Shown: positions 1 to 64,000 of the stretch, piece by piece | Position numbering within the stretch: position 1 is the stretch's first letter | Layout of the letters: each line of letters opens with the position of its first letter | Source: an uncultured Melioribacteraceae bacterium | Lineage (GTDB): Bacteria; Bacteroidota; Ignavibacteria; Ignavibacteriales; Melioribacteraceae | Assembly: GCA_964617555.1 (NCBI GenBank) | Contig: CAZTYP010000029.1 | Coordinates: forward strand, 372 to 64,371 | DNA: 64,000 nt | Direction: 5' to 3' | Made by a program: the position numbers and the translations under genes | The notes under the pieces: generated by a model | The model's database searches: none | What the model was told of the DNA's origin: nothing | The model's input: only the letters and a program-made list of their open reading frames with translations

Positions 1-1
1 A

Positions 2-295
2 ATAAAACAACTCCTTAAAGAAAATAAAAACTTCCCTCCGGAATTTATTTTTAATTCATTTTACACTATTCTGTTTAGAAGAAAAAATGAGGGAGTAAAT
101 GAGGGAGTAAATTTACTATTAGCTACAATTAAAAAATATTCGGGGAAAAGGAGTTCTTTTTTTAGTGAAAAATTAAATACATCGGTAAAAAATATTGAAC
201 GATGGCTAAAAAAATTACAAGATGAAGAAAAAATTGTATTTATAGGTGCACCCAAAACCGGAGGTTATTTTTTGAAAAAAGGAAAGAAGCAATGA
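2..295 (+). CDS. 3' fragment of a gene that enters from the window edge. It looks like the C-terminal winged-helix tail of a putative ATP-binding/DNA-binding regulator (AlbA_2/HATPase_c_4, RecG-like family).
   Basis: The frame starting at position 2 is open with no stop until the TGA at 293-295, which overlaps the next ATG as ATGA. The ORF track misses it because it has no Met. The tail reads ...FYTILFRRKNEGVNEGVNLLLATIKKYSGKRSSFFSEKLNTSVKNIERWLKKLQDEEKIVFIGAPKTGGYF. This resembles the short-repeat linker plus HTH C-terminus of that family. The family call is from memory only. Confidence 0.35.
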   Translation: MKQLLKENKNFPPEFIFNSFYTILFRRKNEGVNEGVNLLLATIKKYSGKRSSFFSEKLNTSVKNIERWLKKLQDEEKIVFIGAPKTGGYFLKKGKKQ

Positions 296-1482
296 ACATA
301 GGAATGATTCTGGATAAGGAATTTTATGGTGATATGCGTGTTGAAAATGAAGTGCAAGCGTTATCTTCGGCCGGATTTAATGTTTTTGTTTATTGTTTTA
401 CTTTTAACGGTGATTACAAAGAAGATAATTATTACGGAGCAACAATTGTTAATATTCCCGTAAACAGAAAATTTATACGTAAATTAAGAGCTTTAACAAA
501 TACAATACTAAATTTCTATCCGGATTACTTGGTAAAATTAATTAAAGATTATCTTACAAGAGATAAAATAGATGCTTTACATATTCACGATTTGTATTTG
601 TTTGAGGTAGGATTAAAGTTAAAAAATAAATTTCCGCATATAAAATTAGTGGGTGATTTACACGAAAATTATGTTGAAGGACTAAAGAGCTATAAATTTG
701 CAAATACATTTCCGGGTAATATTTTAATCTCTATAAACAAATGGGAAAAGAAAGAAAAAGAATGGTGCGGCAAATTTGATTATCTAATTACGGTAATTGA
801 CGAAGCTGTTGAACGATACAAAAGCATTGGAATACCGGAAAAGAAATTAACTGTAGTTGCCAATTATGTTAATCCGGAAAATTTTCTATCAGCAAAAGAT
901 GATGTAAAAATAATTGATGAAATGAAACAAAAATTTACGCTACTTTATATAGGCGGGTTTGATATTCATCGCGGACTTGAAAGTGTTGTAAAAGCCGTTC
1001 CAAGAATTTTGGAAACCGTTGAAGATTTTCATCTTGTACTTGTCGGCAGAGGTAAAAACGAAAACGATTTAAAAAATATTGCAAAAGAATTAAATATACT
1101 GCAACACATTACATTCGAAGGTTTTAAACCTGCAACTAAATTACCATCCTATATAAAAGGAAGTTCAGTTTGCATAATTCCGCATTTAAAAACCGTACAT
1201 ACGGATAATACAATTCCTCACAAATTATTTCACTATATGATTCTTGAAAAACCTGTAGTGGCAACCAATTGTAATCCTATCGAACGGATTGTAAAGGAAG
1301 CAGATTGCGGTTTAATTTACGAATCTGATAACGAAAACGAGCTTGCCGAAAAAGTAATAATGTTATATAAAAATAAAAATTTGCAAAAACAATTAGGAGC
1401 AAACGGGAAAAAAGCGGTAGAAAGAAAATATAATTGGAATGTAACAAGTGAAAATTTAATAAAAATGTATAAAACGATATGA
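292..1482 (+). CDS. Glycosyltransferase family 4 (GT-B, GT1/GT4-like)
   Basis: 396 aa. The C-terminal half shows the typical GT4 pattern: GGFDIHRGLESVV, a ...IPH... segment, and EKPVVATNCNPIERIVKEADCGLIY (EX7E-like region). It overlaps the next gene by 4 nt. Confidence 0.8.
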   Translation: MNIGMILDKEFYGDMRVENEVQALSSAGFNVFVYCFTFNGDYKEDNYYGATIVNIPVNRKFIRKLRALTNTILNFYPDYLVKLIKDYLTRDKIDALHIHDLYLFEVGLKLKNKFPHIKLVGDLHENYVEGLKSYKFANTFPGNILISINKWEKKEKEWCGKFDYLITVIDEAVERYKSIGIPEKKLTVVANYVNPENFLSAKDDVKIIDEMKQKFTLLYIGGFDIHRGLESVVKAVPRILETVEDFHLVLVGRGKNENDLKNIAKELNILQHITFEGFKPATKLPSYIKGSSVCIIPHLKTVHTDNTIPHKLFHYMILEKPVVATNCNPIERIVKEADCGLIYESDNENELAEKVIMLYKNKNLQKQLGANGKKAVERKYNWNVTSENLIKMYKTI

Positions 1483-2816
1483 ACCCTATAAATGTTAAAT
1501 ATGTAACAGATAACGACTTATGTAATTCTTGCGGTTTTTGTGAAGCTGTTTGTCCGGAACAAGCCGTTAAAATGCAGTTCAATAAAGTAAAAGGATTTCA
1601 CGAGCCGGTAGTTACCGAATCGATTTGCAAAGAATGCGGAAAATGTTTGGAAGTTTGCCAAGGATATGAAGTTGACTATCCGAAGTTAAATAAATTTATG
1701 GAAAGAGAAATTCCTCAAAAACATCAAATAGGTAATGTAAAAGAAAGCATGGTTCTTTATTCCAGCGATTTGGAAATACGCAAAAGGGCAGCTTCAGGCG
1801 GAGCAATTACTCAATTGCTAAGTTATCTTTTTGATAAAGGGGAAATTTGTGCTGCATATGTTACAAAACCCTCTAAAAAAAATGCTTTTGAACCCGAAGG
1901 ATTTATTGCAAAAAATAAATCGGAATTAGTTGTTTCGCAAATGTCAATATATAATACTGTTCCGTATGGTAAAGTTGTTAATGAAATTAAAAATTTAAAA
2001 GGTAAAATTGCAGTTGTAACTATTCCATGCCAAACACACGGTTTGATAAAATATTTAATGATGAATCCGGAATTGAAAGAAAAGATTTTTATTATAATCG
2101 GTACGTTTTGCGGCGGTTATCAAACATGGTTCGCTCATAAGTATTATTTCCCGGAAATAAATGTTAATTTTAACGAGGTACAGTCTATTGATTATCGTTA
2201 CGGAGAATTTCCCGGACAATTAAGAGTAGGTTTTAAGAATGGTTCAAGTAAAGAATTTAAAAGACGATTTCAAACTGCTAATGAAAAAGATAAATACAAC
2301 ACGGCATTTAATTCCAATTTTTATCTTCCCCGATGTTATGTTTGTGCGGATAAAGGAAATATTTTTGCCGATATATCGGCAGGCGACCCATGGTTACCTA
2401 AATTTGAAAATGAAAAATTAGGAAAATCCTTAGTGGTTTCAAGAACTGAATTAGGTAATAAAATTATTAATGAAGCGGTTAATGCAGGCTATCTGATAAA
2501 AGAAACCGCTGATTTTATAGATGTAAATAATGTGCAAAAATTTGAAAAAGAAAGGCACGGAAATCAAACAGGGTATAAAAAAATATATAAGTTATTTAAT
2601 AAATCTTACCCTAAATATAAATTTTTAGGTGAAAATAAGATATACAGCAAAGCGATATACTTAAGGGTAATATTTGATATTTTTAAAATTTCACTTCAAC
2701 GAAAACCCGGATTTTGGTTTCTGATGAAACCATTATATGTAATTGATAAGCACTTTAGAAACATCTTTATTTTATCAAATCCTTACAAATATTTTAAAAG
2801 GAAGTTAAAAAAATGA
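1479..2816 (+). CDS. Coenzyme F420 hydrogenase/dehydrogenase beta-subunit-like (FrhB family) Fe-S flavoprotein with an N-terminal 2x[4Fe-4S] ferredoxin domain
   Basis: Two ferredoxin motifs, CNSCGFCEAVCP and CKECGKCLEVCQ. FrhB-like SGGAITQL and IPCQTHGL motifs follow. Both gene junctions overlap by 4 nt. Confidence 0.7.
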   Translation: MNPINVKYVTDNDLCNSCGFCEAVCPEQAVKMQFNKVKGFHEPVVTESICKECGKCLEVCQGYEVDYPKLNKFMEREIPQKHQIGNVKESMVLYSSDLEIRKRAASGGAITQLLSYLFDKGEICAAYVTKPSKKNAFEPEGFIAKNKSELVVSQMSIYNTVPYGKVVNEIKNLKGKIAVVTIPCQTHGLIKYLMMNPELKEKIFIIIGTFCGGYQTWFAHKYYFPEINVNFNEVQSIDYRYGEFPGQLRVGFKNGSSKEFKRRFQTANEKDKYNTAFNSNFYLPRCYVCADKGNIFADISAGDPWLPKFENEKLGKSLVVSRTELGNKIINEAVNAGYLIKETADFIDVNNVQKFEKERHGNQTGYKKIYKLFNKSYPKYKFLGENKIYSKAIYLRVIFDIFKISLQRKPGFWFLMKPLYVIDKHFRNIFILSNPYKYFKRKLKK

Positions 2817-4039
2817 ATAATCCTAAAATTATTATTTCCGAAGGGGATGTTGTAGGAAACAAAGGTGCGGTTGCCATGGTTTTTACCTTGATTAACGGAA
2901 TAAGAAAAAAATATCCGGAAGCGGAATTTATTATTACTTCAAAGTTTATAAAAAATCCGGATTACTTCAATAATCCTAAAATTAAATTGCTTTATGATAA
3001 CGAACAAGCATTCGATATACCGTTGTTAAAACTATGGATTTGGTGGCTTTTCAGTAAAGCGGGAATTAAATTTAATTTTTTGTTAAAAGACAAAGTCCTT
3101 TCTCTATATAAAGATGCCGATTTAATAATTAGTGCGTCGGGTATTAGTTTTCACGAAAGTTTCGGATGGATAAAGATATATCATTTTTCCAAATATATTC
3201 AAATTCCTTTATTTCTCAGTAAAAAAATTGTCAAATTTACTCAATCAATAGGCCCGTTTGAAAGTTGGTACAATAAATTAATGGCAAAATTAATTTTGCC
3301 TGAAATAGATTATATATTTGGACGCGGAAAACACTCGGAAAGGAATTTAAAAAAATTAGGAATAACCGAGAATGTAAAGATTTTTCCGGATATCGCAATA
3401 ACTATGGAAATGCGGAAAAATTCCGACATTGATGATATTATAAATAAGTTTTCAGGGCAAAAAATTATTGGAATTTCTCCGAACATTGTTTGCAAGCAGT
3501 TAGACAAAAAAGAAAATTATATTCCCGCTTTGAAAAAATTAACAGAATATATTATTGAAAAATATAATGATGTTATTTTGCTTTTTATTCCTCATACAAT
3601 AGAAAAGGGACATTTAAATAAGGAAGACGATTATTCAATATGCAAGTACTTACATGAAAATATTATGGAAAGCAATAGAAGTGAAATTATTAATACATTA
3701 GAATTTTCGCCGGAAGAAACGAAATATTTAATTTCCAAATGCGATTTTTTTATAGGTTCGCGTTTTCATTCTCTTATAGCAGCCATTTCAAGCAGTGTTC
3801 CGGGTATTGCCATAGGTTGGCATTGGAAATATGAAGAAATGATGGATTGGCTTGAAATTGAAAACAATGTAATTCAATATTGGAATTTAACTACAGAAAA
3901 ACTGATTGATATGTTCAATTTTAATTACAATAACAGAGAAAAAATAAAAAAACAAATGCTGTTAAAAATTCCGAAAATACAAGAAAAAGCAAAAGAAGCA
4001 ATAGAAATAACCATAGGAATGATTGATGAAAAAGATTAA
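2813..4039 (+). CDS. Polysaccharide pyruvyl transferase family protein (WcaK/CsaB-like)
   Basis: 408 aa. It has the characteristic C-terminal GSRFHSLIAAISSSVPGIAIGWHWKY block and sits in a glycan locus. The start overlaps the FrhB-like gene (ATGA). Confidence 0.75.
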   Translation: MNNPKIIISEGDVVGNKGAVAMVFTLINGIRKKYPEAEFIITSKFIKNPDYFNNPKIKLLYDNEQAFDIPLLKLWIWWLFSKAGIKFNFLLKDKVLSLYKDADLIISASGISFHESFGWIKIYHFSKYIQIPLFLSKKIVKFTQSIGPFESWYNKLMAKLILPEIDYIFGRGKHSERNLKKLGITENVKIFPDIAITMEMRKNSDIDDIINKFSGQKIIGISPNIVCKQLDKKENYIPALKKLTEYIIEKYNDVILLFIPHTIEKGHLNKEDDYSICKYLHENIMESNRSEIINTLEFSPEETKYLISKCDFFIGSRFHSLIAAISSSVPGIAIGWHWKYEEMMDWLEIENNVIQYWNLTTEKLIDMFNFNYNNREKIKKQMLLKIPKIQEKAKEAIEITIGMIDEKD

Positions 4040-4115
4040 AAAAATTTTCGGTCGTTTATTTTATTTGATAATGGCTTTGTTAAGTATTGTGTTTTTAACC
4101 TTAAAAAAGAAATAA
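4026..4115 (+). CDS. Possible 29-aa single-pass membrane micropeptide
   Basis: ATG at 4026 and TAA at 4113-4115. Translation is MKKIKKIFGRLFYLIMALLSIVFLTLKKK: a basic N-terminus, a 17-residue hydrophobic core and a KKK end. It fills the only sizeable gap in an otherwise overlapping operon. There is no homology evidence. Confidence 0.25.
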   Translation: MKKIKKIFGRLFYLIMALLSIVFLTLKKK

Positions 4116-4116
4116 A

Positions 4117-4884
4117 ATGTTATTACGAAAATTATATAACACATACATTTCCACTTTTGTTTTTCACTACTTCCATTTTATAATGAAACAAAAGTTGAAA
4201 AAACATCAAGAAATAATTAGCGGAAAAGTGCTTGATATTGGCTGCGGAAATAAACCGTATAAAAATATTTTTAAAAATATTAAAAAATATATCGGTACAA
4301 ATTCTGAAGCCTATTATAAAAATTCATTACAAAAAATTAATGAACATGATATTATTGTTGAAGACGGAACCGAATTGCCGGTTGCGGATAAAAGTTACGA
4401 TGCCGTATTAAATTTTCAAGTGCTGCCTGTTTTCGAAAACCCTAACGATTTTTACAAAGAAGTTTATCGTGTTCTTAAACCGGAAGGATATTTTTTGCTT
4501 ACGACAGATTTTTTATATCCCATTTGGAATGCTCCTTATAACTTTTGGAGAACGACGAAATTCGGATTACAAAAATTGGCCGAATGGAATCATTTTAAAA
4601 TCATTTATATTGAATCTTTCGGGGGGTATTGGGTTATGCAGGCAAGGTTGCTTGAAAGATATTTCAGAAGTTTATTACCTAAACTCTTAAAAAGTATTTC
4701 CGTTGAAAAAAACATTATACTAAAAGCACTAAAGTTTTTACGGGTTTTATTTTGGTTAATAATTGTTTTAATATCTCCAATATTACTAAACATTATTTTT
4801 TTAGTATTCCATTTTCTTGATAAAATATTTTATGATGATGAATTTACAACAAATTACTTTGTTTTAATGCAAAAGGAAAAATGA
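4117..4884 (+). CDS. Class I SAM-dependent methyltransferase with a C-terminal membrane segment
   Basis: SAM motif I VLDIGCGNKPY and post-I/III motifs DAVLNFQVL and LKPEGYFLLTT. A hydrophobic tail follows. The true start could be the internal Met (MKQKL...) at 4183. Confidence 0.75.
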   Translation: MLLRKLYNTYISTFVFHYFHFIMKQKLKKHQEIISGKVLDIGCGNKPYKNIFKNIKKYIGTNSEAYYKNSLQKINEHDIIVEDGTELPVADKSYDAVLNFQVLPVFENPNDFYKEVYRVLKPEGYFLLTTDFLYPIWNAPYNFWRTTKFGLQKLAEWNHFKIIYIESFGGYWVMQARLLERYFRSLLPKLLKSISVEKNIILKALKFLRVLFWLIIVLISPILLNIIFLVFHFLDKIFYDDEFTTNYFVLMQKEK

Positions 4885-5852
4885 ATTATTTGATTCCGAC
4901 AATAGATGTTGAAGCTTTACGAAGTCTTTCCCGTCTTGGAGATTTTGACAGATTGATTATGGGAAAAAGGTATGATGAATATTTCGGAGTTCCCAAAATA
5001 CTTGATATTATTGGAGAATATAACGGAAGCGGAACATTCTATGTTGATTTTGCCGAGGTGGGGCACGGTACGGATAAATTGAAGGAGCTTTCAGATTTAA
5101 TTATAAAAAAAGGAAGTGATATTCAACTTCATATTCACCCGCAATTTATAGCCGATAAAAATCGATATTTATTAAATCAATATTCTAAAAAAGAACAAGC
5201 CGAAATTATTGAGAAATGTATTGAAATTTATAAACAATGTACCGGAGGAAAACCAACCTCGTTCAGAGCCGGTGGATATGGTGCTGACGAAAGCACTATT
5301 GAACTTCTTCGGGAACATGGTTTTAATTCCGATAGCTCTTATTTTTATAATCATAAATGGTGTAATATTAAACCGAAACCTTTAAATAAAATTTCCAGAA
5401 TAAATAACATTTATGAAATTCCCGTAACAATATTTGAGAATAAAATTTCATATACATTTGCCGGACAAACCGTAAAGGAAAAAACACTTATTAAAAAATT
5501 GGATATTGACGGTTGTACAAAAGAGGAATTACAAAAAGGATTCGATGCCCTTAAAAGCTCCGGTGTTCGTGTAATTATTTTATTCCTTCACAGCTTTTCT
5601 CTTTTCAAAATCGATTACAATTATAAAAACATTTATCCGGATTTTACGGATGCGGAAAAATTGAAATTTATTTTGGATTACAGTCTAAAAAATAATTATC
5701 AAATTGCTTCCGTAAAAACAGTAACACCATTGCTGGATAATTATATAAATGATAATGAAATTATTCCTACAATTACAACGGAACGGAATTTTATTAAAAG
5801 TTCGGTAATTACCGTAAAGAAAAAAATAAAGAAAAAACTTAGAGGTAAATAG
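4881..5852 (+). CDS. Polysaccharide deacetylase-like protein (glycoside hydrolase/deacetylase beta/alpha-barrel superfamily)
   Basis: 323 aa. The IPTIDVEA, TFYVDFAE, LHIHPQF and SFRAGGYG pattern resembles divergent CE4-type deacetylases found in EPS loci. It overlaps the upstream gene by 4 nt. Confidence 0.5.
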   Translation: MNYLIPTIDVEALRSLSRLGDFDRLIMGKRYDEYFGVPKILDIIGEYNGSGTFYVDFAEVGHGTDKLKELSDLIIKKGSDIQLHIHPQFIADKNRYLLNQYSKKEQAEIIEKCIEIYKQCTGGKPTSFRAGGYGADESTIELLREHGFNSDSSYFYNHKWCNIKPKPLNKISRINNIYEIPVTIFENKISYTFAGQTVKEKTLIKKLDIDGCTKEELQKGFDALKSSGVRVIILFLHSFSLFKIDYNYKNIYPDFTDAEKLKFILDYSLKNNYQIASVKTVTPLLDNYINDNEIIPTITTERNFIKSSVITVKKKIKKKLRGK

Positions 5853-5854
5853 AC

Positions 5855-7354
5855 GTGCTTGACAAATTAAAAAATACCGTTAAGCATTCGGCTATTTACA
5901 GTCTTGGCAATTTATCGGCAAAACTGGTCGGCTTTTTTCTGTTGCCGGTTTATCTTCATTATTTAACCGTGGAAGAGTACGGTATTTTTGCAATTTTTGA
6001 AATTACCGCACAAATTGTTTTGGAAATAATGTTGATTAGTATCCCTACGGCAATGATGAGGTGGTATAGTTACGAAGAGAATGCGGATAAAAAAAAGACA
6101 ATAGTTTTTACTTCCTTTGTATTTGTTTTTGCTGTTGCATTGTTAACGGTTTTGGTAGCCGTACCTTATAGCGGTAGTTTATCAACACTCTTTTTTTCAA
6201 CAACAAAATACTCGATTCATTTTACCATCCTCTTTTTTTACATAGCTTTATTGATGATTAATAGAATGGTGTTGAATTTAATAAGGGTAAAAAAGAAATC
6301 CTCTTTTTATGTAATGCTTTCGTTAACCCAATTTACGGCAATTTTACTCTTTAATATCTATTTTGTTGCGGTACTTAAAATGGGGGTAAAAGGCATTTTG
6401 TTGGGCTTGCTTATAGGACAAATACTATTAATTGTATTAAGTGCCAAATTTGTTTTAAGTAATATCAAAGTGAAATTCAATTTTACGGTTCTTAAAGAAA
6501 TGCTCGGTTACGGATTTCCCCTCGTGTTTTCAACAATATCTTCAATGACGTTAAATTTGGGCGATAGATATTTAATTAAGTTTTTCTTGGGAGACGCGGC
6601 TGTAGGAGTATATTCAGCCGGATTTAAAATTGCAAGTATAATTAATGTTTTTATTAATACACCGTTCCAAATGGGCTTTTTACCAATAGCGTTTTCCCAA
6701 GTAAACAAACCGGATTCGAAAAGATTTTTTTCAAAAGTACTTACCTATAAAACTCTGTTATTGGTTTTTGTAGTAACTGTTTTAACTTTTTTTAGTGGAA
6801 ATATTCTTGAGGCAATAAGCAACAAGAAAGAATATTTAGAAGCAATACCTCTTATCCCCTTAATAGGATTTGTTTTTATTTTTAAGGGGATACAATATGT
6901 TCTTGTGCTTGGGTTCCATTATGTCAACAAAACAAAATTTAGTGCCTATATTGTTTTTAGCGGTGTAACAATAGATGTATTGTTAAACTTTCTTTTTATA
7001 CCTAAGATCGGAATTTTTTCTCCGCCTATTTCCATGATTATATCTTATATTGTTATGATTATGTTAACTTACCACTTTGCACAAAAGGAATTTTTTATTC
7101 CTTATGAAACAAGAAAAATTATGGCATTGCTTTTAATGGGTGCGGGATATTATATAATCAACATTGAAATAGAAAATTTTATTTTGTGGACAGAGGTTTT
7201 AATAAAAATAATTTTACTTGCGGTATTCCCTTTGCTTCTATTTTATTTTAATTTTTTTGAAAAAATTGAATTGCAAAGAATAAAAGGAAGTTGGCAAAAA
7301 TGGAAAAATCCGTTAGAGTGGAAAAAAAACTTCGGCAAAATTAAAATCAAATAG
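5855..7354 (+). CDS. wzx: Oligosaccharide flippase (Wzx, MOP/polysaccharide biosynthesis protein family)
   Basis: 499 aa with a GTG start. About 12-14 hydrophobic helices. The N-terminus SAIYSLGNLSAKLVGFFLLPVYLHYLTVEEYG is typical of Wzx-type proteins. Confidence 0.75.
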   Translation: MLDKLKNTVKHSAIYSLGNLSAKLVGFFLLPVYLHYLTVEEYGIFAIFEITAQIVLEIMLISIPTAMMRWYSYEENADKKKTIVFTSFVFVFAVALLTVLVAVPYSGSLSTLFFSTTKYSIHFTILFFYIALLMINRMVLNLIRVKKKSSFYVMLSLTQFTAILLFNIYFVAVLKMGVKGILLGLLIGQILLIVLSAKFVLSNIKVKFNFTVLKEMLGYGFPLVFSTISSMTLNLGDRYLIKFFLGDAAVGVYSAGFKIASIINVFINTPFQMGFLPIAFSQVNKPDSKRFFSKVLTYKTLLLVFVVTVLTFFSGNILEAISNKKEYLEAIPLIPLIGFVFIFKGIQYVLVLGFHYVNKTKFSAYIVFSGVTIDVLLNFLFIPKIGIFSPPISMIISYIVMIMLTYHFAQKEFFIPYETRKIMALLLMGAGYYIINIEIENFILWTEVLIKIILLAVFPLLLFYFNFFEKIELQRIKGSWQKWKNPLEWKKNFGKIKIK

Positions 7355-7363
7355 GGTAACTTT

Positions 7364-8281
7364 ATGTTAAACCGCAAAGCGTATTTGTTTTTTTTATTTC
7401 ATAAATCTTACGATAATGTGAAGATTTTTCATCTCGTTTTTTTGTCTTTTTTTATCCTTTTTCAATCTGTTTTTTCGCAACAAATTAAGTATGAACTGTT
7501 CCCGAAAGGGCAAAATTTTATGCCGTTAAAAGCCAATTATCAAGAAGCTCGGATGGGAATTCTCTATTATCCGGATAACGGATATTTAAAAGTAGATATC
7601 GGGAATTCTTCCGACTTATTTGCGTGCTTTTTTTCAAGAAACGATAAATTAACTATTGCAATTGATTTTATGGCTTATGCTCTTTCCACGAATTATTCCG
7701 GCAAGCGTTTGCAAATAGCGGTGCTCGACGGTTTTTTTGGCGGGCATTTAGCTTACAGAACAGTTTCCGAAAAAAGAAATTTGCTTTTCCGTTTTCGTAT
7801 AATTCACAACAGTGCTCATTTTGTTGACGGGCTTTGGAGCCCCGCTCTAAAAGATTGGATTGGGGAGGAGAAACCTATTCCGTTTACGCAAGATTTTGGT
7901 GAGTTAACGGTTGCCGACGAGTTGCTTTCTAATTGGGGCAATGCTAAATACTATGGCGGTATCGGGTATTCTACGCTTGTACGCCCGGCAGAACTTGAAA
8001 AGTGGTGGGGCTTTGTCGGTTTAGAGATTAATTCGGATAAAATTTTAGGAACGGTTTTACAAAAGCCGGTTAACATTTATTTTGCATCTCACAATTCTTA
8101 TGCCGGTAAACCCGATTACAATATTAGTACAAATAATATTTTGGGTGTAAAGTTCGGTGAATGGTACGGAAAAGGAGTAACCGTTTATCTTAATTACTAT
8201 TATGGAAATCATAAATTTAGCGAGTATTATTTTAAACGTGTAAGTCAGTTCGGAATCGGGTTTAGCGTGGATTTCTTTTAG
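7364..8281 (+). CDS. Hypothetical secreted protein, probably an outer-membrane beta-barrel
   Basis: Signal-like hydrophobic N-terminus (LVFLSFFILFQSVFSQQ), alternating amphipathic strands, and a C-terminus ending in aromatic residues (GIGFSVDFF). Confidence 0.4.
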   Translation: MLNRKAYLFFLFHKSYDNVKIFHLVFLSFFILFQSVFSQQIKYELFPKGQNFMPLKANYQEARMGILYYPDNGYLKVDIGNSSDLFACFFSRNDKLTIAIDFMAYALSTNYSGKRLQIAVLDGFFGGHLAYRTVSEKRNLLFRFRIIHNSAHFVDGLWSPALKDWIGEEKPIPFTQDFGELTVADELLSNWGNAKYYGGIGYSTLVRPAELEKWWGFVGLEINSDKILGTVLQKPVNIYFASHNSYAGKPDYNISTNNILGVKFGEWYGKGVTVYLNYYYGNHKFSEYYFKRVSQFGIGFSVDFF

Positions 8282-8298
8282 TGTTTGTCAAAATCTTT

Positions 8299-8772
8299 TT
8301 ACTTAATACTCCATAAAATCCACAAAACAATTATAAGATTTGGGATAAATTTTATTACATATTGATTTATTCCGTTTTGTTGCATCTTTCTCAAAAACCT
8401 ATCCCACCAAAGGAAATCCGGTCCAATATGATTTAATTTTTTGCCCATTGCCAAAGTTACAAACAAATCGTGTGCAAAAGAACGAATACCAACCGCAAGC
8501 AATATCATTTGAAATGCAAACAATAAATTTTCCGTTATTAAGTAGACTAAAATTGCAAATACAATTTTAACAAGGGCTTTTTCCAAAGCATCGAACAAGT
8601 GCCATTTTAATTCGTACTTAACAAAGTCGTTTTTAATTTCGGAAAATTTTTCTTTGCCGAGTTTCTCTTTCATTAACTTTGTTTCCAATGCAAAAGCTCC
8701 GTCATGGCTCCCTTCAAAATAGTAATAAAGAAGCCAAAATATTATTGATGCAATAAAAATGTATAATTCCAT
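8299..8772 (-). CDS. Hypothetical integral membrane protein (about 4 TM helices)
   Basis: 157-aa ORF with four hydrophobic segments. Its start shares a base with the stop of the upstream SGNH gene (8772). No family recognised. Confidence 0.45.
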   Translation of the reverse strand: MELYIFIASIIFWLLYYYFEGSHDGAFALETKLMKEKLGKEKFSEIKNDFVKYELKWHLFDALEKALVKIVFAILVYLITENLLFAFQMILLAVGIRSFAHDLFVTLAMGKKLNHIGPDFLWWDRFLRKMQQNGINQYVIKFIPNLIIVLWILWSIK

Positions 8773-10040
8773 TATTTGTTTTTCTCCGGAATAAATAAAG
8801 TGTTGTAATTGGTTGTTATAAAATTAAAAATTTTTTCGGCAATAATTTTATTTGCAACGGGGGAATAGTGCCGCTTCATAAAAAGTTTGTTAATGCCATA
8901 TTTATCGGCATACTGTTTAAGTGAATCGTAAGGCTCAACAAATTTGTTTCCCTCTTTTAATTCGGAAAAAAGTTTATCATAAATGAACTTTTGATTGTAC
9001 ATAAATTTTAAAAATTTTCCCGTTAAAAAATCTAAATCGTTTTTTACCGGTAAATGTACGGGAACAAAATATTTCCCTTCTGCGGTTACATCATTTTTAA
9101 ATTGAGTAATTAATTTATATGTAATCTTATAACTTTCGCTTTCAGGCTTATAATAATCTATTTCGTTAAAAATCTGTGAAAGGGCGGAAACAACAAAGGA
9201 AACGGTTTTGCTGTAATAAAAAATATTCGACGAATAATTTTCGCGAGAATAAAACCCTTCGTAGTTTGCAAATTTCCAATTGTGAAAATTCCTAATAATA
9301 TCAACGGTTTTTTCAATATGTTTTATGGGATTACTGATTTTTACCAAAGCTCCCTTACGCAAAACAAAACGAGGTTTGGAATACGGGATTTTCGTAATAA
9401 AATAATAGAACGGTCTTAAAATATTTATATGTCGTTTTACATTTTCAAATTGTACCCCCAGAATAATAATATCAGGATTGAATTTTTTCTTTGTTGATTG
9501 CCAGCGCAGATAAGCCTGGTCAATTCCGTATCCGCTTACACCGAAGTTAATTACTTCAACATCAAAATTCTTTTTTGTAAAAAGATGTTGCAGATAATAT
9601 CCGATTGTATTTTCAAAAGGGACTTCATCTCCGTGCGAATATGAATCCCCGAAAATTGCAATTCTTATTCTCTTTCCCTTTGCATATTCAATATTCGTTG
9701 TTTCACTGCGAATAGCATCTTTGTTATAAATATAAATGTTGTTTTTCCCTTTATAGCAAGGGCTTGGTAACCATCCCAACAAAGTATCCGGCACAAGTCG
9801 AACGTTTTTAAATTTTCGAATTGGTTTTGTATTATAGATGCTGTCGGCAACTTTATGTTGCAAAAGTGCGTTTATCTTTTTTTCAGTTTCATGTATTGGA
9901 AGTTTGTACGGCTTTAAATGAATATAGTTTAAACTCATATTCCCGTCGGAATCTGTAACCGTTAAAAAAGAGATTGTGATTTCAACCATTGCAAATAACA
10001 GCAACAGAGTAAAAACCAATAGCAGTAATTTTTGCTTCAT
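8772..10040 (-). CDS. SGNH/GDSL-family hydrolase, membrane anchored
   Basis: N-terminal TM/signal segment. Block I reads IAIFGDSYSHGDEV (GDS), followed by FGVSGYGIDQ (block II Gly). Length 422 aa. Confidence 0.6.
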   Translation of the reverse strand: MKQKLLLLVFTLLLLFAMVEITISFLTVTDSDGNMSLNYIHLKPYKLPIHETEKKINALLQHKVADSIYNTKPIRKFKNVRLVPDTLLGWLPSPCYKGKNNIYIYNKDAIRSETTNIEYAKGKRIRIAIFGDSYSHGDEVPFENTIGYYLQHLFTKKNFDVEVINFGVSGYGIDQAYLRWQSTKKKFNPDIIILGVQFENVKRHINILRPFYYFITKIPYSKPRFVLRKGALVKISNPIKHIEKTVDIIRNFHNWKFANYEGFYSRENYSSNIFYYSKTVSFVVSALSQIFNEIDYYKPESESYKITYKLITQFKNDVTAEGKYFVPVHLPVKNDLDFLTGKFLKFMYNQKFIYDKLFSELKEGNKFVEPYDSLKQYADKYGINKLFMKRHYSPVANKIIAEKIFNFITTNYNTLFIPEKNK

Positions 10041-10173
10041 CGTTATTTAATATATTATTCTAAAGTAAGCGATTCAATTTGAAAGCGGATTTTGTTCGAA
10101 AACAATTTGAAATAAAAATCGTTATTTTCATACCACTTAAATTTTAAATATCATACAAAGATAAAAAATAGTA

Positions 10174-11118
10174 TTGGAAAAATTAGTTAGAAAACGAATT
10201 GTTACCGTCGGTAAAATTTTTATCGGGATAGGATTAATCATTTTTTTAACTTTTTATGTTAAGCCGGAAAAAATCTATTTAACATTTATTCGGGCAGATA
10301 AAGGATGGTTGATTGTTACTGTTTTATTATTGCCGTTAAATTTGTTTCTCCAATTTTTAAAATGGAAATTACTTTCGGATGAATATTTCAGTATTAATAA
10401 TAACAAGGCAACGTTGCTTTCTCTTTTTTACGGAATAAGCGGGGGTATTTTTACCCCTATGAAATCGGGAGAATATTTTGCACGCGCTTTGCCCTATCCT
10501 AAAGTAAAAATGCTGGATGTTATTCTTGCAACGGTTGTCGATAAATTAGTTCCCGTCCTGTTTGTTTTATTAATAGGCGGAATGTTTTTTATTATTTATC
10601 TGAAAAGTTTATTTGAACTTTCGGTTTTTGCAACGGTTTTGTTTATTGTTGCGTATAAAATTATACTTTTATTGATTCTTTTTCTGTTGCTCGGTAACGG
10701 TAAATTTTCTGCAAAGTTAAAAACTCAATTAAAAACCAAAAAATATTTTGCACGGATATTTGAAAGAGTAAGTTTCTTAAAGAAAATATCTCCTGAAATA
10801 TTCGGCAAAATTATTATAATCTCTTTTTTGTATCATTTAACATTTACTTTACAGATGAGTTTTTTGCTTATTGCTTACAGCGGAGTTTTCAATTTGCCGT
10901 TATTTTTCTTTGCAGCCAACTTGATAATTTTTGCACAGATTGTAATTCCTCCCGTAGCTTTCGGAGAAATAGGTGTGCGGGAAGGAACCGCAGTATATTT
11001 GTTGCATAATCTCGGATTTTCCGCTGCCGTAGGTTTTAATGCGGCAATAAGTTTGTTTGCAATCAACTTATTATTTCCTTCGGTTGTCGGATTAGTGTTA
11101 TTATTAAAACGAGGATAA
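10174..11118 (+). CDS. Flippase-like membrane protein (UPF0104 / lysylphosphatidylglycerol-synthase transmembrane-region family)
   Basis: TTG start, about 8 TM helices. The family-typical C-terminal motif IPPVAFGEIGVREGTAVYLL is present. The next gene starts 1 nt after the stop. Confidence 0.6.
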   Translation: MEKLVRKRIVTVGKIFIGIGLIIFLTFYVKPEKIYLTFIRADKGWLIVTVLLLPLNLFLQFLKWKLLSDEYFSINNNKATLLSLFYGISGGIFTPMKSGEYFARALPYPKVKMLDVILATVVDKLVPVLFVLLIGGMFFIIYLKSLFELSVFATVLFIVAYKIILLLILFLLLGNGKFSAKLKTQLKTKKYFARIFERVSFLKKISPEIFGKIIIISFLYHLTFTLQMSFLLIAYSGVFNLPLFFFAANLIIFAQIVIPPVAFGEIGVREGTAVYLLHNLGFSAAVGFNAAISLFAINLLFPSVVGLVLLLKRG

Positions 11119-11119
11119 T

Positions 11120-12253
11120 TTGTTAAATCTTTTTTTATTACTATTTATCGGGTTACTCGGGTTCTATTATTGGTTTATAAAAAAGATTAGAACCGGTTTG
11201 AGTAAATTGGATTATTATAAAACCCGATACGGAGGAGAGGAATTTATCAGCGTTGTAATACCTTATAGGAACGAAACGGAAAACATTGTGGATAATCTCA
11301 AAAGTTTGGAGTCCCAAAGTTTTCCCGAAAACAAATATGAAGTAATTTATGTTGATGATTTTTCTGAGGATGATTCCGCAATAAAACTTCGAAATGCCGT
11401 AACAAAAAAGAATGTTAAATTATATTCCGTGAAAAATTCCGGCTTGAAAAAAGCACATAAAAAGCATGCAATAGAATATGCTCTTACTAAGGCAAAAGGA
11501 AGCATTATCCTCTATACGGATGCCGATTGCATTGTTCCACCGGATTGGATTTCTGCAATGGTAGCCGGCTTTGAAGAAAATACGGCTTTAATTTCCGGAC
11601 CTGTAAAATTTAAAAGTTCAGAAACACTTTTTGATAAATTGCAAGCACTGGAATTTGCCGGGCTAATTATTGCCGGTGCGGGACTAATTGCAAACAAAAC
11701 ACCAATGATTGCGAGTTCGGCTAACCTTGCTTTCAGAAAAAAAGTGTTTGATGAAGTTGGCGGGTACAGAAATTTAATGAATTTATCTTCCGGCGATGAT
11801 GAATTACTTATGCAAAAAATTGCGTATGATACGGATTACGAAGTTAAATTTTGTTTTGATAGTGATGCAGTGGTTGTTACAAAACCCAATGATAGTGTCG
11901 GGGAATTTAGTCAGCAACGAAAACGTTGGGCAAGTAAAGGATTTTATTATCAAAACAAAAAAATAATTTTTCAACTCGTTTTTATTTTTTTCTTTTATCT
12001 CGGTCTTATAATACAGCCGATACTTGGTGTGTTTTGGTCTCCAAAATTTTTACCGGTTCTTGCGGTTTCATTTTCGGTTAAAATTATTATTGAATATTCC
12101 GTTTTGAAAAAAGGAGAGGGGATTATTCTCGATAAAATTTATTTCCCGTTGTTTCTGTTGGCGGAAATTTTGCATATCCCTTATATAATTTATGCATCGA
12201 TTTCAGGATTATTCGGTAACTTTTCATGGAAAGGTAGGGAATTAGAGCGATAA
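11120..12253 (+). CDS. Integral-membrane glycosyltransferase family 2 (GT2/GT21-like, D,D,D,QxxRW type)
   Basis: N-terminal TM helix, then VSVVIPYRNE, YVDDFSEDDS, YTDADC and QQRKRWASKG (QxxRW). C-terminal multi-TM region ending in SWKGRE. Confidence 0.8.
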   Translation: MLNLFLLLFIGLLGFYYWFIKKIRTGLSKLDYYKTRYGGEEFISVVIPYRNETENIVDNLKSLESQSFPENKYEVIYVDDFSEDDSAIKLRNAVTKKNVKLYSVKNSGLKKAHKKHAIEYALTKAKGSIILYTDADCIVPPDWISAMVAGFEENTALISGPVKFKSSETLFDKLQALEFAGLIIAGAGLIANKTPMIASSANLAFRKKVFDEVGGYRNLMNLSSGDDELLMQKIAYDTDYEVKFCFDSDAVVVTKPNDSVGEFSQQRKRWASKGFYYQNKKIIFQLVFIFFFYLGLIIQPILGVFWSPKFLPVLAVSFSVKIIIEYSVLKKGEGIILDKIYFPLFLLAEILHIPYIIYASISGLFGNFSWKGRELER

Positions 12254-12254
12254 G

Positions 12255-12896
12255 ATGCAAAGGAAAAAAATTAAATATGTTCCGCCCGTGCTATTTCGTA
12301 AACTGTTTCCCACAACAATATGGAACGCCAAAACCGATAAAATACTTCTAACCTTTGATGACGGACCTAACGAGGTTACAACTCCGCTGATATTGGCGGC
12401 ATTAAAAAAACATTCCGTAAAAGGAGTTTTTTTCTGCGTGGGAGAAAACATTTTACGATACCCCGAAATTACAAAAGAAATAATCAAACAAGGACATATG
12501 CTTGCAAATCATACAATGACCCATAGAAAAATTTTTCTTTTTAATGATGAAGCGGAAAACGATATTGCCCTTTGTTCACAAGCAATTAAAGATATTACGG
12601 GTACATTGCCTCGTTATTTTAGAGCACCATACGGACGAATAGGTCTCAGAACGGAAAAATTATTGAATCGTCAAAGTTTGATAAACGTAATGTGGAGCTT
12701 AATCCCATACGATTACAAAAATGATTTTAATATTATTAGTTTTGCAGTTAGTAATTATTTAACAAATAATTCAATAGTGGTATTGCACGATAATGTAAAA
12801 TCAAAAACGATTATTAAAAAGGCGATTGATTATATAATTCAAGTAAGTGAACAAAAGGGATTTACAATAGGAGAGCCGAACGAATGTTTGAAATAA
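12255..12896 (+). CDS. Polysaccharide deacetylase, NodB homology domain (CE4)
   Basis: Canonical CE4 motifs LTFDDGPN, ANHTMTH, FRAPYG and VVLHD. 213 aa, with no signal peptide seen. Confidence 0.85.
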   Translation: MQRKKIKYVPPVLFRKLFPTTIWNAKTDKILLTFDDGPNEVTTPLILAALKKHSVKGVFFCVGENILRYPEITKEIIKQGHMLANHTMTHRKIFLFNDEAENDIALCSQAIKDITGTLPRYFRAPYGRIGLRTEKLLNRQSLINVMWSLIPYDYKNDFNIISFAVSNYLTNNSIVVLHDNVKSKTIIKKAIDYIIQVSEQKGFTIGEPNECLK

Positions 12897-13984
12897 TCTT
12901 TCTTGTGATACTTTCTTTATATTTTGTTTTTACTGTTGCCGTAATAATAGGTGCTGCAAAAACTTTTCCTAAAAAGGGGGAAAACAATTTGCCCTCTGTC
13001 TCCGTTATTGTTGCTGCACGAAACGAAGAAAAAAATATTGTCGAAACTCTTAAGTCCCTCGATAAATTGGATTTTCCCGAAAACAAACTTGAAATAATTA
13101 TTGTTGATGATAACTCTACCGATAATACCGGTAAAATAATAGACGAGTTTATTTCAGGAAAAAGTAAGTTTAAAAAAATCATATCAATTAAGGGAAAAAA
13201 AGGATTAAAAGGGAAAACCTTAGCCATTGCTAACGGAATTGAGCATGCAACTAATGAAATAATATTAACCACGGATGCAGATTGTGTGGTCTCGTCTTTG
13301 TGGGCTAAGCGATTGGCTTCCTATTATTTTGATGAAAAAGTTGCAATGGTAAACGGCATAACCAATCAGTTTGACGATACACTTTTTTCGGGAATGCAAT
13401 CGGCAGATTTTATCTATTTGCTCACAACGGCAAGCGGTACAATAAACATGGGCTTGCCTATGAGTTGCATCGGTAATAATATGTCTTATCGTAAATCTGT
13501 TTACGAAGAGATAGGAGGATATGAAAATCTTGATTTTTCCGTAACGGAAGATTTTAAATTATTGATGGCTATTAACAAATTAAAAAAATATAAAATTATT
13601 TATCCAATCGATAAAGATAGTCTGGTTACCTCCAAAGCATGCGTTTCTTTGCGAGAATTGTATCATCAAAAAAAACGTTGGGCAGTTGGCGGCTTGGATA
13701 GCGAGCCTGCCGGAGCTGTTCTTATTGCCACTGCTTTCTTTACAAATTTAATGATGCTCCTTTCGCCTTTCTTTTTCTCAAAATCGGTCTTCACGCTCTT
13801 TCTTTTTAAAATTATTATTGATTATTTTTTCATTACTCCCGTATATCAAAAATTAGGATTGAAACTACAACTAAAACACTTCCTTCTATTTGAACTTTAT
13901 TATATAATTTATGTTGTTGCAATGCCCGTAATACTCCTTTTTAATCGAAAAGTAAAATGGAAAGGAAGAGAATATGCAAAATAA
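12884..13984 (+). CDS. Integral-membrane glycosyltransferase family 2, paralog of the 11120-12253 gene
   Basis: VSVIVAARNEE, IVDDNSTDNT, TTDADC and HQKKRWAVGG motifs. C-terminal TM region ending in KWKGRE. It overlaps the deacetylase by 13 nt and the next gene by 11 nt. Confidence 0.8.
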   Translation: MFEIIFLVILSLYFVFTVAVIIGAAKTFPKKGENNLPSVSVIVAARNEEKNIVETLKSLDKLDFPENKLEIIIVDDNSTDNTGKIIDEFISGKSKFKKIISIKGKKGLKGKTLAIANGIEHATNEIILTTDADCVVSSLWAKRLASYYFDEKVAMVNGITNQFDDTLFSGMQSADFIYLLTTASGTINMGLPMSCIGNNMSYRKSVYEEIGGYENLDFSVTEDFKLLMAINKLKKYKIIYPIDKDSLVTSKACVSLRELYHQKKRWAVGGLDSEPAGAVLIATAFFTNLMMLLSPFFFSKSVFTLFLFKIIIDYFFITPVYQKLGLKLQLKHFLLFELYYIIYVVAMPVILLFNRKVKWKGREYAK

Positions 13985-14927
13985 AAAACATTCCCCCTTT
14001 CTTCATGTTTTGCTTTTTTTTGTTACGGTAGCAACTACGTTAATTGCCGGAGCGGAATGGATAACCGGTAAACCCGGTCCGTTTGATATTTCGGAGTTGA
14101 AAGTGGCACTTCCCTATACCGTTTCAATCCTTTTTATTCTCGGTGTTCACGAGTTCGGTCATTATTTTGCAGCACGTTTTCACAAGGTAGATGTAACGTT
14201 GCCCTACTTTATCCCTTTCCCGCCTCTTGCCGGGTTTCTTAATTTCGGAACAATGGGTGCTGTAATCAAAACACGTTCGTCTGTTGTTTCAAACAAAGTT
14301 ATGTTCGATATTGGTGTTGCCGGACCTATTGCAGGATTTTTTGCAGCTTTAATTGTATTAATTTACGGTTATCTGAATTTACCCGATGTTAATTATTTAC
14401 TTGCAATACATCCCGATTATTTTTCTCCGGATTATGGTCATGATGCAATTGTGCTAAAGTTCGGAAGTTCATTGTTGTTCGAATTTTTTAATTATATTTT
14501 TAACACTCCGGATAATTTTATACCCCCCATGACGGAAATTTATCACTATCCCTACTTAATTGCCGGATGGTTCGGTTTGTTTGTTACATCCATGAATATG
14601 ATTCCCGTAGGGCAACTTGACGGCGGGCATGTTGTTTTCGGGATGTTCGGAGAAAAGAAACACGAAATAATTGCTTCAATTTTTATGATTATTCTTTTAA
14701 TCTTCGGGTTTACCGGTACGTTGGACGCATTGTTGGGCTTAGGCCTTAATTTCGGGTGGACAGGCTGGTTGTTTTGGGCATTACTATTAAAATTTGTAAT
14801 TAAGATAAAGCATCCGCCGGTTTACATTACGCAACCGTTGAGTAAAACCAGAATGCTGTTCGGGTATTTTAGTCTTTTTATTTTATTTGTTACATTTTCT
14901 CCTTCGCCCTTTATTATTCAATTTTAA
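13974..14927 (+). CDS. Site-2 protease family (M50) intramembrane metalloprotease
   Basis: HEFGHYFAAR (HExxH) in a TM helix, plus NMIPVGQLDGGHV (NxxPxxxLDG). Polytopic, 317 aa. Confidence 0.8.
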   Translation: MQNKKHSPFLHVLLFFVTVATTLIAGAEWITGKPGPFDISELKVALPYTVSILFILGVHEFGHYFAARFHKVDVTLPYFIPFPPLAGFLNFGTMGAVIKTRSSVVSNKVMFDIGVAGPIAGFFAALIVLIYGYLNLPDVNYLLAIHPDYFSPDYGHDAIVLKFGSSLLFEFFNYIFNTPDNFIPPMTEIYHYPYLIAGWFGLFVTSMNMIPVGQLDGGHVVFGMFGEKKHEIIASIFMIILLIFGFTGTLDALLGLGLNFGWTGWLFWALLLKFVIKIKHPPVYITQPLSKTRMLFGYFSLFILFVTFSPSPFIIQF

Positions 14928-15153
14928 TAAAATATTTATCACTTGACAATAGAAATTCAAGTATTTAACTTTTACAATCTAAAAAAAAAGGAAATGCTTT
15001 ATAGAAAAAATTGCTACCATTATTATTTTTTTTGATTTTATTTATACAATTTAATATGATTTTCGCAGAGCGATTTTTCTAAAAGATATTTTCTGTTTTT
15101 CCCTTTCCTTAGAATAATTACCTCTGTAATATTTTTAATTAACAGGTAAATCT

Positions 15154-15945
15154 ATGTATAAACTATTACCAATTTGGGCTTTAGCCGTTTTATTTTTTGC
15201 TTGCGATAGCATTGAAGACGGTGTAATAGATCCGTACAATACCGAGTATAGCAAAGTTACAATTGATGCTCCTACCGAAATAAAATATGTTGATGAAACT
15301 ACGGAATTAAATACCTCGGTAACATTTTCGGAAAAAGGAAAAATTTCGGCCGTATGGATTAAAGTTGCATCGGTTGACGGAAGTTATGTTATTACGTATC
15401 ACACGGATATGAAAAATTTAAACGGCAATAAATATTACGCTTCCGTAAAGATGAAACCCGATATGCCGAGTTTGGCATATGCAATAGATTATTATTTTTC
15501 AACGGAAATACAACAAGGTAAAAAAATAGCTTCCTATATTTTTAATTACGATAATTCGCAAAACAACGTTCCTCCCGAAATATCTAATCCGCTCTTTTAC
15601 TATACTAATTCCGTACCGGCGTTGTTGGATACAATTAAAAATGAAAAAGAATTTTTGTTAACGCTTAATGTAAAAGATGATAACGGGTTGGCGGATATAG
15701 ATTCTGTTTATACTGATTTATATAATTATCAAGATACCAACAATGTAAAAGTTACCAGAATAGAACTGTTTGATGACGGCAAAATTGATGAAAGCGGAGA
15801 TAAAATTGCCGGCGACGGAATTTATACGCGTAAAGGATATTTCCCTGCTTACTCTGTCGGTAAACGGAAATATTTGTTTGTTGCAAAAGATAGAGCCGGA
15901 TTAATAAGTAATACCTTAACTCATAATTTTGTGGTGATTAGATGA
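15154..15945 (+). CDS. Hypothetical lipoprotein
   Basis: Signal peptide with lipobox (LFFACDS). The body looks beta-rich and Ig-like, with a C-terminal DDGKIDESGDKIAGDGIYT motif. It is the first gene of an overlapping operon. Confidence 0.5.
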   Translation: MYKLLPIWALAVLFFACDSIEDGVIDPYNTEYSKVTIDAPTEIKYVDETTELNTSVTFSEKGKISAVWIKVASVDGSYVITYHTDMKNLNGNKYYASVKMKPDMPSLAYAIDYYFSTEIQQGKKIASYIFNYDNSQNNVPPEISNPLFYYTNSVPALLDTIKNEKEFLLTLNVKDDNGLADIDSVYTDLYNYQDTNNVKVTRIELFDDGKIDESGDKIAGDGIYTRKGYFPAYSVGKRKYLFVAKDRAGLISNTLTHNFVVIR

Positions 15946-17510
15946 TATATAAAATATTAATATTTGTTGTTTTTTCTTCTGTGTTGTTCGGACAGTACAA
16001 TCCCTATACTTATAGTTTGGAAGAAAAAGAGATTGCAAAAATAAGTAGCATTACACCGGCAAGTAATTCCATACAAGATATTATTGTTGATAATAATTTG
16101 ATTATTCTCGGAACATCAAGAGGTATAAGCATTTCCGAAAATAATGGTGAAGATTGGATAAATTTTTATAACACGGCTCCTTTCGGTACTGACGGAACAA
16201 CGGCAATAGGTTATAATAACGGTGTAATTTGGGCAGCAACCGGACGAACAACACAAGTTGAAGGCGGAAGTTATTTGCCCGAAGGCACCGGACTGAAATA
16301 TTCTGTTGATAACGGAACAACATGGACATCAATCATGCAACCCCTTGATGATGAAGGAGATTCGCTAATTACATACGGAATAAACACAATACGTGCATTG
16401 CCTGTTACCGTTGCAATAAGTAATATTACTTACGATATTGCATTTACAAAAAACACAGTTTGGATTGCCTCTTTTGCCGGTGGCTTGCGCAAATCAACAG
16501 ATATGGGCAAAACTTGGCAAAGAGTTGTTTTGCCTCCGGATACCCTTAATTCTATTAGTCCTAACGATACTCTTGATTTTTCTTTACAGCCGGTTGCCGG
16601 AAAGTTCGGCCCCGAATCTTGGCTTAATCATAGAGTCTTTTCCGTGCTTGGCGTTGATGACTCAACTATTTATGTTGGTACTGCCGGCGGAATAAATAAA
16701 TCTACCGATAATGGTGTAAGTTGGGTTAAATATTCTCATCAAAATCAAACCAATCCCATAAGCGGAAATTTTGTTGTGGCATTGGGTAAAGATAATTCCA
16801 ACGGCTCTGTTTGGGCTGCAACGTGGAAAGCTGAAGACCTTAATGAATTTTGGGCTGTTAGTTTTACCGAGGATTGCGGCAACAATTGGAAGGTTACTCT
16901 TCCCGACGAGCACGCACATAATTTCGGATTTAAATATTTGGATAACGGCGGTTCGCATGTTTTTGTTCCTACTGATCACGGAATTTTTCGTTCCGCCGAT
17001 AAAGGGATAAGTTGGCAACAACCCACCGAAATAAAGGATAATATTACAAACATCTCAATTGGAACTAATATCTATTATGCGATGACGGCTGAAAAAATTT
17101 CCGTAAGCGATTATTATATTTGGATTGGCTCTAATAACGGGTTAGCAAGGTTAACGGAAGGAAGCAATGATTATTGGACGGGAGAATGGAAGGTATATCT
17201 TGCGTCAGATGATATTGAAAACAACGAAACGTATGCTTTTCCTAATCCTTTTTCTCCTTCTCAAGAAAAAATAAAAATAAAATATACGGTCCCGGACGAT
17301 ACCGAGGTAACAATACGAATAATGAATTTTGATATGCAACTTGTAAGGGTACTCATACAAAATGCCGGACGTGGAATTGGCGACCATTTGGAATATTGGG
17401 ACGGTAGAGATGAAATAGGGGAGATTGTTAAAAACGGTGTCTATTTTTATAGAATTGATGCAACCGTATTTAAGGAACCGCTTTTCGGTAAAATTATGGT
17501 GTTAAGATGA
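15942..17510 (+). CDS. BNR/Asp-box repeat beta-propeller protein with a T9SS C-terminal sorting domain
   Basis: Six SxDxGxxW-type Asp-boxes: SENNGEDW, SVDNGTTW, STDMGKTW, STDNGVSW, TEDCGNNW and SADKGISW. The C-terminus reads FPNPFSP...IRIMNFDMQLV...WDGRDEIGEIVKNGVYFYRI...GKIMVLR, which is typical of type A T9SS/FlgD-Ig sorting domains. Confidence 0.8.
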   Translation: MIYKILIFVVFSSVLFGQYNPYTYSLEEKEIAKISSITPASNSIQDIIVDNNLIILGTSRGISISENNGEDWINFYNTAPFGTDGTTAIGYNNGVIWAATGRTTQVEGGSYLPEGTGLKYSVDNGTTWTSIMQPLDDEGDSLITYGINTIRALPVTVAISNITYDIAFTKNTVWIASFAGGLRKSTDMGKTWQRVVLPPDTLNSISPNDTLDFSLQPVAGKFGPESWLNHRVFSVLGVDDSTIYVGTAGGINKSTDNGVSWVKYSHQNQTNPISGNFVVALGKDNSNGSVWAATWKAEDLNEFWAVSFTEDCGNNWKVTLPDEHAHNFGFKYLDNGGSHVFVPTDHGIFRSADKGISWQQPTEIKDNITNISIGTNIYYAMTAEKISVSDYYIWIGSNNGLARLTEGSNDYWTGEWKVYLASDDIENNETYAFPNPFSPSQEKIKIKYTVPDDTEVTIRIMNFDMQLVRVLIQNAGRGIGDHLEYWDGRDEIGEIVKNGVYFYRIDATVFKEPLFGKIMVLR

Positions 17511-18508
17511 TGAGAAAAAATATATTTGTTGCGCTTCTGTTTTTTACTACGGCTCTTCTTGCCCAATCAGTTCAATATACGGAAATGGCAAATATGCCCG
17601 GAGCTTTTGCCAGAACGGGTTTCGGAGCAAGAGGAATGGGAATGGGGAATGCACTTTCATCTGTAATTAATGGTGAAATGGCAACTTATTATAATCCGGC
17701 TCTTTCTGTCTATCAAACCGGTAATTCATTTCAAACGTCCTATTCCGTTTTGTCTTTGGACAGAAATCTTAACTTTCTAAGTTATACTCGTAAGTTCGTT
17801 CTAAAGAAAAAGAAAAATAAGTTCTCAGGTAAAAAAAGAATTGCCGGAATTAGTGTGGGAATAATAAATTCTGGGGTTTCTAATTTTGCGGAACGTGATA
17901 ACCAAGGAAATGTTACAGGTAAGTTAAAACCTACCGAAAATCAATTTTATCTCTCTTTGGCAAATCAGTTCTCCGAAAAATTATCGATAGGGTTTTCCGC
18001 CAAATTATATTATTCAAAATTGTACGACAAAGTTTCAACAACCACTTTCGGCATTGATGTAGGTATTCTTTACCGTGTTGTTACCAACATAGCGCTTTCT
18101 GCCGTGGTAACGGATTTACTCAGTAAATATGAATGGGATACAACACCGTTATACGGACAAGACGGCATAAACGGTATTGATGATAAATTTCCTCTCCTTA
18201 TTAAATTCGGAGCATCTTATTTTTTACCTGATAAAAACTTAACTGCCTCGGTTGAATTTGAACATAGCAATGTTGGTAATAATTATCTTCGTTTTGGTTT
18301 GGAATATGGAATTTATAAAGGCTTCTTTATTCGCGGAGGAATTGATAAATTTGATTTGAGCAATATATTCGTTCCTACTAGACCCGCATTTGGCTTTTCT
18401 TATTTACACGATTTTACATCACTTATTATGGGGGTAAATTATGCTTATGTCCTTGAGCCCTATTCGTCTTTTGACAAGCATATTATCGGAATAGATATTA
18501 ATTTTTAA
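17507..18508 (+). CDS. PorV/PorQ-family (FadL-like) outer-membrane beta-barrel protein
   Basis: Signal peptide, then an N-terminal FGARGMGMGNA...YYNPA motif. Alternating beta-strand pattern and a C-terminal aromatic residue (IDINF). ATGA overlap with the cargo gene. Confidence 0.65.
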   Translation: MMRKNIFVALLFFTTALLAQSVQYTEMANMPGAFARTGFGARGMGMGNALSSVINGEMATYYNPALSVYQTGNSFQTSYSVLSLDRNLNFLSYTRKFVLKKKKNKFSGKKRIAGISVGIINSGVSNFAERDNQGNVTGKLKPTENQFYLSLANQFSEKLSIGFSAKLYYSKLYDKVSTTTFGIDVGILYRVVTNIALSAVVTDLLSKYEWDTTPLYGQDGINGIDDKFPLLIKFGASYFLPDKNLTASVEFEHSNVGNNYLRFGLEYGIYKGFFIRGGIDKFDLSNIFVPTRPAFGFSYLHDFTSLIMGVNYAYVLEPYSSFDKHIIGIDINF

Positions 18509-18528
18509 TTGAAAATTTTAGGAATTTT

Positions 18529-19431
18529 ATGAGAAAAATATTTTTGATATCGTTAATAAGTTTTTTACCCTTATTTGCTCAAACAGCCGGTAACAGCGGT
18601 GCGGCTTTCCTTAAAAACGGTTTTGGTGCCCGTAATATTGCGATGGGAGATTTAGGCGTTGCCGGGGTTAACGATTTAACGGCGTTGAATTATAACCCGG
18701 CATTACTTTCCGGATACTCCGCACCGCAAATTATGCTCACGTATAACAAGTCGATTCAAGATCTTAATACACAATTGGTCGGGGCAAGTTTTAATATCTT
18801 GGGTTTGCCTTTTGCCCTCGGAGTAAATAATACATCTGTTTCCGAAATTGAAGTGAGAACAAGTGCTACGGACGAACCTATTGCAACGTTTAATGCACAT
18901 TATATGTTTACATCCGTTTCTACGGGATTTAACGTAGTGGATAATTTTTCAATTGGTGGAACGGTTAAATATATCTACGAAAATTTATTTTCCGACGAGG
19001 CGGATGGATTCGCTTTTGATTTAGGCCTCTCTTATAAAGGAATTGTCGAAGGGTTGGAATTCGGGGCATCGTTGAAAAACATAGGAACACTCTCCGAACT
19101 AAGAAACAAAGCAACAACGCTTCCAACCGATTTGCGAATCGGAGCGGCGTATTCTACGGCTGCGAAAGTTATTGAAACGAAATTTAGTTTTATAGGCGGC
19201 GTTCAAAAATATTTGGAAACGGATGATTCCCACATCCATATTGGTGCCGAAGCATATTACAGTAATACCGTGGCGATTCGTTTAGGGTATATGACCGGAT
19301 ACGAAGCTAAAGGCTTAACCGCTGGATTGGGTTTGTACTGGCATGGCATAAATTTCGATTATGCTTTTACGCCCTACTTATACGGTCTCGGAACTGCGCA
19401 CACAATATCTTTAATGTATTCATTCAATTGA
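18529..19431 (+). CDS. PorV/PorQ-family (FadL-like) outer-membrane beta-barrel protein, divergent tandem paralog
   Basis: Signal peptide, FGARNIAMGDLG...NYNPA motif, beta-barrel periodicity, and a C-terminal SLMYSFN. Confidence 0.65.
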   Translation: MRKIFLISLISFLPLFAQTAGNSGAAFLKNGFGARNIAMGDLGVAGVNDLTALNYNPALLSGYSAPQIMLTYNKSIQDLNTQLVGASFNILGLPFALGVNNTSVSEIEVRTSATDEPIATFNAHYMFTSVSTGFNVVDNFSIGGTVKYIYENLFSDEADGFAFDLGLSYKGIVEGLEFGASLKNIGTLSELRNKATTLPTDLRIGAAYSTAAKVIETKFSFIGGVQKYLETDDSHIHIGAEAYYSNTVAIRLGYMTGYEAKGLTAGLGLYWHGINFDYAFTPYLYGLGTAHTISLMYSFN

Positions 19432-19438
19432 TACTTTT

Positions 19439-20398
19439 ATGGAAATAATAAAATACACGGAAAAGTGGAAAGAAAAATGGGATAAATTTGTTGAGGAATC
19501 CAATAACGGAACACTATTCCATTTACAAAAATTTTTCGATTATCACAGCCCCGGCAAATTTAATTTCAATCATCTAATCTTTCTTGAAAAAGGAGAAATT
19601 GTTGCCCTTCTTCCAGGAGCAATGATAGGAAGTAAATTCGAATCTCCCATAGGCGCAAGCTATGGCTCCATAGTTACCAAAGATATCAAATTTGCAAAAG
19701 CAATGAAAATTGTTTCCACGCTTTTGGATTATGCCAAGGCCAACGGAATTACGGAGTTTGAACTTACAGCCGCTCCGGTTGTATACGAAGATAAGCCAAA
19801 TCAGAACCTCGATTTTGCAATGCTGTGGCAAGGATTTCATTATTCCTTACATTACATAAGCAGTGCCATTAAGTTAGATAAAAATGTTGATATTATTTCC
19901 CGTTTTCAACCTACCGTTCGCAGAAATATTCGTAAAACTTTTCGCAATTCCGATATCAGAGTTGAAATAAACGAACACTACGAGCAATTTTATCCTATCC
20001 TTTTGGATAACAAAGCACGCCACAACGTAAAACCGACACATACTTTAGATGAATTGTTGCGATTAAAAAAACTATTACCCGAACATCTTAAACTATTTAT
20101 GATTTATTATAAAGATATTCCTATCGGCGGTTCGTTGATGTTTTTTGTTAACAAAACTTGTGCCCTCTGTTTTTACAATATGCTCGATTATAAATATGAG
20201 CACTTAAAACCAATTCACAGAATAATGTATGAGGTGGTTAAATACTCTACCGATAAAGGTTACAGCTACGTGGATATCGGAGTTTCCCAAGATACATCGG
20301 CGGAAAATCCGATGACACCAAGTATGAGTTTAATTGAATTCAAAGAAAAATTTGATGCCAAAACTGTTATGCGTAATACTTTGTCTATTAAATTATAA
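19439..20398 (+). CDS. FemAB-like / GNAT-fold acyltransferase (Acetyltransf_6-like)
   Basis: 319 aa. The N-terminus W.EKWDKFVEESNNGTLFHLQKFFDY and the overall two-lobed layout resemble FemX/FemAB-type and BioF2-like GNAT proteins. Assigned by pattern only. Confidence 0.5.
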   Translation: MEIIKYTEKWKEKWDKFVEESNNGTLFHLQKFFDYHSPGKFNFNHLIFLEKGEIVALLPGAMIGSKFESPIGASYGSIVTKDIKFAKAMKIVSTLLDYAKANGITEFELTAAPVVYEDKPNQNLDFAMLWQGFHYSLHYISSAIKLDKNVDIISRFQPTVRRNIRKTFRNSDIRVEINEHYEQFYPILLDNKARHNVKPTHTLDELLRLKKLLPEHLKLFMIYYKDIPIGGSLMFFVNKTCALCFYNMLDYKYEHLKPIHRIMYEVVKYSTDKGYSYVDIGVSQDTSAENPMTPSMSLIEFKEKFDAKTVMRNTLSIKL

Positions 20399-20412
20399 TT
20401 CTGTTAACAAGC

Positions 20413-21537
20413 GTGACAAAGCAAAAAAAAATATCGATAACAATCGCCTTCCTCGGTAATGCAAATTACGATACGCGTGTTACAAATCTTGCCGATTCTT
20501 TAACGGCTGACGGAGTAGATGTAAAGATAATTTCTTTCGATTGGAAAACTCCTGGGTTTACTTCCGTTTCAGGAAATAGATCCGTCTTTAAATTAACGAA
20601 AAAGAAAAATCCTTTCGGATTCTATCTGAATTTTATCATTATTCTTTTCAAGGAATTATTAAAAACGAAATCTTCAATATATTTTGCCGAAGATATTCAA
20701 ACACTTCCGATTGTAACCTTTATAGCAAAATTACGCAAGGCAAAAGTCTATTATAACAGTAGGGAGTTTTATGCATTCCTTGCAGGATTGCGAAATAAAC
20801 CTAAAACACAAACCGTTATTAGAATGTTGGAAAAGTTCTTTATTAATAAAGTGGATAAGGTTTTGGTTACCGGTGAAAAAGATGCGGAGTTTTTAACGGA
20901 GTATTACGGAATTTCGAACATAGTGGTGATACGCAATCTCCCTTCGTTAAAAAGGGCGGATGCTCCGATGAATTTTAGAGAAATGTTAAATATTTCTGCC
21001 GATAAAACTATACTTTTGTATCAGGGAGTAATATTGGAAGGACGCGGATTGGAGCCGTTGTTAAAAGCTATGCAAAATGTAAAGATGTGCGAGCTTGTTA
21101 TTTTGGGTGATGGAGAATTTAAAACAAAATACGAACAATTTGCCGTAAAATTGAAAATTGAAAAAAGAGTTCATTTTCTTGGCAATATTGAGCAGAAAAA
21201 ATTAATTAACTATACCGCCGCCGCCGATATAGGCGTTGCTTTAATTGAAAACATAAGCAAAAGTTATTATTACGCATTACCCAATAAATTGTTTGAATAT
21301 ATAATGGCAGAGCTTCCGGTATTGGTTAGTAATTTACCGCAAATGAAAAAAATAACGGAAGAATATCAAGTCGGTTATGTTGTGGATTTAGAGCAAGATA
21401 ATTTGACCGATGTGCTCAAAAAAATAACTGAAAACAAATACAATTTGATTGAGTATAAAGAAAACTGTATAAAAGCCAAAAAAGAACTCAATTGGGAAAA
21501 GGAATACGAAAAGGTAAAACATTTGTTAATTGGATAG
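20413..21537 (+). CDS. Glycosyltransferase family 4
   Basis: GTG start. GT-B C-terminal domain with ILLYQGVILEGRGLEPLL and ALPNKLFEYIMAELPVLVSNLPQM (EX7E region). Confidence 0.75.
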   Translation: MTKQKKISITIAFLGNANYDTRVTNLADSLTADGVDVKIISFDWKTPGFTSVSGNRSVFKLTKKKNPFGFYLNFIIILFKELLKTKSSIYFAEDIQTLPIVTFIAKLRKAKVYYNSREFYAFLAGLRNKPKTQTVIRMLEKFFINKVDKVLVTGEKDAEFLTEYYGISNIVVIRNLPSLKRADAPMNFREMLNISADKTILLYQGVILEGRGLEPLLKAMQNVKMCELVILGDGEFKTKYEQFAVKLKIEKRVHFLGNIEQKKLINYTAAADIGVALIENISKSYYYALPNKLFEYIMAELPVLVSNLPQMKKITEEYQVGYVVDLEQDNLTDVLKKITENKYNLIEYKENCIKAKKELNWEKEYEKVKHLLIG

Positions 21538-21580
21538 AAAAAAATTATTCTTTATATTCTCACTCTAAATTTTAAGTTTG

Positions 21581-21673
<93 letters not shown>

Positions 21674-21775
21674 TTTTTTTTAAGTTTTCGCTTATATTCC
21701 GAAAAAACATTCACTATTCAATCAAAAAAACTTTCTTGAAAATTCGTTATTTTTAATACTCAAAAGAGGATTTTA

Positions 21776-22714
21776 ATGAACATAATAGAAGTAGAAAATT
21801 TAACCAAAATATATAAAGGACCTAAAGCAAACGGGGAAATTAAAGCTTTGGATAATTTTTCCCTTTCCGTTTCCAAAGGGGAAATTTTCGGATTGTTGGG
21901 AGCAAACGGTGCCGGCAAAACTACACTGATAAAAGTTTTGCTGGGTATTGTTCATCCTACCTTCGGCAGTGCAAAAATTTTCGGTAAAGATATTACGGAT
22001 TTTTCAGTAAGAAGCAAAATCGGCTTTCTCCCCGAAAGTCATAAATTCCCTACTTATCTAACAGCAGAAGAAGTGCTCTATTATTTTGCGGAGTTGAGCG
22101 GTGTGGAAAAAAATGTTATTAAACAACGGGCAGCAAAATATCTTTCCCTTGTTCGTATCGAAAAATGGAAGAAAACCAAAGTAAAACAATTTTCCAAAGG
22201 GATGATGCAACGGCTTGGTTTGGCACAAGCAATGATGAATGACCCCGAGTTGATTTTTTTAGATGAACCTACGGATGGAATTGACCCCCTCGGTCGGAAA
22301 GAAATTCGTGATATTTTATCCGAGCTAAAAGAAGATGGCAAAACTATTTTTCTTAACAGTCATCTATTATCGGAAGTGGAAATGATTAGTACCACAGTGG
22401 GAATAATGAAAACGGGCAAACTTTTGCAATACGGGAAAGTGGAAGACCTTACAACCGATAAGGAGGTTTACATAATTGAAACAGCAACGCCGGTTAATAC
22501 CGGATTGCTTCCTTCTTCTTTTGATAACATTAGTATCAAAGTGGAATCTCCGGTGAAAATAATTGTAAATGTAAAAGACAGTTTGGAACTGAATTTTGTA
22601 ATTGACCATTTCAGAAAAAACGGGGTGATAATTAAAAACGTATCGCAAAAAAAAGAGACACTGGAAGAGTTGTTTCTTTCCCTTGTTGCAAATACTGAAG
22701 GAGGGGAGGAATGA
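21776..22714 (+). CDS. ABC transporter ATP-binding protein (ABC-2 exporter type)
   Basis: Walker A GANGAGKTT, signature FSKGMMQRL, Walker B LIFLDEPTDGID and an H-loop NSHL. Confidence 0.9.
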   Translation: MNIIEVENLTKIYKGPKANGEIKALDNFSLSVSKGEIFGLLGANGAGKTTLIKVLLGIVHPTFGSAKIFGKDITDFSVRSKIGFLPESHKFPTYLTAEEVLYYFAELSGVEKNVIKQRAAKYLSLVRIEKWKKTKVKQFSKGMMQRLGLAQAMMNDPELIFLDEPTDGIDPLGRKEIRDILSELKEDGKTIFLNSHLLSEVEMISTTVGIMKTGKLLQYGKVEDLTTDKEVYIIETATPVNTGLLPSSFDNISIKVESPVKIIVNVKDSLELNFVIDHFRKNGVIIKNVSQKKETLEELFLSLVANTEGGEE

Positions 22715-23517
22715 AAAACGTTTTTATTATGGCGCTGCTAACTTTTCGCGAGGCACTATCCAAAAAGATTTTTCTTGTTTTCTTTTTGATCTCTACATTT
22801 GTAATAATTCTTTTTGCTTTGTTCACCTTTTCCGGCTCCGCGGTAAATTTTCATGCATCTTTTACGGTAAGAGGTAATTTAAATACAGATAACCCGATAG
22901 TAGGGGGAATAAAACTTTTTCTTATCTATCCTTTGTATGCGGGCGGAATGTTTCTTTCTATCTTTTCGGTTGTAGGTTTTATTCCGTCGTTGCTGGAAAA
23001 AGGGAATATAGATTTGCTCCTTTCCAAACCTATCTCCCGTGGTCAAATAATTTGGGGAAAATTTTTAGGCGGAACAGCAATGGTTTTTGCCAATGTTTTT
23101 TATGCCGTATTTATGTTGTATTTATTAATCGGATTTAAGTTTGATGAATGGGGTTTATCTTTTATACTTGTGGCTTTTACAATTACACTTGCCTTTGCCG
23201 CTATCTATTCGGTTATTATTTTGCTTGGTATTTTATGGGAAAATTCAACATTCTCCTTAATAGTTTCTTATTTAATCTTTTTTGTCTTTTCTCCTTTGCT
23301 TGGTAGTTTGCAAAATATGCAAGAGGCTAATTTAAAAAATGTTGTGTTAACTCTACTCTATTACATTGTTCCGCAAACCTCCGATATTTCTTCAATTACC
23401 ACTAAATTGGTTTTAGGAAATTATAATTTCGGAATAGCGCCTCTTGTTGTATCTTCGTTATATATAATAATTCTTATTAACATTTCCATTTACATTTTTA
23501 ATAAAAAGGATTACTAA
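22711..23517 (+). CDS. ABC-2 family transporter permease
   Basis: 268 aa, about 6 TM helices. ATGA overlap with the ATPase gene. Confidence 0.7.
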   Translation: MKNVFIMALLTFREALSKKIFLVFFLISTFVIILFALFTFSGSAVNFHASFTVRGNLNTDNPIVGGIKLFLIYPLYAGGMFLSIFSVVGFIPSLLEKGNIDLLLSKPISRGQIIWGKFLGGTAMVFANVFYAVFMLYLLIGFKFDEWGLSFILVAFTITLAFAAIYSVIILLGILWENSTFSLIVSYLIFFVFSPLLGSLQNMQEANLKNVVLTLLYYIVPQTSDISSITTKLVLGNYNFGIAPLVVSSLYIIILINISIYIFNKKDY

Positions 23518-23603
23518 AATTTTATCCCCGAAACTAATTTTTTTAGGATAGAATTTTCAAGTTGTTTACGTTTGGGTGTAAAAAAATAAAAAAAAGGATT
23601 AAA

Positions 23604-24557
23604 ATGAGTAAAGAAAACGAGGTATCACTTAATGATTTGTTGGGCGAAGTTGCCCAACCCGATGAAGCCGATAAAATAGAACTTGTTGCGGTTATAGGTG
23701 CGGGTGTAATGGGGCAAGGAATTGCCCAAACAATTGCTTCGGCCGGAATTGATGTTATTATGATTGAAAAATCAATGGAAAAAGTTGAAGAAGCAAAAGA
23801 ACATTTAACAAGAAACATGGAATATGAAATCTCGCGATGGGCAATGACAAAAAGCGAAATGAAATCCATTATGAGTCGTATTCAATGGTCTTTGGATATG
23901 AATGATGCCAAAGATGCCGATTTTATTATTGAAGCGGTTGAAGAAAATTTTGAATCGAAACAGCAAGTTATTTCCATTATGGATATTGTTGCCAAACCCG
24001 AAACAATTCTGGTTTCCAATACATCAACATTAAGTCTTACAAAAATTGCCGAAACAACCAAACGTCCCGAAAAAATTATCGGAATGCATTTCCTGAACCC
24101 TGTTCCGAAAGTCAATATTGTGGAAGTGGTAAAAGCATTGGAAACATCCGACGATACCGTTATGCGAACAAAAGCCTTTGCCGAAAAAATAGGTAAACGT
24201 CCGATTGAAGTTTACGAATATCCGGGATTTGTTACAACCCGTGTAATAGTTCCTTACCTTAATGAAGCAATGTACGTATTGTTGGAAGGAATTGCATCGG
24301 CCGAAGATATTGAAATAGCAATGAAGTTAGGTTACAATTTACAAATAGGTCCTTTGGAATTAGCCGATACCATCGGTTTGGATGAACTATTGCACTGGAT
24401 GCAGGAATTATGGAATGCACTCGGCGAGCCGAGATACCGCCCTTGCCCGATTTTACGTCAAATGGTTCGCGATAGAAAATTCGGTAAAAAAAGCGGTGAA
24501 GGATTTTTTAAATATGATAAGGATGGAAATAAGATTGTAAGTGAGGAGAAAAAATGA
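23604..24557 (+). CDS. hbd: 3-hydroxybutyryl-CoA / 3-hydroxyacyl-CoA dehydrogenase (NAD-binding)
   Basis: VAVIGAGVMGQGIAQ Rossmann motif, plus NTSTLSLT, IGMHFLNPVP, PGFVTTRV and YRPCPILRQMV...GKKSGEGFF. I chose the start at MSKENE (23604) rather than the track's 23562. Confidence 0.85.
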   Translation: MSKENEVSLNDLLGEVAQPDEADKIELVAVIGAGVMGQGIAQTIASAGIDVIMIEKSMEKVEEAKEHLTRNMEYEISRWAMTKSEMKSIMSRIQWSLDMNDAKDADFIIEAVEENFESKQQVISIMDIVAKPETILVSNTSTLSLTKIAETTKRPEKIIGMHFLNPVPKVNIVEVVKALETSDDTVMRTKAFAEKIGKRPIEVYEYPGFVTTRVIVPYLNEAMYVLLEGIASAEDIEIAMKLGYNLQIGPLELADTIGLDELLHWMQELWNALGEPRYRPCPILRQMVRDRKFGKKSGEGFFKYDKDGNKIVSEEKK

Positions 24558-25759
24558 AAGTATTAGTATTAAATTCCGGCAGTTCTTCTATCAAATATCA
24601 ATTTATAGATACACATAATCAAGAAGCATTAGCAAAAGGTCAGGTAGAGCGTATCGGAATGAGCAGTGCGGTTTTAACTCATATTCCCAAAGGGAAAGAA
24701 AAGATAAAAATAGTTGGCGAAATTTTAGATCATACTTTGGCAATAGAATATGTTCTTGCCGTTTTACTTTCTCCCAATCACGGTGTTATTAAAGATAAAT
24801 CCGAAATTGATGCGGTTGGGCACAGAGTTGTTCACGGCGGCGAAGATTTTTCCGGTTCGGTTTTAATTACAGACAGAGTAATGGAGGTTTTGAAAGATAA
24901 TATAGAACTTGCCCCGCTCCATAACCCGGCAAACATAAAAGGTATAAAAGCGGCAAAATCGCATTTGCCAAACACTCCTCAAGTCGGTGTTTTTGATACG
25001 GCGTTTCATGCAAAAATGCCTCCTCATGCATATTTATACGGATTACCTTACGAGCTATACCGCCGTTATAAAATTAGGCGTTACGGCTTTCACGGAACGT
25101 CTCACAGATTTGTTTCGTTAAAAGCCGCCGAAATGCTAGGTAAACCGTACAACGAATTAAAATTGATTACCGCACATCTAGGGAACGGCGGTTCGCTTGC
25201 CGCAATTGATAAAGGCGTTTCCGTCGATACTTCTATGGGCTTTACTCCTTTGGAAGGGCTTATTATGGGTACTCGAAGCGGCGACCTTGATCCTTCTATA
25301 ATTACTTACGTAATGGGTAAAGAAGGGCTCGAAATAAGAGAAATGAACGCTTTGCTTAATAAACACAGCGGCTTAATAGGTGTTAGCGGTGAAAGCTCAG
25401 ATATGCGAGAACTGGAAGAAGCTGTTGCCGAAGGGGATAAAAGAGCTAAATATGCTTTTGACCTTTATGCATACAGAATAAAAAAATACGTGGGTGCTTA
25501 CATTGCGGCTCTCGGCGGATTGGATGCGTTAGTGTTTACCGGAGGAATAGGCGAAAACTCTTCTGCGGTTCGTAAAGCCGTGTGTGAAAACATGGAATAT
25601 TTAGGTTTAGAACTCGACCTCGAAAAAAATAAAAATGTAAATGGTCAAATGGATTTGGCTACGGATAATTCGAAGGTAAGAATATTAAGAATTCCTACAA
25701 ACGAAGAACTTGTAATTGCAATGGATACCGAAGAGATAGTAAATGAACAATTACAATAA
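24554..25759 (+). CDS. ackA: Acetate kinase
   Basis: The N-terminus MKVLVLNSGSSSIKYQ is classic. VGHRVVHGG, FDTAFH, YGFHGTSH, HLGNGGS and FTGGIGEN are also present. It overlaps hbd by 4 nt. Confidence 0.95.
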   Translation: MKVLVLNSGSSSIKYQFIDTHNQEALAKGQVERIGMSSAVLTHIPKGKEKIKIVGEILDHTLAIEYVLAVLLSPNHGVIKDKSEIDAVGHRVVHGGEDFSGSVLITDRVMEVLKDNIELAPLHNPANIKGIKAAKSHLPNTPQVGVFDTAFHAKMPPHAYLYGLPYELYRRYKIRRYGFHGTSHRFVSLKAAEMLGKPYNELKLITAHLGNGGSLAAIDKGVSVDTSMGFTPLEGLIMGTRSGDLDPSIITYVMGKEGLEIREMNALLNKHSGLIGVSGESSDMRELEEAVAEGDKRAKYAFDLYAYRIKKYVGAYIAALGGLDALVFTGGIGENSSAVRKAVCENMEYLGLELDLEKNKNVNGQMDLATDNSKVRILRIPTNEELVIAMDTEEIVNEQLQ

Positions 25760-25771
25760 TTATATATTATT

Positions 25772-25810
25772 AAACTTTCCGTATGTTTTTATGCGGGAAG
25801 TTTAATTTTA
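25772..25810 (+). terminator. Putative intrinsic terminator after ackA
   Basis: AAACTTTCCG (25772-25781) pairs with CGGGAAGTTT (25794-25803), with one G-U pair. An A/T-rich tail AATTTTA follows. Confidence 0.45.
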
Positions 25811-25839
25811 TCGGATAACATTTAACAAATTTTATTAAA

Positions 25840-26631
25840 ATGAATTTAAAATTAAAAAATAAAACGGTTCTTATTACCGCAGCCAGTAAAGGTATTGGTA
25901 AAGCAACCGCTGAGATGTTTGCTGCCGAAGAGGCAAATGTGGTAATTTGTTCAACCTGCAAAAAAAATCTGTTAACAGCGGTAAAAGAAATTGAAGAAAA
26001 AACGGGTTATGCCCCTTTTTTCAAAGTATGCGATATTAATAATTATAACGATATAAAAAAAACGGTGAAATTTGTTAAAGATAAATTCGGCGGGGTGGAT
26101 ATTCTTGTTAACAATTGCGGCGGACCGATTCCCGGTATATTTACAGATTTATCCGATTCCGACTGGTACAATGCCGTTGACCAAGTATTAATGAGTGTTG
26201 TTAGATTTAATAGAGAAGTATTGCCCGATATGATAGAAAATAATTGGGGGAGGATAATTAATATAACATCTCTTTCGGTAAAACAACCCGTAGATAATTT
26301 ACTTCTTTCCAATGCCTTGCGTAGTGCCGTTACGGCAATGGCAAAAACATTAAGTAATCAAATAGGCAAGTATAATATAACCGTAAACAATGTTGCTCCG
26401 GGTTATACGCTTACTTCTCGTCTTGAGCAATTGGCTCTTAATAAGGAAAAGGAGACCGGTATGACTAAGGAGCAAGTATTTGCAGAGATGGCGGAAAAAA
26501 CAGCAATGAAAAGATTGGCCGCTCCACACGAGGTTGCAGCAACCGTTCTTTACCTTGCTTCGGAACAGGCCGGCTATATTACCGGAGTTACTGTCCCCGT
26601 TGACGGTGGTGCAATAAAAGCTGCTTATTAG
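25840..26631 (+). CDS. SDR family oxidoreductase (3-oxoacyl-ACP reductase-like)
   Basis: VLITAASKGIGKATA (TGxxxGxG variant), NNCGG, and a catalytic-region S...Y/K pattern. 263 aa. Confidence 0.8.
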   Translation: MNLKLKNKTVLITAASKGIGKATAEMFAAEEANVVICSTCKKNLLTAVKEIEEKTGYAPFFKVCDINNYNDIKKTVKFVKDKFGGVDILVNNCGGPIPGIFTDLSDSDWYNAVDQVLMSVVRFNREVLPDMIENNWGRIINITSLSVKQPVDNLLLSNALRSAVTAMAKTLSNQIGKYNITVNNVAPGYTLTSRLEQLALNKEKETGMTKEQVFAEMAEKTAMKRLAAPHEVAATVLYLASEQAGYITGVTVPVDGGAIKAAY

Positions 26632-26676
26632 AAGTTTTTGGGGATAAATTAAAATTAGATTTTTACGAGGTGCAAA

Positions 26677-27135
26677 ATGAAAAGGAATATTTTTCTTGTT
26701 ATCATTATTTCCCAATTGCTTTTTCTAATCGGTTGTAAACAAAACGAATTACCAACCGAACCGAATTCTACTCTTCAAGGTGAATATTTCGGAAGTTTTT
26801 ACGTAACATTTAATAATTATCATAATTCTTCGGAAAAGGTAACACAAACCGGTGAAATTGCATTTGTATTCAAAGATTCCGGATACAGTTACATCGGAGT
26901 AGTGAAAGATTCCGTAAAGGATACAATTAAGTTTGAAATAAAAGATTCAGGTAGATTTGAAAAGACGGGTAATCGTATAAATATGTATGATGTTTCTTGG
27001 CTTAAAATGAATCCGGGTTGGTTTAGCAGTTTATATTTAACCGATACTTTTTCAATTACAACAGAGGCAAATTGTTATATAATTACTCAAGAAAATGACT
27101 TTGCAAAGTGGAAAATAAATTTAATAAAAAAATAA
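26677..27135 (+). CDS. Hypothetical lipoprotein
   Basis: Signal peptide plus lipobox (LFLIGCKQ). 152 aa, no recognised family. Confidence 0.45.
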   Translation: MKRNIFLVIIISQLLFLIGCKQNELPTEPNSTLQGEYFGSFYVTFNNYHNSSEKVTQTGEIAFVFKDSGYSYIGVVKDSVKDTIKFEIKDSGRFEKTGNRINMYDVSWLKMNPGWFSSLYLTDTFSITTEANCYIITQENDFAKWKINLIKK

Positions 27136-27249
27136 TTTTAATTTTTCGTTGAAACAATAATGTGAAAAATTTTACAATTATTTTTCTTTACTGAATTGTA
27201 TAACCATAATAATTGCGAACAATAATTTTCTCCATAAACAGGAGACATA

Positions 27250-28815
27250 ATGATAAAAGAGATTGAGCTTTCCGTTTTCCCTAAAAATTTAGGTGACGGA
27301 GCATTAATAAAAAAATTAGCTGCCAAGAAATTAAGAATTAATCCTTCCGAAATTACGGCTTTGCAAATTATCCGCAGGTCCATTGATGCCCGCAAAAAAA
27401 AACCGCAATATCAAATAAAAATTAAAGTTTTTGTAAATGAAATTATCACTGAAACAAAACAAGAATTCCGTTTTAAAGATGTTAGCAAAAGTAAAAAAGT
27501 AATTATTGTAGGAAGCGGGCCTGCCGGACTTTTTGCGGCATTAAAATTATTGGAGTTAGGATTAAAACCCGTAATTATTGAACGGGGTTACGATGTTCAA
27601 AAACGAAGACGTGATTTAAAAGCAATACAGCAAGAGGGTATTGTTAATCCCGATTCAAATTATTGTTTTGGCGAAGGAGGAGCCGGAACTTACAGCGACG
27701 GTAAATTATATACACGGTCCACAAAACGAGGAGATGTAAAGAGAATTTTGAATTTGCTTGTAATGCACGGAGCTAAAGAAGAAATTTTAATAGACGCACA
27801 TCCGCATATTGGCAGTAACAAACTACCTAAAGTAATTTCGGCAATACGGAATACAATTTTAACTTATGGTGGCGAAATTTATTTTAAAAGTAAAGTAACC
27901 GACTTTATCTTTAATAATAATAAGCTTATTGGAGTTCTGGTTAACAATAAAAGCGAATTTGTTGCAGATGCGATTATCCTTGCAACGGGGCATTCGGCAA
28001 GGGATATTTATTATCTGTTGAATAAACATAAAATCAAGTTGGAGAATAAACCGTTTGCCATGGGGGTAAGAATTGAACATCCCCAACAATTAATAGATAC
28101 TATTCAATATCATTCGGTAAATGCACGCCAATATCTTCCGGCAGCCGAGTATAGTTTGGCCTGCCAAGTCGATAATCGCGGGGTTTATTCTTTTTGCATG
28201 TGTCCGGGTGGAATTATTATTCCCGCCTCTACGAATACCGAAGAGCTTGTCCTTAACGGAATGTCGAGTTCAAGCCGTAATTCTCCTTTTGCCAATGCCG
28301 GCTTGGTTGTTAGCGTTACTGCAGATGATTGGCAACATCATTCCGCACACGGAGTTTTTGCCGGGTTGGAATTCCAAAAAGAGATTGAAAATATGGCGTT
28401 TCGATTCGGTGGAAATAATCAGAAAGCACCGGCACAACGTTTAACGGATTTTACCAATAACAAAATTTCTCAAACGCTTCCTGCAACATCTTACATTCCG
28501 GGAACAATTTCCGCTCCCTTACATAATCTGTTGCCGGAAGGAATTGCCAAACGTTTGCAACAAAGTATTTTTCAATTCAATAAAAAGATGAAAGGATACT
28601 ACACGGAAGAAGCCCAAATACTTGCTCCAGAAACCAGAACAAGTTCTCCGATAAGAATACCGAGAGATGCAAAAACCCTTATGCATATTGAGATTGAGGG
28701 ACTTTTCCCTTCCGGCGAAGGTGCCGGATACGCCGGCGGAATTGTTTCTTCAGCAATTGACGGTGAACGAAGTGCCGAAGGTGTGGCAAAGTTTTTAGGT
28801 AAATTGTATATATAG
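27250..28815 (+). CDS. FAD-dependent oxidoreductase (uncharacterised NAD(FAD)-utilising dehydrogenase family, COG2509-like)
   Basis: IIVGSGPAGLFAA dinucleotide-binding motif about 90 aa from the N-terminus. CFGEGGAGTYSDGKL and a C-terminal GEGAGYAGGI motif are also present. Confidence 0.7.
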   Translation: MIKEIELSVFPKNLGDGALIKKLAAKKLRINPSEITALQIIRRSIDARKKKPQYQIKIKVFVNEIITETKQEFRFKDVSKSKKVIIVGSGPAGLFAALKLLELGLKPVIIERGYDVQKRRRDLKAIQQEGIVNPDSNYCFGEGGAGTYSDGKLYTRSTKRGDVKRILNLLVMHGAKEEILIDAHPHIGSNKLPKVISAIRNTILTYGGEIYFKSKVTDFIFNNNKLIGVLVNNKSEFVADAIILATGHSARDIYYLLNKHKIKLENKPFAMGVRIEHPQQLIDTIQYHSVNARQYLPAAEYSLACQVDNRGVYSFCMCPGGIIIPASTNTEELVLNGMSSSSRNSPFANAGLVVSVTADDWQHHSAHGVFAGLEFQKEIENMAFRFGGNNQKAPAQRLTDFTNNKISQTLPATSYIPGTISAPLHNLLPEGIAKRLQQSIFQFNKKMKGYYTEEAQILAPETRTSSPIRIPRDAKTLMHIEIEGLFPSGEGAGYAGGIVSSAIDGERSAEGVAKFLGKLYI

Positions 28816-28958
28816 AAAGAAATAATAAATGGGAATATGTATGCATTACGATGAAAACAAAGAAAATGTAAAACGACGTCAACATTTTCGATGATGTTAA
28901 TAATATCAAAACTGTATTCGAATCTTGACTTTTCAGTCCAAAATTAGCATCTTAATAT

Positions 28959-29792
28959 ATGGCGCAAAATTACTCTATCGAATCCTCGCTTGGCGGTGAA
29001 ATATCCATTACTACCTATGGAAATGAAAATATTTCTTCCGTTCCGTGTATTATTTTAGTTCCCGGATATCAAGGATTTAAAGATTGGGGATATTCACATT
29101 ATTTTGCGGATTATTTTGTCGGGCACGGTTTTTTTGTTATTACATATAATTCTTCGCATAACGGAATCGGTAAAAACAAATATGAAATTACGGAAACGGA
29201 AAAGTTTGCCGATAATACACTTTCCCGCGAAGTGCTTGAATTGAAGGACATTGTTAACGCATACGAAAAAAACAGTTTCGGGAAAATTACAACACCTCGG
29301 ATAGGAATGGTAGGGCACAGCAGAGGAGGGGCAATTTCCATACTCGGCGCATGGAATTCAACAAGTGTTAAAGCCGTTACAACATGGGGCAGTATTTCCA
29401 CCTTCGACAGATATTCCGAAAGACAGAAAGACTTTTGGAGAAAAACCGGATTTTTCCCTACAATAGATGCACATACAAAACGAAAATTAAAACACAATCT
29501 TATTGCCCTTGAAGATTATGAAAAACATAAAAACGGTTTGTTAAATTTGGAAAAAGCTGTAAGTAAATTAAAAAAACCGTTGTTAATTATTCATGGTAAA
29601 GACGATATGATTGTTAAAACAAAAGAAGCCGAAACCTTATACGGATGGGCGGATAAAAAAACTACCCGAATTCTTATTGTTGATGGAACGGGACACACAT
29701 TCGGTTGCGTACACCCATTTAAAGGTTCCAATGAAAAATTCGATTTTATTCTAAAAACAACTCTCGATTTTTTTGATAAATATTTGAAATGA
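28959..29792 (+). CDS. Alpha/beta hydrolase
   Basis: GHSRGG nucleophile elbow (GxSxG). The downstream D (HGKDD) and H (GTGHTF) fit a catalytic triad. Confidence 0.7.
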   Translation: MAQNYSIESSLGGEISITTYGNENISSVPCIILVPGYQGFKDWGYSHYFADYFVGHGFFVITYNSSHNGIGKNKYEITETEKFADNTLSREVLELKDIVNAYEKNSFGKITTPRIGMVGHSRGGAISILGAWNSTSVKAVTTWGSISTFDRYSERQKDFWRKTGFFPTIDAHTKRKLKHNLIALEDYEKHKNGLLNLEKAVSKLKKPLLIIHGKDDMIVKTKEAETLYGWADKKTTRILIVDGTGHTFGCVHPFKGSNEKFDFILKTTLDFFDKYLK

Positions 29793-29811
29793 CATTATTG
29801 GCGGTTTATTC

Positions 29812-31809
29812 ATGGAAATTAAAAATGTAATTTTTATTCTTCTATTTATCTTCTCTTTCTCCGTTTTGTTTTTCAGTTTAAAAAAGAGACTCTTTTTTTT
29901 GAAAATAGGGAAAACGGAAAACAGATTTAATAATCCGTACGAAAGGATTTTTAATGTAATTAAAATTGTATTCGGACAATCAAAACTTTTAAGAGACCCT
30001 TTTGCCGGAGCTACTCATTTTATAATATTCTGGGGATTTATAATTTTTCTTTTTGCCGTTGCCGAAGCAATAGGGCAAGGATTTTATTCCGGTTTTAGTT
30101 TGGAATTTTTGGGAAGATTTTATTCCATTCTTACTTTTATGCAAGATCTATTTTCCGTTTTTGTTTTATTTGCAGTACTTTTTGCTCTATTCAGAAGACA
30201 TATTTTAAAGGTGGAAAGGTTACCGAAAGGGAGACACGAACAATTGGATGCAACACTTATTCTGATTATGATTTTAATTGTTGTTGTAACAATGTTGGGG
30301 CAAAATTCCTCGCACCTTGCCGCAAACGGATTTAATTTTTCGCAGTTAGAATATCGGCCTGTTTCGCTTTGGTTCGGCAAAATATTTTATTACCCCCATT
30401 CACCGATTGCATCTGTCTTTTATGAAATATTTTGGTGGTTGCATATTTCGGTAATCTTTTTCTTTATGAACTATCTCCCTTATTCCAAACATTTTCACGT
30501 TTATATTGCACTTCCGAACGTTTATTTTTCCAGACTCCCCGAGAAGAAAATGATACTTAAACCGCTGGATTTGGAAGATGAAGAAGCGGAACAATTCGGG
30601 GTTGCAGATGTTGAGGATTTAACTTGGAAACAATTGCTTGACGGATATGCCTGTACCGAATGCGGGCGTTGTACTTCCGTTTGCCCGGCTGCTAATACCG
30701 GAAAACCATTGTCGCCTCGGGAAATAATTGTTAATATTAGAAAAAGAACGGAAGAAAAGGCTCCGTTAATTTTGGAAAGGAGAAAAAAAGAAGAGGTTTT
30801 AGAAAAAACATTAATACATAATTATGTTAAATCGGAAGAATTATGGGCATGCACAACTTGCGGAGCTTGTATGTATGAGTGCCCTGTAACCGTTGAACAT
30901 GTTGATGCAATTGTGGATATGAGACAAAATCTTGTGTTAATGGAATCGGAGTTTCCCAAAGAATTAAATACGATTTTTAAAAATTTGGAAAATAATTTTG
31001 TGCCTTGGGCATTTAATAATCAAAATAGAGCCGAATGGGCTAAAGACTTGAATATTAAAACAATGGCTGAAAATTCCGAATGCGAAATACTTTTTTGGGT
31101 AGGTTGTGCAGGCTCGTTTGATGAGCGATACAAAAACGTATCCAAGGCATTTGCACAAATTATGCAAAAAGCGGGTGTGGAATTTAGAATTTTAGGTACG
31201 GAAGAAAAATGTTGCGGAGATTCCGCCCGTAGGCTCGGTAACGAATATTTAGCTCAAACCTTAATGCAAGAAAACATCGAAACTCTTAATAAATACGGAG
31301 TAAAAAAGATTGTTACCGCCTGTCCACACGGATTTAATATCTTAAAAAACGAATATCCACAATTCGGCGGTAATTACAAAGTCTTGCATCATAGCCAGTT
31401 TATTGATAACTTAATAAAAACAAATAAAATTTCTTTAAAATATGTCGGGAAAACAAGTAAATTAACTTACCACGATTCATGCTATTTAGGTAGGTATAAT
31501 TCACTTTACGAAGAACCCCGTCATGCTTTGGAAAGTTTGAGAACAATTGAAATAATTGAACCGGAGAGGACGAAGGAAAAAGCTTTCTGTTGCGGTGCCG
31601 GTGGCGGCAGAATGTTTTTGGAAGAAGATAGTGAAATCAGAATCAATGAAAACAGAACAAAAGAATTATTAAGCACAAATGTTGATACAATTGCTTCCGC
31701 TTGTCCGTTTTGTATGACAATGATAAACGACGGCTTAAAATCTGAAGATAAAACGGAAAAAATTGCGGTTAAAGATATTGCGGAGATTGTTCTTGAACAT
31801 ATTAAATAA
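29812..31809 (+). CDS. Membrane-bound (Fe-S)-binding oxidoreductase: a NarI/HdrE-like polytopic N-terminal domain fused to an HdrD/GlpC-like domain (2x[4Fe-4S] plus two CCG domains)
   Basis: About 6 N-terminal TM helices with conserved His (HFIIFWGF, WWLHISV...HFHV). Cluster motifs CTECGRCTSVCP and CTTCGACMYECP. Cys-rich CCG motifs EKCCGD and AFCCGAGGG. Confidence 0.75.
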   Translation: MEIKNVIFILLFIFSFSVLFFSLKKRLFFLKIGKTENRFNNPYERIFNVIKIVFGQSKLLRDPFAGATHFIIFWGFIIFLFAVAEAIGQGFYSGFSLEFLGRFYSILTFMQDLFSVFVLFAVLFALFRRHILKVERLPKGRHEQLDATLILIMILIVVVTMLGQNSSHLAANGFNFSQLEYRPVSLWFGKIFYYPHSPIASVFYEIFWWLHISVIFFFMNYLPYSKHFHVYIALPNVYFSRLPEKKMILKPLDLEDEEAEQFGVADVEDLTWKQLLDGYACTECGRCTSVCPAANTGKPLSPREIIVNIRKRTEEKAPLILERRKKEEVLEKTLIHNYVKSEELWACTTCGACMYECPVTVEHVDAIVDMRQNLVLMESEFPKELNTIFKNLENNFVPWAFNNQNRAEWAKDLNIKTMAENSECEILFWVGCAGSFDERYKNVSKAFAQIMQKAGVEFRILGTEEKCCGDSARRLGNEYLAQTLMQENIETLNKYGVKKIVTACPHGFNILKNEYPQFGGNYKVLHHSQFIDNLIKTNKISLKYVGKTSKLTYHDSCYLGRYNSLYEEPRHALESLRTIEIIEPERTKEKAFCCGAGGGRMFLEEDSEIRINENRTKELLSTNVDTIASACPFCMTMINDGLKSEDKTEKIAVKDIAEIVLEHIK

Positions 31810-31845
31810 CTTATTACTTAACTTAACTAAAACGATGGAGGACTC

Positions 31846-32031
31846 ATGAGTCAATCATATCAAGATTTACAAGATCTGTTAAAAGGAATGGAAACAGATA
31901 TTCAAAAATTTTACGAAAAAGGACAAGCGGCAGCTGGTACTCGCCTTCGTAAAGCTTTAAGCGAATTAAAGAAAAAAGCACAAGACATGAGAAACGAAAT
32001 TCAAACAATCAAAGCGGAAAGAAAAGGATAA
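31846..32031 (+). CDS. Histone H1-like small basic DNA-binding protein (Bacteroidetes-type histone H1 / Hc1-like)
   Basis: 61 aa. The core KGQAAAGTRLRKALSELKKKAQDMRNEI matches the conserved AAGTR(V/L)RK...K block of this family. A GGAGGA RBS precedes the ATG and a strong terminator follows. Confidence 0.65.
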   Translation: MSQSYQDLQDLLKGMETDIQKFYEKGQAAAGTRLRKALSELKKKAQDMRNEIQTIKAERKG

Positions 32032-32055
32032 TTTCGGGTTACTTTGATTTTTTAC

Positions 32056-32090
32056 GCCGCCACTTAATTTATTCAAGTGGCGGCTTTTTT
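32056..32090 (+). terminator. Rho-independent terminator
   Basis: Perfect 10-bp stem, GCCGCCACTT (32056-32065) with AAGTGGCGGC (32075-32084), followed by TTTTTT. Confidence 0.85.
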
Positions 32091-32117
32091 ATTAAAATAC
32101 GATGATTTTATTTAAAT

Positions 32118-33392
32118 ATGAATAATGCTTCTTTTATTATATTGTTTCTGTTTGTGTTTGTTTCGCTTCGGGCACAAAATAACAATGTTAACTCTCTTGA
32201 GTTTGCTTTTACCGGCGACATTATGTGTCATTCCACGCAGTTTAAGTTTGCCGCTGTCGGAAAAGATTCTTTCGATTTTAAACCGACCTATCGAGAAATA
32301 AAACCATATTTTGATAATTGTGATGTTGTTGTGGGAAATCTTGAAACGGTTGTTGAAGTTAAAGGCGTAAAATATTCGGGATATCCGGTCTTTAATACTC
32401 CCGAGGATTTTCTTGAAGGATTAAAATTTGCGGGATTCAATATCCTCTCTACGGCAAATAATCACGCTTACGATCTTAAAGAGAGAGGAGTTTTAAGCAC
32501 AATTAATCATATTCATTCCGCCGGAATGGATAATGTTGGAACTTATAAAACCGAAAGGGGAAGAGATTCTGTTTGTCTGTTTGAAAAAAACAGGATAAAA
32601 TTTGCAATTCTTTCATATACGTACGGAGTTAATTTATATACAATTCCCAATGAAAAATCTTTTTTGGTGAACAGAATTAATGAGGAATTAATAAAAAAGG
32701 ATATTATTAATTACAGAAACGAAGGAGCGGATTTAATCATTCTGTTTTTTCATTTCGGGAAAGAATATGCAAAAGTACCCGACAAATTTCAGAAAGAATT
32801 GGTTGCCAAAGCGATTAAATTCGGAGCGGATATTATTATAGGATCGCATCCGCATACATTGCAACCGGTTAAATTTTTTAAATCGCAAGGAAAGATTGAT
32901 ACGGGCTTTACTGCTTATTCCCTCGGTAATTTTATTTCCAATCAAAGATGGAGATATTCCGACGGAGGTGCAGTTCTTAATTTTTCCGTGGAAAAAAATA
33001 TGAATAACGGCAAAATAAAATTAAAATCGGTTAAATATTTGCCGATTTGGGTTTTTAAAGGATATACTGATAATGGTTCTGAGTATGTAATTTTACCGGC
33101 TGATACGGCAATAAACGATACACATTTCACATATTTACAAAGCAACGATTTAAAATTAATGCGTGAATGTTATTACGATACAAAAGAAATTTTGCAAAAA
33201 GAAACAAAAAAAATTTCAATAGATTCCATACCCGCAATCAGAAAAAGACAGAAAGCAAAAAAAATATCGGAACTTAATTGTTTTGTCGATATTCCTTTAA
33301 AAAACACCGAAAGTAAAAAAACAAATGCAACTTATATTATCATGGATTCTCTAAATGTAAAGTATCCTAAACTGCCTTTTAATATTAACTAA
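32118..33392 (+). CDS. CapA family protein (PGA_cap metallophosphatase-like)
   Basis: Signal peptide, then FTGDIMCH, GNLET, ANNHAYD and GSHPH motifs characteristic of CapA/PgsA-type proteins. Confidence 0.75.
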   Translation: MNNASFIILFLFVFVSLRAQNNNVNSLEFAFTGDIMCHSTQFKFAAVGKDSFDFKPTYREIKPYFDNCDVVVGNLETVVEVKGVKYSGYPVFNTPEDFLEGLKFAGFNILSTANNHAYDLKERGVLSTINHIHSAGMDNVGTYKTERGRDSVCLFEKNRIKFAILSYTYGVNLYTIPNEKSFLVNRINEELIKKDIINYRNEGADLIILFFHFGKEYAKVPDKFQKELVAKAIKFGADIIIGSHPHTLQPVKFFKSQGKIDTGFTAYSLGNFISNQRWRYSDGGAVLNFSVEKNMNNGKIKLKSVKYLPIWVFKGYTDNGSEYVILPADTAINDTHFTYLQSNDLKLMRECYYDTKEILQKETKKISIDSIPAIRKRQKAKKISELNCFVDIPLKNTESKKTNATYIIMDSLNVKYPKLPFNIN

Positions 33393-33444
33393 AAGATGTT
33401 TAAATTTATATATTTACAGTGATATTATTAACAATTTAGATAGG

Positions 33445-33963
33445 TTGAAAATGAAAAAAAATGCGGTAATTATTTTTATGTTCTTTTTTTTATTGATAGT
33501 TGGATGTAGTAAAACCGAACGGGACAATGAATATTATCAACTTGCTAAAAAAAGTTTAAACGAAAAAAAATATTATGATGCACTAAAATATTTTCAAAAA
33601 ATTGTTGATGAATATCCTAAAAGTAAACATTATAAAGATGCATTATTACAAACAGGAGAACTGACTCAGGGCCTTGTTGACAAAAAACTTACTAAAAAAG
33701 AAGCCTATAAAAAAGCGATTGAAATTTATATAAAATTCCAAAAAAAATATCCCCAAGATGGCAAAGCTCCTCAAGCCCTTTTTATGATCGGCTTTTTGCA
33801 AGCGAACGAATTAGGCAAACTTGAAGAGGCAAAGGCAACTTACAATAAATTTTTGGAACTATATCCGAACTCCGAAATGGCACAATCGGCAAAAGCCGAA
33901 CTCGAAAATTTAGGGTTGTCGCCCGATCAAATACTTGAACAAAAAATTAAAAACAATAAGTGA
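33445..33963 (+). CDS. TPR-repeat lipoprotein (YbgF/BamD-like)
   Basis: Lipobox LLIVGCSK followed by TPR-like helices (YYDALKYFQKIVDEYPKS, ALFMIGF..., AKATYNKFLELYPNS). The track's TTG start is 33445; an ATG at 33451 is equally plausible. Confidence 0.55.
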   Translation: MKMKKNAVIIFMFFFLLIVGCSKTERDNEYYQLAKKSLNEKKYYDALKYFQKIVDEYPKSKHYKDALLQTGELTQGLVDKKLTKKEAYKKAIEIYIKFQKKYPQDGKAPQALFMIGFLQANELGKLEEAKATYNKFLELYPNSEMAQSAKAELENLGLSPDQILEQKIKNNK

Positions 33964-34868
33964 ATAATAACACAAAACAAAGTGGAACCCGATTAACCCC
34001 TTCTCTTATTTCCAAGCTTAATTCTCTTGAATTAAAAGCTAAAATGGTTGTGGAGGGTTTTAAAGTAGGGTTACATCGTTCTCCTTATCACGGCTTTAGT
34101 GTTGAGTTCAGTGAACACAAGGCGTATATGCAAGGCGATCCCATTAAAAATATCGATTGGAAAGTTTACGGCAAAAGTGATAAACTTTTTATTAAACAAT
34201 ACGAAGAAGAAACAAATTTGTCGGCGAATATTTTGCTTGATATAAGTGGCTCTATGGATTACAAACATAAAGGGGAGATTACGAAATTAGAGTATGCCAA
34301 AATACTTGCCGCAAGTTTAAGCTATTTGATGATTTCGCAACAGGATTCTGTGGGGTTATCTTTTTATTCAGAAAAAATCAAAACATATTTCCCTCCGCGT
34401 TCCACAAAAATATATTTACAAACATTACTGAAAGAACTTGATAATGTTGTTGCTTCCGACAAAACAGAAACCGCCGAATCCCTTAATTCCATTGCGGAAA
34501 AGATAAAGAAAAGAGGCGTTGTAATAATAATCTCCGATTTTTTTGACAATGTGGATTCTATTTTAACAGCCCTTAAACATTTTAAATATAAAAAAAACGA
34601 AGTAATTGTTTTTCAAATATTAGACCCGGTTGAGAAAGATTTTGCTTTTGCGCAAGATGCTATCTTTGTGGATAAAGAAACTGCGGAAGAAATTACCACG
34701 CAACCCCATCAAATTCAAAAAGCATATCAAACGGCAATGAGAGATTTTTTGGAGAAATTAAAAAGGGAGTGCCTTAACAATAAGATTGAATATAACCAAA
34801 TTGATACAACAACACCCTTCGATAAAGCGTTATTTGCTTACTTTAAAAAGCGAAGTAAATTAAATTAA
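33960..34868 (+). CDS. DUF58 domain protein (vWA-like, usually associated with MoxR)
   Basis: GTG start. HRSPYHGFSVEFSEHKAYMQGDPIKNIDWKVYGKSDKLFIKQYEEETN is the hallmark DUF58 block. A vWA-like LLDISGSM follows. Confidence 0.8.
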   Translation: MNNNTKQSGTRLTPSLISKLNSLELKAKMVVEGFKVGLHRSPYHGFSVEFSEHKAYMQGDPIKNIDWKVYGKSDKLFIKQYEEETNLSANILLDISGSMDYKHKGEITKLEYAKILAASLSYLMISQQDSVGLSFYSEKIKTYFPPRSTKIYLQTLLKELDNVVASDKTETAESLNSIAEKIKKRGVVIIISDFFDNVDSILTALKHFKYKKNEVIVFQILDPVEKDFAFAQDAIFVDKETAEEITTQPHQIQKAYQTAMRDFLEKLKRECLNNKIEYNQIDTTTPFDKALFAYFKKRSKLN

Positions 34869-35048
34869 AAAAAGGATTATTTATATTGTATAAAGTGTTG
34901 CCTTTTTTATACAGCAATCCATTTTTGAAGACAAATAAATGTTTTATGCAGAAATAATGTTTGTTTTTCTTTAATAATTGGGGAAAATATTAAAACAACA
35001 TCTTGGCACAATCTATGTATAAAGATTGGAAAACAAACGGAGGATAAA

Positions 35049-36158
35049 ATGAAAAACGGATTATGGATTTTTGTTTTATTTGTAGCAATTTCTTTTACGG
35101 GATGTTACACCAGCTTTTCCCCTCGCGATGCGGAATCGGAGGCCTACGGAAAATTAAGTAAAGGATTCTATGATTCTCCCGACATTGCTTCCGCTTATGA
35201 TTCTTTAGACTTTGAAGAATATGGTTCTGTGGAAGAATATCCTCAAAATGATAATGATGTTACAGTTGTAAATAATTATTACGGTGATTCGTGGGATTCT
35301 CCTCCTCTCTATTATAATGATTACTCTTTTAGCGGCGGCTTCGGGTTTTACGGTGCATATTATGACCCGTTCTATTCTTCCTATTATTCTCCTTTCCATA
35401 CGGTTTATTATCCCAATTATGCTTCTTCTTATATTAATGTGTACGGAGATGCTTACTTTGGCTGGTATTCCCCGAATTATTATGGTGGGAGATATTTTTC
35501 TCCTTCTCCCGTACGATACAGAACTTATCAAGTTGCGTCGTCGTATAACACCGGTTCTTCTTTACGTAATACAAGAGGAAGAACAACTTTATCAAGAAGA
35601 AGCCGAAATACTTCCGGCGGAATGGTTTCCCGAACAGGAAATTATGCTTCAGTAAATAGTGCAAGCAGACTTAAAGGTTTCGATTTGGATAGGGATTTGG
35701 TTGTTACAAAAAGAGTGAATAACAGTGAGAAAATTTCCGGTTCTTTACGCAATGCCGGCATAACAAAAACCGATAATGCAAGGTCGGTTTCAAAAAGAAG
35801 TACGAGTTTGTCCCGCAGACGCATTGCCGGCGAAAAAGGATACAGAATATTGGCAAGCAGATCAAGCAGCCGTGCTGCAAAAAGAACATACGGCAGAACA
35901 CATCCGCAGAGTGTAAAAAACAAAAAAGTAAATAAAAGCAGAAGTAAAAGAACATATTCTTCCTCAAGAAGTTCAGGTTCAAGAAATTCATCATCACGCT
36001 CGTATTACAGGCCTCCATCTCGTTCAAGTAACAGAACGCCTAGTGTTTCGGGGTCTTCACGGGGCAGTCGCTCCGGTAGAAGTTATTCCGGTTCAAGAAG
36101 TCCGTCGCGAAGCAGTTCATCTTCATCACGAAGTTCCAAGAAGACGCGAAGAAGATAA
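35049..36158 (+). CDS. Low-complexity lipoprotein with an acidic N-region, a Tyr/Ser/Gly-rich aromatic region and a long Ser/Arg-rich basic tail
   Basis: Signal peptide with lipobox (AISFTGCYTS). AGGA RBS at about 35040. Residues about 75-160 are Tyr-rich (YYGDSWDSPPLYYNDYSFSGGFGFYGAYYDPFYSSYYSPF...). The last ~200 aa are dominated by S and R, ending ...SRSPSRSSSSSSRSSKKTRRR. Ser and Arg are spelled with mixed synonymous codons. Confidence 0.6.
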   Translation: MKNGLWIFVLFVAISFTGCYTSFSPRDAESEAYGKLSKGFYDSPDIASAYDSLDFEEYGSVEEYPQNDNDVTVVNNYYGDSWDSPPLYYNDYSFSGGFGFYGAYYDPFYSSYYSPFHTVYYPNYASSYINVYGDAYFGWYSPNYYGGRYFSPSPVRYRTYQVASSYNTGSSLRNTRGRTTLSRRSRNTSGGMVSRTGNYASVNSASRLKGFDLDRDLVVTKRVNNSEKISGSLRNAGITKTDNARSVSKRSTSLSRRRIAGEKGYRILASRSSSRAAKRTYGRTHPQSVKNKKVNKSRSKRTYSSSRSSGSRNSSSRSYYRPPSRSSNRTPSVSGSSRGSRSGRSYSGSRSPSRSSSSSSRSSKKTRRR

Positions 36159-36262
36159 CGAGATTACAATTAGCAAATTAGTAACCATTTAACTAACACT
36201 TTTGTTGTTAAACAGGATTGTTGTGCCCATTAAAATTTTGAATTAAAAACGCAGGTGATAAA

Positions 36263-37711
36263 ATGAAAAATAAATGGAAAATATTATCGCTCATATTATT
36301 AATGATTACATTCTCTGCAAATATTTTTGCACAAAACGAAAACGATGCGGTTCGCTTGGCTTTGCCGGGAGTTTTATCCAACGCCAGGGCTTTGGGAATG
36401 GGTAACGCTTATATTACAAACGGAGATGATTATTCGGCAATGTTTTTTAATCCAGCCGGGTTGGCTCTTTCCAACTATTCTCAATTAACCGGAAGTTTTT
36501 ATCATCGCATTTATGAAAACAACTCAACTTTTTTCGGAGAGAATGATACATATAAAAATAATTCTACACAATTCGGGCAATTGGGTTATCTTTACAAAGC
36601 TCCCGCAACACGCGGAAGTTTGGTTTACGGATTCGGATACCAGCAGGATAAAGATTTTACTTCTTCCCTAAGTTTTGAAGGATATAATCCTAACGATAAT
36701 TCCATGATTAAATATTTAACCGATAAAAATGATGATATCCCTTTTTTGCTCGGATTAAGTTACCCTTTGGTGGATGCGGATAACAATTATATTAAAGATA
36801 CAACTCACATAAAAGGGGATTTAACACAAAGCGGAAATATTTTGGAAAGCGGAGGCATTAACCGTTACAATTTCGGAATTGCCGTTGAAGCGGCTAAAGG
36901 GGTTTTTATTGGCGGAAGTGTTAATTATTTATCAGGTACTTATAAAAACGAAAGAGAATATTATGAAGACGATTGGGATAATTTTTATGTTGATCCAACG
37001 GATATTAACGACCCTAACACTCGTGATTTTCAAACATTCTATTTAAATGATAAAATTGATTGGGACTTATATGCATGGGAATTTCGCTTAGGATTTATAA
37101 TAGATTGGATGCATTTTATCCGGCTCGGCGGTTCCGCAAAACTTCCTACAACTTTTCATATAAAAGAAAATTATCTTATCAAAGGTTATTCCCAATTTGA
37201 CGGGGATTATTTTATAGATTTGCTCCCCTCCGAAAGTATGGTAAGATACGAAATTAAAACTCCGTTGGAATTTTCACTAGGGGCATCAATAGATTTGTAT
37301 TTACTTACGATTAATGCACAAGCAACTTTTATAGATTATACACAAATGGAATTTTCCGGCGAATTGAATCAATCTGCAATTGATGAAAACAACAGAGTTA
37401 TTCACGATAATTTTAGAACGGTACTTAATTATAACATTGGTGCCGAAATGAAAATTCCTTTTACACAAATATTTGCACGAGCCGGTATTATGTATTATAC
37501 ATCACCTTACAAAGACGACCCTAAAGAATTTAATCGTGTTTTTCTTAATGCAGGTGCGGGAATTATTGCAGGTAATGCGTTTAAGTTCGATGTAGCTTAC
37601 TCCTACGGTTTCTGGAATACATACACGGATAATTATGGATATGATGAATCACGTATTTATCAGAGTATTAATTCGCATACATTTATGCTTACAACAACAA
37701 TTCTATTCTAA
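36263..37711 (+). CDS. FadL/PorV-like outer-membrane beta-barrel protein
   Basis: Signal peptide (ANIFAQNE). N-terminal ARALGMGNAYITNGDDYSAMFFNPAGLA motif of the FadL/OMPP1/PorV type. Beta-strand periodicity, with a C-terminus ending TTTILF. Confidence 0.6.
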   Translation: MKNKWKILSLILLMITFSANIFAQNENDAVRLALPGVLSNARALGMGNAYITNGDDYSAMFFNPAGLALSNYSQLTGSFYHRIYENNSTFFGENDTYKNNSTQFGQLGYLYKAPATRGSLVYGFGYQQDKDFTSSLSFEGYNPNDNSMIKYLTDKNDDIPFLLGLSYPLVDADNNYIKDTTHIKGDLTQSGNILESGGINRYNFGIAVEAAKGVFIGGSVNYLSGTYKNEREYYEDDWDNFYVDPTDINDPNTRDFQTFYLNDKIDWDLYAWEFRLGFIIDWMHFIRLGGSAKLPTTFHIKENYLIKGYSQFDGDYFIDLLPSESMVRYEIKTPLEFSLGASIDLYLLTINAQATFIDYTQMEFSGELNQSAIDENNRVIHDNFRTVLNYNIGAEMKIPFTQIFARAGIMYYTSPYKDDPKEFNRVFLNAGAGIIAGNAFKFDVAYSYGFWNTYTDNYGYDESRIYQSINSHTFMLTTTILF

Positions 37712-37819
37712 AAGATAAAAACAATAATCACGACACAGAATTAGGTAATTATACAAAAAATTTGCAATGCTATTTTTCTTCCTCTATTTTTGGATTATTA
37801 AAAAAAATACTTGTGAAAT

Positions 37820-38776
37820 ATTATTTTAGGAAAAGTTTATAAAATAGAAAGTAAAGATTATTACGTCCTTAATGAGAACGGAAATTCAATAATTTGTCGC
37901 CTTCCGGGAAGATTTAAAAATAAATACCATTTAAAACAGAATAAGCAATATATACTTGATATTGTTGCTGTTGGAGATAAAGTAAAAATTTCGCTTAATA
38001 ACGACGGGCGTGGAGAAATTATCAAAATTTTCGAAAGGGAAAATTATTTTTCCCGTAAAGCCCCTGTGCTTAAAGGAACGGCAGGTAAAGGTGAACGCCT
38101 TGAACAAATTTTTGCTGCAAACTTGGATAATGTTGTAATTGTTTCTTCGGCAAAAAAACCGAAATTCAACAATCGTCTGTTAGACAGAATAATTGTTGGA
38201 GCAGAAAGTTCAAATATTAATCCGATAATTATAATTAACAAAAACGACATCGGCTCGGAAGAAGAGATTAAATATTGGGAAGAAATCTATTCCGACTGCG
38301 GATATTCCGTTATGATTACTTCCGTAGTAAAAAATTACGGACTTTACGAATTAAAAGAAAAGTTACAAAACTCCATCTCTCTTTTTTGCGGGCAATCCGG
38401 TGTTGGAAAATCATCTTTGCTTAACGCCCTCTATCCTCAACTTAATTTTAAGGTAGGGGAAATAAGTGAAATTTTAAATAAAGGAAAACATACAACTGTA
38501 GCGTCAATTTTACAAGAAGTTGATGAAAACACCGTTATTATTGATTCTCCGGGCATTCGTGAATTTGCTCCTTACGGTATTAAAAAAGAGGACCTATCCC
38601 ACTATTTTACAGATTTTATCCCTTACATTAATATGTGTAAATTTAATACATGTACTCATTTTCACGAGCCGGACTGTGCCGTTGTAAATGCAGTTGAAGA
38701 AGGAGCGATTTCTCCGGAAAGGTATTATTCGTATCTTAATATTTTAGAAACCATTGAAGACAAGCCGAAATATTAA
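37820..38776 (+). CDS. rsgA: Ribosome small-subunit-dependent GTPase A (circularly permuted GTPase)
   Basis: The OB-fold N-terminus (GKVYKIESKDYYVLNENGNSIICRLPGRFK...VAVGDKV...GRGEIIKIFERENYFSRKAP) is encoded upstream of the track's first ATG (38066). G4 INKNDI, G1 GQSGVGKSSLLNAL and G3 DSPG follow, then the Zn motif CKFNTCTHFHEPDCAV. No canonical start lies after the in-frame TGA at 37814, so the start coordinate is uncertain (see findings). Confidence 0.8.
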   Translation: MILGKVYKIESKDYYVLNENGNSIICRLPGRFKNKYHLKQNKQYILDIVAVGDKVKISLNNDGRGEIIKIFERENYFSRKAPVLKGTAGKGERLEQIFAANLDNVVIVSSAKKPKFNNRLLDRIIVGAESSNINPIIIINKNDIGSEEEIKYWEEIYSDCGYSVMITSVVKNYGLYELKEKLQNSISLFCGQSGVGKSSLLNALYPQLNFKVGEISEILNKGKHTTVASILQEVDENTVIIDSPGIREFAPYGIKKEDLSHYFTDFIPYINMCKFNTCTHFHEPDCAVVNAVEEGAISPERYYSYLNILETIEDKPKY

Positions 38777-38897
38777 ATTTTTATTTTAGAACAAAAATTG
38801 CTTCAATTTGTTTAACTCTAATATGATTAAGAACTTTATTTTCACTTGTTATTCAAAACGCTAAACCATATTTTTTTAAGTTAAAATTTAGGTTATA

Positions 38898-40709
38898 ATG
38901 AAGATTAAAATAGTTACATTATTTCTGCTTGCTCTTTTTATTTCCGCATGTTCTTCCGTTACCGTTGAAGAGAAAAAAGAAAGTGCGGGACAAAAAAAAG
39001 ATCGAATTCAAAATGAACAATTGGCGGAAGATTTTTTTATAAAAGGGGCACTTCACGATTTAAAAGGGGAGTATCCTTCCGCAATATTGGAATATCAAGA
39101 GGCATTGCGGTTGGACGAAAAAGCCGGTATTCATTATGCTTTAGGGAAAGATTATCTGCTTTTGCGTAAGTTCCCTTTGGCGTTGTATCATGCACGTAAC
39201 GCCGTAAAATTAGCCCCCGAAGATGCCGAATATAATTTTTTCCTTGGTAGTATTTATCAAATGGGACAAAAGCCTGATTCGGCGGAAGCATATTTTGAGA
39301 AAGTAATAGCAATAGATTCCCTTTATTATCAAGCTTATTATAATATTGCCCAATTAAACGAAGCAAAAAATCCGTTGAAATCGTTAGAGGTTTATAACAA
39401 CTTATTAAAGTTACTGGGTCCCGAATGGAATGTATTATTAAAAATTGCGGAATTGAATGAACGTTTGGGGAATGTTGATAATACAATAAAAACGGTTGAA
39501 GAACTATTGAAATTAAATCCGTCTGATTTAAAATTGCAAAAATTGTTAATAGAATCGTATTTAAAAACAAACAAAAATGAAAAAGCCCTTGCCCTTACCG
39601 ACGATGCCTTAAATATGTTCCCTGATGACTTGGAATTGATTGAATATAAAGGAAATGCTTATGCAAATATGGGTAAATGGAAGGATGCATCGGTTCAGTA
39701 TAAAAAAATAATCAAATCAAAAAAACTCCCTTTTGATGTTAAAAAAAGAATTGCAGCAGGATTTGTTGCCGAAGCGGCAAAAGATTCGGAAGTTATTCCG
39801 ATTACCAAACAAATTTTAACCGAACTGGAAAAAGATTCTACCGATTGGCAAGTAAGTGCTTTTTGGGGAGAAATTTACATTGAAGAGGGAAACGACTCGT
39901 TGGCAATAGAGCAATTTAAAACGGCTGCACATACTGCAACCTGGAATGCACAGTTGTGGAATAGATTGGGAATTTTGTTGTTCGATTCTCACAGATACAA
40001 AGAAGCTGCCGATGAGATGAAAAATGCAGTGTTAAAATTTCCGGATGATTTTGTTGATAATTTAATACTCGGGTTATCTCTTTCGCAGTTGGGTGATATT
40101 GAAAGTGCGGAACGCGCTTTGGGACATGCCGTGCGGCTTAATCCGAACGATTTAACGGCGTTGCATGCATATGGTTTTACGCTTAACCAATTAAAACGTA
40201 CCGATGCGGCAATTGTTTATTTGGAACGTGCTTTATCGATTGAACCTAAAAACATTCAAGTAATTGGTACACTCGGTTTAATTTACGACGGGCTGAAAGA
40301 ATATAATAAAAGCGATTCGTTGTATGAACGTGCACTGGCAATAGATTCAACCGATGTTCTCATTGCAAATAATTTTGCATATTCTCTTGCCGTACGCGGA
40401 GTTCAACTGCAAAGAGCATTGAAATTATCAAAGTATGCAATTACTAATGCTCCCGATAATTCTTCTTATCTTGATACTTACGGTTGGGTTCTTTTTAAGT
40501 TGGGAAAATATTACGAAGCCATTAAGTATATTAAAAAAGCAATTGAGTTGGATAATGAAAATGCTACATTGTACGATCATTTGGCAGATATTTATGCAGA
40601 AATGAATGATATGGGAAATGCAATTAAATATTATAAAAAAGCATTAGCTCTTGATTCCGAAATAGAAGGAGTAAAAGAAAAATTGAAAAAGGCAGAAAAA
40701 AATGATTAA
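38898..40709 (+). CDS. Tetratricopeptide-repeat lipoprotein
   Basis: Lipobox LFISACSS. At least 10 TPR-like units are present, for example AILEYQEALRLDEK, YNFFLGSIYQ and AIKYYKKALALDSE. Confidence 0.75.
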   Translation: MKIKIVTLFLLALFISACSSVTVEEKKESAGQKKDRIQNEQLAEDFFIKGALHDLKGEYPSAILEYQEALRLDEKAGIHYALGKDYLLLRKFPLALYHARNAVKLAPEDAEYNFFLGSIYQMGQKPDSAEAYFEKVIAIDSLYYQAYYNIAQLNEAKNPLKSLEVYNNLLKLLGPEWNVLLKIAELNERLGNVDNTIKTVEELLKLNPSDLKLQKLLIESYLKTNKNEKALALTDDALNMFPDDLELIEYKGNAYANMGKWKDASVQYKKIIKSKKLPFDVKKRIAAGFVAEAAKDSEVIPITKQILTELEKDSTDWQVSAFWGEIYIEEGNDSLAIEQFKTAAHTATWNAQLWNRLGILLFDSHRYKEAADEMKNAVLKFPDDFVDNLILGLSLSQLGDIESAERALGHAVRLNPNDLTALHAYGFTLNQLKRTDAAIVYLERALSIEPKNIQVIGTLGLIYDGLKEYNKSDSLYERALAIDSTDVLIANNFAYSLAVRGVQLQRALKLSKYAITNAPDNSSYLDTYGWVLFKLGKYYEAIKYIKKAIELDNENATLYDHLADIYAEMNDMGNAIKYYKKALALDSEIEGVKEKLKKAEKND

Positions 40710-41490
40710 AATAAAACCGTTTATTTTTATAACAAGCATAATTTTGTTTTTTATAGGATGTAGTTCCGAAAAAGAGATTACAACAAACACCCCGAAAGTA
40801 ATACCCGCACCTCGGTTAATAAAAAAATTAGAAGGGAACAGAAGAACCATTAAAACCTTTGATGCCGTTGGCACTATCCAAGTAAAAAGTAAAAAATTTA
40901 ACGGTAAAACCGGTTTTAAAATTTTAATTAAAAGACCCGATTCAATTAAAATATCTATATACGGACCATTCGGAATTGATATTGCTCACGGATTATTTAC
41001 AAAAGAACATTTCCTTTTTTATAATGTAATGAAAAAGAAAATCTATACGGGAAATAACAGCCGCAATGTTTTGCAAAAAATGTTTAAAATAAATTTATCT
41101 TTCGAAAATTTAATTGATGCATTTGCCGGCTCTGTAAATCTTACGAAAGAGTTGCATACCGAACCGGCTAAGTATGAGATATTGGATGATATTTACAATC
41201 TGACTTATATAGATACGGCAAATAACAGACAAACAACATATAGAATAACCAAACAAGATTTAAAAATAACAGATTACATAATTTCCACACTTGACGGTAA
41301 GGAATTATTATCCGGAGAATATTCCCAATTTAAGAAATACGAAGGTGTTCCCCTTCCGAAAGTAGTGCTTATCAGAAACAAAGCAAAGCACGAAAGCATT
41401 AAAGTGAGGTATAAAAAAATAAAGGTGAACAAAAAACAGTTATCCCTAAAAATTAAACTTCCGTCTGACGTTGAAAAAATCGAATGGTAA
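40702..41490 (+). CDS. DUF4292 / LolB-like lipoprotein
   Basis: Lipobox FFIGCSSE, 262 aa. The position between a TPR protein and an M23 protein matches the conserved Bacteroidota-type trio. Overlaps at both junctions. Confidence 0.55.
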   Translation: MIKIKPFIFITSIILFFIGCSSEKEITTNTPKVIPAPRLIKKLEGNRRTIKTFDAVGTIQVKSKKFNGKTGFKILIKRPDSIKISIYGPFGIDIAHGLFTKEHFLFYNVMKKKIYTGNNSRNVLQKMFKINLSFENLIDAFAGSVNLTKELHTEPAKYEILDDIYNLTYIDTANNRQTTYRITKQDLKITDYIISTLDGKELLSGEYSQFKKYEGVPLPKVVLIRNKAKHESIKVRYKKIKVNKKQLSLKIKLPSDVEKIEW

Positions 41491-42704
41491 AATTTATTAA
41501 AAATATCTTTTTATTTCTTTTTGTTGCCGCTTTTTTGGTTGCCCAAACAAATGAAAGTATCAAAAAGAAAAATGCTGAACTGGAAAAGATAAAATCTGAA
41601 ATTACACGTTTGGAAAAGGAACTGGCATCTAAAAAAAATGTGGAAACAGATAATATTCAATTGTTGGATAAAATCAATCATCAAAGTCATTTGCTTAACG
41701 AGGCAATAAAAAGAATTGTTGAGGAAGAAAAAGCGCTTGAAAAAAAAATCAAAAAATTAAATTTACAAATTACCGAACTTCAAAAAGAAATTACCGAACT
41801 GCAGAAAGAATATGCCTCGTATGTACAATGGCTTTATAAAAACGGACAAGAATCCAAATGGAGTTTGTTACTTAAAGCCGATTCTTTTAATCAAGCCGTG
41901 GTTAGATATAAATATTTTAATTATATAACTGATAAAAATGAGGCGAGGGTTACAAGGTTAAGGGAACAAAAAGAGAAGTTGGAAAGGTTAACTTCGGATT
42001 TACGGTTGCAAATAAAAGAAAAGAAAAAATTGGAAACCGAAAAGGAAAAAGAATCCGAAAAATTAAAACTGCGCAGAGAAGAAAAAAACAAGTTGCTTGC
42101 CGAACTTGTTAAAGACAGAAAAAACATAGAAAAAGAAATAGATGAAAAAAGGAAATATGAAATAGAAATCAAATCCATAATTGTAAACTTAATTGAAAAA
42201 GAAAGAGAACGGGAAAGAAAATTAAGAGAGGCAAAATTTAAAAACAATTCCGTTCAGCCCTATATTCCAAAAATCAACTACACAAAATTTCAAAATTTTG
42301 CCGAGTTAAAAGGAAAACTTAACTGGCCTGTCTTAAAAGGGAAAATTGTAAGAAAGTTCGGCGAAAACAAAAATAAAAAACTAAAAACAATAACGCTTAA
42401 TTATGGTGTAGATATTAAAACGGTTTCGGAAGGCAAAGTGTTTGCCGTTGCCGAAGGTGTTGTTTCCATAATTGATTGGATACCCGGTTTTGGTAGTATA
42501 ATTATTGTTACGCATAAAGGTAATTTCAGAACGGTGTACGGGCATATTGATAATATTGAAGTGAATGAAGGAGATGTTATAAAAGCCGGAACTGTTTTGG
42601 GAACGGTAAACAAGAGTTTGGAAGGAAATCTTGTCCATTTTGAAATTTGGGACGAACGTAATTATAAAAATCCCGAAAAATGGTTGGCAAAAAAGAGTAA
42701 ATAA
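41484..42704 (+). CDS. Murein hydrolase activator EnvC-like protein (N-terminal coiled coil plus C-terminal M23/LytM domain)
   Basis: Long heptad-rich K/E coiled coil. The C-terminal LytM block contains GVDIKT, GFGSIIIVTHKGNFRTVYGH and LHFEIW-type (VHFEIWD) motifs. Confidence 0.8.
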   Translation: MVKFIKNIFLFLFVAAFLVAQTNESIKKKNAELEKIKSEITRLEKELASKKNVETDNIQLLDKINHQSHLLNEAIKRIVEEEKALEKKIKKLNLQITELQKEITELQKEYASYVQWLYKNGQESKWSLLLKADSFNQAVVRYKYFNYITDKNEARVTRLREQKEKLERLTSDLRLQIKEKKKLETEKEKESEKLKLRREEKNKLLAELVKDRKNIEKEIDEKRKYEIEIKSIIVNLIEKERERERKLREAKFKNNSVQPYIPKINYTKFQNFAELKGKLNWPVLKGKIVRKFGENKNKKLKTITLNYGVDIKTVSEGKVFAVAEGVVSIIDWIPGFGSIIIVTHKGNFRTVYGHIDNIEVNEGDVIKAGTVLGTVNKSLEGNLVHFEIWDERNYKNPEKWLAKKSK

Positions 42705-42803
42705 AACAGGGAAAAGCTTACGTTTTTGCTTCTTCCTTTTAACTTTAATAAATTAAATCAATAATAATACTCCTTACTGAAAAGTTAAATTAAAGAGGAT
42801 AAT

Positions 42804-44048
42804 TTGCAAACGTGGAATACAATATTAAAAAACTTTTTTTCACTTTCCGGTGGCGAATTATTAAGTAAAACAATAGCGTTTGTAACTACTATTTATCTTG
42901 CCCGTGTAATTTTACCGCAAGGTTTCGGTATACTGGGGTATTCTACAGCATTTGTCTCTTATTTCCTTCTTTTTCTCGATTTCGGATTTGATATAATAAG
43001 CGTTAAACGTATTGCAAACGATAAGTCTGTTATTTCCAGATATGTAAATAACGTAATTTCTTTCCGCATTTTATTGGCCTCCGCTATTTTTCTTATTCTT
43101 TCAATTGTTATCTTTTTTTTGCACGAAACATTTATTGTTAAAATTGCTTTGTTGTTAACCGGATTAAATCTTTTTGTGCAGTCAATATCTACGGAATTTG
43201 TTTTTCAGGCAACCGAAAAAATAAAATACTTGTCAATAAAAGTTGTTGTTAAAAACATTTTAATTCTTCTTTTTGTTTTTCTTTTTGTAAAAGATATTTC
43301 AGATGTGTTAAAAGTGATTGCTATTTCCGTTTTTGCCAATTTGATTATGAACCTTTGGCTGTTTGGGAAATATTCCGAGTTCTTTGGGAAATATAAGTGG
43401 AGTATAAAACAAAAATTTTTACGTACGCTATTTTCGGAATCTTTTCCTTTGATAATCTCTTCGTTTATGATTTCCATATACTATAATTTGGATATGGTGA
43501 TGCTTGGTAATATTAAAACACAAACCGAGGTGGGAATATATAATGCGGCATATAAAATTTTTATGATTGGGCTTATCCCTCTCGGAGCAATAGTTAAAAT
43601 TTTTCTACCCTCTTTATCGAAAATTAAAAACAGAGAACAGTTAAAGCGAACTATTCTTAATTACGGAATATTAATGTTCGGAAGCGGTATTTTAATCTCT
43701 CTTTTTATTTTCTTTTTTGCCGAAGAGATAATAACCGTTGTTTTCGGAAGCAAATATGTGGGGGCTACTCTTCCGTTGATTATTCTTTCCGGTAATTTGT
43801 TGGTTATTTCAATAAATAGTTTTTTCGGAAATCCCTTAACGGTATGGGGAAAGCAAAAAGTCTTTTCCGTTGCAATAACTTTCGGAGCAATTATTAATAT
43901 TATTTTAAATATAATTTTTATTCCTAAATATTCGATTAATGGAGCCGCCTTTGCAACGTTACTCTCCGAGGTCGTGGTTTTTATCGGGGTTTTTTATTTA
44001 TTTAATAAAAATTTGAAGTATATATTAAAAGAAAACAACATTTTATAA
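42804..44048 (+). CDS. wzx: Oligosaccharide flippase (Wzx, MOP superfamily)
   Basis: TTG start, 414 aa, about 12 TM helices. The N-terminus SGGELLSKTIAFVTTIYLARVILPQGFG is typical. Confidence 0.7.
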   Translation: MQTWNTILKNFFSLSGGELLSKTIAFVTTIYLARVILPQGFGILGYSTAFVSYFLLFLDFGFDIISVKRIANDKSVISRYVNNVISFRILLASAIFLILSIVIFFLHETFIVKIALLLTGLNLFVQSISTEFVFQATEKIKYLSIKVVVKNILILLFVFLFVKDISDVLKVIAISVFANLIMNLWLFGKYSEFFGKYKWSIKQKFLRTLFSESFPLIISSFMISIYYNLDMVMLGNIKTQTEVGIYNAAYKIFMIGLIPLGAIVKIFLPSLSKIKNREQLKRTILNYGILMFGSGILISLFIFFFAEEIITVVFGSKYVGATLPLIILSGNLLVISINSFFGNPLTVWGKQKVFSVAITFGAIINIILNIIFIPKYSINGAAFATLLSEVVVFIGVFYLFNKNLKYILKENNIL

Positions 44049-44100
44049 AATGTTGTTTCTCTTTAACGCTTTCAGTATTTGTAGGAATTTTAAATAATAT

Positions 44101-45195
44101 ATGACGTATAATTATCTAATAGTTGGAGCCGGTTTTGCCGGAGCGGTTGCTGCCGAAAGACTTGCAAACAAAGGGAATAAAATTCTTGTTGTAGAAAAAC
44201 GCAATCACGTTGGCGGTAACGCTTACGATGAATATGACGAGTACGGAATACTTGTTCATCGCTATGGACCACATATTTTTCATACAAACAGCAAAAAGGT
44301 TTTCGATTATCTTTCGCAATTTACGGAATGGAGAAAATATGAGCATCGAGTTTTGGCAAAACTGAACAGCGAACTTTATCAGATACCGATTAACAGAACA
44401 ACTCTGAATAAATTGTATAACAAAAATTTTCAAACTGATGAAGAAGTTCAAGAATTTTATGACTCGGTGAGAAAAGAAATTTACCCGATAACAAATTCCG
44501 AAGAAAAAATTGTTAGCCAAGTTGGTGAAGATTTATTCGAAAAATTCTTTAAATATTATACAAAAAAGCAATGGGGAATTGAAGCGAAAGAATTATCACC
44601 GTCGGTATTGGGAAGAATTCCCGTAAGAACAAATACCGATAACAGATATTTTACGGATAAATATCAATATATGCCAAAGGACGGATACACCAAGATGTTT
44701 GAAAAAATACTCGAGCACAAAAACATCAATATAATGTTAAACACGGATTACAAAACCATAGTTGATGAAATAAAATTCGAGAAGATGATTTATACAGGAC
44801 CTATCGATTATTTCTTTGATTACAAATTTGGGAAATTACCGTACCGTTCACTTCGGTTTGAGTGGAAAAACTTGAAATCGGAAGAGTTTCAGAAAACGGC
44901 TGTAGTAAATTATGTTGATGCCTCTCCTCCATATACAAGAATAACGGAATATAAACATCTAACCGAACAAAAAGATAAAACCACTACGGTTAGTTATGAG
45001 TATCCGATTTTTAATGGCGAACCGTATTATCCGGTTGTAAATAACGATAGTAAGGAACAAATGAAATTGTATAGATTAGAAATTAACAAATTAAAGAACA
45101 TACAATTTATTGGAAGACTTGCGGAAAACAAATATTATAATATGGATGTGGTTGTAGCGGAGGTGTTAAAAAAATATGAACAAAATATTATTTAG
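44101..45195 (+). CDS. glf: UDP-galactopyranose mutase
   Basis: YNYLIVGAGFAGAVAAERLA...VVEKRNHVGGNAYD FAD motif, GPHIFHT and YTKKQWG. The length (364 aa) is typical of Glf. Confidence 0.9.
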   Translation: MTYNYLIVGAGFAGAVAAERLANKGNKILVVEKRNHVGGNAYDEYDEYGILVHRYGPHIFHTNSKKVFDYLSQFTEWRKYEHRVLAKLNSELYQIPINRTTLNKLYNKNFQTDEEVQEFYDSVRKEIYPITNSEEKIVSQVGEDLFEKFFKYYTKKQWGIEAKELSPSVLGRIPVRTNTDNRYFTDKYQYMPKDGYTKMFEKILEHKNINIMLNTDYKTIVDEIKFEKMIYTGPIDYFFDYKFGKLPYRSLRFEWKNLKSEEFQKTAVVNYVDASPPYTRITEYKHLTEQKDKTTTVSYEYPIFNGEPYYPVVNNDSKEQMKLYRLEINKLKNIQFIGRLAENKYYNMDVVVAEVLKKYEQNII

Positions 45196-46405
45196 CATAT
45201 ATACGGGAGAATATCCCAACCAATTTGCCGGAGGCCCGAACAACATTATTTATAAAACTATTAAGTTTTTTAACAAATCCGGTTATAAATTTGATTTTCT
45301 CTCAAGTGATTTGTTTGCTAAAAACGTAACTGCAGATTCTTTAGATAAATTAGATGAAAATTTATCCAAAAAGAAGAAAACGGCTTTTTTCCTTGCAAAC
45401 AACTCTCAATTATATAGAAAATTCTTTGGGAGCGATTTTTATTTGCCTTATCATTTTTATAAAAAAAACAAATATTTTAAATTATTTGGAAACAAAAAAA
45501 CTGAATATAACATAATTCATTGTCAAGATTCCGTTACACTCTCTTTAATCTCTAACAATAGCTCTGCAAAAAAAATAATGACTATTCATAGTAAAGGACC
45601 TTTAAGTGATGAGTTAAGAAATACGTTTCAAAATATAAAACTAAAACAAAGGATTGATAAAAAGTTAAAAAAGATTGAACATAAAAACATTAATATGGCG
45701 GATTTAATTACTTTCCCCAGTATGGCAGCAAAAAATTATTTTGAAGAGAGTTTAAATATTTCCATACCCAAGGAAAAAATAAAAATTATTTATAACGGAA
45801 TTGAATTTGATAAAATTCAAAATATTACCGGAAACGATATTCTAGAAAGATATCTAATTGATTCAAAAGGGGTTTTTACATTATTAAATATTGCGGCTCA
45901 TGGTAAAGAAAAAAATATAGATATTTTGTTAAGAACCGTAAAGTTTTTGAAAGATAAGTATAAAAAAAATGTTTTGTTAATAAACGTGGGCGTTGGAAAT
46001 GATACTAAGGAGTTACAAGAGTTAACAAAAAAATTAAATATTTCTGACAGCGTAAAATTCTTAGGAAAGTTGCCCAACGAAGATGTTATTAAATTACTTA
46101 AAGCAACGGATATGTTCATAATGACATCCGAAAAAGTTATTTTTGATTTGGTGGTTTTGGAAGCCCTTGCCTGCGGGGCATGCTGTGTGGTTTCCGACGA
46201 AGGCGGAAATAAAGAAATTATTAAAGATGGCGAAAACGGTTATCTTATAGATATAAATGATATTGAAGGGATTGCAAAAAAAATAATTTCAATAGACCGA
46301 AATAGAGTAAAGGGAAAAGCAATTGAAACCGCAAGACAATTTTCAGTTCAAAAAATGGTTGACGGTTATTTTGAAATGTACGAGAGTTTATTAAATGGAG
46401 TATAA
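45176..46405 (+). CDS. Glycosyltransferase family 4
   Basis: GT-B C-terminal domain with FIMTSEKVIFDLVVLEALACGACCVVSDEGGNKEIIKDGENGYL. Confidence 0.75.
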   Translation: MNKILFSIYTGEYPNQFAGGPNNIIYKTIKFFNKSGYKFDFLSSDLFAKNVTADSLDKLDENLSKKKKTAFFLANNSQLYRKFFGSDFYLPYHFYKKNKYFKLFGNKKTEYNIIHCQDSVTLSLISNNSSAKKIMTIHSKGPLSDELRNTFQNIKLKQRIDKKLKKIEHKNINMADLITFPSMAAKNYFEESLNISIPKEKIKIIYNGIEFDKIQNITGNDILERYLIDSKGVFTLLNIAAHGKEKNIDILLRTVKFLKDKYKKNVLLINVGVGNDTKELQELTKKLNISDSVKFLGKLPNEDVIKLLKATDMFIMTSEKVIFDLVVLEALACGACCVVSDEGGNKEIIKDGENGYLIDINDIEGIAKKIISIDRNRVKGKAIETARQFSVQKMVDGYFEMYESLLNGV

Positions 46406-47327
46406 TGGATTGGTCTCCGTTGTAATGCCTGTGCATAACGGAGAAAAATATTTGCGAGAAGCAATAGAAAGCGTGTTAAACCAAACTTACACCAATTTTG
46501 AATTTCTGATAATTGAAAATTGCTCTACCGATTCTTCCGTTGAAATTATTAAATCGTACAACGACCATAGAATAAGATTAATAATCGAAAACAATTGCGG
46601 GCAAGTACAAGCGTATAACAGAGGGTTTAAAGAAGCAAAAGGTGAATATGTTTTTATTCATGACCACGACGACATTTCTCATCCCGAAAGATTTGAAAAA
46701 CAGCTGAAAAATATGATTAAAAACAATATTGAAATATGCGGTTCTTATTTTTCCCTTATTGATGAGAATAAAAAAATAATCGGGGAAATTGAAGTGCCGA
46801 TTAAACATGATGCAATTGTAAAAGAATTATTATATAGAAATTCAACAATATTTAATTCTTCCGTTTGTATTAATAAAAAGGTTTTTATGAGATTGGAAAA
46901 TTTTAATATTAAATATTTTCCAAGTGCGGATTACGAATTCTATTTACGGGGCGTCGGGTTATTTGTCTATGGGAATATACCGGAATTTTTATATTCGTGG
47001 CGTCAACATCCCAAACAAATTTCAAGTAGTTACATTAAAGAGGTTGCAAGCAAAACAATTGCAATTTCTTTAATGTATAAAAATAAATTTCCGGCAAATA
47101 AAATAAATACATATACAGGGTTAGTATATTATTATAATGATAAACTGCTAAAGTCCTTCGGCTATTTTTTTATTGCATTGTTTCTGGATAAATTTACAAA
47201 AAAATTACTTCGATATTTTTTGATTGTTTGTTTTGCGGGTGTTCCTCTTAAACTGATTCGTAAATTCAATCTGGTTAATTCAAAATTGTTTTTAACATCA
47301 AAAAAGACTTTTAATAAGGTATTGTGA
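46395..47327 (+). CDS. Glycosyltransferase family 2
   Basis: VSVVMPVHNGEKYLREAIESVLNQTY, IENCSTDSS and a HDHDDIS (DxD) motif. Confidence 0.85.
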   Translation: MEYNGLVSVVMPVHNGEKYLREAIESVLNQTYTNFEFLIIENCSTDSSVEIIKSYNDHRIRLIIENNCGQVQAYNRGFKEAKGEYVFIHDHDDISHPERFEKQLKNMIKNNIEICGSYFSLIDENKKIIGEIEVPIKHDAIVKELLYRNSTIFNSSVCINKKVFMRLENFNIKYFPSADYEFYLRGVGLFVYGNIPEFLYSWRQHPKQISSSYIKEVASKTIAISLMYKNKFPANKINTYTGLVYYYNDKLLKSFGYFFIALFLDKFTKKLLRYFLIVCFAGVPLKLIRKFNLVNSKLFLTSKKTFNKVL

Positions 47328-48421
47328 AAATATTTTTAATTTATATTAAATCTCTTTTGGACTTTATATTACTATTAATTTCCCGAAATAATATTTCCGA
47401 AATTAAAAATGAAACAAACAATTTGCTTTTTATCAACACCGGTCAAATAGGTGATTTAGTAATATCAGCCGCTTTGTTGGAGGAAGATGAAAGATTTGAC
47501 GGGTATAGTAATGTGTTCTTTTTGATACAAAAGCAATTCGAGGAACTTTATAAGGATTATAAAGGCAGAATAAAAATTATAATTATTGATATAGATGCAT
47601 ATAAGTATAATATAATTTACAGATTTAAGTTCAATAATTATTTAAGAAAATTAAATATTGATATAGTTTATAATTTAACTTCCATCAGACCCACATGGAA
47701 CGATGCTTTGGCTTTGGGAATCGGTGCAAATAAAACCTTTTGCTATCCAAACAATTGGTTAACATTAAAAAAAGTTTTTCCGGAAACAACAGACGCCCTC
47801 TATACGAAACAAATTGCCACGGAGTTTTTTAATGAATATGAAAAAATAAATTATGTTCTTTATCTGATTAATGCTATAGGAACAAAAGAAAAAAATAAAA
47901 GTATTGGTTCGTTAAAATATTTCCCGAATGAAATTTTTGATATTGTTATTAATCCTTTTTCTTCGCAACAGAATAGAGATATTACTATTGATAATCTTAA
48001 TGTATTAGCGAAAAAATATATTAACCGTAAAATTTTAATTCTTTGTTCAAAAGAGCAGAAAACATTGCTTGAAAATATTCGTCATTCAGATAAAATTACT
48101 TTTGCCGCAGGAAAATATAAACTGAATCAATTATTTTCTGTAATTAATAATTCGAAAGTTTTTATAGGTGTGGATTCCGGATTAACACATATTGCCTTAA
48201 CAACAAAAACAAATGTTGTTGCGGTAATTGGTAAAGGGAATTACGGGCGATATTTGCCCAAGCCGGATGATAACAATAGTGTCTATTTGTTTGAAGAGTG
48301 TGAATTTACGGGTTGTGAATGGTATTGTAAAAAAGATGATGTTTTTTGTGTAAAAAACATAACTGTTAACAAAATAATAAATGCGGTTGATAAATTTTTG
48401 ATTAAATATGAAAATACTTGA
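47324..48421 (+). CDS. Glycosyltransferase family 9 (heptosyltransferase-like)
   Basis: GTG start. NTGQIGDLVISAALL N-terminal motif, INPFSSQQNRD, and FIGVDSGLTHIA (the GT9 hallmark). Confidence 0.65.
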   Translation: MKIFLIYIKSLLDFILLLISRNNISEIKNETNNLLFINTGQIGDLVISAALLEEDERFDGYSNVFFLIQKQFEELYKDYKGRIKIIIIDIDAYKYNIIYRFKFNNYLRKLNIDIVYNLTSIRPTWNDALALGIGANKTFCYPNNWLTLKKVFPETTDALYTKQIATEFFNEYEKINYVLYLINAIGTKEKNKSIGSLKYFPNEIFDIVINPFSSQQNRDITIDNLNVLAKKYINRKILILCSKEQKTLLENIRHSDKITFAAGKYKLNQLFSVINNSKVFIGVDSGLTHIALTTKTNVVAVIGKGNYGRYLPKPDDNNSVYLFEECEFTGCEWYCKKDDVFCVKNITVNKIINAVDKFLIKYENT

Positions 48422-49481
48422 AATAACACGGTCGTTTTATCCTTCTATTGGAGGAATGGAAAAATTTGTTGCCGACAGATTAAAAATATATAATGCTCTC
48501 GGTTACGATTATCAAGTAATAACAACAACCCATTCCGAAAAACAATTATCCGACTCGCAAAAACTTGATAATGTTATCTATCTGCCGAGCTACACGCCTT
48601 ACGAGATAGTTCCGAAATTAAATACGGCAATAATGCAACAACAATACGATGTTATAAGCATAAATCAGACCGGATATTATTACGCTGTTCAAGCGGCTAA
48701 AGCGGCAAAAAGGAAAAATAAAAAGATTGTGCTTACGCCGCATTTCCTTTTTCATACGGATAGATTTAAAATTGTAAAAGATTTTCATTCTAAATTCATT
48801 TTGCCGGAACTGCTTAAACAAGTTGATAAGATAATTTGCTTTACCGAAGTTGAAGCGGGCTATTGGAAAAACAGTTTTCCGTTTATAGAAAATAAGATAG
48901 TAATAATTCCACACTATTTTAATCCGCCCATTGTAAAAGGAAATATTAGCCGGAACAAATTCGGGAAATTTTTGCTTTTTCTCGGGCGAGGAGAAAAGAA
49001 CAAACGGATAGATTTATTGATAAAAGCGTTTGATAAAATCAATACGGATTACGGATTAGTGCTTACCGTGGCAAAGGACGAAATATCTTCGGAATTATAC
49101 GAGCTTGTTTCTCGCAATAAGAAAATAAATTTACTCGGAAGAGTGCCGGAAGAAGAGAAACAAAATCTGCTTGCTTTCGCCTCCGCTTTAATATTACCCA
49201 CGGATTACGAAGCGTTTGGAATTGTAAACCTCGAAGCATCTTATTATTCCAAGCCCTTAATACTAACCGAGCTGTCGGTATTTAAAAATATTCTTGATGA
49301 TGAAGGCGTAATCTATTTTAAAAATAATTTAAGTGATATTGAAAAAGCAATAAAATATTTTTTTGAATTGGATGAAAATAAAAAATCCGAAATGGGAAAA
49401 GTAAATTGTGATAATTTGCAAAAATTTTCATTTGAAAAAATAACGGATAAATATTCGGATATCTTTAAGGAATTGAAATGA
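48408..49481 (+). CDS. Glycosyltransferase family 4
   Basis: N-terminus ITRSFYPSIGGMEKFV. C-terminus FLGRGEKNKRIDLL and ILPTDYEAFGIVNLEASYYSKP (EX7E). Confidence 0.8.
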   Translation: MKILEITRSFYPSIGGMEKFVADRLKIYNALGYDYQVITTTHSEKQLSDSQKLDNVIYLPSYTPYEIVPKLNTAIMQQQYDVISINQTGYYYAVQAAKAAKRKNKKIVLTPHFLFHTDRFKIVKDFHSKFILPELLKQVDKIICFTEVEAGYWKNSFPFIENKIVIIPHYFNPPIVKGNISRNKFGKFLLFLGRGEKNKRIDLLIKAFDKINTDYGLVLTVAKDEISSELYELVSRNKKINLLGRVPEEEKQNLLAFASALILPTDYEAFGIVNLEASYYSKPLILTELSVFKNILDDEGVIYFKNNLSDIEKAIKYFFELDENKKSEMGKVNCDNLQKFSFEKITDKYSDIFKELK

Positions 49482-50185
49482 AAATAGATATTGGTGCTCC
49501 CTCGGAATACGGTGTAAGCGGAGTTGATATAAGGATTAATAAATTGAGAGCCATACAAGAAATTCCTTATGGGGTTAATCTTGATTTGGGAACCGGAATC
49601 GGTGCCTATTATCCGGCAATTAAAAAACATTCAAAATCTTTATATGCTTTTGACGGTGAAATATCGTATCTGAAAAATTTTTATAAAATAAATCCTGATG
49701 ATAACGATAAAATTTTCATTTCCGCTACCGAAAATATTGCCGCCAAAAGCGAGTTGTTTGATGCGGTTTTTGCAATTGAAGTTTTGGAACATGTAAAAGA
49801 TTTGCAACAAACCTTAAATGAAATAAACAGAATTCTTAAACCGAACGGTTTCTTTTATATTACGGTTCCCAATAAGTATTTCCCTTTGGACGGACATATG
49901 GTGCATTTCGGCAAATATTTTATTAAAGGGCGTTATGTTCCGTTTTTACCGATGTTCGATTTTATCCACGAAAAAATAGGAACCGCAAGAAGATTTGCCC
50001 CTAAGGATTTTTACAAGAATTTTGTCGAACACGGTTTTGAAGTTGTAGGAGTTGATTATATGATGCCACCGTTCGATTATTTTAATTTCGGCAGAAAGTA
50101 TATAAAAAAACTTTCCGACAGCTTGGAAACAAGTTTTCTTAAAATTTTTTCAATGACATTAATCGTGGTTTTAAAAAAGAATTAA
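49478..50185 (+). CDS. Class I SAM-dependent methyltransferase
   Basis: LDLGTGIGAYY motif I, FDAVFAIEVLEHV and LKPNGFFYITVPN. Confidence 0.75.
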   Translation: MKIDIGAPSEYGVSGVDIRINKLRAIQEIPYGVNLDLGTGIGAYYPAIKKHSKSLYAFDGEISYLKNFYKINPDDNDKIFISATENIAAKSELFDAVFAIEVLEHVKDLQQTLNEINRILKPNGFFYITVPNKYFPLDGHMVHFGKYFIKGRYVPFLPMFDFIHEKIGTARRFAPKDFYKNFVEHGFEVVGVDYMMPPFDYFNFGRKYIKKLSDSLETSFLKIFSMTLIVVLKKN

Positions 50186-50952
50186 ATGTTTTTTGAAAAG
50201 TATGTCTTGATGTAAAACGGGAGATCGTTTACAATATATCTTTTAAATAATCTTGTCGGCTCATTAAAAAGACGCCAAAGCCATTCCAGGCCCATTGATT
50301 GCAGTAATGCCGGACTTCTTTTCTTTGTTCCGGTAAAAAAATCTAAAGTAGCCCCTATGCCGATGTTAATTTTGCTGCCGAAAGAGTTCATGTTTTTATA
50401 TAACCATTTTTCTTGTCTCGGACATCCCAAAGCGGCAAAAACAATGTCCGGTTTAAAATCTGTTATTTTTTCAATCACTTCCTTGTTCTCTATTTCATCT
50501 TTTTCAAATTGATAGCTCGGAGAATAACAGAATAGGTTTTGTTGTGAAATTCCGTATTGATTTATTAGGATTGTTTCGGTTTTTCTTGATACTTCGTTTG
50601 TTCCTCCTATGATGGCAATCCTCTTATCTGATTTTAGGGCTAAATCTATTAAAACGGGGAAAACATCGTTGCCGGTTATTCTCGGAATCTTTTCTTTATA
50701 TTTACGTTTTATCAAACTTGTTATACCGAAACCGTCGGGTAAGTTTAGTAATGTTTGCTTACAAATATTGTTGAATTCTTTATCCTTGTTTGCAATTTTT
50801 AGAAAGTCCAAATTAAAGGTAGTTAATAATTTTGGGGTGTTGTTTTCGGTTAACAAATCCGATAAAAACAACTTCAAATTTTCTATTGTAAGCGAATGGA
50901 TAGTAATACCAAGTATTTTATACGTTCTGTAGGGTTGATTATTTGTCATCAT
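50182..50952 (-). CDS. WecB/TagA/CpsF family glycosyltransferase (GT26)
   Basis: ILGITIHS...TFNLDFL, PDGFG, IAIIGG and DIVFAALGCPRQEKWL are hallmark GT26 blocks. Its 3' end overlaps the convergent methyltransferase gene by 4 nt. Confidence 0.85.
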   Translation of the reverse strand: MMTNNQPYRTYKILGITIHSLTIENLKLFLSDLLTENNTPKLLTTFNLDFLKIANKDKEFNNICKQTLLNLPDGFGITSLIKRKYKEKIPRITGNDVFPVLIDLALKSDKRIAIIGGTNEVSRKTETILINQYGISQQNLFCYSPSYQFEKDEIENKEVIEKITDFKPDIVFAALGCPRQEKWLYKNMNSFGSKINIGIGATLDFFTGTKKRSPALLQSMGLEWLWRLFNEPTRLFKRYIVNDLPFYIKTYFSKNI

Positions 50953-51006
50953 TTGTTGATAAAAATAATTATCTTAAAAGTTAAATTTAACATTATTTGG
51001 GTGAAT

Positions 51007-54000
51007 ATGACTAAGAAAATTTTAATATCAATTTTATTTTTGTATTCAATTTTGTTAGGTAAAGCAAAAGTTGAAAATGAAATTATTGAAGGGAATAAAT
51101 TAAAATTAACTTTTACCTCGTCACTCATTTATTCATTAGAAAAAAAAGGGAATAAATCGTTTTTTGTTATTCCTGATTTTCAAGATGAAAGTGCCCCCGG
51201 AGATGTTAGTTTGCCGTCAAACGAAATTTTCATTTCGCTACCATATTTAACACAACCAAAAGTAAGTTTTAAAATTCATACAAAGAAAAGAATCTCCGCT
51301 ATTCCGAAATTTAACGATAAAGTTGAATTAATGGACGGTGAATTAATCTATTCCAAACCGGACAATTTAAAAAACAGTAAAAAGGAACATTTTAAAATAA
51401 AAGGTTATTTGTGGATAGGAAACAGTTATTGTATGCAAGTGGAATTTACTCCCGCAATTTTTAACGCCACAGATAATATTATAGAATTGGTAGATAACTT
51501 TGAAATAGAATTAATTTTTGATAAAAATATTTTTTCCGACGGGAAATTAAAAAAACAGTCGGACAAAAAAAGTATTATTGCAAATACTAATTTTACTTTG
51601 AACAATATTAAACAAAAATTTCCCATAGCTGCAAGTGATACGTGGATTGATTATTCTAAAGATTATGTAAAAATAGGGACTGCGCGCGACGGAATTTACA
51701 GAATAACAAAATCCGATTTGGAAAACCTCGGCGTTAATGTTTCGGCTCTTAATCCCAAATCTTTTAAATTATTCCTTAAAGGAGAAGAACTTCCGATTTT
51801 TGTTGAAGGTGAAAGTGACTTATCTTTTGATTCAAACGATTATTTGGAATTTGTAGGTATTCGCAATATGGGCGGGCATCACAGAGAACTTAGCGGTTAT
51901 GACCTACCTTATAACGAGTACTTGGGGCGTTATACGGATACAACTGTTTATTGGCTTACATGGGGAGGTGATAACGGAAAGCGTGTGAAAATTTTGGCCG
52001 GCAATGAACTTACTTCTTCAGATACATTGGAGTATTATTCCCAAATTGAGCATTACGAAAAAAACAATTGGTTTGATTTTTCGTGTGGCAGTCAAGTCCG
52101 CAGAGAATCCCCATTTTGGATTGAAAATAAAACATGGGTGGAAGGTGTTTTGCGCGGCGGAAAAAAAGTCAGCAAAAATTTTGTTTTAAGCAACATTTAT
52201 CCGAATAAAACCGCAACAATACTTGCAAAATTACAAGATTATGCCGCTAACCTTAGTAACAAAGCACATCTGCTGGCAATAGGAATAAATAACGACGGAA
52301 ATTATTATGATTCAACTTATGTAAATAAGTATGATAAAATTGTATTATCGGCAAACATAAACCCCAGCTCACTTAAAGAAGGTAAGAATAGTTTACAAGT
52401 TTATTCGTTTGTTACCGATGCATCGTTAAATGCATGTGCAACAGATTGGTACGAAATTGAATACCCGCGCTATTTAAAACCTGTTAACGATTCATTAAAC
52501 TTTACTTTCCCTTTTCTTTCTGCCGAGGAGATAAAAGTAATAAAACTGCAAGATGTAAGTACAAATAATTTTGTTATTTGGAAATACGGGAACAATTATA
52601 AAAAATACTTGCCTTCTAAAATTAATGGTAATATCCTTATTGCCGATACTCTTTCGGCAACTTCCAAATTTTGTTTTGTTGATAAAGTGAAAATCAAAAC
52701 GCCCAAACTTTATTATATAAAAAAATTCATTAATCTTAGAAGTTCCGAAAACCAAGCGGATTATATAGCCGTAACACATAAAAAATTTAAAAACGAAACC
52801 GAAAAATATTGTCGATTTATTTCCTCCAATTATAATATTGTAACTAAAGTTGTTGATATTAATGATATTTATGATGAATACGGTTACGGATTTTTTAATC
52901 CCGAAGTGATAAAAGATTTTCTTAAATCGACTCATAATAATTGGAAAATGCCAAAACCTCAAAGTGTTGTTTTAATAGGTGGTGCCACTTATGATTATTA
53001 CGGCAACAAATATAAAAATTTCAGTTCTGTGAAAAATCGTGTGCTTAATTATGTTCCTTCCTTTGGGGCACCCGTTAGTGATAATTGGTTTGTTACCTGG
53101 GATACAACCGGAGCCTACGTTCCTCAAATGAATATCGGAAGAATACCTGTTACTACCAATGAAGAATTTGTCTGGTATTTTGATAAACACAAAGATTATG
53201 TTTCTCAGGCGTATGATGATTGGAATAAAAAGTATTTGTTTTTTTCCGGAGGGAACGAAAATAAGCCTGCCGAATTAAATTCTATGAGGCAATCTAATCA
53301 ATATGTTGTTGATAATTATGTAATTCCGAAACCGATAAGCGGAAAAGCGGTTCACTTTTATAAAACTCTTGAACCTCCTACGAACTTTGGTCCATATACA
53401 CATGAATTTATTCAAAATACAATTAATGAAGGGGCTGTCTTTATTTCCTACCTCGGACATAGCGGCACACAAACTTGGGATAATTCCATTACAAATCCGG
53501 CACAATTAAAAAATAATATTGGTCGCTATCCCATTGTTTCCGATTTCGGGTGTTCAACCGGACGTTTTGCCGAACCTGATGTAACATCCTTTTCGGAATT
53601 ATTTACTGTAGGAAGTGACGGGCAAGCATTGGGCTATATTGGAAATGCTTCGCTCGGTTTTACAACAACATCTCTTTTAATGCCGAAATTATTTTATAAA
53701 AAAATTCTGAAAGAGAGCATCCACACCGTTAGTCTTGCACATAAAGAAGCAAAACTGGAAATGCTTCAAAAATACGGTTCAGTGGGAATTTATAAATTAT
53801 TTGCTTTAACAAATACATTTATAGGAGACCCTGTGCTCGCTTTACCTGTACCGACCAAACCAAATTTTGTTGTAAAAGAAGAAGGAATAGAGACAGAATC
53901 GGAATTATTAACAGATATTATGGATAGCACATCAATCTCCGTAATAATAAATAATTACGGAACGGTAACTGACGATACACTGACAATTTTAGCAATCCAT

Positions 54001-56310
54001 AAATATAATTCCGAAACGGATTCTATCATTTCCAAAATAATGGTTCCTGAATTTGTTGATACTATTACGGTAAAAGTTCCCATAAAGAAAAAAGCGGGAA
54101 ACCATTTAATACAAGTTATTCTTGATCCTTCCGACAAGTTTGAAGAAATTTACAAAGATGACAATACAGCACAAATACGCTTTAATGTTGCAAGTTCTTC
54201 CATTCGTCCACTATTAAATTCACGTTTCTTTAACGGGGTAAAAGATAGTTTGGTGTTCATAAATCCAAGCTCAAAACCGAATATTGAAACAATTATCTTT
54301 GAAATATCCACCGATGAAAATTTTACGGAAGTTGAAAATTTTGAAATTCCTTTTGACACAATTATTACAAGTATTGATATTGCGGCTAATCTGAAAGAGA
54401 ACAAAAGATATTGGGGAAGAACCAAAATAAAAGGGGAAAATAATTATTCAACAACTTTTTCTTTCTTTACGAATAAAGATAAATATTCTTTAACTGATGA
54501 TTTTAGTTTTAGCAGGCAGAATTTGAAGAATATTAATGTTATAAATAATAATCTTCAAATTGATTCCACAATAATAAAATTTAAAATCTTTTCGGCAGGT
54601 CTCAGTGATGGAAACACAGCACTTATAATGAAAAACGGTACTAATTATATGTTTGACGGTACGTTGAGAGGGCACTATGTTACTACGTTTAAGGATTCCA
54701 CTTATGAGTTTGTTGAATCAAAAGTTTTTGACCTATTGGGAGGCGGAAGCACTGTTGCGGAACAATACAGTACGTTTCTGGATACGGTTCCTTCAAATTA
54801 TTTGGTAATGTTTGCCATTAAAGATGAAGGAGCAACAAATCTTAATTCAACGTTAAGAAATAAAATTAAAGGATTCGGCAGTGTTTTAATAGATAATGTT
54901 AAATTCCGTAGTTCTTGGGCATTTATCGGCAAGCGTGGTGCGGTTCCCGGTACAATGCCCGAAGCTGTTTCGGCAGAAGGAGATGGACCTGTAACAATTG
55001 ATACAACAATTTCATTTTTGTCCGATACGGGAAATATATTAACAACCGAAGTTGGGCCTGCAGGCAAGTGGAATAAGTTGATTTTAAATCAAGAAACTCC
55101 TTCAAATTCTAAAATTACGTATACTCCGCTGGGAATTAAAAAGAACGGAACAATTGATACACTTGCACAACTTGTTTTGCAAGATTCGGTCTCGGATTTA
55201 AGTTTTATTAATTCCGATATATATCCCAAAATAAAAATCCTTGCCGATTTTAATGCCAGTGACAATAAACAATCACCTGTATTAAAATATCTTGGAATTG
55301 ATTATGATAACATTCCCGAGTTTGCATTGAATTATCAAGCTGCTTCAGTTAAGTACGATTCCATAATGCAAGGGGGAAAAAACAGACTTTATTTCAATTT
55401 GTATAATATAGGAGAAACTAAGGCGGATTCCGTTCCTGTAAAAATAGAGTTGCAAAAATCGGATAATTCTTCCGTAATACTTAATGAATTTGTAACAACC
55501 GTTGATTCACTCAGAATAAAAAAATTCAATTTTCAATTTGATATCCCTTCTTCATACGGCTATGGTAATATGGCATTTGCAATTACAATTGACGAAACAA
55601 ATATAATACCGGAATTTTTTGAGGATAATAATTTTTATCGAGTTCCGTTTTATGTTAAAAAAGATACTTCAACAAATATTGTTTCGGCTAAACTGAATGT
55701 TAAATTTGACGGGTTTGATATTTTAGACGGTGATTTTGTTGCAGATAAACCTCAGATTACTTTTGAATTAAACTACAGTGGGAACTTTCCATACGATGAT
55801 ACTACTGTTGTTAAATTTATACTTGATAATAAAACCATCGCTTACTCGGAAATGAATGTTGATTATGATACAATCAATAGTATAATTTCCTACCAATATG
55901 AACCCGAATTGAATAACGGAAAACATTATTTGAAAGCGACACGCAAACCATTATACGTAGGAGATACCGGAGAAACGTTATATGAAAAACTTTTCACGGT
56001 TTCCGATGAATTAAAAGCCGTAGATATTTACAATTATCCTAATCCCGCAAGCGAAGAAACAAATTTCACTTTTCGCTTGGCAAAAGTACCTGAGTCGTTG
56101 GATATCAGAATTTACACTGTTGCCGGAAGATTAGTTAAAATTTTCAAATTAAAAAATTATGATTTGAAAGCGGATATTAATAAAATTTATTGGGATTTAA
56201 CGGATGAAGACGGAGACAAAATAGCAAACGGTGTTTATTTGTATAAGATAACTCTACGTTCTGGCAATAAAATTGAACATTACACCGAAAAATTGGCAAT
56301 AGTCAGGTAA
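51007..56310 (+). CDS. C25-family cysteine peptidase with a T9SS C-terminal sorting domain; probable homolog of the T9SS signal peptidase/sortase PorU
   Basis: I chose the start at MTKKILISILFLYSILLG (signal peptide) rather than the track's 50896, which overlaps the divergent gene. The PorU-like N-region reads W.DYSKDYVKIGTARDGIYRITKSDLENLGVNVSALNPKSFKLFLKGEELP. The C25 core has ADYIAVTH...VVDINDIYDEYGYG, catalytic-type YLGHSGTQTW (His) and SDFGCSTGRF (Cys). The C-terminus is NYPNPASEETNFTF...IRIYTVAGRLV...WDLTDEDGDKIANGVYLYKI...LAIVR. Confidence 0.7.
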   Translation: MTKKILISILFLYSILLGKAKVENEIIEGNKLKLTFTSSLIYSLEKKGNKSFFVIPDFQDESAPGDVSLPSNEIFISLPYLTQPKVSFKIHTKKRISAIPKFNDKVELMDGELIYSKPDNLKNSKKEHFKIKGYLWIGNSYCMQVEFTPAIFNATDNIIELVDNFEIELIFDKNIFSDGKLKKQSDKKSIIANTNFTLNNIKQKFPIAASDTWIDYSKDYVKIGTARDGIYRITKSDLENLGVNVSALNPKSFKLFLKGEELPIFVEGESDLSFDSNDYLEFVGIRNMGGHHRELSGYDLPYNEYLGRYTDTTVYWLTWGGDNGKRVKILAGNELTSSDTLEYYSQIEHYEKNNWFDFSCGSQVRRESPFWIENKTWVEGVLRGGKKVSKNFVLSNIYPNKTATILAKLQDYAANLSNKAHLLAIGINNDGNYYDSTYVNKYDKIVLSANINPSSLKEGKNSLQVYSFVTDASLNACATDWYEIEYPRYLKPVNDSLNFTFPFLSAEEIKVIKLQDVSTNNFVIWKYGNNYKKYLPSKINGNILIADTLSATSKFCFVDKVKIKTPKLYYIKKFINLRSSENQADYIAVTHKKFKNETEKYCRFISSNYNIVTKVVDINDIYDEYGYGFFNPEVIKDFLKSTHNNWKMPKPQSVVLIGGATYDYYGNKYKNFSSVKNRVLNYVPSFGAPVSDNWFVTWDTTGAYVPQMNIGRIPVTTNEEFVWYFDKHKDYVSQAYDDWNKKYLFFSGGNENKPAELNSMRQSNQYVVDNYVIPKPISGKAVHFYKTLEPPTNFGPYTHEFIQNTINEGAVFISYLGHSGTQTWDNSITNPAQLKNNIGRYPIVSDFGCSTGRFAEPDVTSFSELFTVGSDGQALGYIGNASLGFTTTSLLMPKLFYKKILKESIHTVSLAHKEAKLEMLQKYGSVGIYKLFALTNTFIGDPVLALPVPTKPNFVVKEEGIETESELLTDIMDSTSISVIINNYGTVTDDTLTILAIHKYNSETDSIISKIMVPEFVDTITVKVPIKKKAGNHLIQVILDPSDKFEEIYKDDNTAQIRFNVASSSIRPLLNSRFFNGVKDSLVFINPSSKPNIETIIFEISTDENFTEVENFEIPFDTIITSIDIAANLKENKRYWGRTKIKGENNYSTTFSFFTNKDKYSLTDDFSFSRQNLKNINVINNNLQIDSTIIKFKIFSAGLSDGNTALIMKNGTNYMFDGTLRGHYVTTFKDSTYEFVESKVFDLLGGGSTVAEQYSTFLDTVPSNYLVMFAIKDEGATNLNSTLRNKIKGFGSVLIDNVKFRSSWAFIGKRGAVPGTMPEAVSAEGDGPVTIDTTISFLSDTGNILTTEVGPAGKWNKLILNQETPSNSKITYTPLGIKKNGTIDTLAQLVLQDSVSDLSFINSDIYPKIKILADFNASDNKQSPVLKYLGIDYDNIPEFALNYQAASVKYDSIMQGGKNRLYFNLYNIGETKADSVPVKIELQKSDNSSVILNEFVTTVDSLRIKKFNFQFDIPSSYGYGNMAFAITIDETNIIPEFFEDNNFYRVPFYVKKDTSTNIVSAKLNVKFDGFDILDGDFVADKPQITFELNYSGNFPYDDTTVVKFILDNKTIAYSEMNVDYDTINSIISYQYEPELNNGKHYLKATRKPLYVGDTGETLYEKLFTVSDELKAVDIYNYPNPASEETNFTFRLAKVPESLDIRIYTVAGRLVKIFKLKNYDLKADINKIYWDLTDEDGDKIANGVYLYKITLRSGNKIEHYTEKLAIVR

Positions 56311-56320
56311 TTAAAAAAAC

Positions 56321-56340
56321 GGGAGGAAAATTTTCCTCCC
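56321..56340. terminator. Bidirectional hairpin terminator between convergent genes
   Basis: Perfect palindrome GGGAGGAAAATTTTCCTCCC, flanked by an A-run upstream. It lies between the C25 stop (56310) and the lysJ stop (56352). Confidence 0.7.
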
Positions 56341-56351
56341 CGATAAAGAAT

Positions 56352-57512
56352 TTATTTCAGTATTTTGTTTAATACTTCAACAACTTTATCCAATTGTTTG
56401 TAAGTAATAACTGCCGGAGGAAGTAAACGTAAAACAATTTTTCCGGCGGGCATTGCCAAAATACCTTCTTCCATTAATTGCTGAAGATAAGGTTGAACTT
56501 TCTCTTTCAATTCAATTCCAATCATTAAACCTTTGTGGCGTACAGCTCTTACTCTTGATAGGTTCTTAACATTTAATTTACTTATGAAATAATCGCCTTT
56601 CCGTGCCGCTTCTTCCGGCAAATTATTTTCGAGCATAAAATTAATGGCTGCCAATCCTGCAGCGGAAGCAAGGGGGTTACCTCCGAATGTTGTTCCGTGT
56701 TTACCGAAGGGTATATTGACCTTCTCCGAACAAATTGCCGCCCCGACAGGAAATCCTCCGGCAATACCTTTTGCAACGGTCATAATATCAGGTTCAATTC
56801 CGTAATGTTCAATAGCAAACATTTTCCCCGTTCGGCAAAATCCGGTTTGAATTTCGTCAACAATCATCATTACATTATGTTTATTGCATAATTCTCTTAC
56901 GCCGTCTAGGTATTCTTGTGTTGCAATATTAATTCCGCCTTCACCTTGAATAGGTTCAAGTATTATTCCCGCTGTTTTTTCCGTAATTGCCGCCTCCATT
57001 TTTTCCGGATTATTATATGGTACAAATGAAAATCCCGGGACAAGCGGTTCAAAAGGAGTTCTATATTCCGGTTTGTGAGTTCCGCTTAAAGCTCCCAGCG
57101 TTCTCCCATGAAATCCTTTCATGGTAGTGATAAAATCCGTCTTCCCGGTAGAAATTCGTGCAAATTTTATTGCGGCTTCCATTGCCTCGGTGCCGGAATT
57201 TGTTAGAAATGAGCGTGTTAAACTCGGCGGTGTAATTTGGTTTAATTTTTCCAGAAAAAGAGCTCGCGTATCATTGTAGAAAACACATGCATTTGTAATA
57301 AGTTTTTCAGCTTGTTCGGATATTGCCTTTACCACAGCAGTATTTGAGTGCCCTATTGTTGCAACCCCTATGCCTGCAGCACAATCAATATATTCCTTAC
57401 CATTTTCGTCCCAAACGGTTGCATCTTTCCCTTTTACGATAACTATATCCCTTTTGGGATAAACGGCAACTTCGTACTTGTCAATTAATTCTTTGTAATT
57501 TTTCATAATCAA
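56352..57512 (-). CDS. lysJ: [LysW]-aminoadipate semialdehyde / acetylornithine-type aminotransferase (class III PLP)
   Basis: The class III aminotransferase pattern is present: GIGVATIGHSN, NSGTEAMEAAIKFAR, DEIQTGFCRTGKMFA and TVAKGIAGGFP (PLP Lys). It sits in the LysW operon. Confidence 0.85.
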   Translation of the reverse strand: MIMKNYKELIDKYEVAVYPKRDIVIVKGKDATVWDENGKEYIDCAAGIGVATIGHSNTAVVKAISEQAEKLITNACVFYNDTRALFLEKLNQITPPSLTRSFLTNSGTEAMEAAIKFARISTGKTDFITTMKGFHGRTLGALSGTHKPEYRTPFEPLVPGFSFVPYNNPEKMEAAITEKTAGIILEPIQGEGGINIATQEYLDGVRELCNKHNVMMIVDEIQTGFCRTGKMFAIEHYGIEPDIMTVAKGIAGGFPVGAAICSEKVNIPFGKHGTTFGGNPLASAAGLAAINFMLENNLPEEAARKGDYFISKLNVKNLSRVRAVRHKGLMIGIELKEKVQPYLQQLMEEGILAMPAGKIVLRLLPPAVITYKQLDKVVEVLNKILK

Positions 57513-57602
57513 TATTTTTTTTGATAAAATTAAACATCAAATTTAGTTTTACGCTTTACCATATTCAAGCGATTATTTTAATAAAAGATTATAAAACTGA
57601 TT

Positions 57603-58394
57603 TTATTTAATTATTGTTCCTCCACCTTTCAAAGCAGCGGTAATCGGATTTTCTATTCTGCCGTCGCTTATATACAGAGTAACGTTTTTGTTTTCAAAGA
57701 GTTTTATTAAGGATTTCATTTTGCGTTTCATTCTTCCTTCAACCTGAGTTTCTCGTTTTTCCAGCTCTGTTTTGGATATTGTTTTTACAACGGAATCGGG
57801 ATTATTTGCATCTTCCAAAAAGCCGGGGGCTTCAATTAATTGTATTACTTTTTCAGCTTGCAGAGAAGATTGAAGCAAAGCAACAATATCATCATTTTCG
57901 GAACTGATTGCGAAATTGTTTTCATCAATTATCGGTACGGTAAGAACCGGAATATAACCGTTGTCAATTAATAATTGCAAAAGTTCGGTATTAATCATTT
58001 GTGGTTTTCCGGAAAAATCCCGTACAATTCTCAGCTTACCGTTTTCTTTTATACGAATTCCTTTGTTTCGTTTACCCTGTATTACTTTTCCGTCCAATCC
58101 ACTTAAACCAACTGCATTTATTCCGGCCTGCTGGCACATTTCCACAATTCGTTTGTTTCGTAAGCCGGAGTATGCCATCATCATAATATCCAATGCTTCT
58201 TTATCGCTAAAAACAGATAAATAGCCCGATGCGGAGATAAGGACTTGCTTTTCATAGTTAAGTTTTTTTGCCAGTTCGTCTCGTAATACATTTGCACCGT
58301 GAACAATAATAAACTCATCGTCAAAATTTTTTAGGTCGTTAATAATTGCTTCCAAATTAATAGAGGCACCGCCTCCGATTTTTATTATGGTCAT
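57603..58394 (-). CDS. lysZ: [LysW]-aminoadipate kinase (amino acid kinase family, LysZ type)
   Basis: MTIIKIGGG, IVHGAN, GLSGLDG, VEGRMKRKM and SDGRIENPITAALKGGGTII closely track my memory of Thermus LysZ (GRMKRK, ADGRVENPI). Confidence 0.85.
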   Translation of the reverse strand: MTIIKIGGGASINLEAIINDLKNFDDEFIIVHGANVLRDELAKKLNYEKQVLISASGYLSVFSDKEALDIMMMAYSGLRNKRIVEMCQQAGINAVGLSGLDGKVIQGKRNKGIRIKENGKLRIVRDFSGKPQMINTELLQLLIDNGYIPVLTVPIIDENNFAISSENDDIVALLQSSLQAEKVIQLIEAPGFLEDANNPDSVVKTISKTELEKRETQVEGRMKRKMKSLIKLFENKNVTLYISDGRIENPITAALKGGGTIIK

Positions 58395-59029
58395 TTAAAA
58401 ACTCCGTTTGTTTTATTATTAATTATTTCCCAGCCGCTTTCTTTCGGATAAACTTGTGAGCAGATTATTAATTTGTCTTCTGTTTTTTTGTAGTGCATTT
58501 GAAAATAATTTGCATCTTCGTTGAAAAGGGAGGAGTAATAAACCGTATTTTGATCGGTAATTATGATATTCATTGCACGAATGTGAGCAGTTCGTTTTTT
58601 AATAATGTTAACAGCTTTTGGAAGTGCCTCTGCCATTCCGTTTTTATTAAAGCGCTTAATAAAGTTAAATATTTTCTCTGCTCCTATTCGGCCTTCCGCT
58701 TTTATTTTTACTCCGCGCAATTCTCCGTTAAAGATAAAAATATATTTATCATCATAGAACGGCATGTTGTTTTCAACAACAATATCTTTATCTTCAAACG
58801 CACTGCGTGCGTGAGCAATTAAACGTGTTGTTTTGCCGAATTGTTCAAGGTTATCTTCCCAAATAGGTTTGATATTTTTGTAATGAATCCATTTGTTGTT
58901 TTTTAAAAAACTGCAACCCCAACCGTGGCCTTGGTATTCTTTACTTGTTTTGGCAATCACCGCAAATTTATTAAGATGATTACTTATTGAAAATTCCGTT
59001 TTATCTTTTATAAATAGTAGTCTGCACAT
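58391..59029 (-). CDS. Class II (Ntn, Cys-nucleophile) glutamine amidotransferase-like amidohydrolase (YafJ/EgtC-like)
   Basis: Begins MC (MCRLLFIK), so Cys2 could be the N-terminal nucleophile after Met removal. GHGWG, HARSAF...ENNMPF and FIFNGELRG motifs fit GATase_4/6-type proteins. It overlaps lysZ by 4 nt and lies 14 nt downstream of lysY. Confidence 0.6.
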   Translation of the reverse strand: MCRLLFIKDKTEFSISNHLNKFAVIAKTSKEYQGHGWGCSFLKNNKWIHYKNIKPIWEDNLEQFGKTTRLIAHARSAFEDKDIVVENNMPFYDDKYIFIFNGELRGVKIKAEGRIGAEKIFNFIKRFNKNGMAEALPKAVNIIKKRTAHIRAMNIIITDQNTVYYSSLFNEDANYFQMHYKKTEDKLIICSQVYPKESGWEIINNKTNGVFK

Positions 59030-59043
59030 ATTTTATATCTCCG

Positions 59044-60090
59044 TTAAATCGGGTGAAGCCCCGGAAATTCAAGTCCTGTTGTTTCGTTTAATCCGTGCAT
59101 AATATTAAATGCTTGTAATGCTTGTCCTGCAGCTCCTTTCATCAAATTATCAATGGCACTTATAACTACAAGTCGATTGGAATGCGGATCTTTTTCAAAC
59201 CCTATATCGCAATAGTTTGTGCCTATACAGAGTTTCGGCTCGGGGTATCTGTAATTTCCCTCACGTTCTTTAATAATTCTTATAAACGGTTCATCTTTAT
59301 ATGCTTCTCTGTAAATTTTCCAAATATCTTTTTCGCTTAGGTTTTCTTTAAGAAAAATATGGCTTGTTGCCATTGTTCCTCTAATCATATCCACGGATGT
59401 TGCTGAAAAATGAATTTCAATTTTTTTACCGAAAGAAAGTTCCTGAATTATTTCTGCAGCATGCCTGTGAGCTGTTGGTTTATACGAACGCATTGCTCCG
59501 CTACGCTCCGGATGATGAGAGGCAAACGATGCTTTTTTACCCCCTTCGCTGGAACCTACCTTTACTTCAACTACGGTTCTTGCCGTTTCTGCCAATCCGT
59601 TTTTATAGAGTGGATAAAGTCCCAATATTGTAGTGGTTGCATTGCATCCCGCACTGGAAATATATGTTGCATTACGCATTTCTTCTCTGTGCAATTCCGG
59701 TATTCCGTAAATAAACTTATTTAACATTTCCGGTTTTAGATGTGTTTGTTTGTACCATTTCTCAAATTCATTTACATCGTTTAATCTGAAATCGCCGCTT
59801 AAATCAATAATTCGTTCGGCAAAATTTTTATATTCATCAATCCTTTTCATCGATTCGCCATGTGGCGTGCAAAGGAAAAGTGTATCTACTTTTTCCAATT
59901 CATCCACACTACAAAATTTTAATGATGTAACCTTCCGCAAATTGGGATGAGCTTTATGAGCAAGTTTCCCGTAATAAGAATTTGAAGTAATCTGTTTTAC
60001 TTCTACATTCGGATGGAATAGAAGAAGTCTTAAAAGTTCCCCGCCTGTATATCCAGATGCTCCTATTATTGCAACGCTTATTCTATTCAT
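59044..60090 (-). CDS. lysY: [LysW]-aminoadipate 6-phosphate reductase / N-acetyl-gamma-glutamyl-phosphate reductase family
   Basis: VAIIGASGYTGGELLRLL NAD motif. SSAGCNATT active-site Cys block and a C-terminal DNLMKGAAGQA. Confidence 0.9.
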   Translation of the reverse strand: MNRISVAIIGASGYTGGELLRLLLFHPNVEVKQITSNSYYGKLAHKAHPNLRKVTSLKFCSVDELEKVDTLFLCTPHGESMKRIDEYKNFAERIIDLSGDFRLNDVNEFEKWYKQTHLKPEMLNKFIYGIPELHREEMRNATYISSAGCNATTTILGLYPLYKNGLAETARTVVEVKVGSSEGGKKASFASHHPERSGAMRSYKPTAHRHAAEIIQELSFGKKIEIHFSATSVDMIRGTMATSHIFLKENLSEKDIWKIYREAYKDEPFIRIIKEREGNYRYPEPKLCIGTNYCDIGFEKDPHSNRLVVISAIDNLMKGAAGQALQAFNIMHGLNETTGLEFPGLHPI

Positions 60091-60939
60091 TTAGTTTTCC
60101 TCCGCTACTTTTAGAACATAATCAACAACCTTTTCCGGAATATTTACACCGGTTGTAGTAATGCTGTTTTTGAATTCCATTGTATAGTTGACTTCATTAA
60201 CCAATAGTTTTTCACCCTCTTCAAACAAATCGATTGCTACAATTCCGCCGCCCACTGCTTTTGCTGCGGCAACCGACAGCTCGGCAATTGTTTTCGTTAC
60301 TTCGCATTTTGTTGCCTCGCCCCCTTTTGCCGTATTGGTAATCCAGTGAGGAGAGTTGCGATATATTGCGGCAATACATTTATCGCCTACAACAAAACTT
60401 CTGATATCACGACCTTCTTTTTTATTTATATATTCCTGAATATAGAAGATGGAATGGTGATAAGTACCAAGCACGGTTTTGTGTTCAAGTATTGATTCGG
60501 CTGCATCTCTATCGTTTATTTTGGAGAGTAATCTGCCCCAGGAGCCGACAGCGGGTTTGAGTACAACGGGATAACCCAATTCTTCAATCGCTTCTAGAGC
60601 CGATGCCTCTGTAAAGGCGATTTTAACTTTGGGCTGGGGGATGTTATTATCTTTCAACGCTGCAGAGGTTAAAAGTTTATCGCCACAAACGGAAGCAACC
60701 TCAAAAGAATTTACACATTTAACGCCCGCACTTTCAAAAAGACGCAATGCGTGTAAAGCTCTGGAATGGTTTATTGAACGTTCAATTACAATATCAAAAT
60801 CAAATTTATTTTCGGAAAGATCAAACTTTAATTTTCTATCGTCAATCATTACAAGTTTTATATTTTCACGTTTGTTAAATTCTTCAATCAATAATTTTTC
60901 ATCTTTTCTAATCAACGAATGTAAAAATCCGACTTTCAT
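60091..60939 (-). CDS. lysX: LysW--alpha-aminoadipate ligase (RimK-type ATP-grasp, LysX)
   Basis: [78 protein letters not shown] and [14 protein letters not shown] match remembered LysX blocks nearly motif for motif. Confidence 0.9.
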
Positions 60940-61004
60940 TGGTCTTCTCCTTAGTTTTAATTTTATTGCTTATGTAAAATGGTATAAGAAAATAACTAAG
61001 TATG

Positions 61005-62171
61005 TTACTTAGACTTTTGCTTATGTTTGTAGTTTTGTTTTATGAAATGTACTATGTGTGGCAGTTCGCTTAGTTCAACTATTCTTCCTTTTTGTCCGAT
61101 GTTTTTCACCTCGGATAAAACTTCTTGTTGAAGTTCTTCGGGAAGCTCTGTTTCATTAATTAAATTTAAAGCAAATTTTAACGAGGCTATACCCGACATA
61201 TGATCTAAGGCAAAATGTGTTTCTTTGCCGAGTAACAGAGGGCTTAAACTTTCATAATGTGTAGGATTTATAGAGGCTGCATGAGTATGTACACCGGCAC
61301 AATGCGTAAAGGCATGTTTACCCATAACGGGATAATTACGCGGAATTGGAACACCAGAATGTGTACTTACAAATTTGTAAAGTTCTTCTAATTTCGTTAA
61401 ATCCCATTCAGTAATTCCGAAATCGGTAGAAAGAACAACAAGCAATTGTGCAAGGTCAACAATGCCGGCACGTTCTCCAAGGCCTAAAACCGAGGCATCA
61501 ATAATTTCGGCTCCGGCATGAAATGCATCAAGAGCATTAGCCAGCGCAAGGCCTCTGTCGTTATGGCAATGCACGGCTATTTTAGGGGATAGTCCCTCTG
61601 CTGCAAGCCCGCTTTTTAATTTTGAAATGTAATCGTACATATTTCTGTCTGTTCCCGGAATCATATAACCGGTTGTATCGGCAACACTTATCACATCCGC
61701 TCCTGCTTTTACAGCGGCAACAGAAGCTCTTAAAACATTATCAAATTCCGACCGTACGGTATCTTCGGGGGTATAACGAATAGTAATATCGGGATTGACC
61801 GTTTTGGCATATTTAATTACGTCTGTAATTTGTTCAATTGCCTGTTCCAACTCTTTTTTAAAAACGGTGTTTAATCTGTCGTCTGACACACAATAAAATA
61901 TCCCTATAAAATTAACACCGCAGCTAAGGGCAAGCTCAACATCCCCTTTAAGGGAACGTGCATGAGCACCGATAGTGGCATCAAATCCGCTGTTTGCAAT
62001 AATTTGAACCGAATCGTGAATTTCTTGAGTTACGGAAGGATGCCCCGTTTCTATGATGTTAACACCAATGTCGTTAAGCATTTTTGCAATTGCCAACTTA
62101 ATATGTTTATCAAAATAAACACCCGGTGTTTGCTCTCCTTCGCGTAATGTTGAATCGAGAATTTGAAGCAA
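61005..62171 (-). CDS. Homocitrate synthase-like enzyme (HCS/IPMS/CimA DRE-TIM family, short form without the LeuA regulatory domain)
   Basis: ILDSTLREGEQTPGV, HCHNDRGLALANAL and GLGERAGI motifs. At 388 aa it fits HCS rather than long IPMS, and it lies directly downstream of lysW. Confidence 0.75.
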   Translation of the reverse strand: MLQILDSTLREGEQTPGVYFDKHIKLAIAKMLNDIGVNIIETGHPSVTQEIHDSVQIIANSGFDATIGAHARSLKGDVELALSCGVNFIGIFYCVSDDRLNTVFKKELEQAIEQITDVIKYAKTVNPDITIRYTPEDTVRSEFDNVLRASVAAVKAGADVISVADTTGYMIPGTDRNMYDYISKLKSGLAAEGLSPKIAVHCHNDRGLALANALDAFHAGAEIIDASVLGLGERAGIVDLAQLLVVLSTDFGITEWDLTKLEELYKFVSTHSGVPIPRNYPVMGKHAFTHCAGVHTHAASINPTHYESLSPLLLGKETHFALDHMSGIASLKFALNLINETELPEELQQEVLSEVKNIGQKGRIVELSELPHIVHFIKQNYKHKQKSK

Positions 62172-62173
62172 TT

Positions 62174-62338
62174 TTATTCTCCCCAGTCTTCTTCTTCTTG
62201 AGGAGCTTCTTCAACTTCAAAGGGCTCAAGATTAATAACTTCAAGTTCCGTCCCGCAGTCGGGGCATTCAAGCAATTCGCCTACAACTGTATCGGCAGCT
62301 CTTTTAATTTCGGCTCCGCAAATAGGGCATTCTGTCAT
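62174..62338 (-). CDS. lysW: Amino-group carrier protein LysW
   Basis: 54 aa: MTECPICGAEIKRAADTVVGELLECPDCGTELEVINLEPFEVEEAPQEEEDWGE. It has a CxxC...CxxC zinc ribbon plus an acidic tail ending in the hallmark EDWGE. I chose the start at 62338 (AAGGA RBS upstream) rather than the track's 62401. Confidence 0.9.
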   Translation of the reverse strand: MTECPICGAEIKRAADTVVGELLECPDCGTELEVINLEPFEVEEAPQEEEDWGE

Positions 62339-62440
62339 TTTGAAATCCTTAAATAATTTAAAAAGTTGTGCAAAAATAATGCGAAAAAAAAATATATGCA
62401 AATTAATATAATTAAAACGAAGTTATTGCAAATGAAATAA

Positions 62441-62473
62441 TAACATATTAAGATATGTTACGGTTTCCGTAAC
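62441..62473. promoter_or_regulatory. Two overlapping perfect inverted repeats upstream of lysW; candidate operator or leader RNA switch
   Basis: TAACATAT-TAAG-ATATGTTA (62441-62460) and GTTACGG-TTT-CCGTAAC (62457-62473) share the GTTA at 62457-62460. They lie 103-135 nt upstream of the lysW ATG, in the 388-nt lysW/fumC divergent intergenic region. Confidence 0.35.
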
Positions 62474-62726
62474 AAATTAATACCTCTTTATTTTCAACAG
62501 ATTAACTTATTATACGAAAAGACTAATTAATTTTTTTGAGTTAAAAAAAAACGGATTTTAAAATATTTATTAAAACCGATTTTCTTTGTTTTAGCGGTAT
62601 TTGTTATTTAGGTATTTAAAAAGCGGAATCCGGTGCGGTTATGATATCCTATTTTATTTTGGAAATTGAAACTAATAAATGTAATTTTTGATGTAAAATA
62701 ATTAACAAAATTCAGGAGAAAAAGAG

Positions 62727-64000
62727 ATGGATTACAGAATTGAAACTGACTCAATGGGCGAAGTTCAAGTCCCATCCGACAAGTATTACGGTGCACAAAC
62801 GGCACGTTCGTTAATGAATTTTAAAATAGGCGGTGAAAGATTTCCGAGAGAGTTAATAAGAGCATTGGGCATCTTAAAAAAAGCTGCCGCTCAAGCTAAT
62901 ACAGAATTGGGAATGCTCCCGCAAGAAAAGGCCGATTTAATTATTAAAGCTGCCGACGAAGTTATTGAAGGCAAATTAGACGAGCATTTCCCTTTGGTGG
63001 TATGGCAAACCGGCAGTGGAACACAAACAAATATGAATTCAAACGAGGTAATTGCAAACAGAGCAATTGAAATTGCCGGCGGTGAATTGGGGAGCAAAAA
63101 ACCTATTCATCCAAATGATGATGTAAACAAAGCTCAATCCTCTAACGATACTTTCCCGACCGCAATGCATATTGCCGCCGTAGAAGAAGTTTACAGACGT
63201 TTAATACCGATGATTACAAAGTTACGCGATGCATTGGCCGAAAAATCGGAAGAATTTAAAGATATAATCAAAATAGGGCGTACTCACTTAATGGATGCTA
63301 CGCCTTTAACTTTGGGGCAAGAGTTTTCGGGATATGTTCAACAGTTGAATAACGGTTTGGATAGAATTAATGCCGCATTACCGAGGCTTTCGCAGCTTGC
63401 GCTTGGCGGGACAGCTGTAGGAACAGGTTTAAACACACATAAAGATTTTGCTCAATTGGCTGCAAAAAAAATATCTGAAATTACCGGCAAAAAATTTACT
63501 TCCGCACCCAATAAATTTGAGGCGCTTGCCGCTCACGATGCTATTGTTGAATTTAGTGGTGTGCTTAAAACCATAGCTGCCGGGCTTCATAAAATTGCTA
63601 ACGATATCCGCTGGATGGGCTCAGGTCCTCGAAGCGGTTTGGGAGAATTATCTCTTCCCGCAAATGAACCCGGAAGTTCCATTATGCCCGGTAAAGTAAA
63701 TCCTACGCAGGCCGAAGCTCTTACCATGGTTGCCGCACAGGTTTTCGGAAATGATGCCACAATCGGTTTTGCAGGGGCAAGCGGTAATTTTGAACTTAAT
63801 GTTTATAAACCGGTAATGATTTACAACTTACTTCAATCCATAAGATTAATTTCCGATGCTGCCGAAAGTTTTACTGACCATATGGTGGTGGGCATAAAAC
63901 CGAATAAGGACAGAATTAAAGAATTATTGAATCAGTCCTTAATGCTTGTTACTGCATTAAACCCCCATATTGGGTATGATAATGCTGCAAAGGTTGCCAA
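62727..64000 (+). CDS. fumC: Fumarate hydratase class II (partial; continues past the window end)
   Basis: The ATG at 62727 follows an [60 protein letters not shown] and the signature [13 protein letters not shown] are present. No stop occurs before 64000, which is why the ORF track lacks it. Confidence 0.95.

What the first reader, a model, noticed from the sequence alone, without database searches (positions are those of the whole stretch)
15154..21537. Self-contained T9SS operon: lipoprotein, CTD-bearing BNR cargo, two PorV/PorQ barrels, FemAB(VimA)-like and GT4(VimF)-like enzymes
Six co-directional genes have ATGA overlaps (15942, 17507) or gaps of 7-20 nt. A 226-nt intergenic region bounds them upstream and the SRP RNA gene bounds them downstream.

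The operon joins three kinds of component:
- a six-Asp-box beta-propeller carrying a T9SS C-terminal sorting domain
- two divergent PorV/PorQ-like outer-membrane shuttle barrels
- a FemAB/GNAT-fold acyltransferase followed by a GT4

As I recall from the Porphyromonas gingivalis literature (this needs verification), T9SS cargo is attached by PorU to anionic LPS through a linking amino sugar made by the Wbp/Vim pathway. In that pathway VimA is a FemAB-like aminoacyl/acyl transferase and VimF is a GT4 glycosyltransferase. Finding VimA/VimF-like genes fused into one operon with a specific cargo and dedicated PorV-like shuttles would be an unusual cargo, shuttle and anchor-sugar cassette. It may be a dedicated attachment route for one surface protein in a lineage that is probably not Bacteroidia.
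Basis: partly seen in the sequence, partly recalled or inferred. Interest (0 to 1): 0.7.

Follow-up and report, generated by a model that had tools for sequence, protein, structure and literature searches.

The report
T9SS attachment-like operon with amino-sugar enzymes

Summary

The domain calls are right:
- a lipoprotein
- a 7-bladed propeller with six Asp-boxes and a T9SS type-A CTD
- two paralogous PorV/PorQ-family barrels
- a FemAB-fold enzyme
- a GT4

The lineage is Ignavibacteriota (Melioribacteraceae).

The coupling is real. The barrels precede the FemAB gene in 46 of 58 FemAB-anchored loci. A FemAB gene follows barrel 2 in 49 of 57 barrel-anchored metagenome loci. In other lineages a paralogous FemAB (34-36% identity) with a different GT-B and a Wzx occupies the same slot. 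In a few, a GT4-Wzx-CE4-GT4 module does.

The FemAB model is closest to aminoacyl-tRNA-dependent transferases, including one that aminoacylates an amino sugar.

"Self-contained" and "one cargo with private shuttles" are not supported:
- no sortase, translocon or Wbp genes are linked
- the locus is a conserved, mostly single-copy envelope locus
- the propeller's best structural match is PorZ

My best reading is a PorZ/PorQ-like attachment module linked to Vim-like linking-sugar synthesis. Orthology to VimA and VimF could not be tested.

The parts
15154..15945 (+). A: lipoprotein (263 aa) with two 'DDG..GD..AGDGIYS' (choice-of-anchor-X-like) beta-sandwich repeats
   Evidence: The lipobox Cys17 is invariant in 34 orthologs. 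There is a weak NF041940 match. A is the least conserved member (26-39% identity) but is always present upstream of B.
15942..17510 (+). B: secreted 7-bladed beta-propeller with six Asp-boxes, plus a T9SS type-A C-terminal domain (aa ~430-522); PorZ-like architecture
   Evidence: Asp-boxes are listed. The AF2 model has pLDDT 91.2. The Foldseek top hit is PorZ 5m11, E = 2e-14. All 34 orthologs hit the PorU C-terminal region, 25 hit Por_Secre_tail and 13 hit the PorZ model. The PNPF, GVYFYR and GKI motifs of the CTD are invariant or nearly so.
17507..18508 (+). C: PorV/PorQ-family outer-membrane barrel 1 (divergent)
   Evidence: NF033709 scores 71.8 bits against a cut-off of 90. All 19 orthologs hit PorV_fam, PorQ, PorV2 and PorV. 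C is a paralog of D: hhalign probability 99.6%, E = 1.7e-23.
18529..19431 (+). D: PorV/PorQ-family outer-membrane barrel 2
   Evidence: NF033709 scores 133 bits against a cut-off of 90. PorQ scores 83 and PorV 56, both below the equivalog cut-offs. The family profile hits F. johnsoniae PorV 6h3i_F at E = 3.6e-20.
19439..20398 (+). E: cytoplasmic FemAB-fold (double-GNAT) transferase, probably aminoacyl-tRNA-dependent
   Evidence: PF13480 and PF02388 score above their gathering scores. The AF2 model has pLDDT 94.5. Foldseek top hits are Sba18/Sbb17, FemA and FemX at TM ~0.7, while acetyl-CoA tandem GNATs score 0.39-0.56. The family profile hits Sbb17 at 3.4e-10 and FemX at 4.7e-5, with the invariant K302 aligned to their conserved Lys. 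E is the most conserved gene of the cluster, at 62-87% identity.
20413..21537 (+). F: cytoplasmic GT4 (GT-B) glycosyltransferase, obligate partner of E
   Evidence: PF00534 scores 69.8 bits and PF13439 scores 37.4 bits. F follows E in 68 of 69 loci, with gaps of -11 to +419 nt and a median of 10 nt.
12884..14927 (+). Conserved upstream neighbours: membrane GT2 (12884-13984) and M50 metalloprotease (13974-14927). In other genomes a DUF1207 gene sits between them; in this window it lies at 7364-8281.
   Evidence: GT2b-DUF1207-M50-A is colinear in 42 of 42 loci with enough flank. Whether these genes belong to the same function is inferred only.
10174..12896 (+). Accessory upstream module: flippase-like LPG_synthase_TM protein, GT2, and a cytoplasmic NodB-like CE4 deacetylase (12255-12896; the same CAZy family as VimE)
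   Evidence: Present upstream in 13 of 42 loci and in L074, L078 and L079.
21579..21676 (+). SRP RNA (downstream boundary, not part of the system)
50896..56310 (+). PorU2-like T9SS sortase with its own type-A CTD. It is the candidate transpeptidase that would use the product, and it is not linked to the cluster in other genomes.
   Evidence: NF052324 scores 432 bits (cut-off 450), NF033707 scores 265 bits, and TIGR04183 scores 25.6 bits against a cut-off of 23. No hit in 159 loci.

Best explanation

Genes A-D encode an outer-membrane assembly. Two paralogous PorV/PorQ-family barrels hold proteins by their T9SS C-terminal domain. B is a one-propeller-plus-CTD protein that I read as a resident, PorZ-like glycan-binding and presenting subunit rather than a passenger. 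A is a lipoprotein partner.

Genes E-F are cytoplasmic. E is a FemAB-fold transferase that most likely takes an amino acid from aminoacyl-tRNA and puts it on the amine of an amino sugar. F is a GT-B enzyme that transfers that sugar, or the next one, onto an undecaprenyl-linked glycan unit. The unit is then flipped by Wzx, which is encoded beside the paralogous versions, and ends up on LPS or another glycolipid. The free amine of this 'linking sugar' would be the nucleophile for the PorU-like sortase encoded elsewhere, which would swap the CTD of T9SS cargo for the glycolipid.

Shown: the gene content, folds, family memberships, conserved linkage, and replacement by paralogous or alternative amino-sugar modules.

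Inferred: the aminoacyl-tRNA donor, the sugar acceptor, the PorZ-like role of B, use by the sortase, and co-transcription.
For: 1. T9SS identity of A-D.
- D passes the PorV_fam cut-off, and its profile hits PorV at 3.6e-20.
- C is D's paralog.
- The B family carries a type-A CTD. 25 of 34 orthologs hit Por_Secre_tail and all 34 hit the PorU C-terminal region. Profile A5 hits PorU 6za2 residues 1057-1152 at E = 0.0012.

2. PorZ-likeness of B.
- The Foldseek top hit is 5m11, followed by the BT4663/BT4673 sensor class that PorZ resembles.
- 13 of 34 orthologs hit NF052228 PorZ, best E = 1.2e-9.
- Profile A5's top PDB hit is a Reg_prop hybrid sensor, 3v9f.
- CTD column identity (0.69) is at least that of the propeller (0.63).

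3. Coupling of A-D to the glycan enzymes.
- D lies upstream of E in 46 of 58 FemAB-anchored loci.
- A FemAB-like gene follows D in 49 of 57 barrel-anchored loci.
- In L078 and L079 the same A-D orthologs (40-58% identity) are followed by a paralogous FemAB (34-36%), a divergent GT-B and a Wzx.
- Four further loci carry GT4-Wzx-CE4-GT4 instead. Every variant can yield a sugar with a free amine.

4. E looks like an aminoacyl-tRNA-dependent transferase.
- Fold matches are, and the profile matches with the aligned invariant Lys are.
- A Gly-tRNA-dependent FemAB-fold enzyme acting on an amino sugar is a known precedent (PMC12945691).
- VimA is the Ser/Gly-adding enzyme of the P. gingivalis linking sugar and, like E, matches TIGR03019 (PMC7468200).

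5. The FemAB + GT-B (+ Wzx) pair is conserved in other FCB phyla: KSB1 and Marinimicrobia.

6. A PorU-like sortase is present in the window, and LptF/LptG are present in a close relative.
Against: - E and F could not be compared with P. gingivalis VimA and VimF. E scores only 47 bits against TIGR03019 (cut-off 260).
- No Wbp pathway genes are in the window.
- The CE4 (VimE-family) gene is upstream in only 13 of 42 loci.
- B has one Asp-box propeller, not PorZ's two Reg_prop propellers. The window's own B does not hit the PorZ model at E <= 0.1. Profile searches do not find 5m11 by sequence. Any propeller plus T9SS CTD would tend to match PorZ in Foldseek. TM-scores to PorZ are low (0.40/0.29), and GH74 and Ycf48 match the propeller better.
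- B is tandemly duplicated in at least one genome, which is more cargo-like.
- 12 of 58 lineages keep E-F away from the barrels, next to GT9, GT2 and methyltransferase genes. In KSB1 and Marinimicrobia the FemAB/GT pair has no barrel neighbours.
- PorV-like barrels also occur outside T9SS, for example BamG.
- No sortase is linked.
Confidence: 0.45

Rival explanations
1. B is an ordinary T9SS passenger, a surface beta-propeller adhesin or binding protein. The two barrels are its private shuttle and anchor proteins, in the way SprF/PorP-type partners serve type-B cargo. E-F make a private anchor sugar for it.
For: B has a typical type-A CTD. B can be tandemly duplicated, and some orthologs are named plain T9SS sorting-domain proteins. 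Cognate cargo-plus-carrier gene pairs are known for type-B CTD cargo (PMC12365241, introduction).
Against: - The locus is a mostly single-copy, family-wide conserved locus embedded in envelope housekeeping genes.
- Two barrels for one passenger is unexplained.
- E is the most conserved gene (62-87% identity) and occurs with a GT partner in phyla and lineages that lack the barrels nearby. It therefore serves more than this one protein.
- B shows no catalytic signature and has PorZ-model hits.
Confidence: 0.2
2. This is a general envelope-biogenesis supercluster with no specific link to T9SS attachment. E-F (or the alternative modules) decorate the LPS core or O-unit, or another glycolipid, with an aminoacylated or deacetylated amino sugar for charge or barrier reasons. 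A-D form an outer-membrane complex that exports, flips or binds that glycan, or is a BamG-like accessory. Adjacency reflects a shared envelope regulon.
For: - Neighbours are GT2, DUF1207, M50, PMT_2/GT-C, GT9, Wzx and LptF/G genes.
- E-F sit beside GT9 heptosyltransferase-like genes where the barrels are absent.
- Weak BamG matches occur in this barrel family.
- No sortase is linked.
Against: B carries a conserved T9SS CTD, and the barrels are PorV/PorQ family, whose known job is to bind such CTDs. The recurring common denominator of the three downstream modules is an amine-bearing sugar, which is exactly what the T9SS sortase needs. PorZ itself is a glycan (A-LPS) binding protein (PMC12365241).
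Confidence: 0.25
3. E is a peptidoglycan interpeptide-bridge (Fem-type) enzyme or a BioF2/CelD-like acyl-CoA N-acyltransferase, and its adjacency to the barrels is incidental.
For: Some databases name orthologs 'lipid II:glycine glycyltransferase' or 'FemA/FemB family'. The FemX and FemA folds match.
Against: The obligate partner is a GT-B glycosyltransferase, often with Wzx, and never a mur or PBP gene. E lacks the FemA coiled-coil arm (319 aa against 400-420 aa). The best fold and profile matches are to the amino-sugar-aminoacylating Sba18/Sbb17 rather than to Fem enzymes. Linkage to the barrels holds across a paralog swap.
Confidence: 0.05

Closest known systems
P. gingivalis T9SS attachment complex (PorU-PorV and PorZ-PorQ)
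   Same: PorV/PorQ-family barrels are paired with a secreted beta-propeller protein that ends in a T9SS CTD. PorZ is B's best structural match. PorZ binds the anchor glycolipid and hands it to the sortase (PMC12365241).
   Different: - B has one Asp-box propeller of 522 aa, while PorZ has two Reg_prop propellers and 776 aa.
- Neither barrel reaches the PorV or PorQ equivalog cut-offs.
- A lipoprotein is added.
- The genes are in one operon with glycan enzymes, whereas porZ, porQ and vim are, to my knowledge, unlinked in P. gingivalis.
- The sortase is not in the operon.
Wbp/Vim linking-sugar pathway (vimA-vimE-vimF operon, PGN_1056-1054)
   Same: A FemAB/GNAT-type transferase gene lies next to a GT4 gene. 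VimA adds Ser or Gly to a deacetylated amino sugar, and VimF probably transfers that sugar. Both VimA and E match TIGR03019 weakly. A CE4 deacetylase (the VimE family) is nearby in some genomes.
   Different: - No CE4 gene lies between E and F.
- No Wbp genes are nearby.
- Orthology is untested.
- Here the pair is fused to the barrel operon.
- It exists in at least two paralogous versions, plus a FemAB-less CE4 version.
Aminoacyl-tRNA-dependent FemABX-fold transferases (FemX Wv/Sa, FemA, Orf11/Sba18/Sbb17, MprF C-domain)
   Same: E has the double-GNAT fold at TM ~0.7 and a conserved C-terminal 'FK' Lys. Orf11/Sba18 aminoacylates the amine of an amino sugar.
   Different: Sequence identity is 12-16%. 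The donor and acceptor of E are unknown. E sits in an envelope-glycan context, not a peptidoglycan or antibiotic one.
PEP-CTERM/exosortase-associated FemAB (TIGR03019) with EPS loci
   Same: This is E's best NCBIfam match. It is likewise a FemAB-like enzyme that co-occurs with a protein-sorting system and glycosyltransferases, and it has been proposed to make an amino-acid-modified sugar (PMC7468200).
   Different: E scores 47 bits against a cut-off of 260. No exosortase or PEP-CTERM proteins are here, and the sorting system is T9SS.
SprF/PorP-type cognate carriers of type-B CTD cargo
   Same: An outer-membrane barrel gene is encoded next to the CTD protein it binds.
   Different: The barrels here are PorV/PorQ family, and the CTD is type A.

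Membership tests
PorV/PorQ family (NF033709) | Score at or above the curated cut-off (90 bits) on the family HMM | tested here: met
   D scores 133.2 bits. C scores 71.8 bits, below the cut-off, but all 19 C orthologs hit the model (best 8.8e-24), and C is a full-length paralog of D (hhalign 99.6%).
PorV (NF033710) / PorQ (NF033711) / PorV2 (NF052325) equivalogs | Score at or above the equivalog cut-off (250 / 220 / 325 bits) | tested here: not met
   D scores PorQ 83, PorV 56 and PorV2 39. C scores PorV2 44, PorQ 40 and PorV 26. Neither can be called PorV or PorQ, although both lean towards PorQ or PorV2.
PorV/PorQ family | Binds the CTD of a T9SS protein at the outer membrane | not testable with these tools
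   No multimer prediction or biochemistry was available.
T9SS type-A CTD (TIGR04183 / PF18962) | C-terminal ~80-aa beta-sandwich with the PxP, GxY and K-hydrophobic motifs, scoring above the cut-off | tested here: inconclusive
   The window's B scores 15.9 bits against a cut-off of 23. However, 25 of 34 orthologs match (best 1e-6), all 34 match the PorU C-terminal region, and some orthologs carry PF18962 and the NCBI name. The motifs PNPF, NGVYFYR and GKI are conserved, and the model shows a 7-strand sandwich at aa 430-520.
PorZ (NF052228) | Match to the PorZ HMM at its curated cut-off | tested here: not met
   The window's B has no hit at E <= 0.1. 13 of 34 orthologs give sub-threshold hits, best 1.2e-9.
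PorZ | Two beta-propellers followed by a retained CTD | tested here: not met
   The model has one 7-bladed propeller plus a CTD. Foldseek's top hit is 5m11, but with TM 0.40/0.29.
PorZ | Binds the anchor glycolipid and is required for sortase-dependent attachment | not testable with these tools
   Needs genetics and biochemistry.
FemAB / Acetyltransf_6 (PF02388, PF13480) | Pfam gathering score, and a double-GNAT fold | tested here: met
   E scores 28.8 bits against 24 and 33.4 bits against 22. The model has pLDDT 94.5, with FemX, FemA and Sba18 as top matches at TM ~0.7.
Aminoacyl-tRNA-dependent FemABX transferases | A conserved catalytic Lys near the C-terminus (K305 in FemX Wv) | tested here: met
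   K302 is invariant across 66 type-1 and type-2 sequences. It aligns with the Lys of 'RFKLGFG' (Sbb17) and 'AFKKVWG' (FemX Sa). Equivalence to K305 of FemX Wv is inferred from the shared motif, not from a superposition.
Aminoacyl-tRNA-dependent FemABX transferases | Uses aminoacyl-tRNA as the donor | not testable with these tools
   The only evidence is that E's fold is closer to tRNA-dependent enzymes (TM 0.59-0.74) than to acetyl-CoA enzymes (TM 0.39-0.56).
VimA / VimF orthology | Reciprocal best similarity to PGN_1056 and PGN_1054 | not testable with these tools
   No P. gingivalis sequences could be obtained. There is no NCBIfam or Pfam model specific to VimA or VimF, and no PDB entry.
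Wbp/Vim pathway | Co-occurrence with a CE4 deacetylase (VimE) and the WbpA/B/E/D genes | tested here: not met
   The CE4 gene is 6.5 kb upstream of E and is conserved in only 13 of 42 loci. No Wbp-type dehydrogenase or aminotransferase genes are in the 64-kb window. The rest of the genome was not visible.
PEP-CTERM FemAB (TIGR03019) | Score of at least 260 bits, and an exosortase context | tested here: not met
   E scores 47.1 bits. No exosortase is in the window.
GT4 (PF00534 + PF13439) | Pfam gathering scores for both GT-B halves | tested here: met
   F scores 69.8 and 37.4 bits.

The most novel reading that the evidence does not exclude
Ignavibacteriota, and perhaps other non-Bacteroidia FCB phyla, use a minimal, previously undescribed T9SS attachment complex. 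It would consist of a one-propeller PorZ analogue, two PorV/PorQ-like barrels and a lipoprotein. Its genes are hard-wired to interchangeable 'linking-sugar' cassettes: two FemAB paralogs that aminoacylate a sugar from aminoacyl-tRNA, or a CE4 deacetylase version. The chemistry of the protein-to-glycolipid anchor would then be modular and swappable between lineages. It would also imply that VimA-type enzymes in general are aminoacyl-tRNA-dependent.
Probability: 0.3. Interest if true: 0.75.

Novelty: new variant of a known kind. Interest (0 to 1): 0.55.

Why it matters
T9SS cargo attachment has been worked out almost entirely in P. gingivalis and a few Bacteroidia. There the attachment-complex genes and the linking-sugar genes are scattered, and the biochemical donor used by VimA is unknown.

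Here the two halves are joined in one conserved operon across a whole phylum. The link is preserved even when the sugar enzymes are replaced by paralogs. This is independent genomic evidence that the barrel-propeller complex and the amine-bearing sugar work together.

It also yields three testable leads:
- The FemAB-type enzyme is aminoacyl-tRNA-dependent.
- B is a compact PorZ-like candidate.
- Three alternative cassettes predict different anchor chemistries.

Cultivated Melioribacter and Rosettibacter strains carry the cluster (L006, L021, L026), so these leads can be tested directly.

Tried and rejected
- **VimA/VimF comparison.** Direct comparison was impossible. No source of P. gingivalis sequences was reachable.
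- **Single-sequence PDB searches.** Searches with B, C, D and E gave nothing useful. The barrel-1 profile also found nothing in the PDB.
- **Naming distant FemAB relatives.** The listing of cluster members on the nearest non-orthologous FemAB representatives gave almost no names.
- **PorU2/PorV2 literature.** The only text hits were artefacts.
- **Other T9SS parts in the window.** I considered the TPR + DUF4292 pair at 38.9-41.5 kb as PorW/PorD. The DUF4292 protein is LolB1, and the TPR protein scores only 49 bits against a PorW cut-off of 250, so I rejected this.
- **B as an enzyme.** I considered a GH74 or sialidase-type activity. B has one propeller rather than the two-propeller GH74 cleft, and only repeat-level matches. 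I did not pursue catalytic-residue mapping.
- **The CE4 gene as an obligatory VimE counterpart.** Rejected as obligatory, because it is upstream in only 13 of 42 loci.
- **Promoters and terminators.** The scan was uninformative in this AT-rich DNA.
- **Sortase linkage.** Looked for in 159 loci and not found.

Full report
**Observation**

They are A 15154-15945, B 15942-17510, C 17507-18508, D 18529-19431, E 19439-20398 and F 20413-21537 (GTG start). A/B and B/C overlap by ATGA. The remaining gaps are 20, 7 and 14 nt. The upstream spacer is 226 nt, and the bacterial small SRP RNA (21579-21676, 69.8 bits) starts 41 nt after F. B has six Asp-boxes. Consensus promoter and terminator scans were no better than shuffles in this ~35% GC DNA, so co-transcription is inferred from spacing alone.

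**Identity of the parts**

- **A** is a lipoprotein. Its lipobox Cys17 is invariant, and it carries two 'DDG..GD..AGDGIYS' repeats.
- **B** folds with high confidence (pLDDT 91.2) into one 7-bladed propeller followed by a 7-strand beta-sandwich at aa ~430-520. The sandwich carries the conserved PNPF, NGVYFYR and GKI motifs of T9SS type-A CTDs.
  - The window copy is below the TIGR04183 cut-off (15.9 bits against 23).
  - 25 of 34 orthologs match TIGR04183, and all 34 match the C-terminal region of the PorU model.
- **D** passes the PorV/PorQ family cut-off (133 bits against 90). Its family profile finds F. johnsoniae PorV at E = 3.6e-20.
- **C** is sub-threshold (71.8 bits) but is a full-length paralog of D (hhalign 99.6%, 22% identity). 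All C orthologs hit the PorV, PorQ and PorV2 models. Neither barrel reaches the PorV, PorQ or PorV2 equivalog cut-offs.
- **E** passes the Pfam Acetyltransf_6 and FemAB cut-offs. Its best NCBIfam match is TIGR03019 at 47 bits.
- **F** is a standard GT4.
- E and F have no signal peptide or TM segment.
- B, C and D have signal peptides ending just before a Gln. That Gln is invariant in the B and D families.

**Lineage**

The 100%-identical proteins sit on a 125-kb contig. The nearest named relatives are Melioribacteraceae, Melioribacter, Rosettibacter and Ignavibacteriales.

**Conservation**

I used two independent samples.

*FemAB-anchored sample: 73 GTDB species loci.*
- A, B, C, D and E are colinear in 47 loci.
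- Among the 58 loci with at least 4.5 kb upstream, D precedes E in 46. It is adjacent in 33. In 13, an insertion of 0.4-4.5 kb separates them, and the three examined (L010, L011, L055) carry PMT_2/GT-C membrane glycosyltransferases.
- The other 12 loci lack the barrels nearby.
- F follows E in 68 of 69 loci, with a median gap of 10 nt.
- E is the most conserved gene (62-87% identity). The barrels and B are 42-68% identical, and A is 26-39%.
- GT2b-DUF1207-M50 precede A in all 42 loci with enough flank.

*Barrel-anchored sample: 80 metagenome loci found with the D profile.*
- Of the 57 loci with room after D, 49 have a FemAB-like gene downstream.

**The decisive synteny result**

A profile of distant FemAB relatives led to loci L078 and L079. 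There, clear orthologs of GT2, CE4, GT2, DUF1207, M50, A, B, C and D are followed at the same position by a different FemAB subfamily. B is 46-47% identical to the window's copy, C 43-52% and D 40-58%, but this FemAB is only 34-36% identical to E. It is followed in turn by a divergent ~358-aa GT-B with no BLAST similarity to F, then a Wzx flippase, a GT4 and a GT9.

In the barrel-anchored sample, seven loci carry this type-2 version. Four of the eight FemAB-less loci carry a third module: GT4, Wzx, a CE4-domain protein and GT4.

The A-D block is therefore followed by an amino-sugar glycan cassette in about 53 of 57 loci, and the cassette has been exchanged at least twice. That is hard to explain without a functional tie. 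The shared property of the cassettes is a sugar carrying a free amine, either aminoacylated or de-N-acetylated.

Outside Ignavibacteriota, in KSB1, Marinimicrobia and one unnamed 3.1-Mb contig, the FemAB-like gene keeps a GT-B neighbour, and in two of these three loci a Wzx, but has no barrels nearby. Where type-1 E-F lies apart from the barrels, its neighbours are GT9, GT2 and methyltransferase genes.

**What E is**

- The model (pLDDT 94.5) matches aminoacyl-tRNA-dependent transferases best. The hits are Sba18/Sbb17 (TM 0.68-0.78), FemA, FemX Sa, FemX Wv (0.73) and MprF/aa-PGS domains (0.59).
- Acetyl-CoA tandem GNATs reach only 0.39-0.56.
- The combined type-1 and type-2 profile finds Sbb17 at 3.4e-10 and FemX Sa at 4.7e-5.
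- The family's invariant Lys302 aligns to the conserved 'FK' Lys of those enzymes. In FemX Wv the corresponding Lys305 is catalytic (PMC12945691).
- The same review records that Orf11 of the streptothricin-related antibiotic BD-12 pathway transfers Gly from Gly-tRNA onto the amino-sugar compound streptothrisamine. The top-matching Sba18/Sbb17 structures are aminoacyl-tRNA-dependent enzymes solved in complex with that same compound. This is the kind of reaction proposed for VimA.

**What B is**

- The Foldseek top hit is PorZ (5m11, E = 2e-14), followed by the BT4663/BT4673 sensors that PorZ resembles.
- 13 of 34 orthologs give sub-threshold hits to the NCBIfam PorZ model.
- The larger B profile's best PDB sequence hit is a Reg_prop hybrid sensor, and it also hits the PorU CTD at 0.0012.
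- Against this: TM-scores to PorZ are low. B has one propeller, not two. The window copy misses the PorZ model. Any propeller plus CTD will tend to find PorZ. B is tandemly duplicated in a close relative.
- B works plausibly like PorZ but is not a PorZ family member.

**Comparison with the known system**

In P. gingivalis, PorU-PorV and PorZ-PorQ form the attachment complex, and PorZ delivers A-LPS to the sortase (PMC12365241). The linking sugar is made by Wbp enzymes plus VimE (a CE4 deacetylase) and VimA (which adds Ser or Gly). VimF probably transfers it to an und-PP-linked pentasaccharide, which is then flipped (PMC7468200, PMC13086638). VimA also matches TIGR03019 (PMC7468200).

What differs here:
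- One operon unites barrel, propeller and sugar genes.
- The components are not orthologs by curated thresholds.
- There are no Wbp genes in 64 kb.
- The CE4 gene is only sometimes nearby.
- The cluster is not self-contained. The PorU2-like sortase is 29 kb away and is never within 8-10 kb in 159 loci.

**Verdict**

- My best explanation (confidence 0.45) is a PorZ/PorQ-like attachment module genetically coupled to Vim-like, probably aminoacyl-tRNA-dependent, linking-sugar synthesis.
- The rivals are dedicated cargo with private shuttles (0.2), a generic envelope-glycan supercluster unrelated to T9SS attachment (0.25), and a peptidoglycan or other acyltransferase role for E (0.05).
- I found no description of this arrangement in the searchable literature.
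- It is a new variant of a known kind. It is of moderate-to-good interest because it is testable in cultivated Melioribacter and Rosettibacter strains.

Noticed in passing
window 50896-56310 (+), with 42804-50952: An 1804-aa PorU2-like T9SS sortase (NF052324 432 bits against a cut-off of 450) with its own type-A CTD. It lies directly beside a Wzx / UDP-Galp mutase / GT4 / GT2 / GT9-like / GT4 / methyltransferase / WecG glycan cluster. No PorV-like barrel is adjacent to it.
   Followed up: partly
window 10174-13984 (+): A flippase-like LPG_synthase_TM protein, a 4-TM GT2, a cytoplasmic NodB-like CE4 deacetylase and a second 4-TM GT2. The set looks like a module for a de-N-acetylated amino-sugar lipid or oligosaccharide. 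It is present upstream of the cluster in 13 of 42 loci, and some genomes add a radical-SAM/DUF3463 gene.
   Followed up: partly
window 7364-8281 (+); loci L003-L073: DUF1207, which has a signal peptide, lies between GT2b and M50 in all 42 related loci. In this window and its close relative L074 it has moved about 5 kb upstream, leaving GT2b and M50 overlapping.
   Followed up: partly
window 38898-42704 (+): A TPR protein, a LolB1 homolog (DUF4292; NF053559 98.5 bits against a cut-off of 50) and an EnvC-like M23 peptidase. The TPR protein is not PorW (49 bits against 250).
   Followed up: yes
window 36263-37711 (+): A 482-aa protein with weak BamG (52 bits) and PorV_fam (43 bits) matches. It is a third, distant PorV-like barrel in the window.
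   Followed up: no
window 56352-62171 (-): A LysW-type alpha-aminoadipate lysine (or arginine) pathway cluster: LysJ/ArgD, an amino-acid kinase, a semialdehyde dehydrogenase, the LysX ATP-grasp enzyme and homocitrate synthase.
   Followed up: no
window proteins B, C, D and DUF1207 (N-termini); alignments A1, A3: The signal peptides end just before a Gln, which is invariant in the B and D families. This is the Bacteroidetes 'Q-rule' pattern, seen here in Ignavibacteriota, although PMC5837995 states the rule does not hold for the whole FCB group.
   Followed up: partly
L074 10001-11584 (GCA_021647785.1): A tandem second copy of B (60% identical, with Por_Secre_tail) sits just upstream of A in a close relative. 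LptF/LptG lie just downstream of F there, so the lineage exports LPS.
   Followed up: partly
L010 4538-5992, L011 7022-9961, L055 5551-7098 and others: In the insertion-bearing loci examined, one or two PMT_2/GT-C membrane glycosyltransferases are inserted between barrel 2 and the FemAB gene. These are periplasmic-face glycosyl transfer enzymes. Such insertions occur in about a quarter of related loci.
   Followed up: partly
window 292-7354 (+): A further polysaccharide cluster at the start of the window: GT4, an FrhB-like protein, a polysaccharide pyruvyl transferase, a methyltransferase, a weak CE4 and a Wzx-type flippase. About half of the 64-kb window is devoted to envelope glycans.
   Followed up: no

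Follow-up and report, generated by a model that had tools for sequence, protein, structure and literature searches.

FadL-like barrels specific to the FCB superphylum hold a partner protein at the cell surface in the pairs PorV-PorU and PorQ-PorZ, and in Enterobacteria the lipoprotein RcsF, which senses LPS, has a disordered positive linker held by the OmpA/OmpC/OmpF barrel. That another FadL-like barrel, BamG, anchors surface lipoproteins in the BAM of Bacteroidota has been recognised only recently. BamG anchors the lipoprotein BamH via the conserved lipidated N-tail of BamH, which lies in a groove of BamG, and the Bacteroidota also have non-essential BamG2/BamH2 paralogue pairs (PMC12611786, PMC12578637); the role of PorV is noted in one of these works as well (PMC12578637). 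The bamG and bamH genes have been published as adjacent in I. album, S. ruber, F. succinogenes, G. aurantiaca, and C. abyssi, the BamH genes of I. album, F. succinogenes, and G. aurantiaca being identified by locus tags only; a literature search for IALB_1454 or IALB_1455 found no paper naming them. How far the BamG architecture extends across the FCB superphylum, and in which forms, is a question on which the gene pairs described here bear. We have analyzed one such pair in a 64,000-nucleotide stretch of DNA (the window) from an uncultured Melioribacteraceae bacterium.

The lipoprotein and its parts

The lipoprotein gene (35049..36158, + strand) starts with ATG and encodes 369 aa. Its parts, with residues numbered along the protein and conservation taken from the homologue alignments (A1 where indicated), are the following:

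35039..35043, + strand, ribosome-binding site GGAGG, 5 nt before the ATG, read from the sequence
35049..35105, + strand, lipoprotein signal peptide and lipobox S-F-T-G-C with lipidated Cys19, sequence MKNGLWIFVLFVAISFTG followed by C19
35103..35150, + strand, most conserved segment, C19-Y-T-S-F-x-P-R-D-x-E-x-E-x-Y-G34, proposed as a barrel-docking N-terminal tail
35106..35258, + strand, acidic linker, residues 20-70, rich in D, E, and Y, from composition and A1 conservation
35259..35282, + strand, strand motif V-T-V-V-N-N-Y-Y, residues 71-78 (N75 invariant; T72, N76, and Y77 at least 90% conserved in A1)
35274..35528, + strand, aromatic block, residues 76-160, 27% Tyr plus F, W, P, and G, from composition and alignments
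35502..35582, + strand, basic motif P-S-x-V-R-Y-R-T ... L-R-N-x-x-G-R, residues 152-178 (P152, R158, and R173 invariant; N174 and G177 at least 90% conserved)
35529..36155, + strand, basic low-complexity tail, residues 161-369, net charge +46, Ser/Arg-rich in the lineage of the window and predicted to be disordered
35676..35699, + strand, G-F-D-L-D-R-D-L motif, residues 210-217 (L213 and D214 invariant, G210 at least 90% conserved in A1)
35997..36029, + strand, R-S-Y-Y-R-P-P-S-R-S-S motif, residues 317-327, in the family [ST]-Y-x-P-P (Y319 and S326 invariant in A1)
36138..36158, + strand, C-terminal basic cluster K-K-T-R-R-R and stop codon (R369 invariant, R368 at least 90% conserved in A1)

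The lipobox agrees with the pattern of Lgt/LspA substrates ([LVIF][ASTG][GAS]-C), and the signal peptide that had been read from the sequence is borne out by the homologues, in which G18 and C19 are invariant (alignments A1, A2, and A5), together with Y20, T21, S22, F23, E29, and G34 in the N-terminal segment of A1. The three compositional zones of the earlier description also stand. Residues 20-75 have a net charge of -10, the 85 residues from 76 to 160 include 23 Tyr (27%) set in S, G, P, and F and built into YY, YxP, and PxY, and a basic Ser/Arg tail follows, with a net charge of +28 in residues 161-300 and of +18 in the last 69 (301-369), where Ser reaches 46% and Arg 23%. The whole protein has a net charge of +35, and the mature form a pI of 10.2. 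Compared with the 42 other ORFs of the window it is rich in Ser (21.4 vs 6.2%), Arg (11.4 vs 2.8%), and Tyr (10.0 vs 5.2%), and it favours Arg over Lys despite the strong Lys preference of the genome (9.4%).

By itself the lipoprotein is predicted to be disordered. The AF2 model of the protein alone has a mean pLDDT of 43.4 and a pTM of 0.15, on a shallow alignment of 19 sequences that leaves room for a fold induced by a partner, and pLDDT stays below 50 over nearly the entire tail. The only predicted helix of the mature protein, residues 213-224, begins in the GFDLDRDL motif.

A large family of GCYT lipoproteins

We have found 20 homologues at 29-40% identity with the conserved blocks present, and an exhaustive profile search, clustered at 50% identity, extended these to 937 clusters with a limit of E<=1e-3 and 267 with one of E<=1e-10. 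From the N-terminal profile we obtained 44 proteins, 43 of them new and all with lipobox-GCYTQ, the 44th (P0016) being known already. The C-Y-T after the lipobox is invariant in the family alignments, further representatives have [GAS]CYT in 137 of 139 cases and at least two basic residues among the last six in 120 of 139, and the median aromatic content of the N-terminal half is 27%. Motifs recur along the chain far more often than in shuffled sequences: among 201 members, VNNYY-like motifs were found in 133 (3 in shuffles), RNxxGxR, also present in short tandem paralogues, in 88 (4), DLxR in 31 (0), [ST]YxPP in 52 (9), and a GRR-type C-terminus in 99 (0). The acidic linker contains an invariant D51-S-L that matches the Bacteroidota O-glycosylation sequon, and this sequon is enriched in the linker across the family.

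We define members by C-Y-T-(Q/S) right after the lipobox, by VxVNNYY and RNxxGxR, by an aromatic block, and by a basic low-complexity tail that closes with GRR(R/K), the gene standing just upstream of one for a FadL-fold barrel in the same orientation. Of these features the window protein shows CYTSF, VTVVNNYY, the 27% Tyr zone, LRNTRGR, and the C-terminal KKTRRR, and it matches the family profile with an E of 2.3e-25. Judged by these sequence features, it belongs to a large, previously unnamed family, here called GCYT lipoproteins. It is no lone compositional oddity but one of many relatives with position-specific motifs, namely CYT(Q/S), VNNYY, RNxxGxR, DLDR, SYxPP, and the C-terminal GRRR. 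Named members are all annotated merely as "hypothetical protein"; the lipoprotein gave nothing meaningful in Pfam or NCBIfam, whether scanned whole or by its N-terminal part and even at E<=10, and a PDB search with profiles A1 and A6 gave no match.

The family comes from Ignavibacteriales/Melioribacteraceae and from MAGs labelled Fibrobacterota, and taxonomy look-ups of the clusters returned Melioribacteraceae and Fibrobacterota MAG labels only. Its tails are diverse. Other members have P/A/S-, N/T/K-, or T/R/G-rich tails, some with a net charge of about zero, and the Fibrobacterota-type members are nearly neutral. Richness in Ser and Arg is a flavour of the lineage and not a trait of the family.

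The partner barrel

The gene following the lipoprotein lies on the same strand, 104 nt downstream:

36159..36262, + strand, intergenic spacer of 104 nt, no + strand terminator
36263..37711, + strand, partner barrel gene, 482 aa, 14-stranded FadL-fold outer-membrane barrel, BamG-like (NCBIfam, AF2, Foldseek, PDB profile)

The barrel is a genuine and obligate genomic partner of the lipoprotein. The pairing extends over at least two phylum-level groups, and translational coupling is frequent in it. Relatives have the genes overlapping or separated by 2-63 nt, and 21 distinct full pairs have the same arrangement, with gaps mostly of -4 to +2 nt and the stop of the lipoprotein gene often overlapping the start of the barrel gene. 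The barrel lies downstream in all Ignavibacteriales and Melioribacteraceae loci examined, in the Fibrobacterota-labelled MAGs, and in one 3.1-Mb contig, and in a metagenome scan with the lipoprotein subfamily profile A6 every locus with downstream DNA has it after the lipoprotein gene.

The neighbourhood of the pair is of a housekeeping kind (rsgA, cysS, and a TPR-DUF4292-M23 cluster), and identities of 60-71% in the barrel go with 35-40% in the lipoprotein. Over the 21 loci, the net charges of the two proteins show no significant co-variation (rho -0.36, p 0.11). The genes upstream of the lipoprotein differ from genome to genome; PGA_cap, TPR, and DUF58 genes found there are syntenic in close relatives only, and were excluded from the module.

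The AF2 model of the barrel (alignment A4, pLDDT 92) is a 14-strand FadL fold, and on these models its closest structural relatives are BamG subunits. The first three Foldseek ranks are 9hiv_F, 9n2d_B, and 9hjm_F, the BamG of Bt, Fj, and Pg (3.5e-18 to 6.9e-16); TodX and FadL follow by a small margin (TM 0.67-0.69 vs 0.64). The PDB gave matches with the barrel profile A3 alone, 9hiv_F (BtBamG) being again the best (1.3e-8), and none with the single barrel sequence. The top NCBIfam match is also BamG (NF053685, 52.1 bits, E 5e-14), although below the equivalog cut-off (52 vs 250 bits), and the Fibrobacterota-type barrels likewise fall under this cut-off with BamG as best match.

The barrel resembles FadL and TodX in its fold, S3 kink, hatch, and NPA motif, but canonical FadL genes are not known to be coupled to a dedicated lipoprotein, and the window barrel has in addition an apparent N-terminal extension and long acidic loops. 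Its extended mature N-terminus, Q24-N-x-N-D-A-x-R-L, is conserved (Q24 and D28 invariant; N25, A29, R31, L32, and P35 at least 90%), and the NPA hatch motif stands at mature positions 40-42 vs 33-35 in E. coli FadL, numbered from PDB entry titles, which makes the N-terminus about seven residues longer. The net charge is -24, of which the long predicted extracellular loops carry -17, while the predicted periplasmic turns are short and roughly neutral (+2). Pfam Toluene_X was not reached by the window barrel at E<0.01; relatives of the barrel carry it.

The N-terminal 78 or so residues of the barrel family align best to PorV. Membership in PorV/PorQ (T9SS) was nevertheless rejected, the match to PorV_fam being weak (42.9 bits vs a 90-bit cut-off) and PorV 8gl6_F appearing only at Foldseek rank 29 (E 2e-6, TM 0.36/0.45), far below BamG and FadL; the partner in the window is moreover a lipoprotein, not a CTD protein or sortase as in PorV-PorU and PorQ-PorZ. 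The sequence-only reading had suggested a FadL/PorV-like barrel as export partner. The partnership holds, but as BamG resembles the barrel more than PorV or FadL does, an anchor or dock is at least as likely as an export partner.

A proposed docked partner of a BamG-like barrel

We consider that the lipoprotein is most likely the docked partner of the BamG-like barrel, analogous to BamH without being a member of the BamH family, an explanation to which we give about even confidence. As in the BamH-BamG pairs of F. johnsoniae, B. thetaiotaomicron, and P. gingivalis, a lipoprotein is combined with a FadL-fold 14-strand barrel, and the two genes are adjacent, as they are in many FCB lineages. The barrel is structurally nearest to BamG and has a conserved N-terminus that may be extended as in BamG, and the most conserved part of the lipoprotein is, as in BamH, its lipidated N-terminus, encoded beside a barrel of the BamG type. 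By analogy with the N-tail of BamH, this segment would dock on the barrel (PMC12611786, PMC12578637). The charges of the two partners are opposite (-24, with loops at -17, against +35), which we have counted in favour of docking.

Once the protein is exported by Sec and lipidated, its invariant N-terminal peptide, with the lipid attached, would dock on the barrel wall, as the N-tail of BamH does in the groove of BamG, and the VNNYY motif with the aromatic block probably docks there as well. The remaining chain would be left unfolded, a flexible and mostly cationic tether reaching out from the barrel, with secondary contacts made by its short motifs and by the GRRR at its end. It would probably lie at the cell-surface side, because the FCB barrels BamG, PorV, and PorQ hold their partners there and the predicted acidic loops of the window barrel are found on that side. 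As for the role of the tail, we infer that the extreme Ser/Arg composition (+46) in the lineage of the window would favour binding to anionic material of the envelope, for instance LPS phosphates, acidic polysaccharide, or the loops of the barrel itself. A likely role for the module would be outer-membrane biogenesis or surface organisation, not fatty-acid uptake.

Several observations were counted on the other side. BamH is a folded, crescent-shaped protein of two domains with a CBM-like part, whereas the window lipoprotein is predicted to be disordered (pLDDT 43), and no sequence or fold similarity to BamH was detectable: no NCBIfam match appeared even at E<=10, profiles A1 and A6 matched no BAM chain in a PDB copy containing 9HJ3, 9N2D, and 9HJM, and the AF2 model, built on a shallow 19-sequence alignment, lacks a two-domain structure with a CBM-like proximal domain. 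The lack of an acidic export signal (see below), the distance of the barrel from the BamG cut-off (52 vs 250 bits), the small Foldseek margin, the PorV-like N-terminus of the barrel, and the non-significant charge co-variation were weighed in the same way, and with Fibrobacterota-type members nearly neutral, polycation-based binding cannot be a family-wide mechanism. RcsF is a more distant parallel, being unrelated in sequence to the window lipoprotein; it runs through the lumen of general porins and includes a signalling domain that is folded, and its gene lies away from that of its barrel, while the window lipoprotein gene adjoins the barrel gene.

A broader formulation, which we put forward tentatively and regard as unlikely, is that GCYT lipoprotein and barrel form an ancient module of the outer membrane in the FCB superphylum that has so far gone unrecognised, a barrel of the BamG type holding a disordered lipoprotein whose chain has an aromatic block and a basic tail. 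It might be either a version of BamGH with a disordered canopy or a display system for a lipid-anchored polycationic surface brush, SR-protein-like in Melioribacteraceae. Whatever its function, the GCYT family comprises some 900 clusters at 50% identity that match no Pfam or NCBIfam model; its members are predicted to be disordered, although their coupling to a BamG-like barrel is strict. Should the complex form, a barrel would here hold a disordered lipoprotein by means of short conserved motifs, which would be rare in bacteria, and the case would offer a handle on the part of FadL-fold barrels in envelope biogenesis beyond fatty-acid uptake, on how the outer membrane handles disordered and highly charged chains, and on why some lineages push the tail to such an extreme Ser/Arg composition. 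Melioribacter roseus is cultivable, which makes experiments on the module feasible.

Alternative explanations

The alternative nearest to docking as an analogue of BamH is a true BAM accessory pair, with the barrel as the BamG orthologue of this lineage, bound to BamA, and the GCYT lipoprotein as the functional BamH of Ignavibacteria and Fibrobacterota-like bacteria, its disordered aromatic and basic chain replacing the folded extracellular canopy. We regard this as unlikely, even though NCBIfam, PDB-profile, and Foldseek comparisons of the barrel all put BamG first, bamG and bamH are adjacent outside Bacteroidia too, and the barrel is highly conserved in comparison with the lipoprotein and sits in a housekeeping neighbourhood. 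The conserved and perhaps extended N-terminus of the barrel and the invariant N-terminus of the lipoprotein would also be as described for BamG and BamH (PMC12578637). However, the published BamH homologues were presumably found via similarity to the folded protein, of which the GCYT family shows none, and the barrel is far under the BamG equivalog cut-off. Given the BamG2/BamH2 pairs of Bacteroidota, a paralogous module is equally possible (PMC12611786, PMC12578637).

The orientation assumed for docking could also be reversed. In Bacteroidota, export of lipoproteins is signalled by two or more acidic residues among the six that follow the Cys (PMC12578637), and this signal is absent in the window lipoprotein, which reads C-Y-T-S-F-S-P with the first acidic residue at about +7/+8 (R-D-A-E-S-E), although the rule may not hold outside Bacteroidota; the consensus after the Cys in the homologues of A1 is CYTSFAPRDYEEE. 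The lipoprotein might then face the periplasm from the inner leaflet of the outer membrane, either gating or plugging the FadL-type channel from below or serving as a long disordered spacer or tether, with its GRRR end and basic tail touching peptidoglycan or anionic phospholipids. The length and disorder of the chain, its conserved terminal basic cluster, and the strict pairing with the barrel are compatible with this, which we nonetheless find decidedly unlikely. Against it, the predicted periplasmic turns of the barrel are short and nearly neutral, while its extracellular loops are long and acidic. Cross-linking of the Lpp type needs a C-terminal Lys, and the lipoprotein ends in Arg. PorU and PorZ, partners of FCB FadL-like barrels, are located at the surface, and so is BamH, the known partner of a FadL-like barrel in this superphylum (PMC12611786).

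An origin of function in composition itself had been proposed from the sequence, as a surface or secreted low-complexity protein for phase separation, hydrogel or adhesion, binding of eDNA, polyP, or EPS, or silaffin-like mineral templating, with the barrel as exporter. We judge it improbable. In its favour are the extreme Tyr and Ser/Arg content, the charge of +35, the selection of Arg over Lys within a Lys-rich proteome, and the predicted disorder, and a disordered Cys-free chain could in principle traverse a narrow channel; silica templating by S/R-rich peptides is known from bacteria, for example for the Bacillus CotB1 tail. The S/R composition, however, is not kept across the GCYT family, so a silaffin- or SR-protein-like role of composition cannot be its conserved function. 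What is conserved is a set of positional motifs, which argues for specific contacts, and no open export pore is expected in a barrel that retains a hatch of its own, NPA motif included. To ascribe phase separation, binding of polyanions, or templating of minerals to the lipoprotein is speculation.

In bulk composition, predicted disorder, and high basicity the protein does resemble the FUS LC domain, the RS domains of SR proteins, diatom silaffins, and the Bacillus CotG/CotB1 tail, and its tail contains 30 RS or SR dipeptides. FUS is defined by repeated [G/S]Y[G/S], SR proteins by an RS domain plus an RRM, and silaffins by Lys-rich KxxK clusters with modified Lys and phosphoserine. The lipoprotein has a single [G/S]Y[G/S] triplet, located in the tail and not in the Tyr zone, no domain match, and three KxxK, its main basic residue being Arg. 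The description as FUS-like is therefore apt for composition and fails for the repeats, and the FUS and silaffin analogies concern composition alone. With these proteins it has no homology, no RRM, and Arg rather than modified Lys, and it is a lipid-anchored, exported protein of a Gram-negative bacterium whose composition varies within its own family.

Coding evidence for the lipoprotein gene

The gene is less AT-rich than its flanks (GC 0.39-0.43 vs 0.23-0.34), and four other frames hold overlapping ORFs of 76-123 aa, both as had been noticed from the letters of the DNA. TRF found no tandem array within it, the repeats are only short, weak, and dispersed, and each of the six codons for Ser and for Arg occurs, in proportions close to background, so that an origin from a microsatellite or by slippage was rejected, in agreement with what had been argued for the S/R tract. 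The view that selection acts on the protein was likewise upheld: dN/dS lies at 0.12-0.22 for the whole gene and at 0.10-0.26 for the tail, and the reading frame is kept in more than 200 homologues, always with the lipobox at the start. An independently assembled contig differs from the window at one of 3110 nt, outside the lipoprotein gene, which it reproduces exactly, and an assembly artefact was rejected for this gene. The lipoprotein gene is real and under purifying selection. Long ORFs in four other frames of the same DNA could suggest a non-coding or artefactual product of odd nucleotide composition or misassembly, but this reading is already refuted by the conserved frame and lipobox, the dN/dS well below 1, the identical independent assembly, the ribosome-binding site, and the operonic arrangement with the barrel.

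The lipoprotein gene and its constraint

35049-36158 (+), ORF for the lipoprotein, 369 aa, start codon ATG

This ORF is preceded by GGAGG, 5 nt upstream of the ATG, and its product opens with a lipoprotein signal peptide ending in ISFTG immediately before C19, which marks it as an exported, lipidated protein, much as the sequence-only reading of this DNA had described. The three compositional zones proposed there are also present, namely an acidic one (residues 20-75, net charge -10), a Tyr-rich one (residues 76-160, 27% Tyr) and a basic Ser/Arg-rich one (residues 161-369, net +46), the last 69 residues being 46% Ser and 23% Arg. Measured against 42 further ORFs of the window, the protein is enriched 3.5-fold in Ser, 4-fold in Arg and 2-fold in Tyr, and Arg is used despite the preference for Lys elsewhere in this low-GC genome. 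GC does rise locally, and ORFs do overlap the gene in four other frames. The Ser/Arg tract, as claimed, is not simple-repeat DNA: Tandem Repeats Finder (TRF) gave no tandem repeats inside the gene, dispersed repeats are only short and weak, and each of the six codons for Ser, like each of the six for Arg, appears in a proportion near background. The label "FUS-like" stands for the bulk composition but fails for the motif, since a single [G/S]Y[G/S] triplet is present.

The doubts raised along with that reading (a frame not conserved in relatives, an assembly artefact, or a simple repeat free of purifying selection) could all be set aside. A first homology search gave 20 relatives with identities of 29-40% covering 82-95% of the lipoprotein, in which the frame is kept and conserved blocks extend over the whole length, tail included. 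These are SFTGCYTSFAPRDYEEESYG, VTVINNY and then the aromatic block, PSxVRYRT…LRNNGGR, GFDLDRDL, KRTTDLERRRI, RSKRVYSS, SSRSYYKPPSRSS and, at the C-terminus, RRR. Codon-level dN/dS for three moderately diverged pairs was 0.12-0.22 over the whole protein and 0.10-0.26 for the tail alone, values that, with no TRF array, reject a simple-repeat origin without purifying selection. An artefact is rejected because an independently assembled contig reproduces the gene exactly, differing from the window at 1/3110 nt, outside the gene; the identical lipoprotein sequence is recorded from three contigs. On this sequence evidence the gene is real and under constraint.

A large family of GCYT lipoproteins

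As the Ser-rich tail swamps word-based searches, a profile was made from the N-terminal 150-180 residues, which also took in the genes located upstream of the barrel's homologues in Melioribacter, in Rosettibacter and in an Ignavibacteria MAG. It retrieved 44 proteins, one of them (P0016) already among the first-search relatives, and in all of the new ones (43/43) the lipobox is followed by C-Y-T-Q. When 1.84 billion cluster representatives were searched exhaustively by profile, 937 clusters passed E<=1e-3 and 267 passed E<=1e-10; [GAS]-C-Y-T lies near the N-terminus in 137 of 139 new representatives and a basic cluster at the C-terminal end in 120 of them. These proteins carry short motifs as fixed landmarks. 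Among 201 family sequences, a VNNYY-like motif was found in 133 (3 in shuffled sequences), a C-terminal GRR in 99 (0), RNxxGxR in 88 (4) and [ST]YxPP in 52 (9). Database names are "hypothetical protein" or a stray automatic label throughout, the named source organisms are Ignavibacteriales, Melioribacteraceae and Fibrobacterota MAGs, and no Pfam or NCBIfam model was found to match the lipoprotein. By its sequence, it belongs to a large lipoprotein family so far undescribed.

In the window's clade the tail is rich in S/R, in other clades in N/T/K/P or in T/R/G, and in the Fibrobacterota-labelled clade, where it is nearly without charge, in P/A/S. Given this wide variation, S/R richness is the form taken in one lineage by a tail that is basic, of low complexity and motif-bearing. 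In several loci of relatives a second, short GCYT lipoprotein (83-160 aa mature) is encoded between its long counterpart and the barrel:

L020, 2186-2548, short GCYT lipoprotein
L024, 7192-8126, short GCYT lipoprotein
L035, 5026-5541, short GCYT lipoprotein
L037, 5221-5538, short GCYT lipoprotein

These copies retain only the CYT N-terminus, RNxxGxR and the C-terminal GRR(R/K), which may constitute the functional minimum.

The Bacteroidota O-glycosylation sequon, D-[ST]-[AILVMT], was counted in the linker that joins the lipid anchor to the VNNYY motif in family members (for example, P0151-P0175).

35199-35207, sequon match D51-S-L in the lipoprotein, D51 invariant in the window's clade

Sequons number 1.27 per linker in the 201 sequences against 0.23 in shuffles, and 2.64 against 0.31 in the KGRRR (Fibrobacterota-labelled) subfamily. 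This enrichment and the invariant D51 suggest that the linker is O-glycosylated.

Pairing with a barrel gene

36263-37711 (+), gene for the barrel, 482 aa, predicted FadL-fold outer-membrane protein

All contigs examined have a FadL/Toluene_X-type barrel gene (390-490 aa) after that of the lipoprotein, on the same strand, so the earlier guess of a barrel partner was a good one. The order holds in close relatives, in Melioribacter, Rosettibacter and Ignavibacteria, in a Fibrobacterota-labelled MAG, in a 3.1-Mb contig of another lineage, and in all metagenome loci extending far enough. The two genes of 21 distinct full pairs are mostly separated by -4 to +2 nt, indicating translational coupling; the window has a gap of 104 nt, in which no terminator was found. 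The genes upstream of the pair change with lineage (DUF58, pdxJ or a small OMP), and thus the conserved unit is the pair itself, with rsgA and a TPR-DUF4292-M23 cluster commonly downstream within Ignavibacteria. The lipoprotein gene is genetically coupled to that of the barrel, its obligate genomic partner. In locus L024 (ENA contig_31314, 1.4 Mb) two ORFs (8074-8841 and 8889-9557) make up the barrel gene and the surrounding genes are fragmented, which looks like frameshift errors of long-read assembly rather than biology.

A BamG-like barrel

The best NCBIfam model for the barrel is BamG (52 bits, E 5e-14), followed by PorV_fam (43 bits), both well under the family cut-offs. The best PDB sequence match of the barrel-family profile is 9hiv_F (1.3e-8), which is B. 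thetaiotaomicron BamG (PMC12578637), followed by FadL, TodX and PorV (its N-terminal part). The AF2 model of the barrel is confident (pLDDT 92), and Foldseek places the BamG subunits from the three solved BAM complexes of Bacteroidota first to third (3.5e-18 to 6.9e-16, TM up to 0.69), with TodX and FadL a small margin below (2.8e-15; TM 0.64) and PorV far lower (2e-6). From the secondary-structure string of the model, the barrel would have 14 strands, of which strand 3 is kinked and strands 4-7 are long, and long acidic loops on the extracellular side (net charge -17 for these predicted loops, -24 for the mature barrel). As in FadL the NPA hatch motif is kept, but the mature N-terminus is ~7 residues longer before it and almost invariant in the family (Q-N-x-N-D-A-x-R-L). 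The predicted mature start is the Gln of QNEND, after IFA, and this Q24 is invariant. An N-terminal Gln after signal peptidase I cleavage, cyclised to pyroglutamate, is typical of exported proteins of Bacteroidota.

The BAM complex of Bacteroidota contains BamG, a FadL-like barrel on the back of BamA that has an extended, conserved N-terminus and serves as anchor for the surface lipoprotein BamH, whose N-terminal tail, conserved and lipidated, lies in a groove of BamG (PMC12611786, PMC12578637; both 2025). The two genes are neighbours in Ignavibacterium album, Salinibacter ruber, Fibrobacter succinogenes, Gemmatimonas aurantiaca, Caldithrix abyssi and Chitinophaga pinensis, and BamG2/BamH2 paralogue pairs are likewise encoded as neighbours (PMC12611786, Supplementary Table 1). 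Our pair shares with them the adjacency of lipoprotein and BamG-like barrel genes, a lipidated N-terminus as the most conserved part of the lipoprotein, and apparently an extended, conserved N-terminus of the barrel; BamG and BamH are O-glycosylated, as suggested for the GCYT linker. We do not, however, call the lipoprotein BamH, because no similarity to BAM chains in PDB or to NCBIfam models was detected, the chain modelled alone is predicted by AF2 to be disordered (pLDDT 43, a single short helix at the DLDRDL motif), it is without the acidic export signal found at most 6 residues from the Cys in Bacteroides BamH-K (PMC12578637), and the barrel falls below the BamG equivalog threshold.

Proposed mechanism

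We give roughly even chances to a lipoprotein docked on its BamG-like barrel. The triacyl-Cys-Tyr-Thr peptide and the VNNYY/aromatic block would dock, and the rest of the chain would act as a flexible tether, bearing secondary contact motifs and ending in GRRR. That the two form a BAM accessory pair, with the likenesses and differences just described, seems unlikely. The tether is probably on the surface side, where BamG, PorV and PorQ hold their partners and where the acidic loops lie; a periplasmic plug or tether is rather doubtful. For the window's lineage, the proposal is that the +46 tail binds anionic components of the envelope, an argument that is weak as a family-wide principle because the net charges of partners are not significantly correlated (rho -0.36, p 0.11) and some clades are neutral. 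The condensate, adhesin or mineral roles first read from the composition of this one protein are improbable, as the family does not conserve its S/R composition, on which the functional analogies with FUS, SR proteins and silaffins rest.

The lipoprotein and its barrel form a two-gene module that would be a new variation on the barrel-plus-docked-lipoprotein theme, itself recently found in the FCB superphylum. It merits follow-up, the family being widespread, unannotated and open to experiments in Melioribacter, and the combination of a barrel with a partner predicted to be disordered being unusual.

Other genes in the window

A 172-aa TPR lipoprotein (33445-33963, +) has a Pfam YfiO/BamD score of 34 bits (gathering score 25), comes near the TIGR03302 BamD and YbgF/CpoB models and is much shorter than BamD; its place two genes upstream of the module is shared by close relatives alone. 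The cluster downstream of rsgA (38898-42704, +) encodes a TPR protein (~600 aa), DUF4292 and an M23 peptidase, adjoins the module throughout the Ignavibacteria loci (L003, L005, L008, L016, L018, L020) and is followed in the window by polysaccharide-synthesis genes (Polysacc_synt, UDP-galactopyranose mutase). An 1804-aa protein (50896-56310, +) with Peptidase_C25 (gingipain/PorU-type), ILEI and CARDB domains may have a link to type IX secretion; Por_Secre_tail proteins are encoded by relatives in the same group. A 61-aa ORF (31846-32031, +) matches the chlamydial histone-H1-like Hc1 (PF07432, E 2e-18) and is kept at the same position in the relatives' loci L005-L008.

What the first reader, a model, noticed from the sequence alone, without database searches (positions are those of the whole stretch)
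58391..59029. Ntn (class II GATase-like) amidohydrolase embedded in the LysW operon: possible non-orthologous replacement of LysK
- **Placement.** A 212-aa ORF is wedged between lysY and lysZ. It is 14 nt from the lysY stop and shares a 4-nt ATGA overlap with lysZ, so it is almost certainly co-expressed and co-translated with the pathway.
- **Family.** It starts Met-Cys (MCRLLFIK) and carries GHGWG, HARSAF...NNMPF and FIFNGELRG. That is the pattern of N-terminal-nucleophile class-II glutamine-amidotransferase-like hydrolases (YafJ/EgtC type).
- **What is missing.** Canonical LysW systems finish with LysK, an M20 metallopeptidase. LysK hydrolyses the isopeptide bond between the gamma-carboxyl of the LysW C-terminal Glu and the alpha-amino group of the product. 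No M20 gene is in this operon.
- **Chemistry.** Enzymes of this Ntn family hydrolyse gamma-glutamyl amide bonds. Examples are glutamine itself and, for EgtC, a gamma-glutamyl-cysteine-derived adduct. This is chemically the same bond that LysK cleaves.

The parsimonious hypothesis is that a Cys-Ntn gamma-glutamyl amidohydrolase releases lysine (or ornithine) from LysW. To my knowledge this has not been described. Alternatively, it could act as an amidotransferase or amidase that diverts a LysW-bound intermediate to a different product.
Basis: partly seen in the sequence, partly recalled or inferred. Interest (0 to 1): 0.8.

Follow-up and report, generated by a model that had tools for sequence, protein, structure and literature searches.

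The report
Cysteine hydrolase replacing LysK in lysine operon
A small cysteine-dependent hydrolase gene sits inside a carrier-protein (LysW) lysine-biosynthesis operon, in the place where the usual final enzyme LysK is missing, and it most likely frees the finished lysine from the carrier, which would be a previously undescribed way to finish this pathway.

Summary
A 212-aa ORF (58391-59029, minus strand) lies 14 nt after lysY and overlaps lysZ by ATGA, in the operon lysW-hcs-lysX-lysY-ORF-lysZ-lysJ.

- **Fold and active site.** It has a class-II glutamine-amidotransferase-like Ntn fold; the nearest solved structure is EgtC (TM 0.82). Met-Cys, Arg75 and Asn101-Gly102 are invariant. The Asp that binds the free alpha-amino group of glutamine is an invariant Gly, as expected if the glutamyl residue is the peptide-linked C-terminus of LysW.
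- **Conservation.** 557 species genomes encode close relatives. In the 80 loci fetched, lysZ follows in 73 of 73 informative cases and lysY precedes in 69 of 75.
- **Distant branch (about 27-45% identity).** The gene usually sits last, after lysJ (58 of 82). That is where Peptidase_M20 LysK sits in four of six LysW loci that lack this gene.
- **M20.** No M20 homolog was found in about 2.1 Mb around some 200 copies.
- **Literature.** No paper in the searchable library describes this.

Non-orthologous displacement of LysK is well supported by comparative genomics but is not shown biochemically. The published Caldithrix abyssi genome analysis reports an ArgE gene in a separate arginine locus, so whole-genome absence of M20 enzymes is not established. 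I rate it a new variant of a known system, interest about 0.72.

The parts
62174..62338 (-). lysW, the amino-group carrier protein (54 aa from ATG 62338; tail ...QEEEDWGE)
   Evidence: Matches Pfam Zn_ribbon_LysW (6e-18) and NCBIfam TIGR01206 (65.8 bits, above cut-off 53.2). The sequence was read. The ENA gene call for the same contig is also 54 aa.
61005..62171 (-). Homocitrate synthase-like gene (hcs)
   Evidence: Matches Pfam HMGL-like and HCS_D2, and NCBIfam homocitrate synthase TIGR02146 at 3e-100 but below its cut-off. Present in 50 of 59 complete operons of this type.
60091..60939 (-). lysX, the ATP-grasp ligase that loads LysW
   Evidence: NCBIfam TIGR02144 LysX scores 349 bits (cut-off 275.6). 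Pfam LysX_preATP_grasp and RimK also match.
59044..60090 (-). lysY (ArgC-type reductase)
   Evidence: NCBIfam argC TIGR01850 scores 407.7 bits; Pfam semialdehyde dehydrogenase domains match.
59038..59042 (-). Shine-Dalgarno-like GGAGA, 8 nt upstream of the ORF's ATG, inside the 14-nt lysY-ORF spacer
   Evidence: Read directly from the sequence.
58391..59029 (-). The finding: a 212-aa Cys-Ntn, class-II GATase-like hydrolase and proposed [LysW]-lysine hydrolase. Predicted catalytic residues are Cys2, Arg75, Asn101-Gly102, and Gly116 in place of the canonical Asp.
   Evidence: ORF and sequence. Family matches. Model and fold search. Residue conservation and alignments. Synteny.
57603..58394 (-). 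lysZ ([LysW]-aminoadipate kinase); its ATG overlaps the ORF's TGA (ATGA)
   Evidence: NCBIfam NF010659 scores 241 bits (cut-off 223). The overlap was read.
56352..57512 (-). lysJ (class-III aminotransferase), the last gene of the operon. It is convergent with the 1804-aa gene that ends at 56310.
   Evidence: Matches Pfam Aminotran_3 (2e-116). The top NCBIfam hit is LysJ_Th_th, below its cut-off; the argD subfamily model is above its cut-off.

Best explanation
The ORF most likely encodes a cysteine N-terminal-nucleophile hydrolase that does the last step of the LysW pathway. It would take the place of the M20 metallopeptidase LysK.

Proposed mechanism (all steps inferred):
1. The initiator Met is removed, leaving Cys2 as the free N-terminal nucleophile.
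2. The acidic C-terminal tail of LysW (…EDWGE) enters the glutamine pocket. Its last Glu carries lysine (or ornithine) on the gamma-carboxyl.
3. Arg75 holds the free alpha-carboxylate of that Glu.
4. The invariant Gly116 replaces the Asp that normally binds a free alpha-amino group. This leaves room for the LysW peptide chain.
5. Cys2 attacks the gamma-carbonyl, with the oxyanion held by Asn101/Gly102. Lysine leaves, and a LysW-gamma-glutamyl thioester forms.
6. Water hydrolyses the thioester and regenerates free LysW for LysX.

Shown here: the fold, the conservation of these residues, the Asp-to-Gly change, operon membership in three gene orders, occupation of LysK's usual slot, and the absence of M20 genes nearby.

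Inferred: the substrate, the covalent intermediate, and the replacement of LysK.
For: **Fold**
- The AF2 model has pLDDT 92.
- The best Foldseek PDB hits are EgtC (4zfl/4zfj/4zfk; E 1e-12, TM 0.82), then PA YafJ-like 1te5, PurF and GlmS.
- EgtC cleaves a gamma-glutamyl-N-alpha-amino-acid bond (established knowledge). That is the same bond type as in LysW-gamma-Lys.

**Residues**
- M1-C2-R3, H73, R75, P90, N101, G113 and G116 are 99-100% conserved in the 85 full-length Met-Cys sequences (the window protein plus 84 representatives, down to about 25% identity); G102 and N154 are at 98% and K119 at 91%.
- hhalign to E. coli YafJ gives 93.7% probability over 201 columns.
- That alignment and a MAFFT alignment with YafJ, GlmS and PurF place R75 on GlmS R73 and N101-G102 on GlmS N98-G99. 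They place G116 on the Asp of TDSE/TDTE/SDSE (GlmS D123, PurF D127).

**Synteny**
- In 80 species genomes, lysZ follows the gene in 73 of 73 informative loci and lysY precedes it in 69 of 75.
- 59 loci hold the complete lysW-X-Y-Ntn-Z-J set.
- In 82 informative metagenome loci of the distant MCRF branch, the gene follows lysJ in 58, lysZ in 5, lysY in 3 and lysX in 2.
- Four archaeal-labelled MAG loci carry lysW-hcs-homoaconitase L/S-homoisocitrate dehydrogenase-lysX-Y-Ntn-Z-J. That is every post-aminoadipate step of the pathway except LysK.

**LysK**
- Searches with ArgE, DapE and three operon LysK seeds (phmmer, and an HMM at E<=10) found nothing in the window or in 204 Ntn-containing loci, about 2.1 Mb in all.
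- In LysW loci without the Ntn gene, Peptidase_M20 lies downstream of lysJ in four of six, and none has the Ntn gene.

**Expression signals**
- The GGAGA, the 14-nt spacer and the ATGA overlap indicate translational coupling.
Against: - No enzymatic or genetic data exist.
- Whole genomes could not be searched.
- The C. abyssi genome paper reports argAGCBEH with ArgE elsewhere in the genome. Its authors counted arginine-locus genes among possible homologs of the missing lysine steps (PMC5317091). An M20 enzyme could therefore still act as LysK in trans.
- 14 of 82 informative distant-branch loci are outside any LysW context, for example next to ThrRS or an SDR.
- In canonical organisms LysK is not always in the cluster either: two of six control loci had none within reach.
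- The family's pI is not consistently basic (median 7.0, range 5.3-9.5), so there is no simple electrostatic signature for binding acidic LysW.
- The Ntn-LysW complex could not be modelled.
Confidence: 0.62

Rival explanations
1. The protein is an accessory or repair hydrolase of the LysW system. It would strip dead-end or mis-loaded adducts, such as LysW-gamma-Glu or unprocessed LysW-gamma-aminoadipate, to recycle the carrier. The product would still be released by an M20 enzyme encoded elsewhere, for example the arg-locus ArgE.
For: The same structural and synteny evidence fits any LysW-gamma-glutamyl amidase. The published C. abyssi genome analysis reports ArgE in a separate arginine locus.
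Against: A purely accessory function does not explain the observed pattern. The gene takes LysK's terminal slot, and M20 is never found in about 150 operons that have it, yet M20 is found in four of six that lack it. No such editing enzyme is known in canonical LysW systems (my knowledge).
Confidence: 0.17
2. The protein is an ordinary small-molecule enzyme that is merely co-expressed with the pathway. It could be a glutaminase or a gamma-glutamyl-amide hydrolase, as YafJ and EgtC are taken to be, and could supply glutamate or ammonia for the LysJ or LysN transaminations.
For: Public sources name it "class II glutamine amidotransferase". It shows weak GATase_4, GATase_6 and EgtC similarity.
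Against: - The Asp that anchors the free alpha-amino group of glutamine in GlmS, PurF and YafJ is an invariant Gly.
- There is no synthase partner domain or gene.
- Tight linkage to LysW operons in three gene orders is unexpected for a general glutaminase.
Confidence: 0.1
3. The protein diverts a LysW-bound intermediate to another product, as an amidotransferase or transamidase acting through the thioester. This would resemble the secondary-metabolite pathways of actinomycetes that use amino-group carrier proteins.
For: A covalent gamma-glutamyl thioester could in principle be resolved by an amine instead of water (inference only).
Against: - The operons hold only the standard lysine or ornithine enzymes and, in most cases, homocitrate synthase.
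- No tailoring genes are conserved in the flanks. The conserved flanking genes are nuo genes, a PpiC/SurA-like protein and a MoxR-like ATPase (my reading of the cluster representatives; no family search was run).
- LysX is always retained.
Confidence: 0.05

Closest known systems
EgtC (ergothioneine-biosynthesis amidohydrolase; PDB 4zfj/4zfk/4zfl; NCBIfam TIGR03442)
   Same: - It is a stand-alone Cys-Ntn class-II GATase-like domain of about 230 aa and the best structural match (TM 0.82).
- Met-Cys-Arg start, Arg of the HxR motif and the N-G oxyanion motif: the Arg and N-G align; the EgtC N-terminus is from memory.
- Its chemistry is hydrolysis of a gamma-glutamyl-N-alpha-amino-acid amide (my knowledge).
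   Different: - Identity is only about 15%, and the score is 43.8 bits against a cut-off of 218.65.
- There is no egt gene context.
- The predicted glutamyl donor is the C-terminal residue of a protein rather than a free gamma-glutamyl compound.
- Relative to YafJ, GlmS and PurF, the alpha-amino-binding Asp is Gly. EgtC's own residue at this position was not examined.
LysK, [LysW]-lysine/ornithine hydrolase (Peptidase_M20; Thermus, Sulfolobus, Thermococcus)
   Same: - The predicted reaction is the same.
- The operon slot is the same: in the distant branch the Ntn gene follows lysJ, as M20 does in the Marinithermus, Gemmatimonadota and L213 loci.
   Different: - The fold and mechanism are unrelated. 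LysK is a metallopeptidase acting without a covalent intermediate (my knowledge); this protein is a cysteine nucleophile with a predicted thioester.
- There is no detectable sequence similarity.
E. coli YafJ / Pseudomonas PA1307-like GATase_4 proteins (PDB 1te5)
   Same: They are single-domain class-II GATase-like proteins. hhalign gives 93.7% probability over 201 columns.
   Different: YafJ keeps the TDSE Asp. It is not LysW-linked, and its function is unknown.
Glutaminase domains of GlmS and PurF
   Same: The catalytic framework is shared: Cys1, Arg73 and Asn-Gly.
   Different: - This protein has no synthase domain.
- The Asp (D123/D127) is replaced by Gly.
- The protein is shorter (212 aa).

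Membership tests
Class-II (Ntn, PurF-type) glutamine-amidotransferase-like superfamily | Cys directly after the initiator Met, acting as N-terminal nucleophile | tested here: met
   The protein starts MCR. Cys2 is invariant in 25 of 25 close homologs and in all 85 full-length Met-Cys sequences. Eighteen other representatives of 195-260 aa have a different called N-terminus and were not counted.
Class-II (Ntn, PurF-type) glutamine-amidotransferase-like superfamily | Four-layer alpha-beta-beta-alpha Ntn fold | tested here: met
   The AF2 model has pLDDT 92 and pTM 0.89. Foldseek matches EgtC, 1te5, PurF and GlmS at E 1e-12 to 1e-7.
Class-II (Ntn, PurF-type) glutamine-amidotransferase-like superfamily | Oxyanion-hole Asn-Gly, and the Arg that binds the glutamyl alpha-carboxylate | tested here: met
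   N101-G102 and R75 align with GlmS N98-G99 and R73, and are 98-100% conserved.
Class-II (Ntn, PurF-type) glutamine-amidotransferase-like superfamily | The Asp that binds the free alpha-amino group of glutamine (GlmS D123, PurF D127) | tested here: not met
   The aligned position is Gly116, invariant in 85 of 85 sequences.
Pfam GATase_4 (PF13230) / GATase_6 (PF13522) | Score at or above the gathering threshold | tested here: not met
   The scores are 21.8 against 23, and 17.5 against 27. Some homologs carry a precomputed PF13230 hit.
EgtC (NCBIfam TIGR03442 equivalog) | Score at or above 218.65 bits, plus an ergothioneine gene context | tested here: not met
   The score is 43.8 bits. The neighbours are lys genes in about 150 loci.
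LysK / [LysW]-lysine hydrolase (Peptidase_M20) | Homology to M20 metallopeptidases | tested here: not met
   An HMM built from three operon LysKs plus ArgE and DapE hits nothing in the window or in the Ntn-containing loci at E<=10. The ORF has an Ntn fold.
LysK / [LysW]-lysine hydrolase (Peptidase_M20) | Encoded with lysW, X, Y, Z and J, typically after lysJ | tested here: met
   The gene lies within the operon here. It is the terminal gene after lysJ in 58 of 82 distant-branch loci.
LysK / [LysW]-lysine hydrolase (Peptidase_M20) | Hydrolyses LysW-gamma-Lys or LysW-gamma-Orn | not testable with these tools
   This needs biochemistry or genetics.
LysW (amino-group carrier protein) lysine pathway operon | A LysW with an EDWGE tail, together with LysX, LysZ, LysY and LysJ | tested here: met
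   All five components are identified by Pfam and NCBIfam. The EDWGE tail is conserved in all 38 LysW sequences paired with an Ntn gene.

The most novel reading that the evidence does not exclude
A whole family of Cys-Ntn hydrolases is the physiological [LysW]-lysine/ornithine hydrolase in Ignavibacteriota, Calditrichota, KSB1, several lineages labelled as Deltaproteobacteria or Binatia, and others. At least 557 species genomes carry the close branch alone. This would be the first non-metallo release enzyme for an amino-group carrier protein. It would work through a covalent carrier-protein gamma-glutamyl thioester. In principle an amine could also resolve that thioester, giving ATP-independent re-loading or transfer of LysW.
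Probability: 0.6. Interest if true: 0.8.

Novelty: new variant of a known kind. Interest (0 to 1): 0.72.

Why it matters
- **Annotation.** It would fill the missing last step of aminoadipate-pathway lysine (and possibly ornithine) synthesis in several poorly studied phyla. It would also correct the annotations "hypothetical" and "class II glutamine amidotransferase". The C. abyssi genome paper explicitly left this pathway open as possibly involving non-orthologous displacement (PMC5317091).
- **Enzymology.** It would add a new substrate class, a protein C-terminal gamma-glutamyl isopeptide, to the class-II GATase-like Ntn hydrolases. A simple sequence signature (Asp to Gly) would explain the change in specificity.
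- **Evolution.** It would be a clean case of non-orthologous gene displacement at the same operon position.
- **Testability.** The hypothesis can be tested directly with existing Thermus LysW reagents.

Tried and rejected
- **Complex model.** I tried to model an Ntn-linker-LysW fusion with a paired alignment (A4).
- **Distant-branch scans.** I used a degenerate DNA pattern for MCRF…HAR…FNG instead.
- **Charge.** I tested pI as a sign of LysW binding. It was uninformative (median 7.0, range 5.3-9.5).
- **RNA elements.** An Rfam scan of 56000-63000 looked for a lysine riboswitch or leader. Nothing scored at E<=1.
- **Literature.** These searches found no prior description:
  - LysW with amidotransferase, glutamine amidotransferase or Ntn.
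  - Amino-group carrier protein with LysK.
  - All LysW papers since 2019, including the GapMind 2026 preprint.
- **C. abyssi supplement.** It has no LysK entry.
- **LysK search.** A search with a Gemmatimonadota LysK gave only Gemmatimonadota, Anaerolineae, Roseiflexaceae and Tectimicrobiota among the named top hits. This says little about Ignavibacteria.
- **Single look-up.** The contig for one distant representative (P0266) was too short to be informative.
- **Marinithermus ORF.** The 188-aa ORF between lysJ and lysK is not related to the Ntn family.
- **Solo copies.** Loci where the Ntn gene stands alone show no shared alternative context.
Full report
**1.

Searches show a 212-aa ORF at 58391-59029 on the minus strand, starting ATG-TGC.
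- The lysY stop (59044-59046) is 14 nt upstream. That spacer holds a GGAGA 8 nt before the ATG.
- The ORF's TGA overlaps the ATG of lysZ (ATGA).
- The operon on the minus strand is lysW (62174-62338, tail EEEDWGE), homocitrate synthase, lysX, lysY, the ORF, lysZ and lysJ. All were identified by Pfam and NCBIfam.
- The operon ends convergently against a 1804-aa gene. It begins after an AT-rich leader of about 390 nt, opposite a divergent fumarase-class gene.
- The window matches a 125-kb metagenome contig.

**2. What the protein is**

*Sequence and fold*
- Sequence models see it only weakly. GATase_4 scores 21.8 bits (cut-off 23), and EgtC TIGR03442 scores 43.8 bits (cut-off 218.65).
- A profile of the family hits EgtC in the PDB at E 0.0045.
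- The AF2 model is confident (pLDDT 92). Foldseek places it in the class-II GATase/Ntn fold. EgtC is clearly best (TM 0.82, about 15% identity), followed by the YafJ-like 1te5, PurF and GlmS.

*Conserved residues*
- Among 85 full-length Met-Cys sequences (the window protein plus 84 cluster representatives, down to about 25% identity), M1-C2-R3, H73, R75, P90, N101, G113 and G116 are 99-100% conserved; G102 and N154 are at 98% and K119 at 91%. Eighteen other representatives of similar length have a different called N-terminus and were not counted.
- The alignments used were hhalign against E. coli YafJ (93.7% probability, 201 columns) and a MAFFT alignment with YafJ, GlmS and PurF.
- Both map R75 onto the Arg that binds glutamine's alpha-carboxylate (GlmS R73).
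- Both map N101-G102 onto the oxyanion hole.
- Both map G116 onto the Asp of the TDSE/TDTE/SDSE motif (GlmS D123, PurF D127). From established work on GlmS and PurF, that Asp binds the free alpha-amino group of glutamine.

*Reading.* The family keeps the catalytic machinery and the carboxylate anchor but has lost the amino-group anchor throughout. This is what one would expect if the glutamyl residue is the C-terminal Glu of LysW. That Glu has a free alpha-carboxylate, but its alpha-amino group is in a peptide bond.

**3. It is a conserved pathway component, not an insertion**

*Size of the family*
- The large protein database holds 2955 homologs.
- 557 species-representative genomes encode close relatives.
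- The 50% representative library gives 646 clusters at E<=1e-3.

*Close branch.* The 80 fetched genome loci are labelled Ignavibacteria, Melioribacteraceae (including the isolate Rosettibacter primus), Calditrichia, KSB1, Rhodothermaceae, Binatia, "Deltaproteobacteria" and a few archaeal-labelled MAGs.
- lysZ follows the gene in 73 of 73 informative cases.
- lysY precedes it in 69 of 75.
- 59 loci carry the full lysW-X-Y-Ntn-Z-J set, 50 of them with hcs.

*Distant branch.* I fetched it from metagenomes with a degenerate DNA pattern (MCRF type; the MCRF-type representatives are about 25-40% identical to the window protein). The gene order there is different.
- Among 82 loci with enough upstream sequence, the gene follows lysJ in 58, giving lysW-X-Y-(hcs)-Z-J-Ntn.
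- It follows lysZ in 5, lysY in 3 and lysX in 2.
- It lies in unrelated contexts in 14.

Linkage that survives operon rearrangement is strong evidence of functional coupling.

**4. Relation to LysK**

*M20 near the Ntn gene.* I searched with E. coli ArgE and DapE, and later with three LysK proteins taken from real LysW operons.
- phmmer (E<=10 for ArgE and DapE, E<=1 for the combined seed set) and a combined HMM at E<=10 found no M20 homolog in the 64-kb window or in the 204 loci around Ntn genes. That is about 2.1 Mb.
- The positive control worked.

*LysW loci without the Ntn gene.* I used a Thermus-type LysW as bait and looked at six such loci.
- In Marinithermus hydrothermalis, a Gemmatimonadota MAG and L213, Peptidase_M20 follows lysJ. 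In Marinithermus one small membrane ORF lies between them.
- In L216 it follows lysJ-carA-carB.
- Two loci are split clusters.
- None of the six contains an Ntn homolog.

*Reading.* The Ntn gene of the distant branch sits in the slot that LysK occupies in canonical operons. Four archaeal-labelled MAG loci carry lysW, hcs, both homoaconitase subunits, homoisocitrate dehydrogenase, lysX, lysY, Ntn, lysZ and lysJ in one string. That is everything after aminoadipate formation except LysK.

**5. Most likely mechanism (inferred)**

1. The initiator Met is removed, exposing Cys2.
2. The LysW tail enters the glutamine pocket. Arg75 holds the terminal alpha-carboxylate, and Gly116 makes room for the peptide chain.
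3. Cys2 attacks the gamma-carbonyl, with the oxyanion on N101/G102.
4. Lysine or ornithine leaves, and the LysW thioester is hydrolysed.

This is the chemistry of EgtC, which cleaves a gamma-Glu-N-alpha-amino-acid bond, applied to a protein-borne glutamate. I give it about 0.62.

**6. Caveats and rivals**

*Caveats*
- Nothing here shows activity.
- The C. abyssi genome paper lists LysWXZYJ and Hcs in one locus (Cabys_3146-3153) and an arginine locus argAGCBEH with ArgE elsewhere. It says the lysine pathway may involve non-orthologous displacement (PMC5317091). So an M20 enzyme is reported in that genome and could in principle act in trans. The related Caldithrix sp. MAG locus L022 carries the Ntn gene.
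- 14 of 82 distant-branch copies are not next to lys genes.

*Rivals*
- A LysW-adduct repair or recycling hydrolase, with LysK function supplied elsewhere (0.17).
- An ordinary glutaminase or small-molecule gamma-glutamyl amidase (0.10). The lost Asp and the lack of a synthase partner argue against this.
- Diversion of an intermediate to another product (0.05). No tailoring genes are conserved nearby.

**7. Comparison with known systems**

- In function it would work like LysK, but it is not a member of that family: it has a different fold and no homology.
- In structure it belongs to the class-II GATase-like Ntn superfamily and is nearest to EgtC.
- It fails the EgtC equivalog threshold, fails the Pfam gathering thresholds, and lacks the canonical Asp.
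- It is best treated as a distinct, uncurated family within that superfamily.

**8. Novelty**

Public sources call it "hypothetical protein" or "class II glutamine amidotransferase". No NCBIfam model exists for it.

Full-text searches found no description of it. This includes the GapMind 2026 preprint on novel amino-acid biosynthesis enzymes. Subscription-only literature was not searchable.

I rate it a new variant of a known kind of system: the LysW pathway with a non-orthologous release enzyme. It is well supported by comparative genomics and directly testable.

Noticed in passing
L091-L210 versus L005-L084 (loci): Three operon arrangements keep the Ntn gene: lysY-Ntn-lysZ in the close branch, lysJ-Ntn (terminal) in most of the distant branch, and lysZ-Ntn-lysJ in a few (for example L107, L162, L181, L186). 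In many distant-branch operons hcs sits between lysY and lysZ.
   Followed up: yes
L012, L026, L068 (two LysX paralogs). HCS-less operons: L026, L031, L043, L055, L066, L068, L069, L075, L082: Some Ntn-type operons carry two LysX-like ligases, reminiscent of LysX/ArgX. 9 of 59 complete operons lack homocitrate synthase. These systems may make ornithine/arginine as well as, or instead of, lysine, in which case the Ntn enzyme would release ornithine.
   Followed up: partly
L045, L054, L064, L076 (also L068, L075): MAGs labelled Woesearchaeota or Methanosarcinales encode an Ntn protein 60-63% identical to the window's. In four of them it lies in a complete lysW-hcs-homoaconitase-HICDH-lysX-Y-Ntn-Z-J operon. 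This is either mis-binning of bacterial contigs or horizontal transfer.
   Followed up: no
Protein P0183 (477 aa, from the representative library): This looks like an Ntn-LysZ fusion: the N-terminal 139 residues match the Ntn family and residues 215-401 match AA_kinase. It could be a real fusion. It could also be a frameshift that merges the overlapping genes.
   Followed up: partly
window 50896-56310 (+): An 1804-aa ORF is convergent with the operon. On the matching contig the corresponding gene call is 1767 aa and carries Peptidase_C25 (gingipain-like), ILEI and faint Por_Secre_tail hits. It is probably a large T9SS-secreted protease.
   Followed up: no
window 62339-62726 (leader) and 62727-64000 (+): An AT-rich, non-coding leader of about 390 nt separates lysW from a divergent class-II fumarase/aspartase-family gene (Lyase_1, FumaraseC_C). 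No Rfam family, and so no lysine riboswitch, matches at E<=1.
   Followed up: partly
L122, L124, L133, L202 (SDR neighbour); L097, L157, L196, L203 (ThrRS neighbour); L183, L190, L192: 14 of 82 informative distant-branch copies stand outside any LysW operon, with no shared alternative context. Most are on high-GC contigs. Whether those genomes have dispersed lys genes or use the enzyme differently is unknown.
   Followed up: partly
L211 9696-10001 and 14065-14631 (Marinithermus hydrothermalis): The canonical operon has a second, 101-aa LysW-like zinc-ribbon ORF directly upstream of lysW. It also has a 188-aa hydrophobic ORF with no Pfam hit between lysJ and lysK. The latter is unrelated to the Ntn family.
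   Followed up: partly
L214 11410-12074 and 15314-15975: One LysK-less LysW cluster is interrupted by two PIN/RHH toxin-antitoxin pairs and by NUDIX, GNAT and AlkZ-like genes.
   Followed up: no
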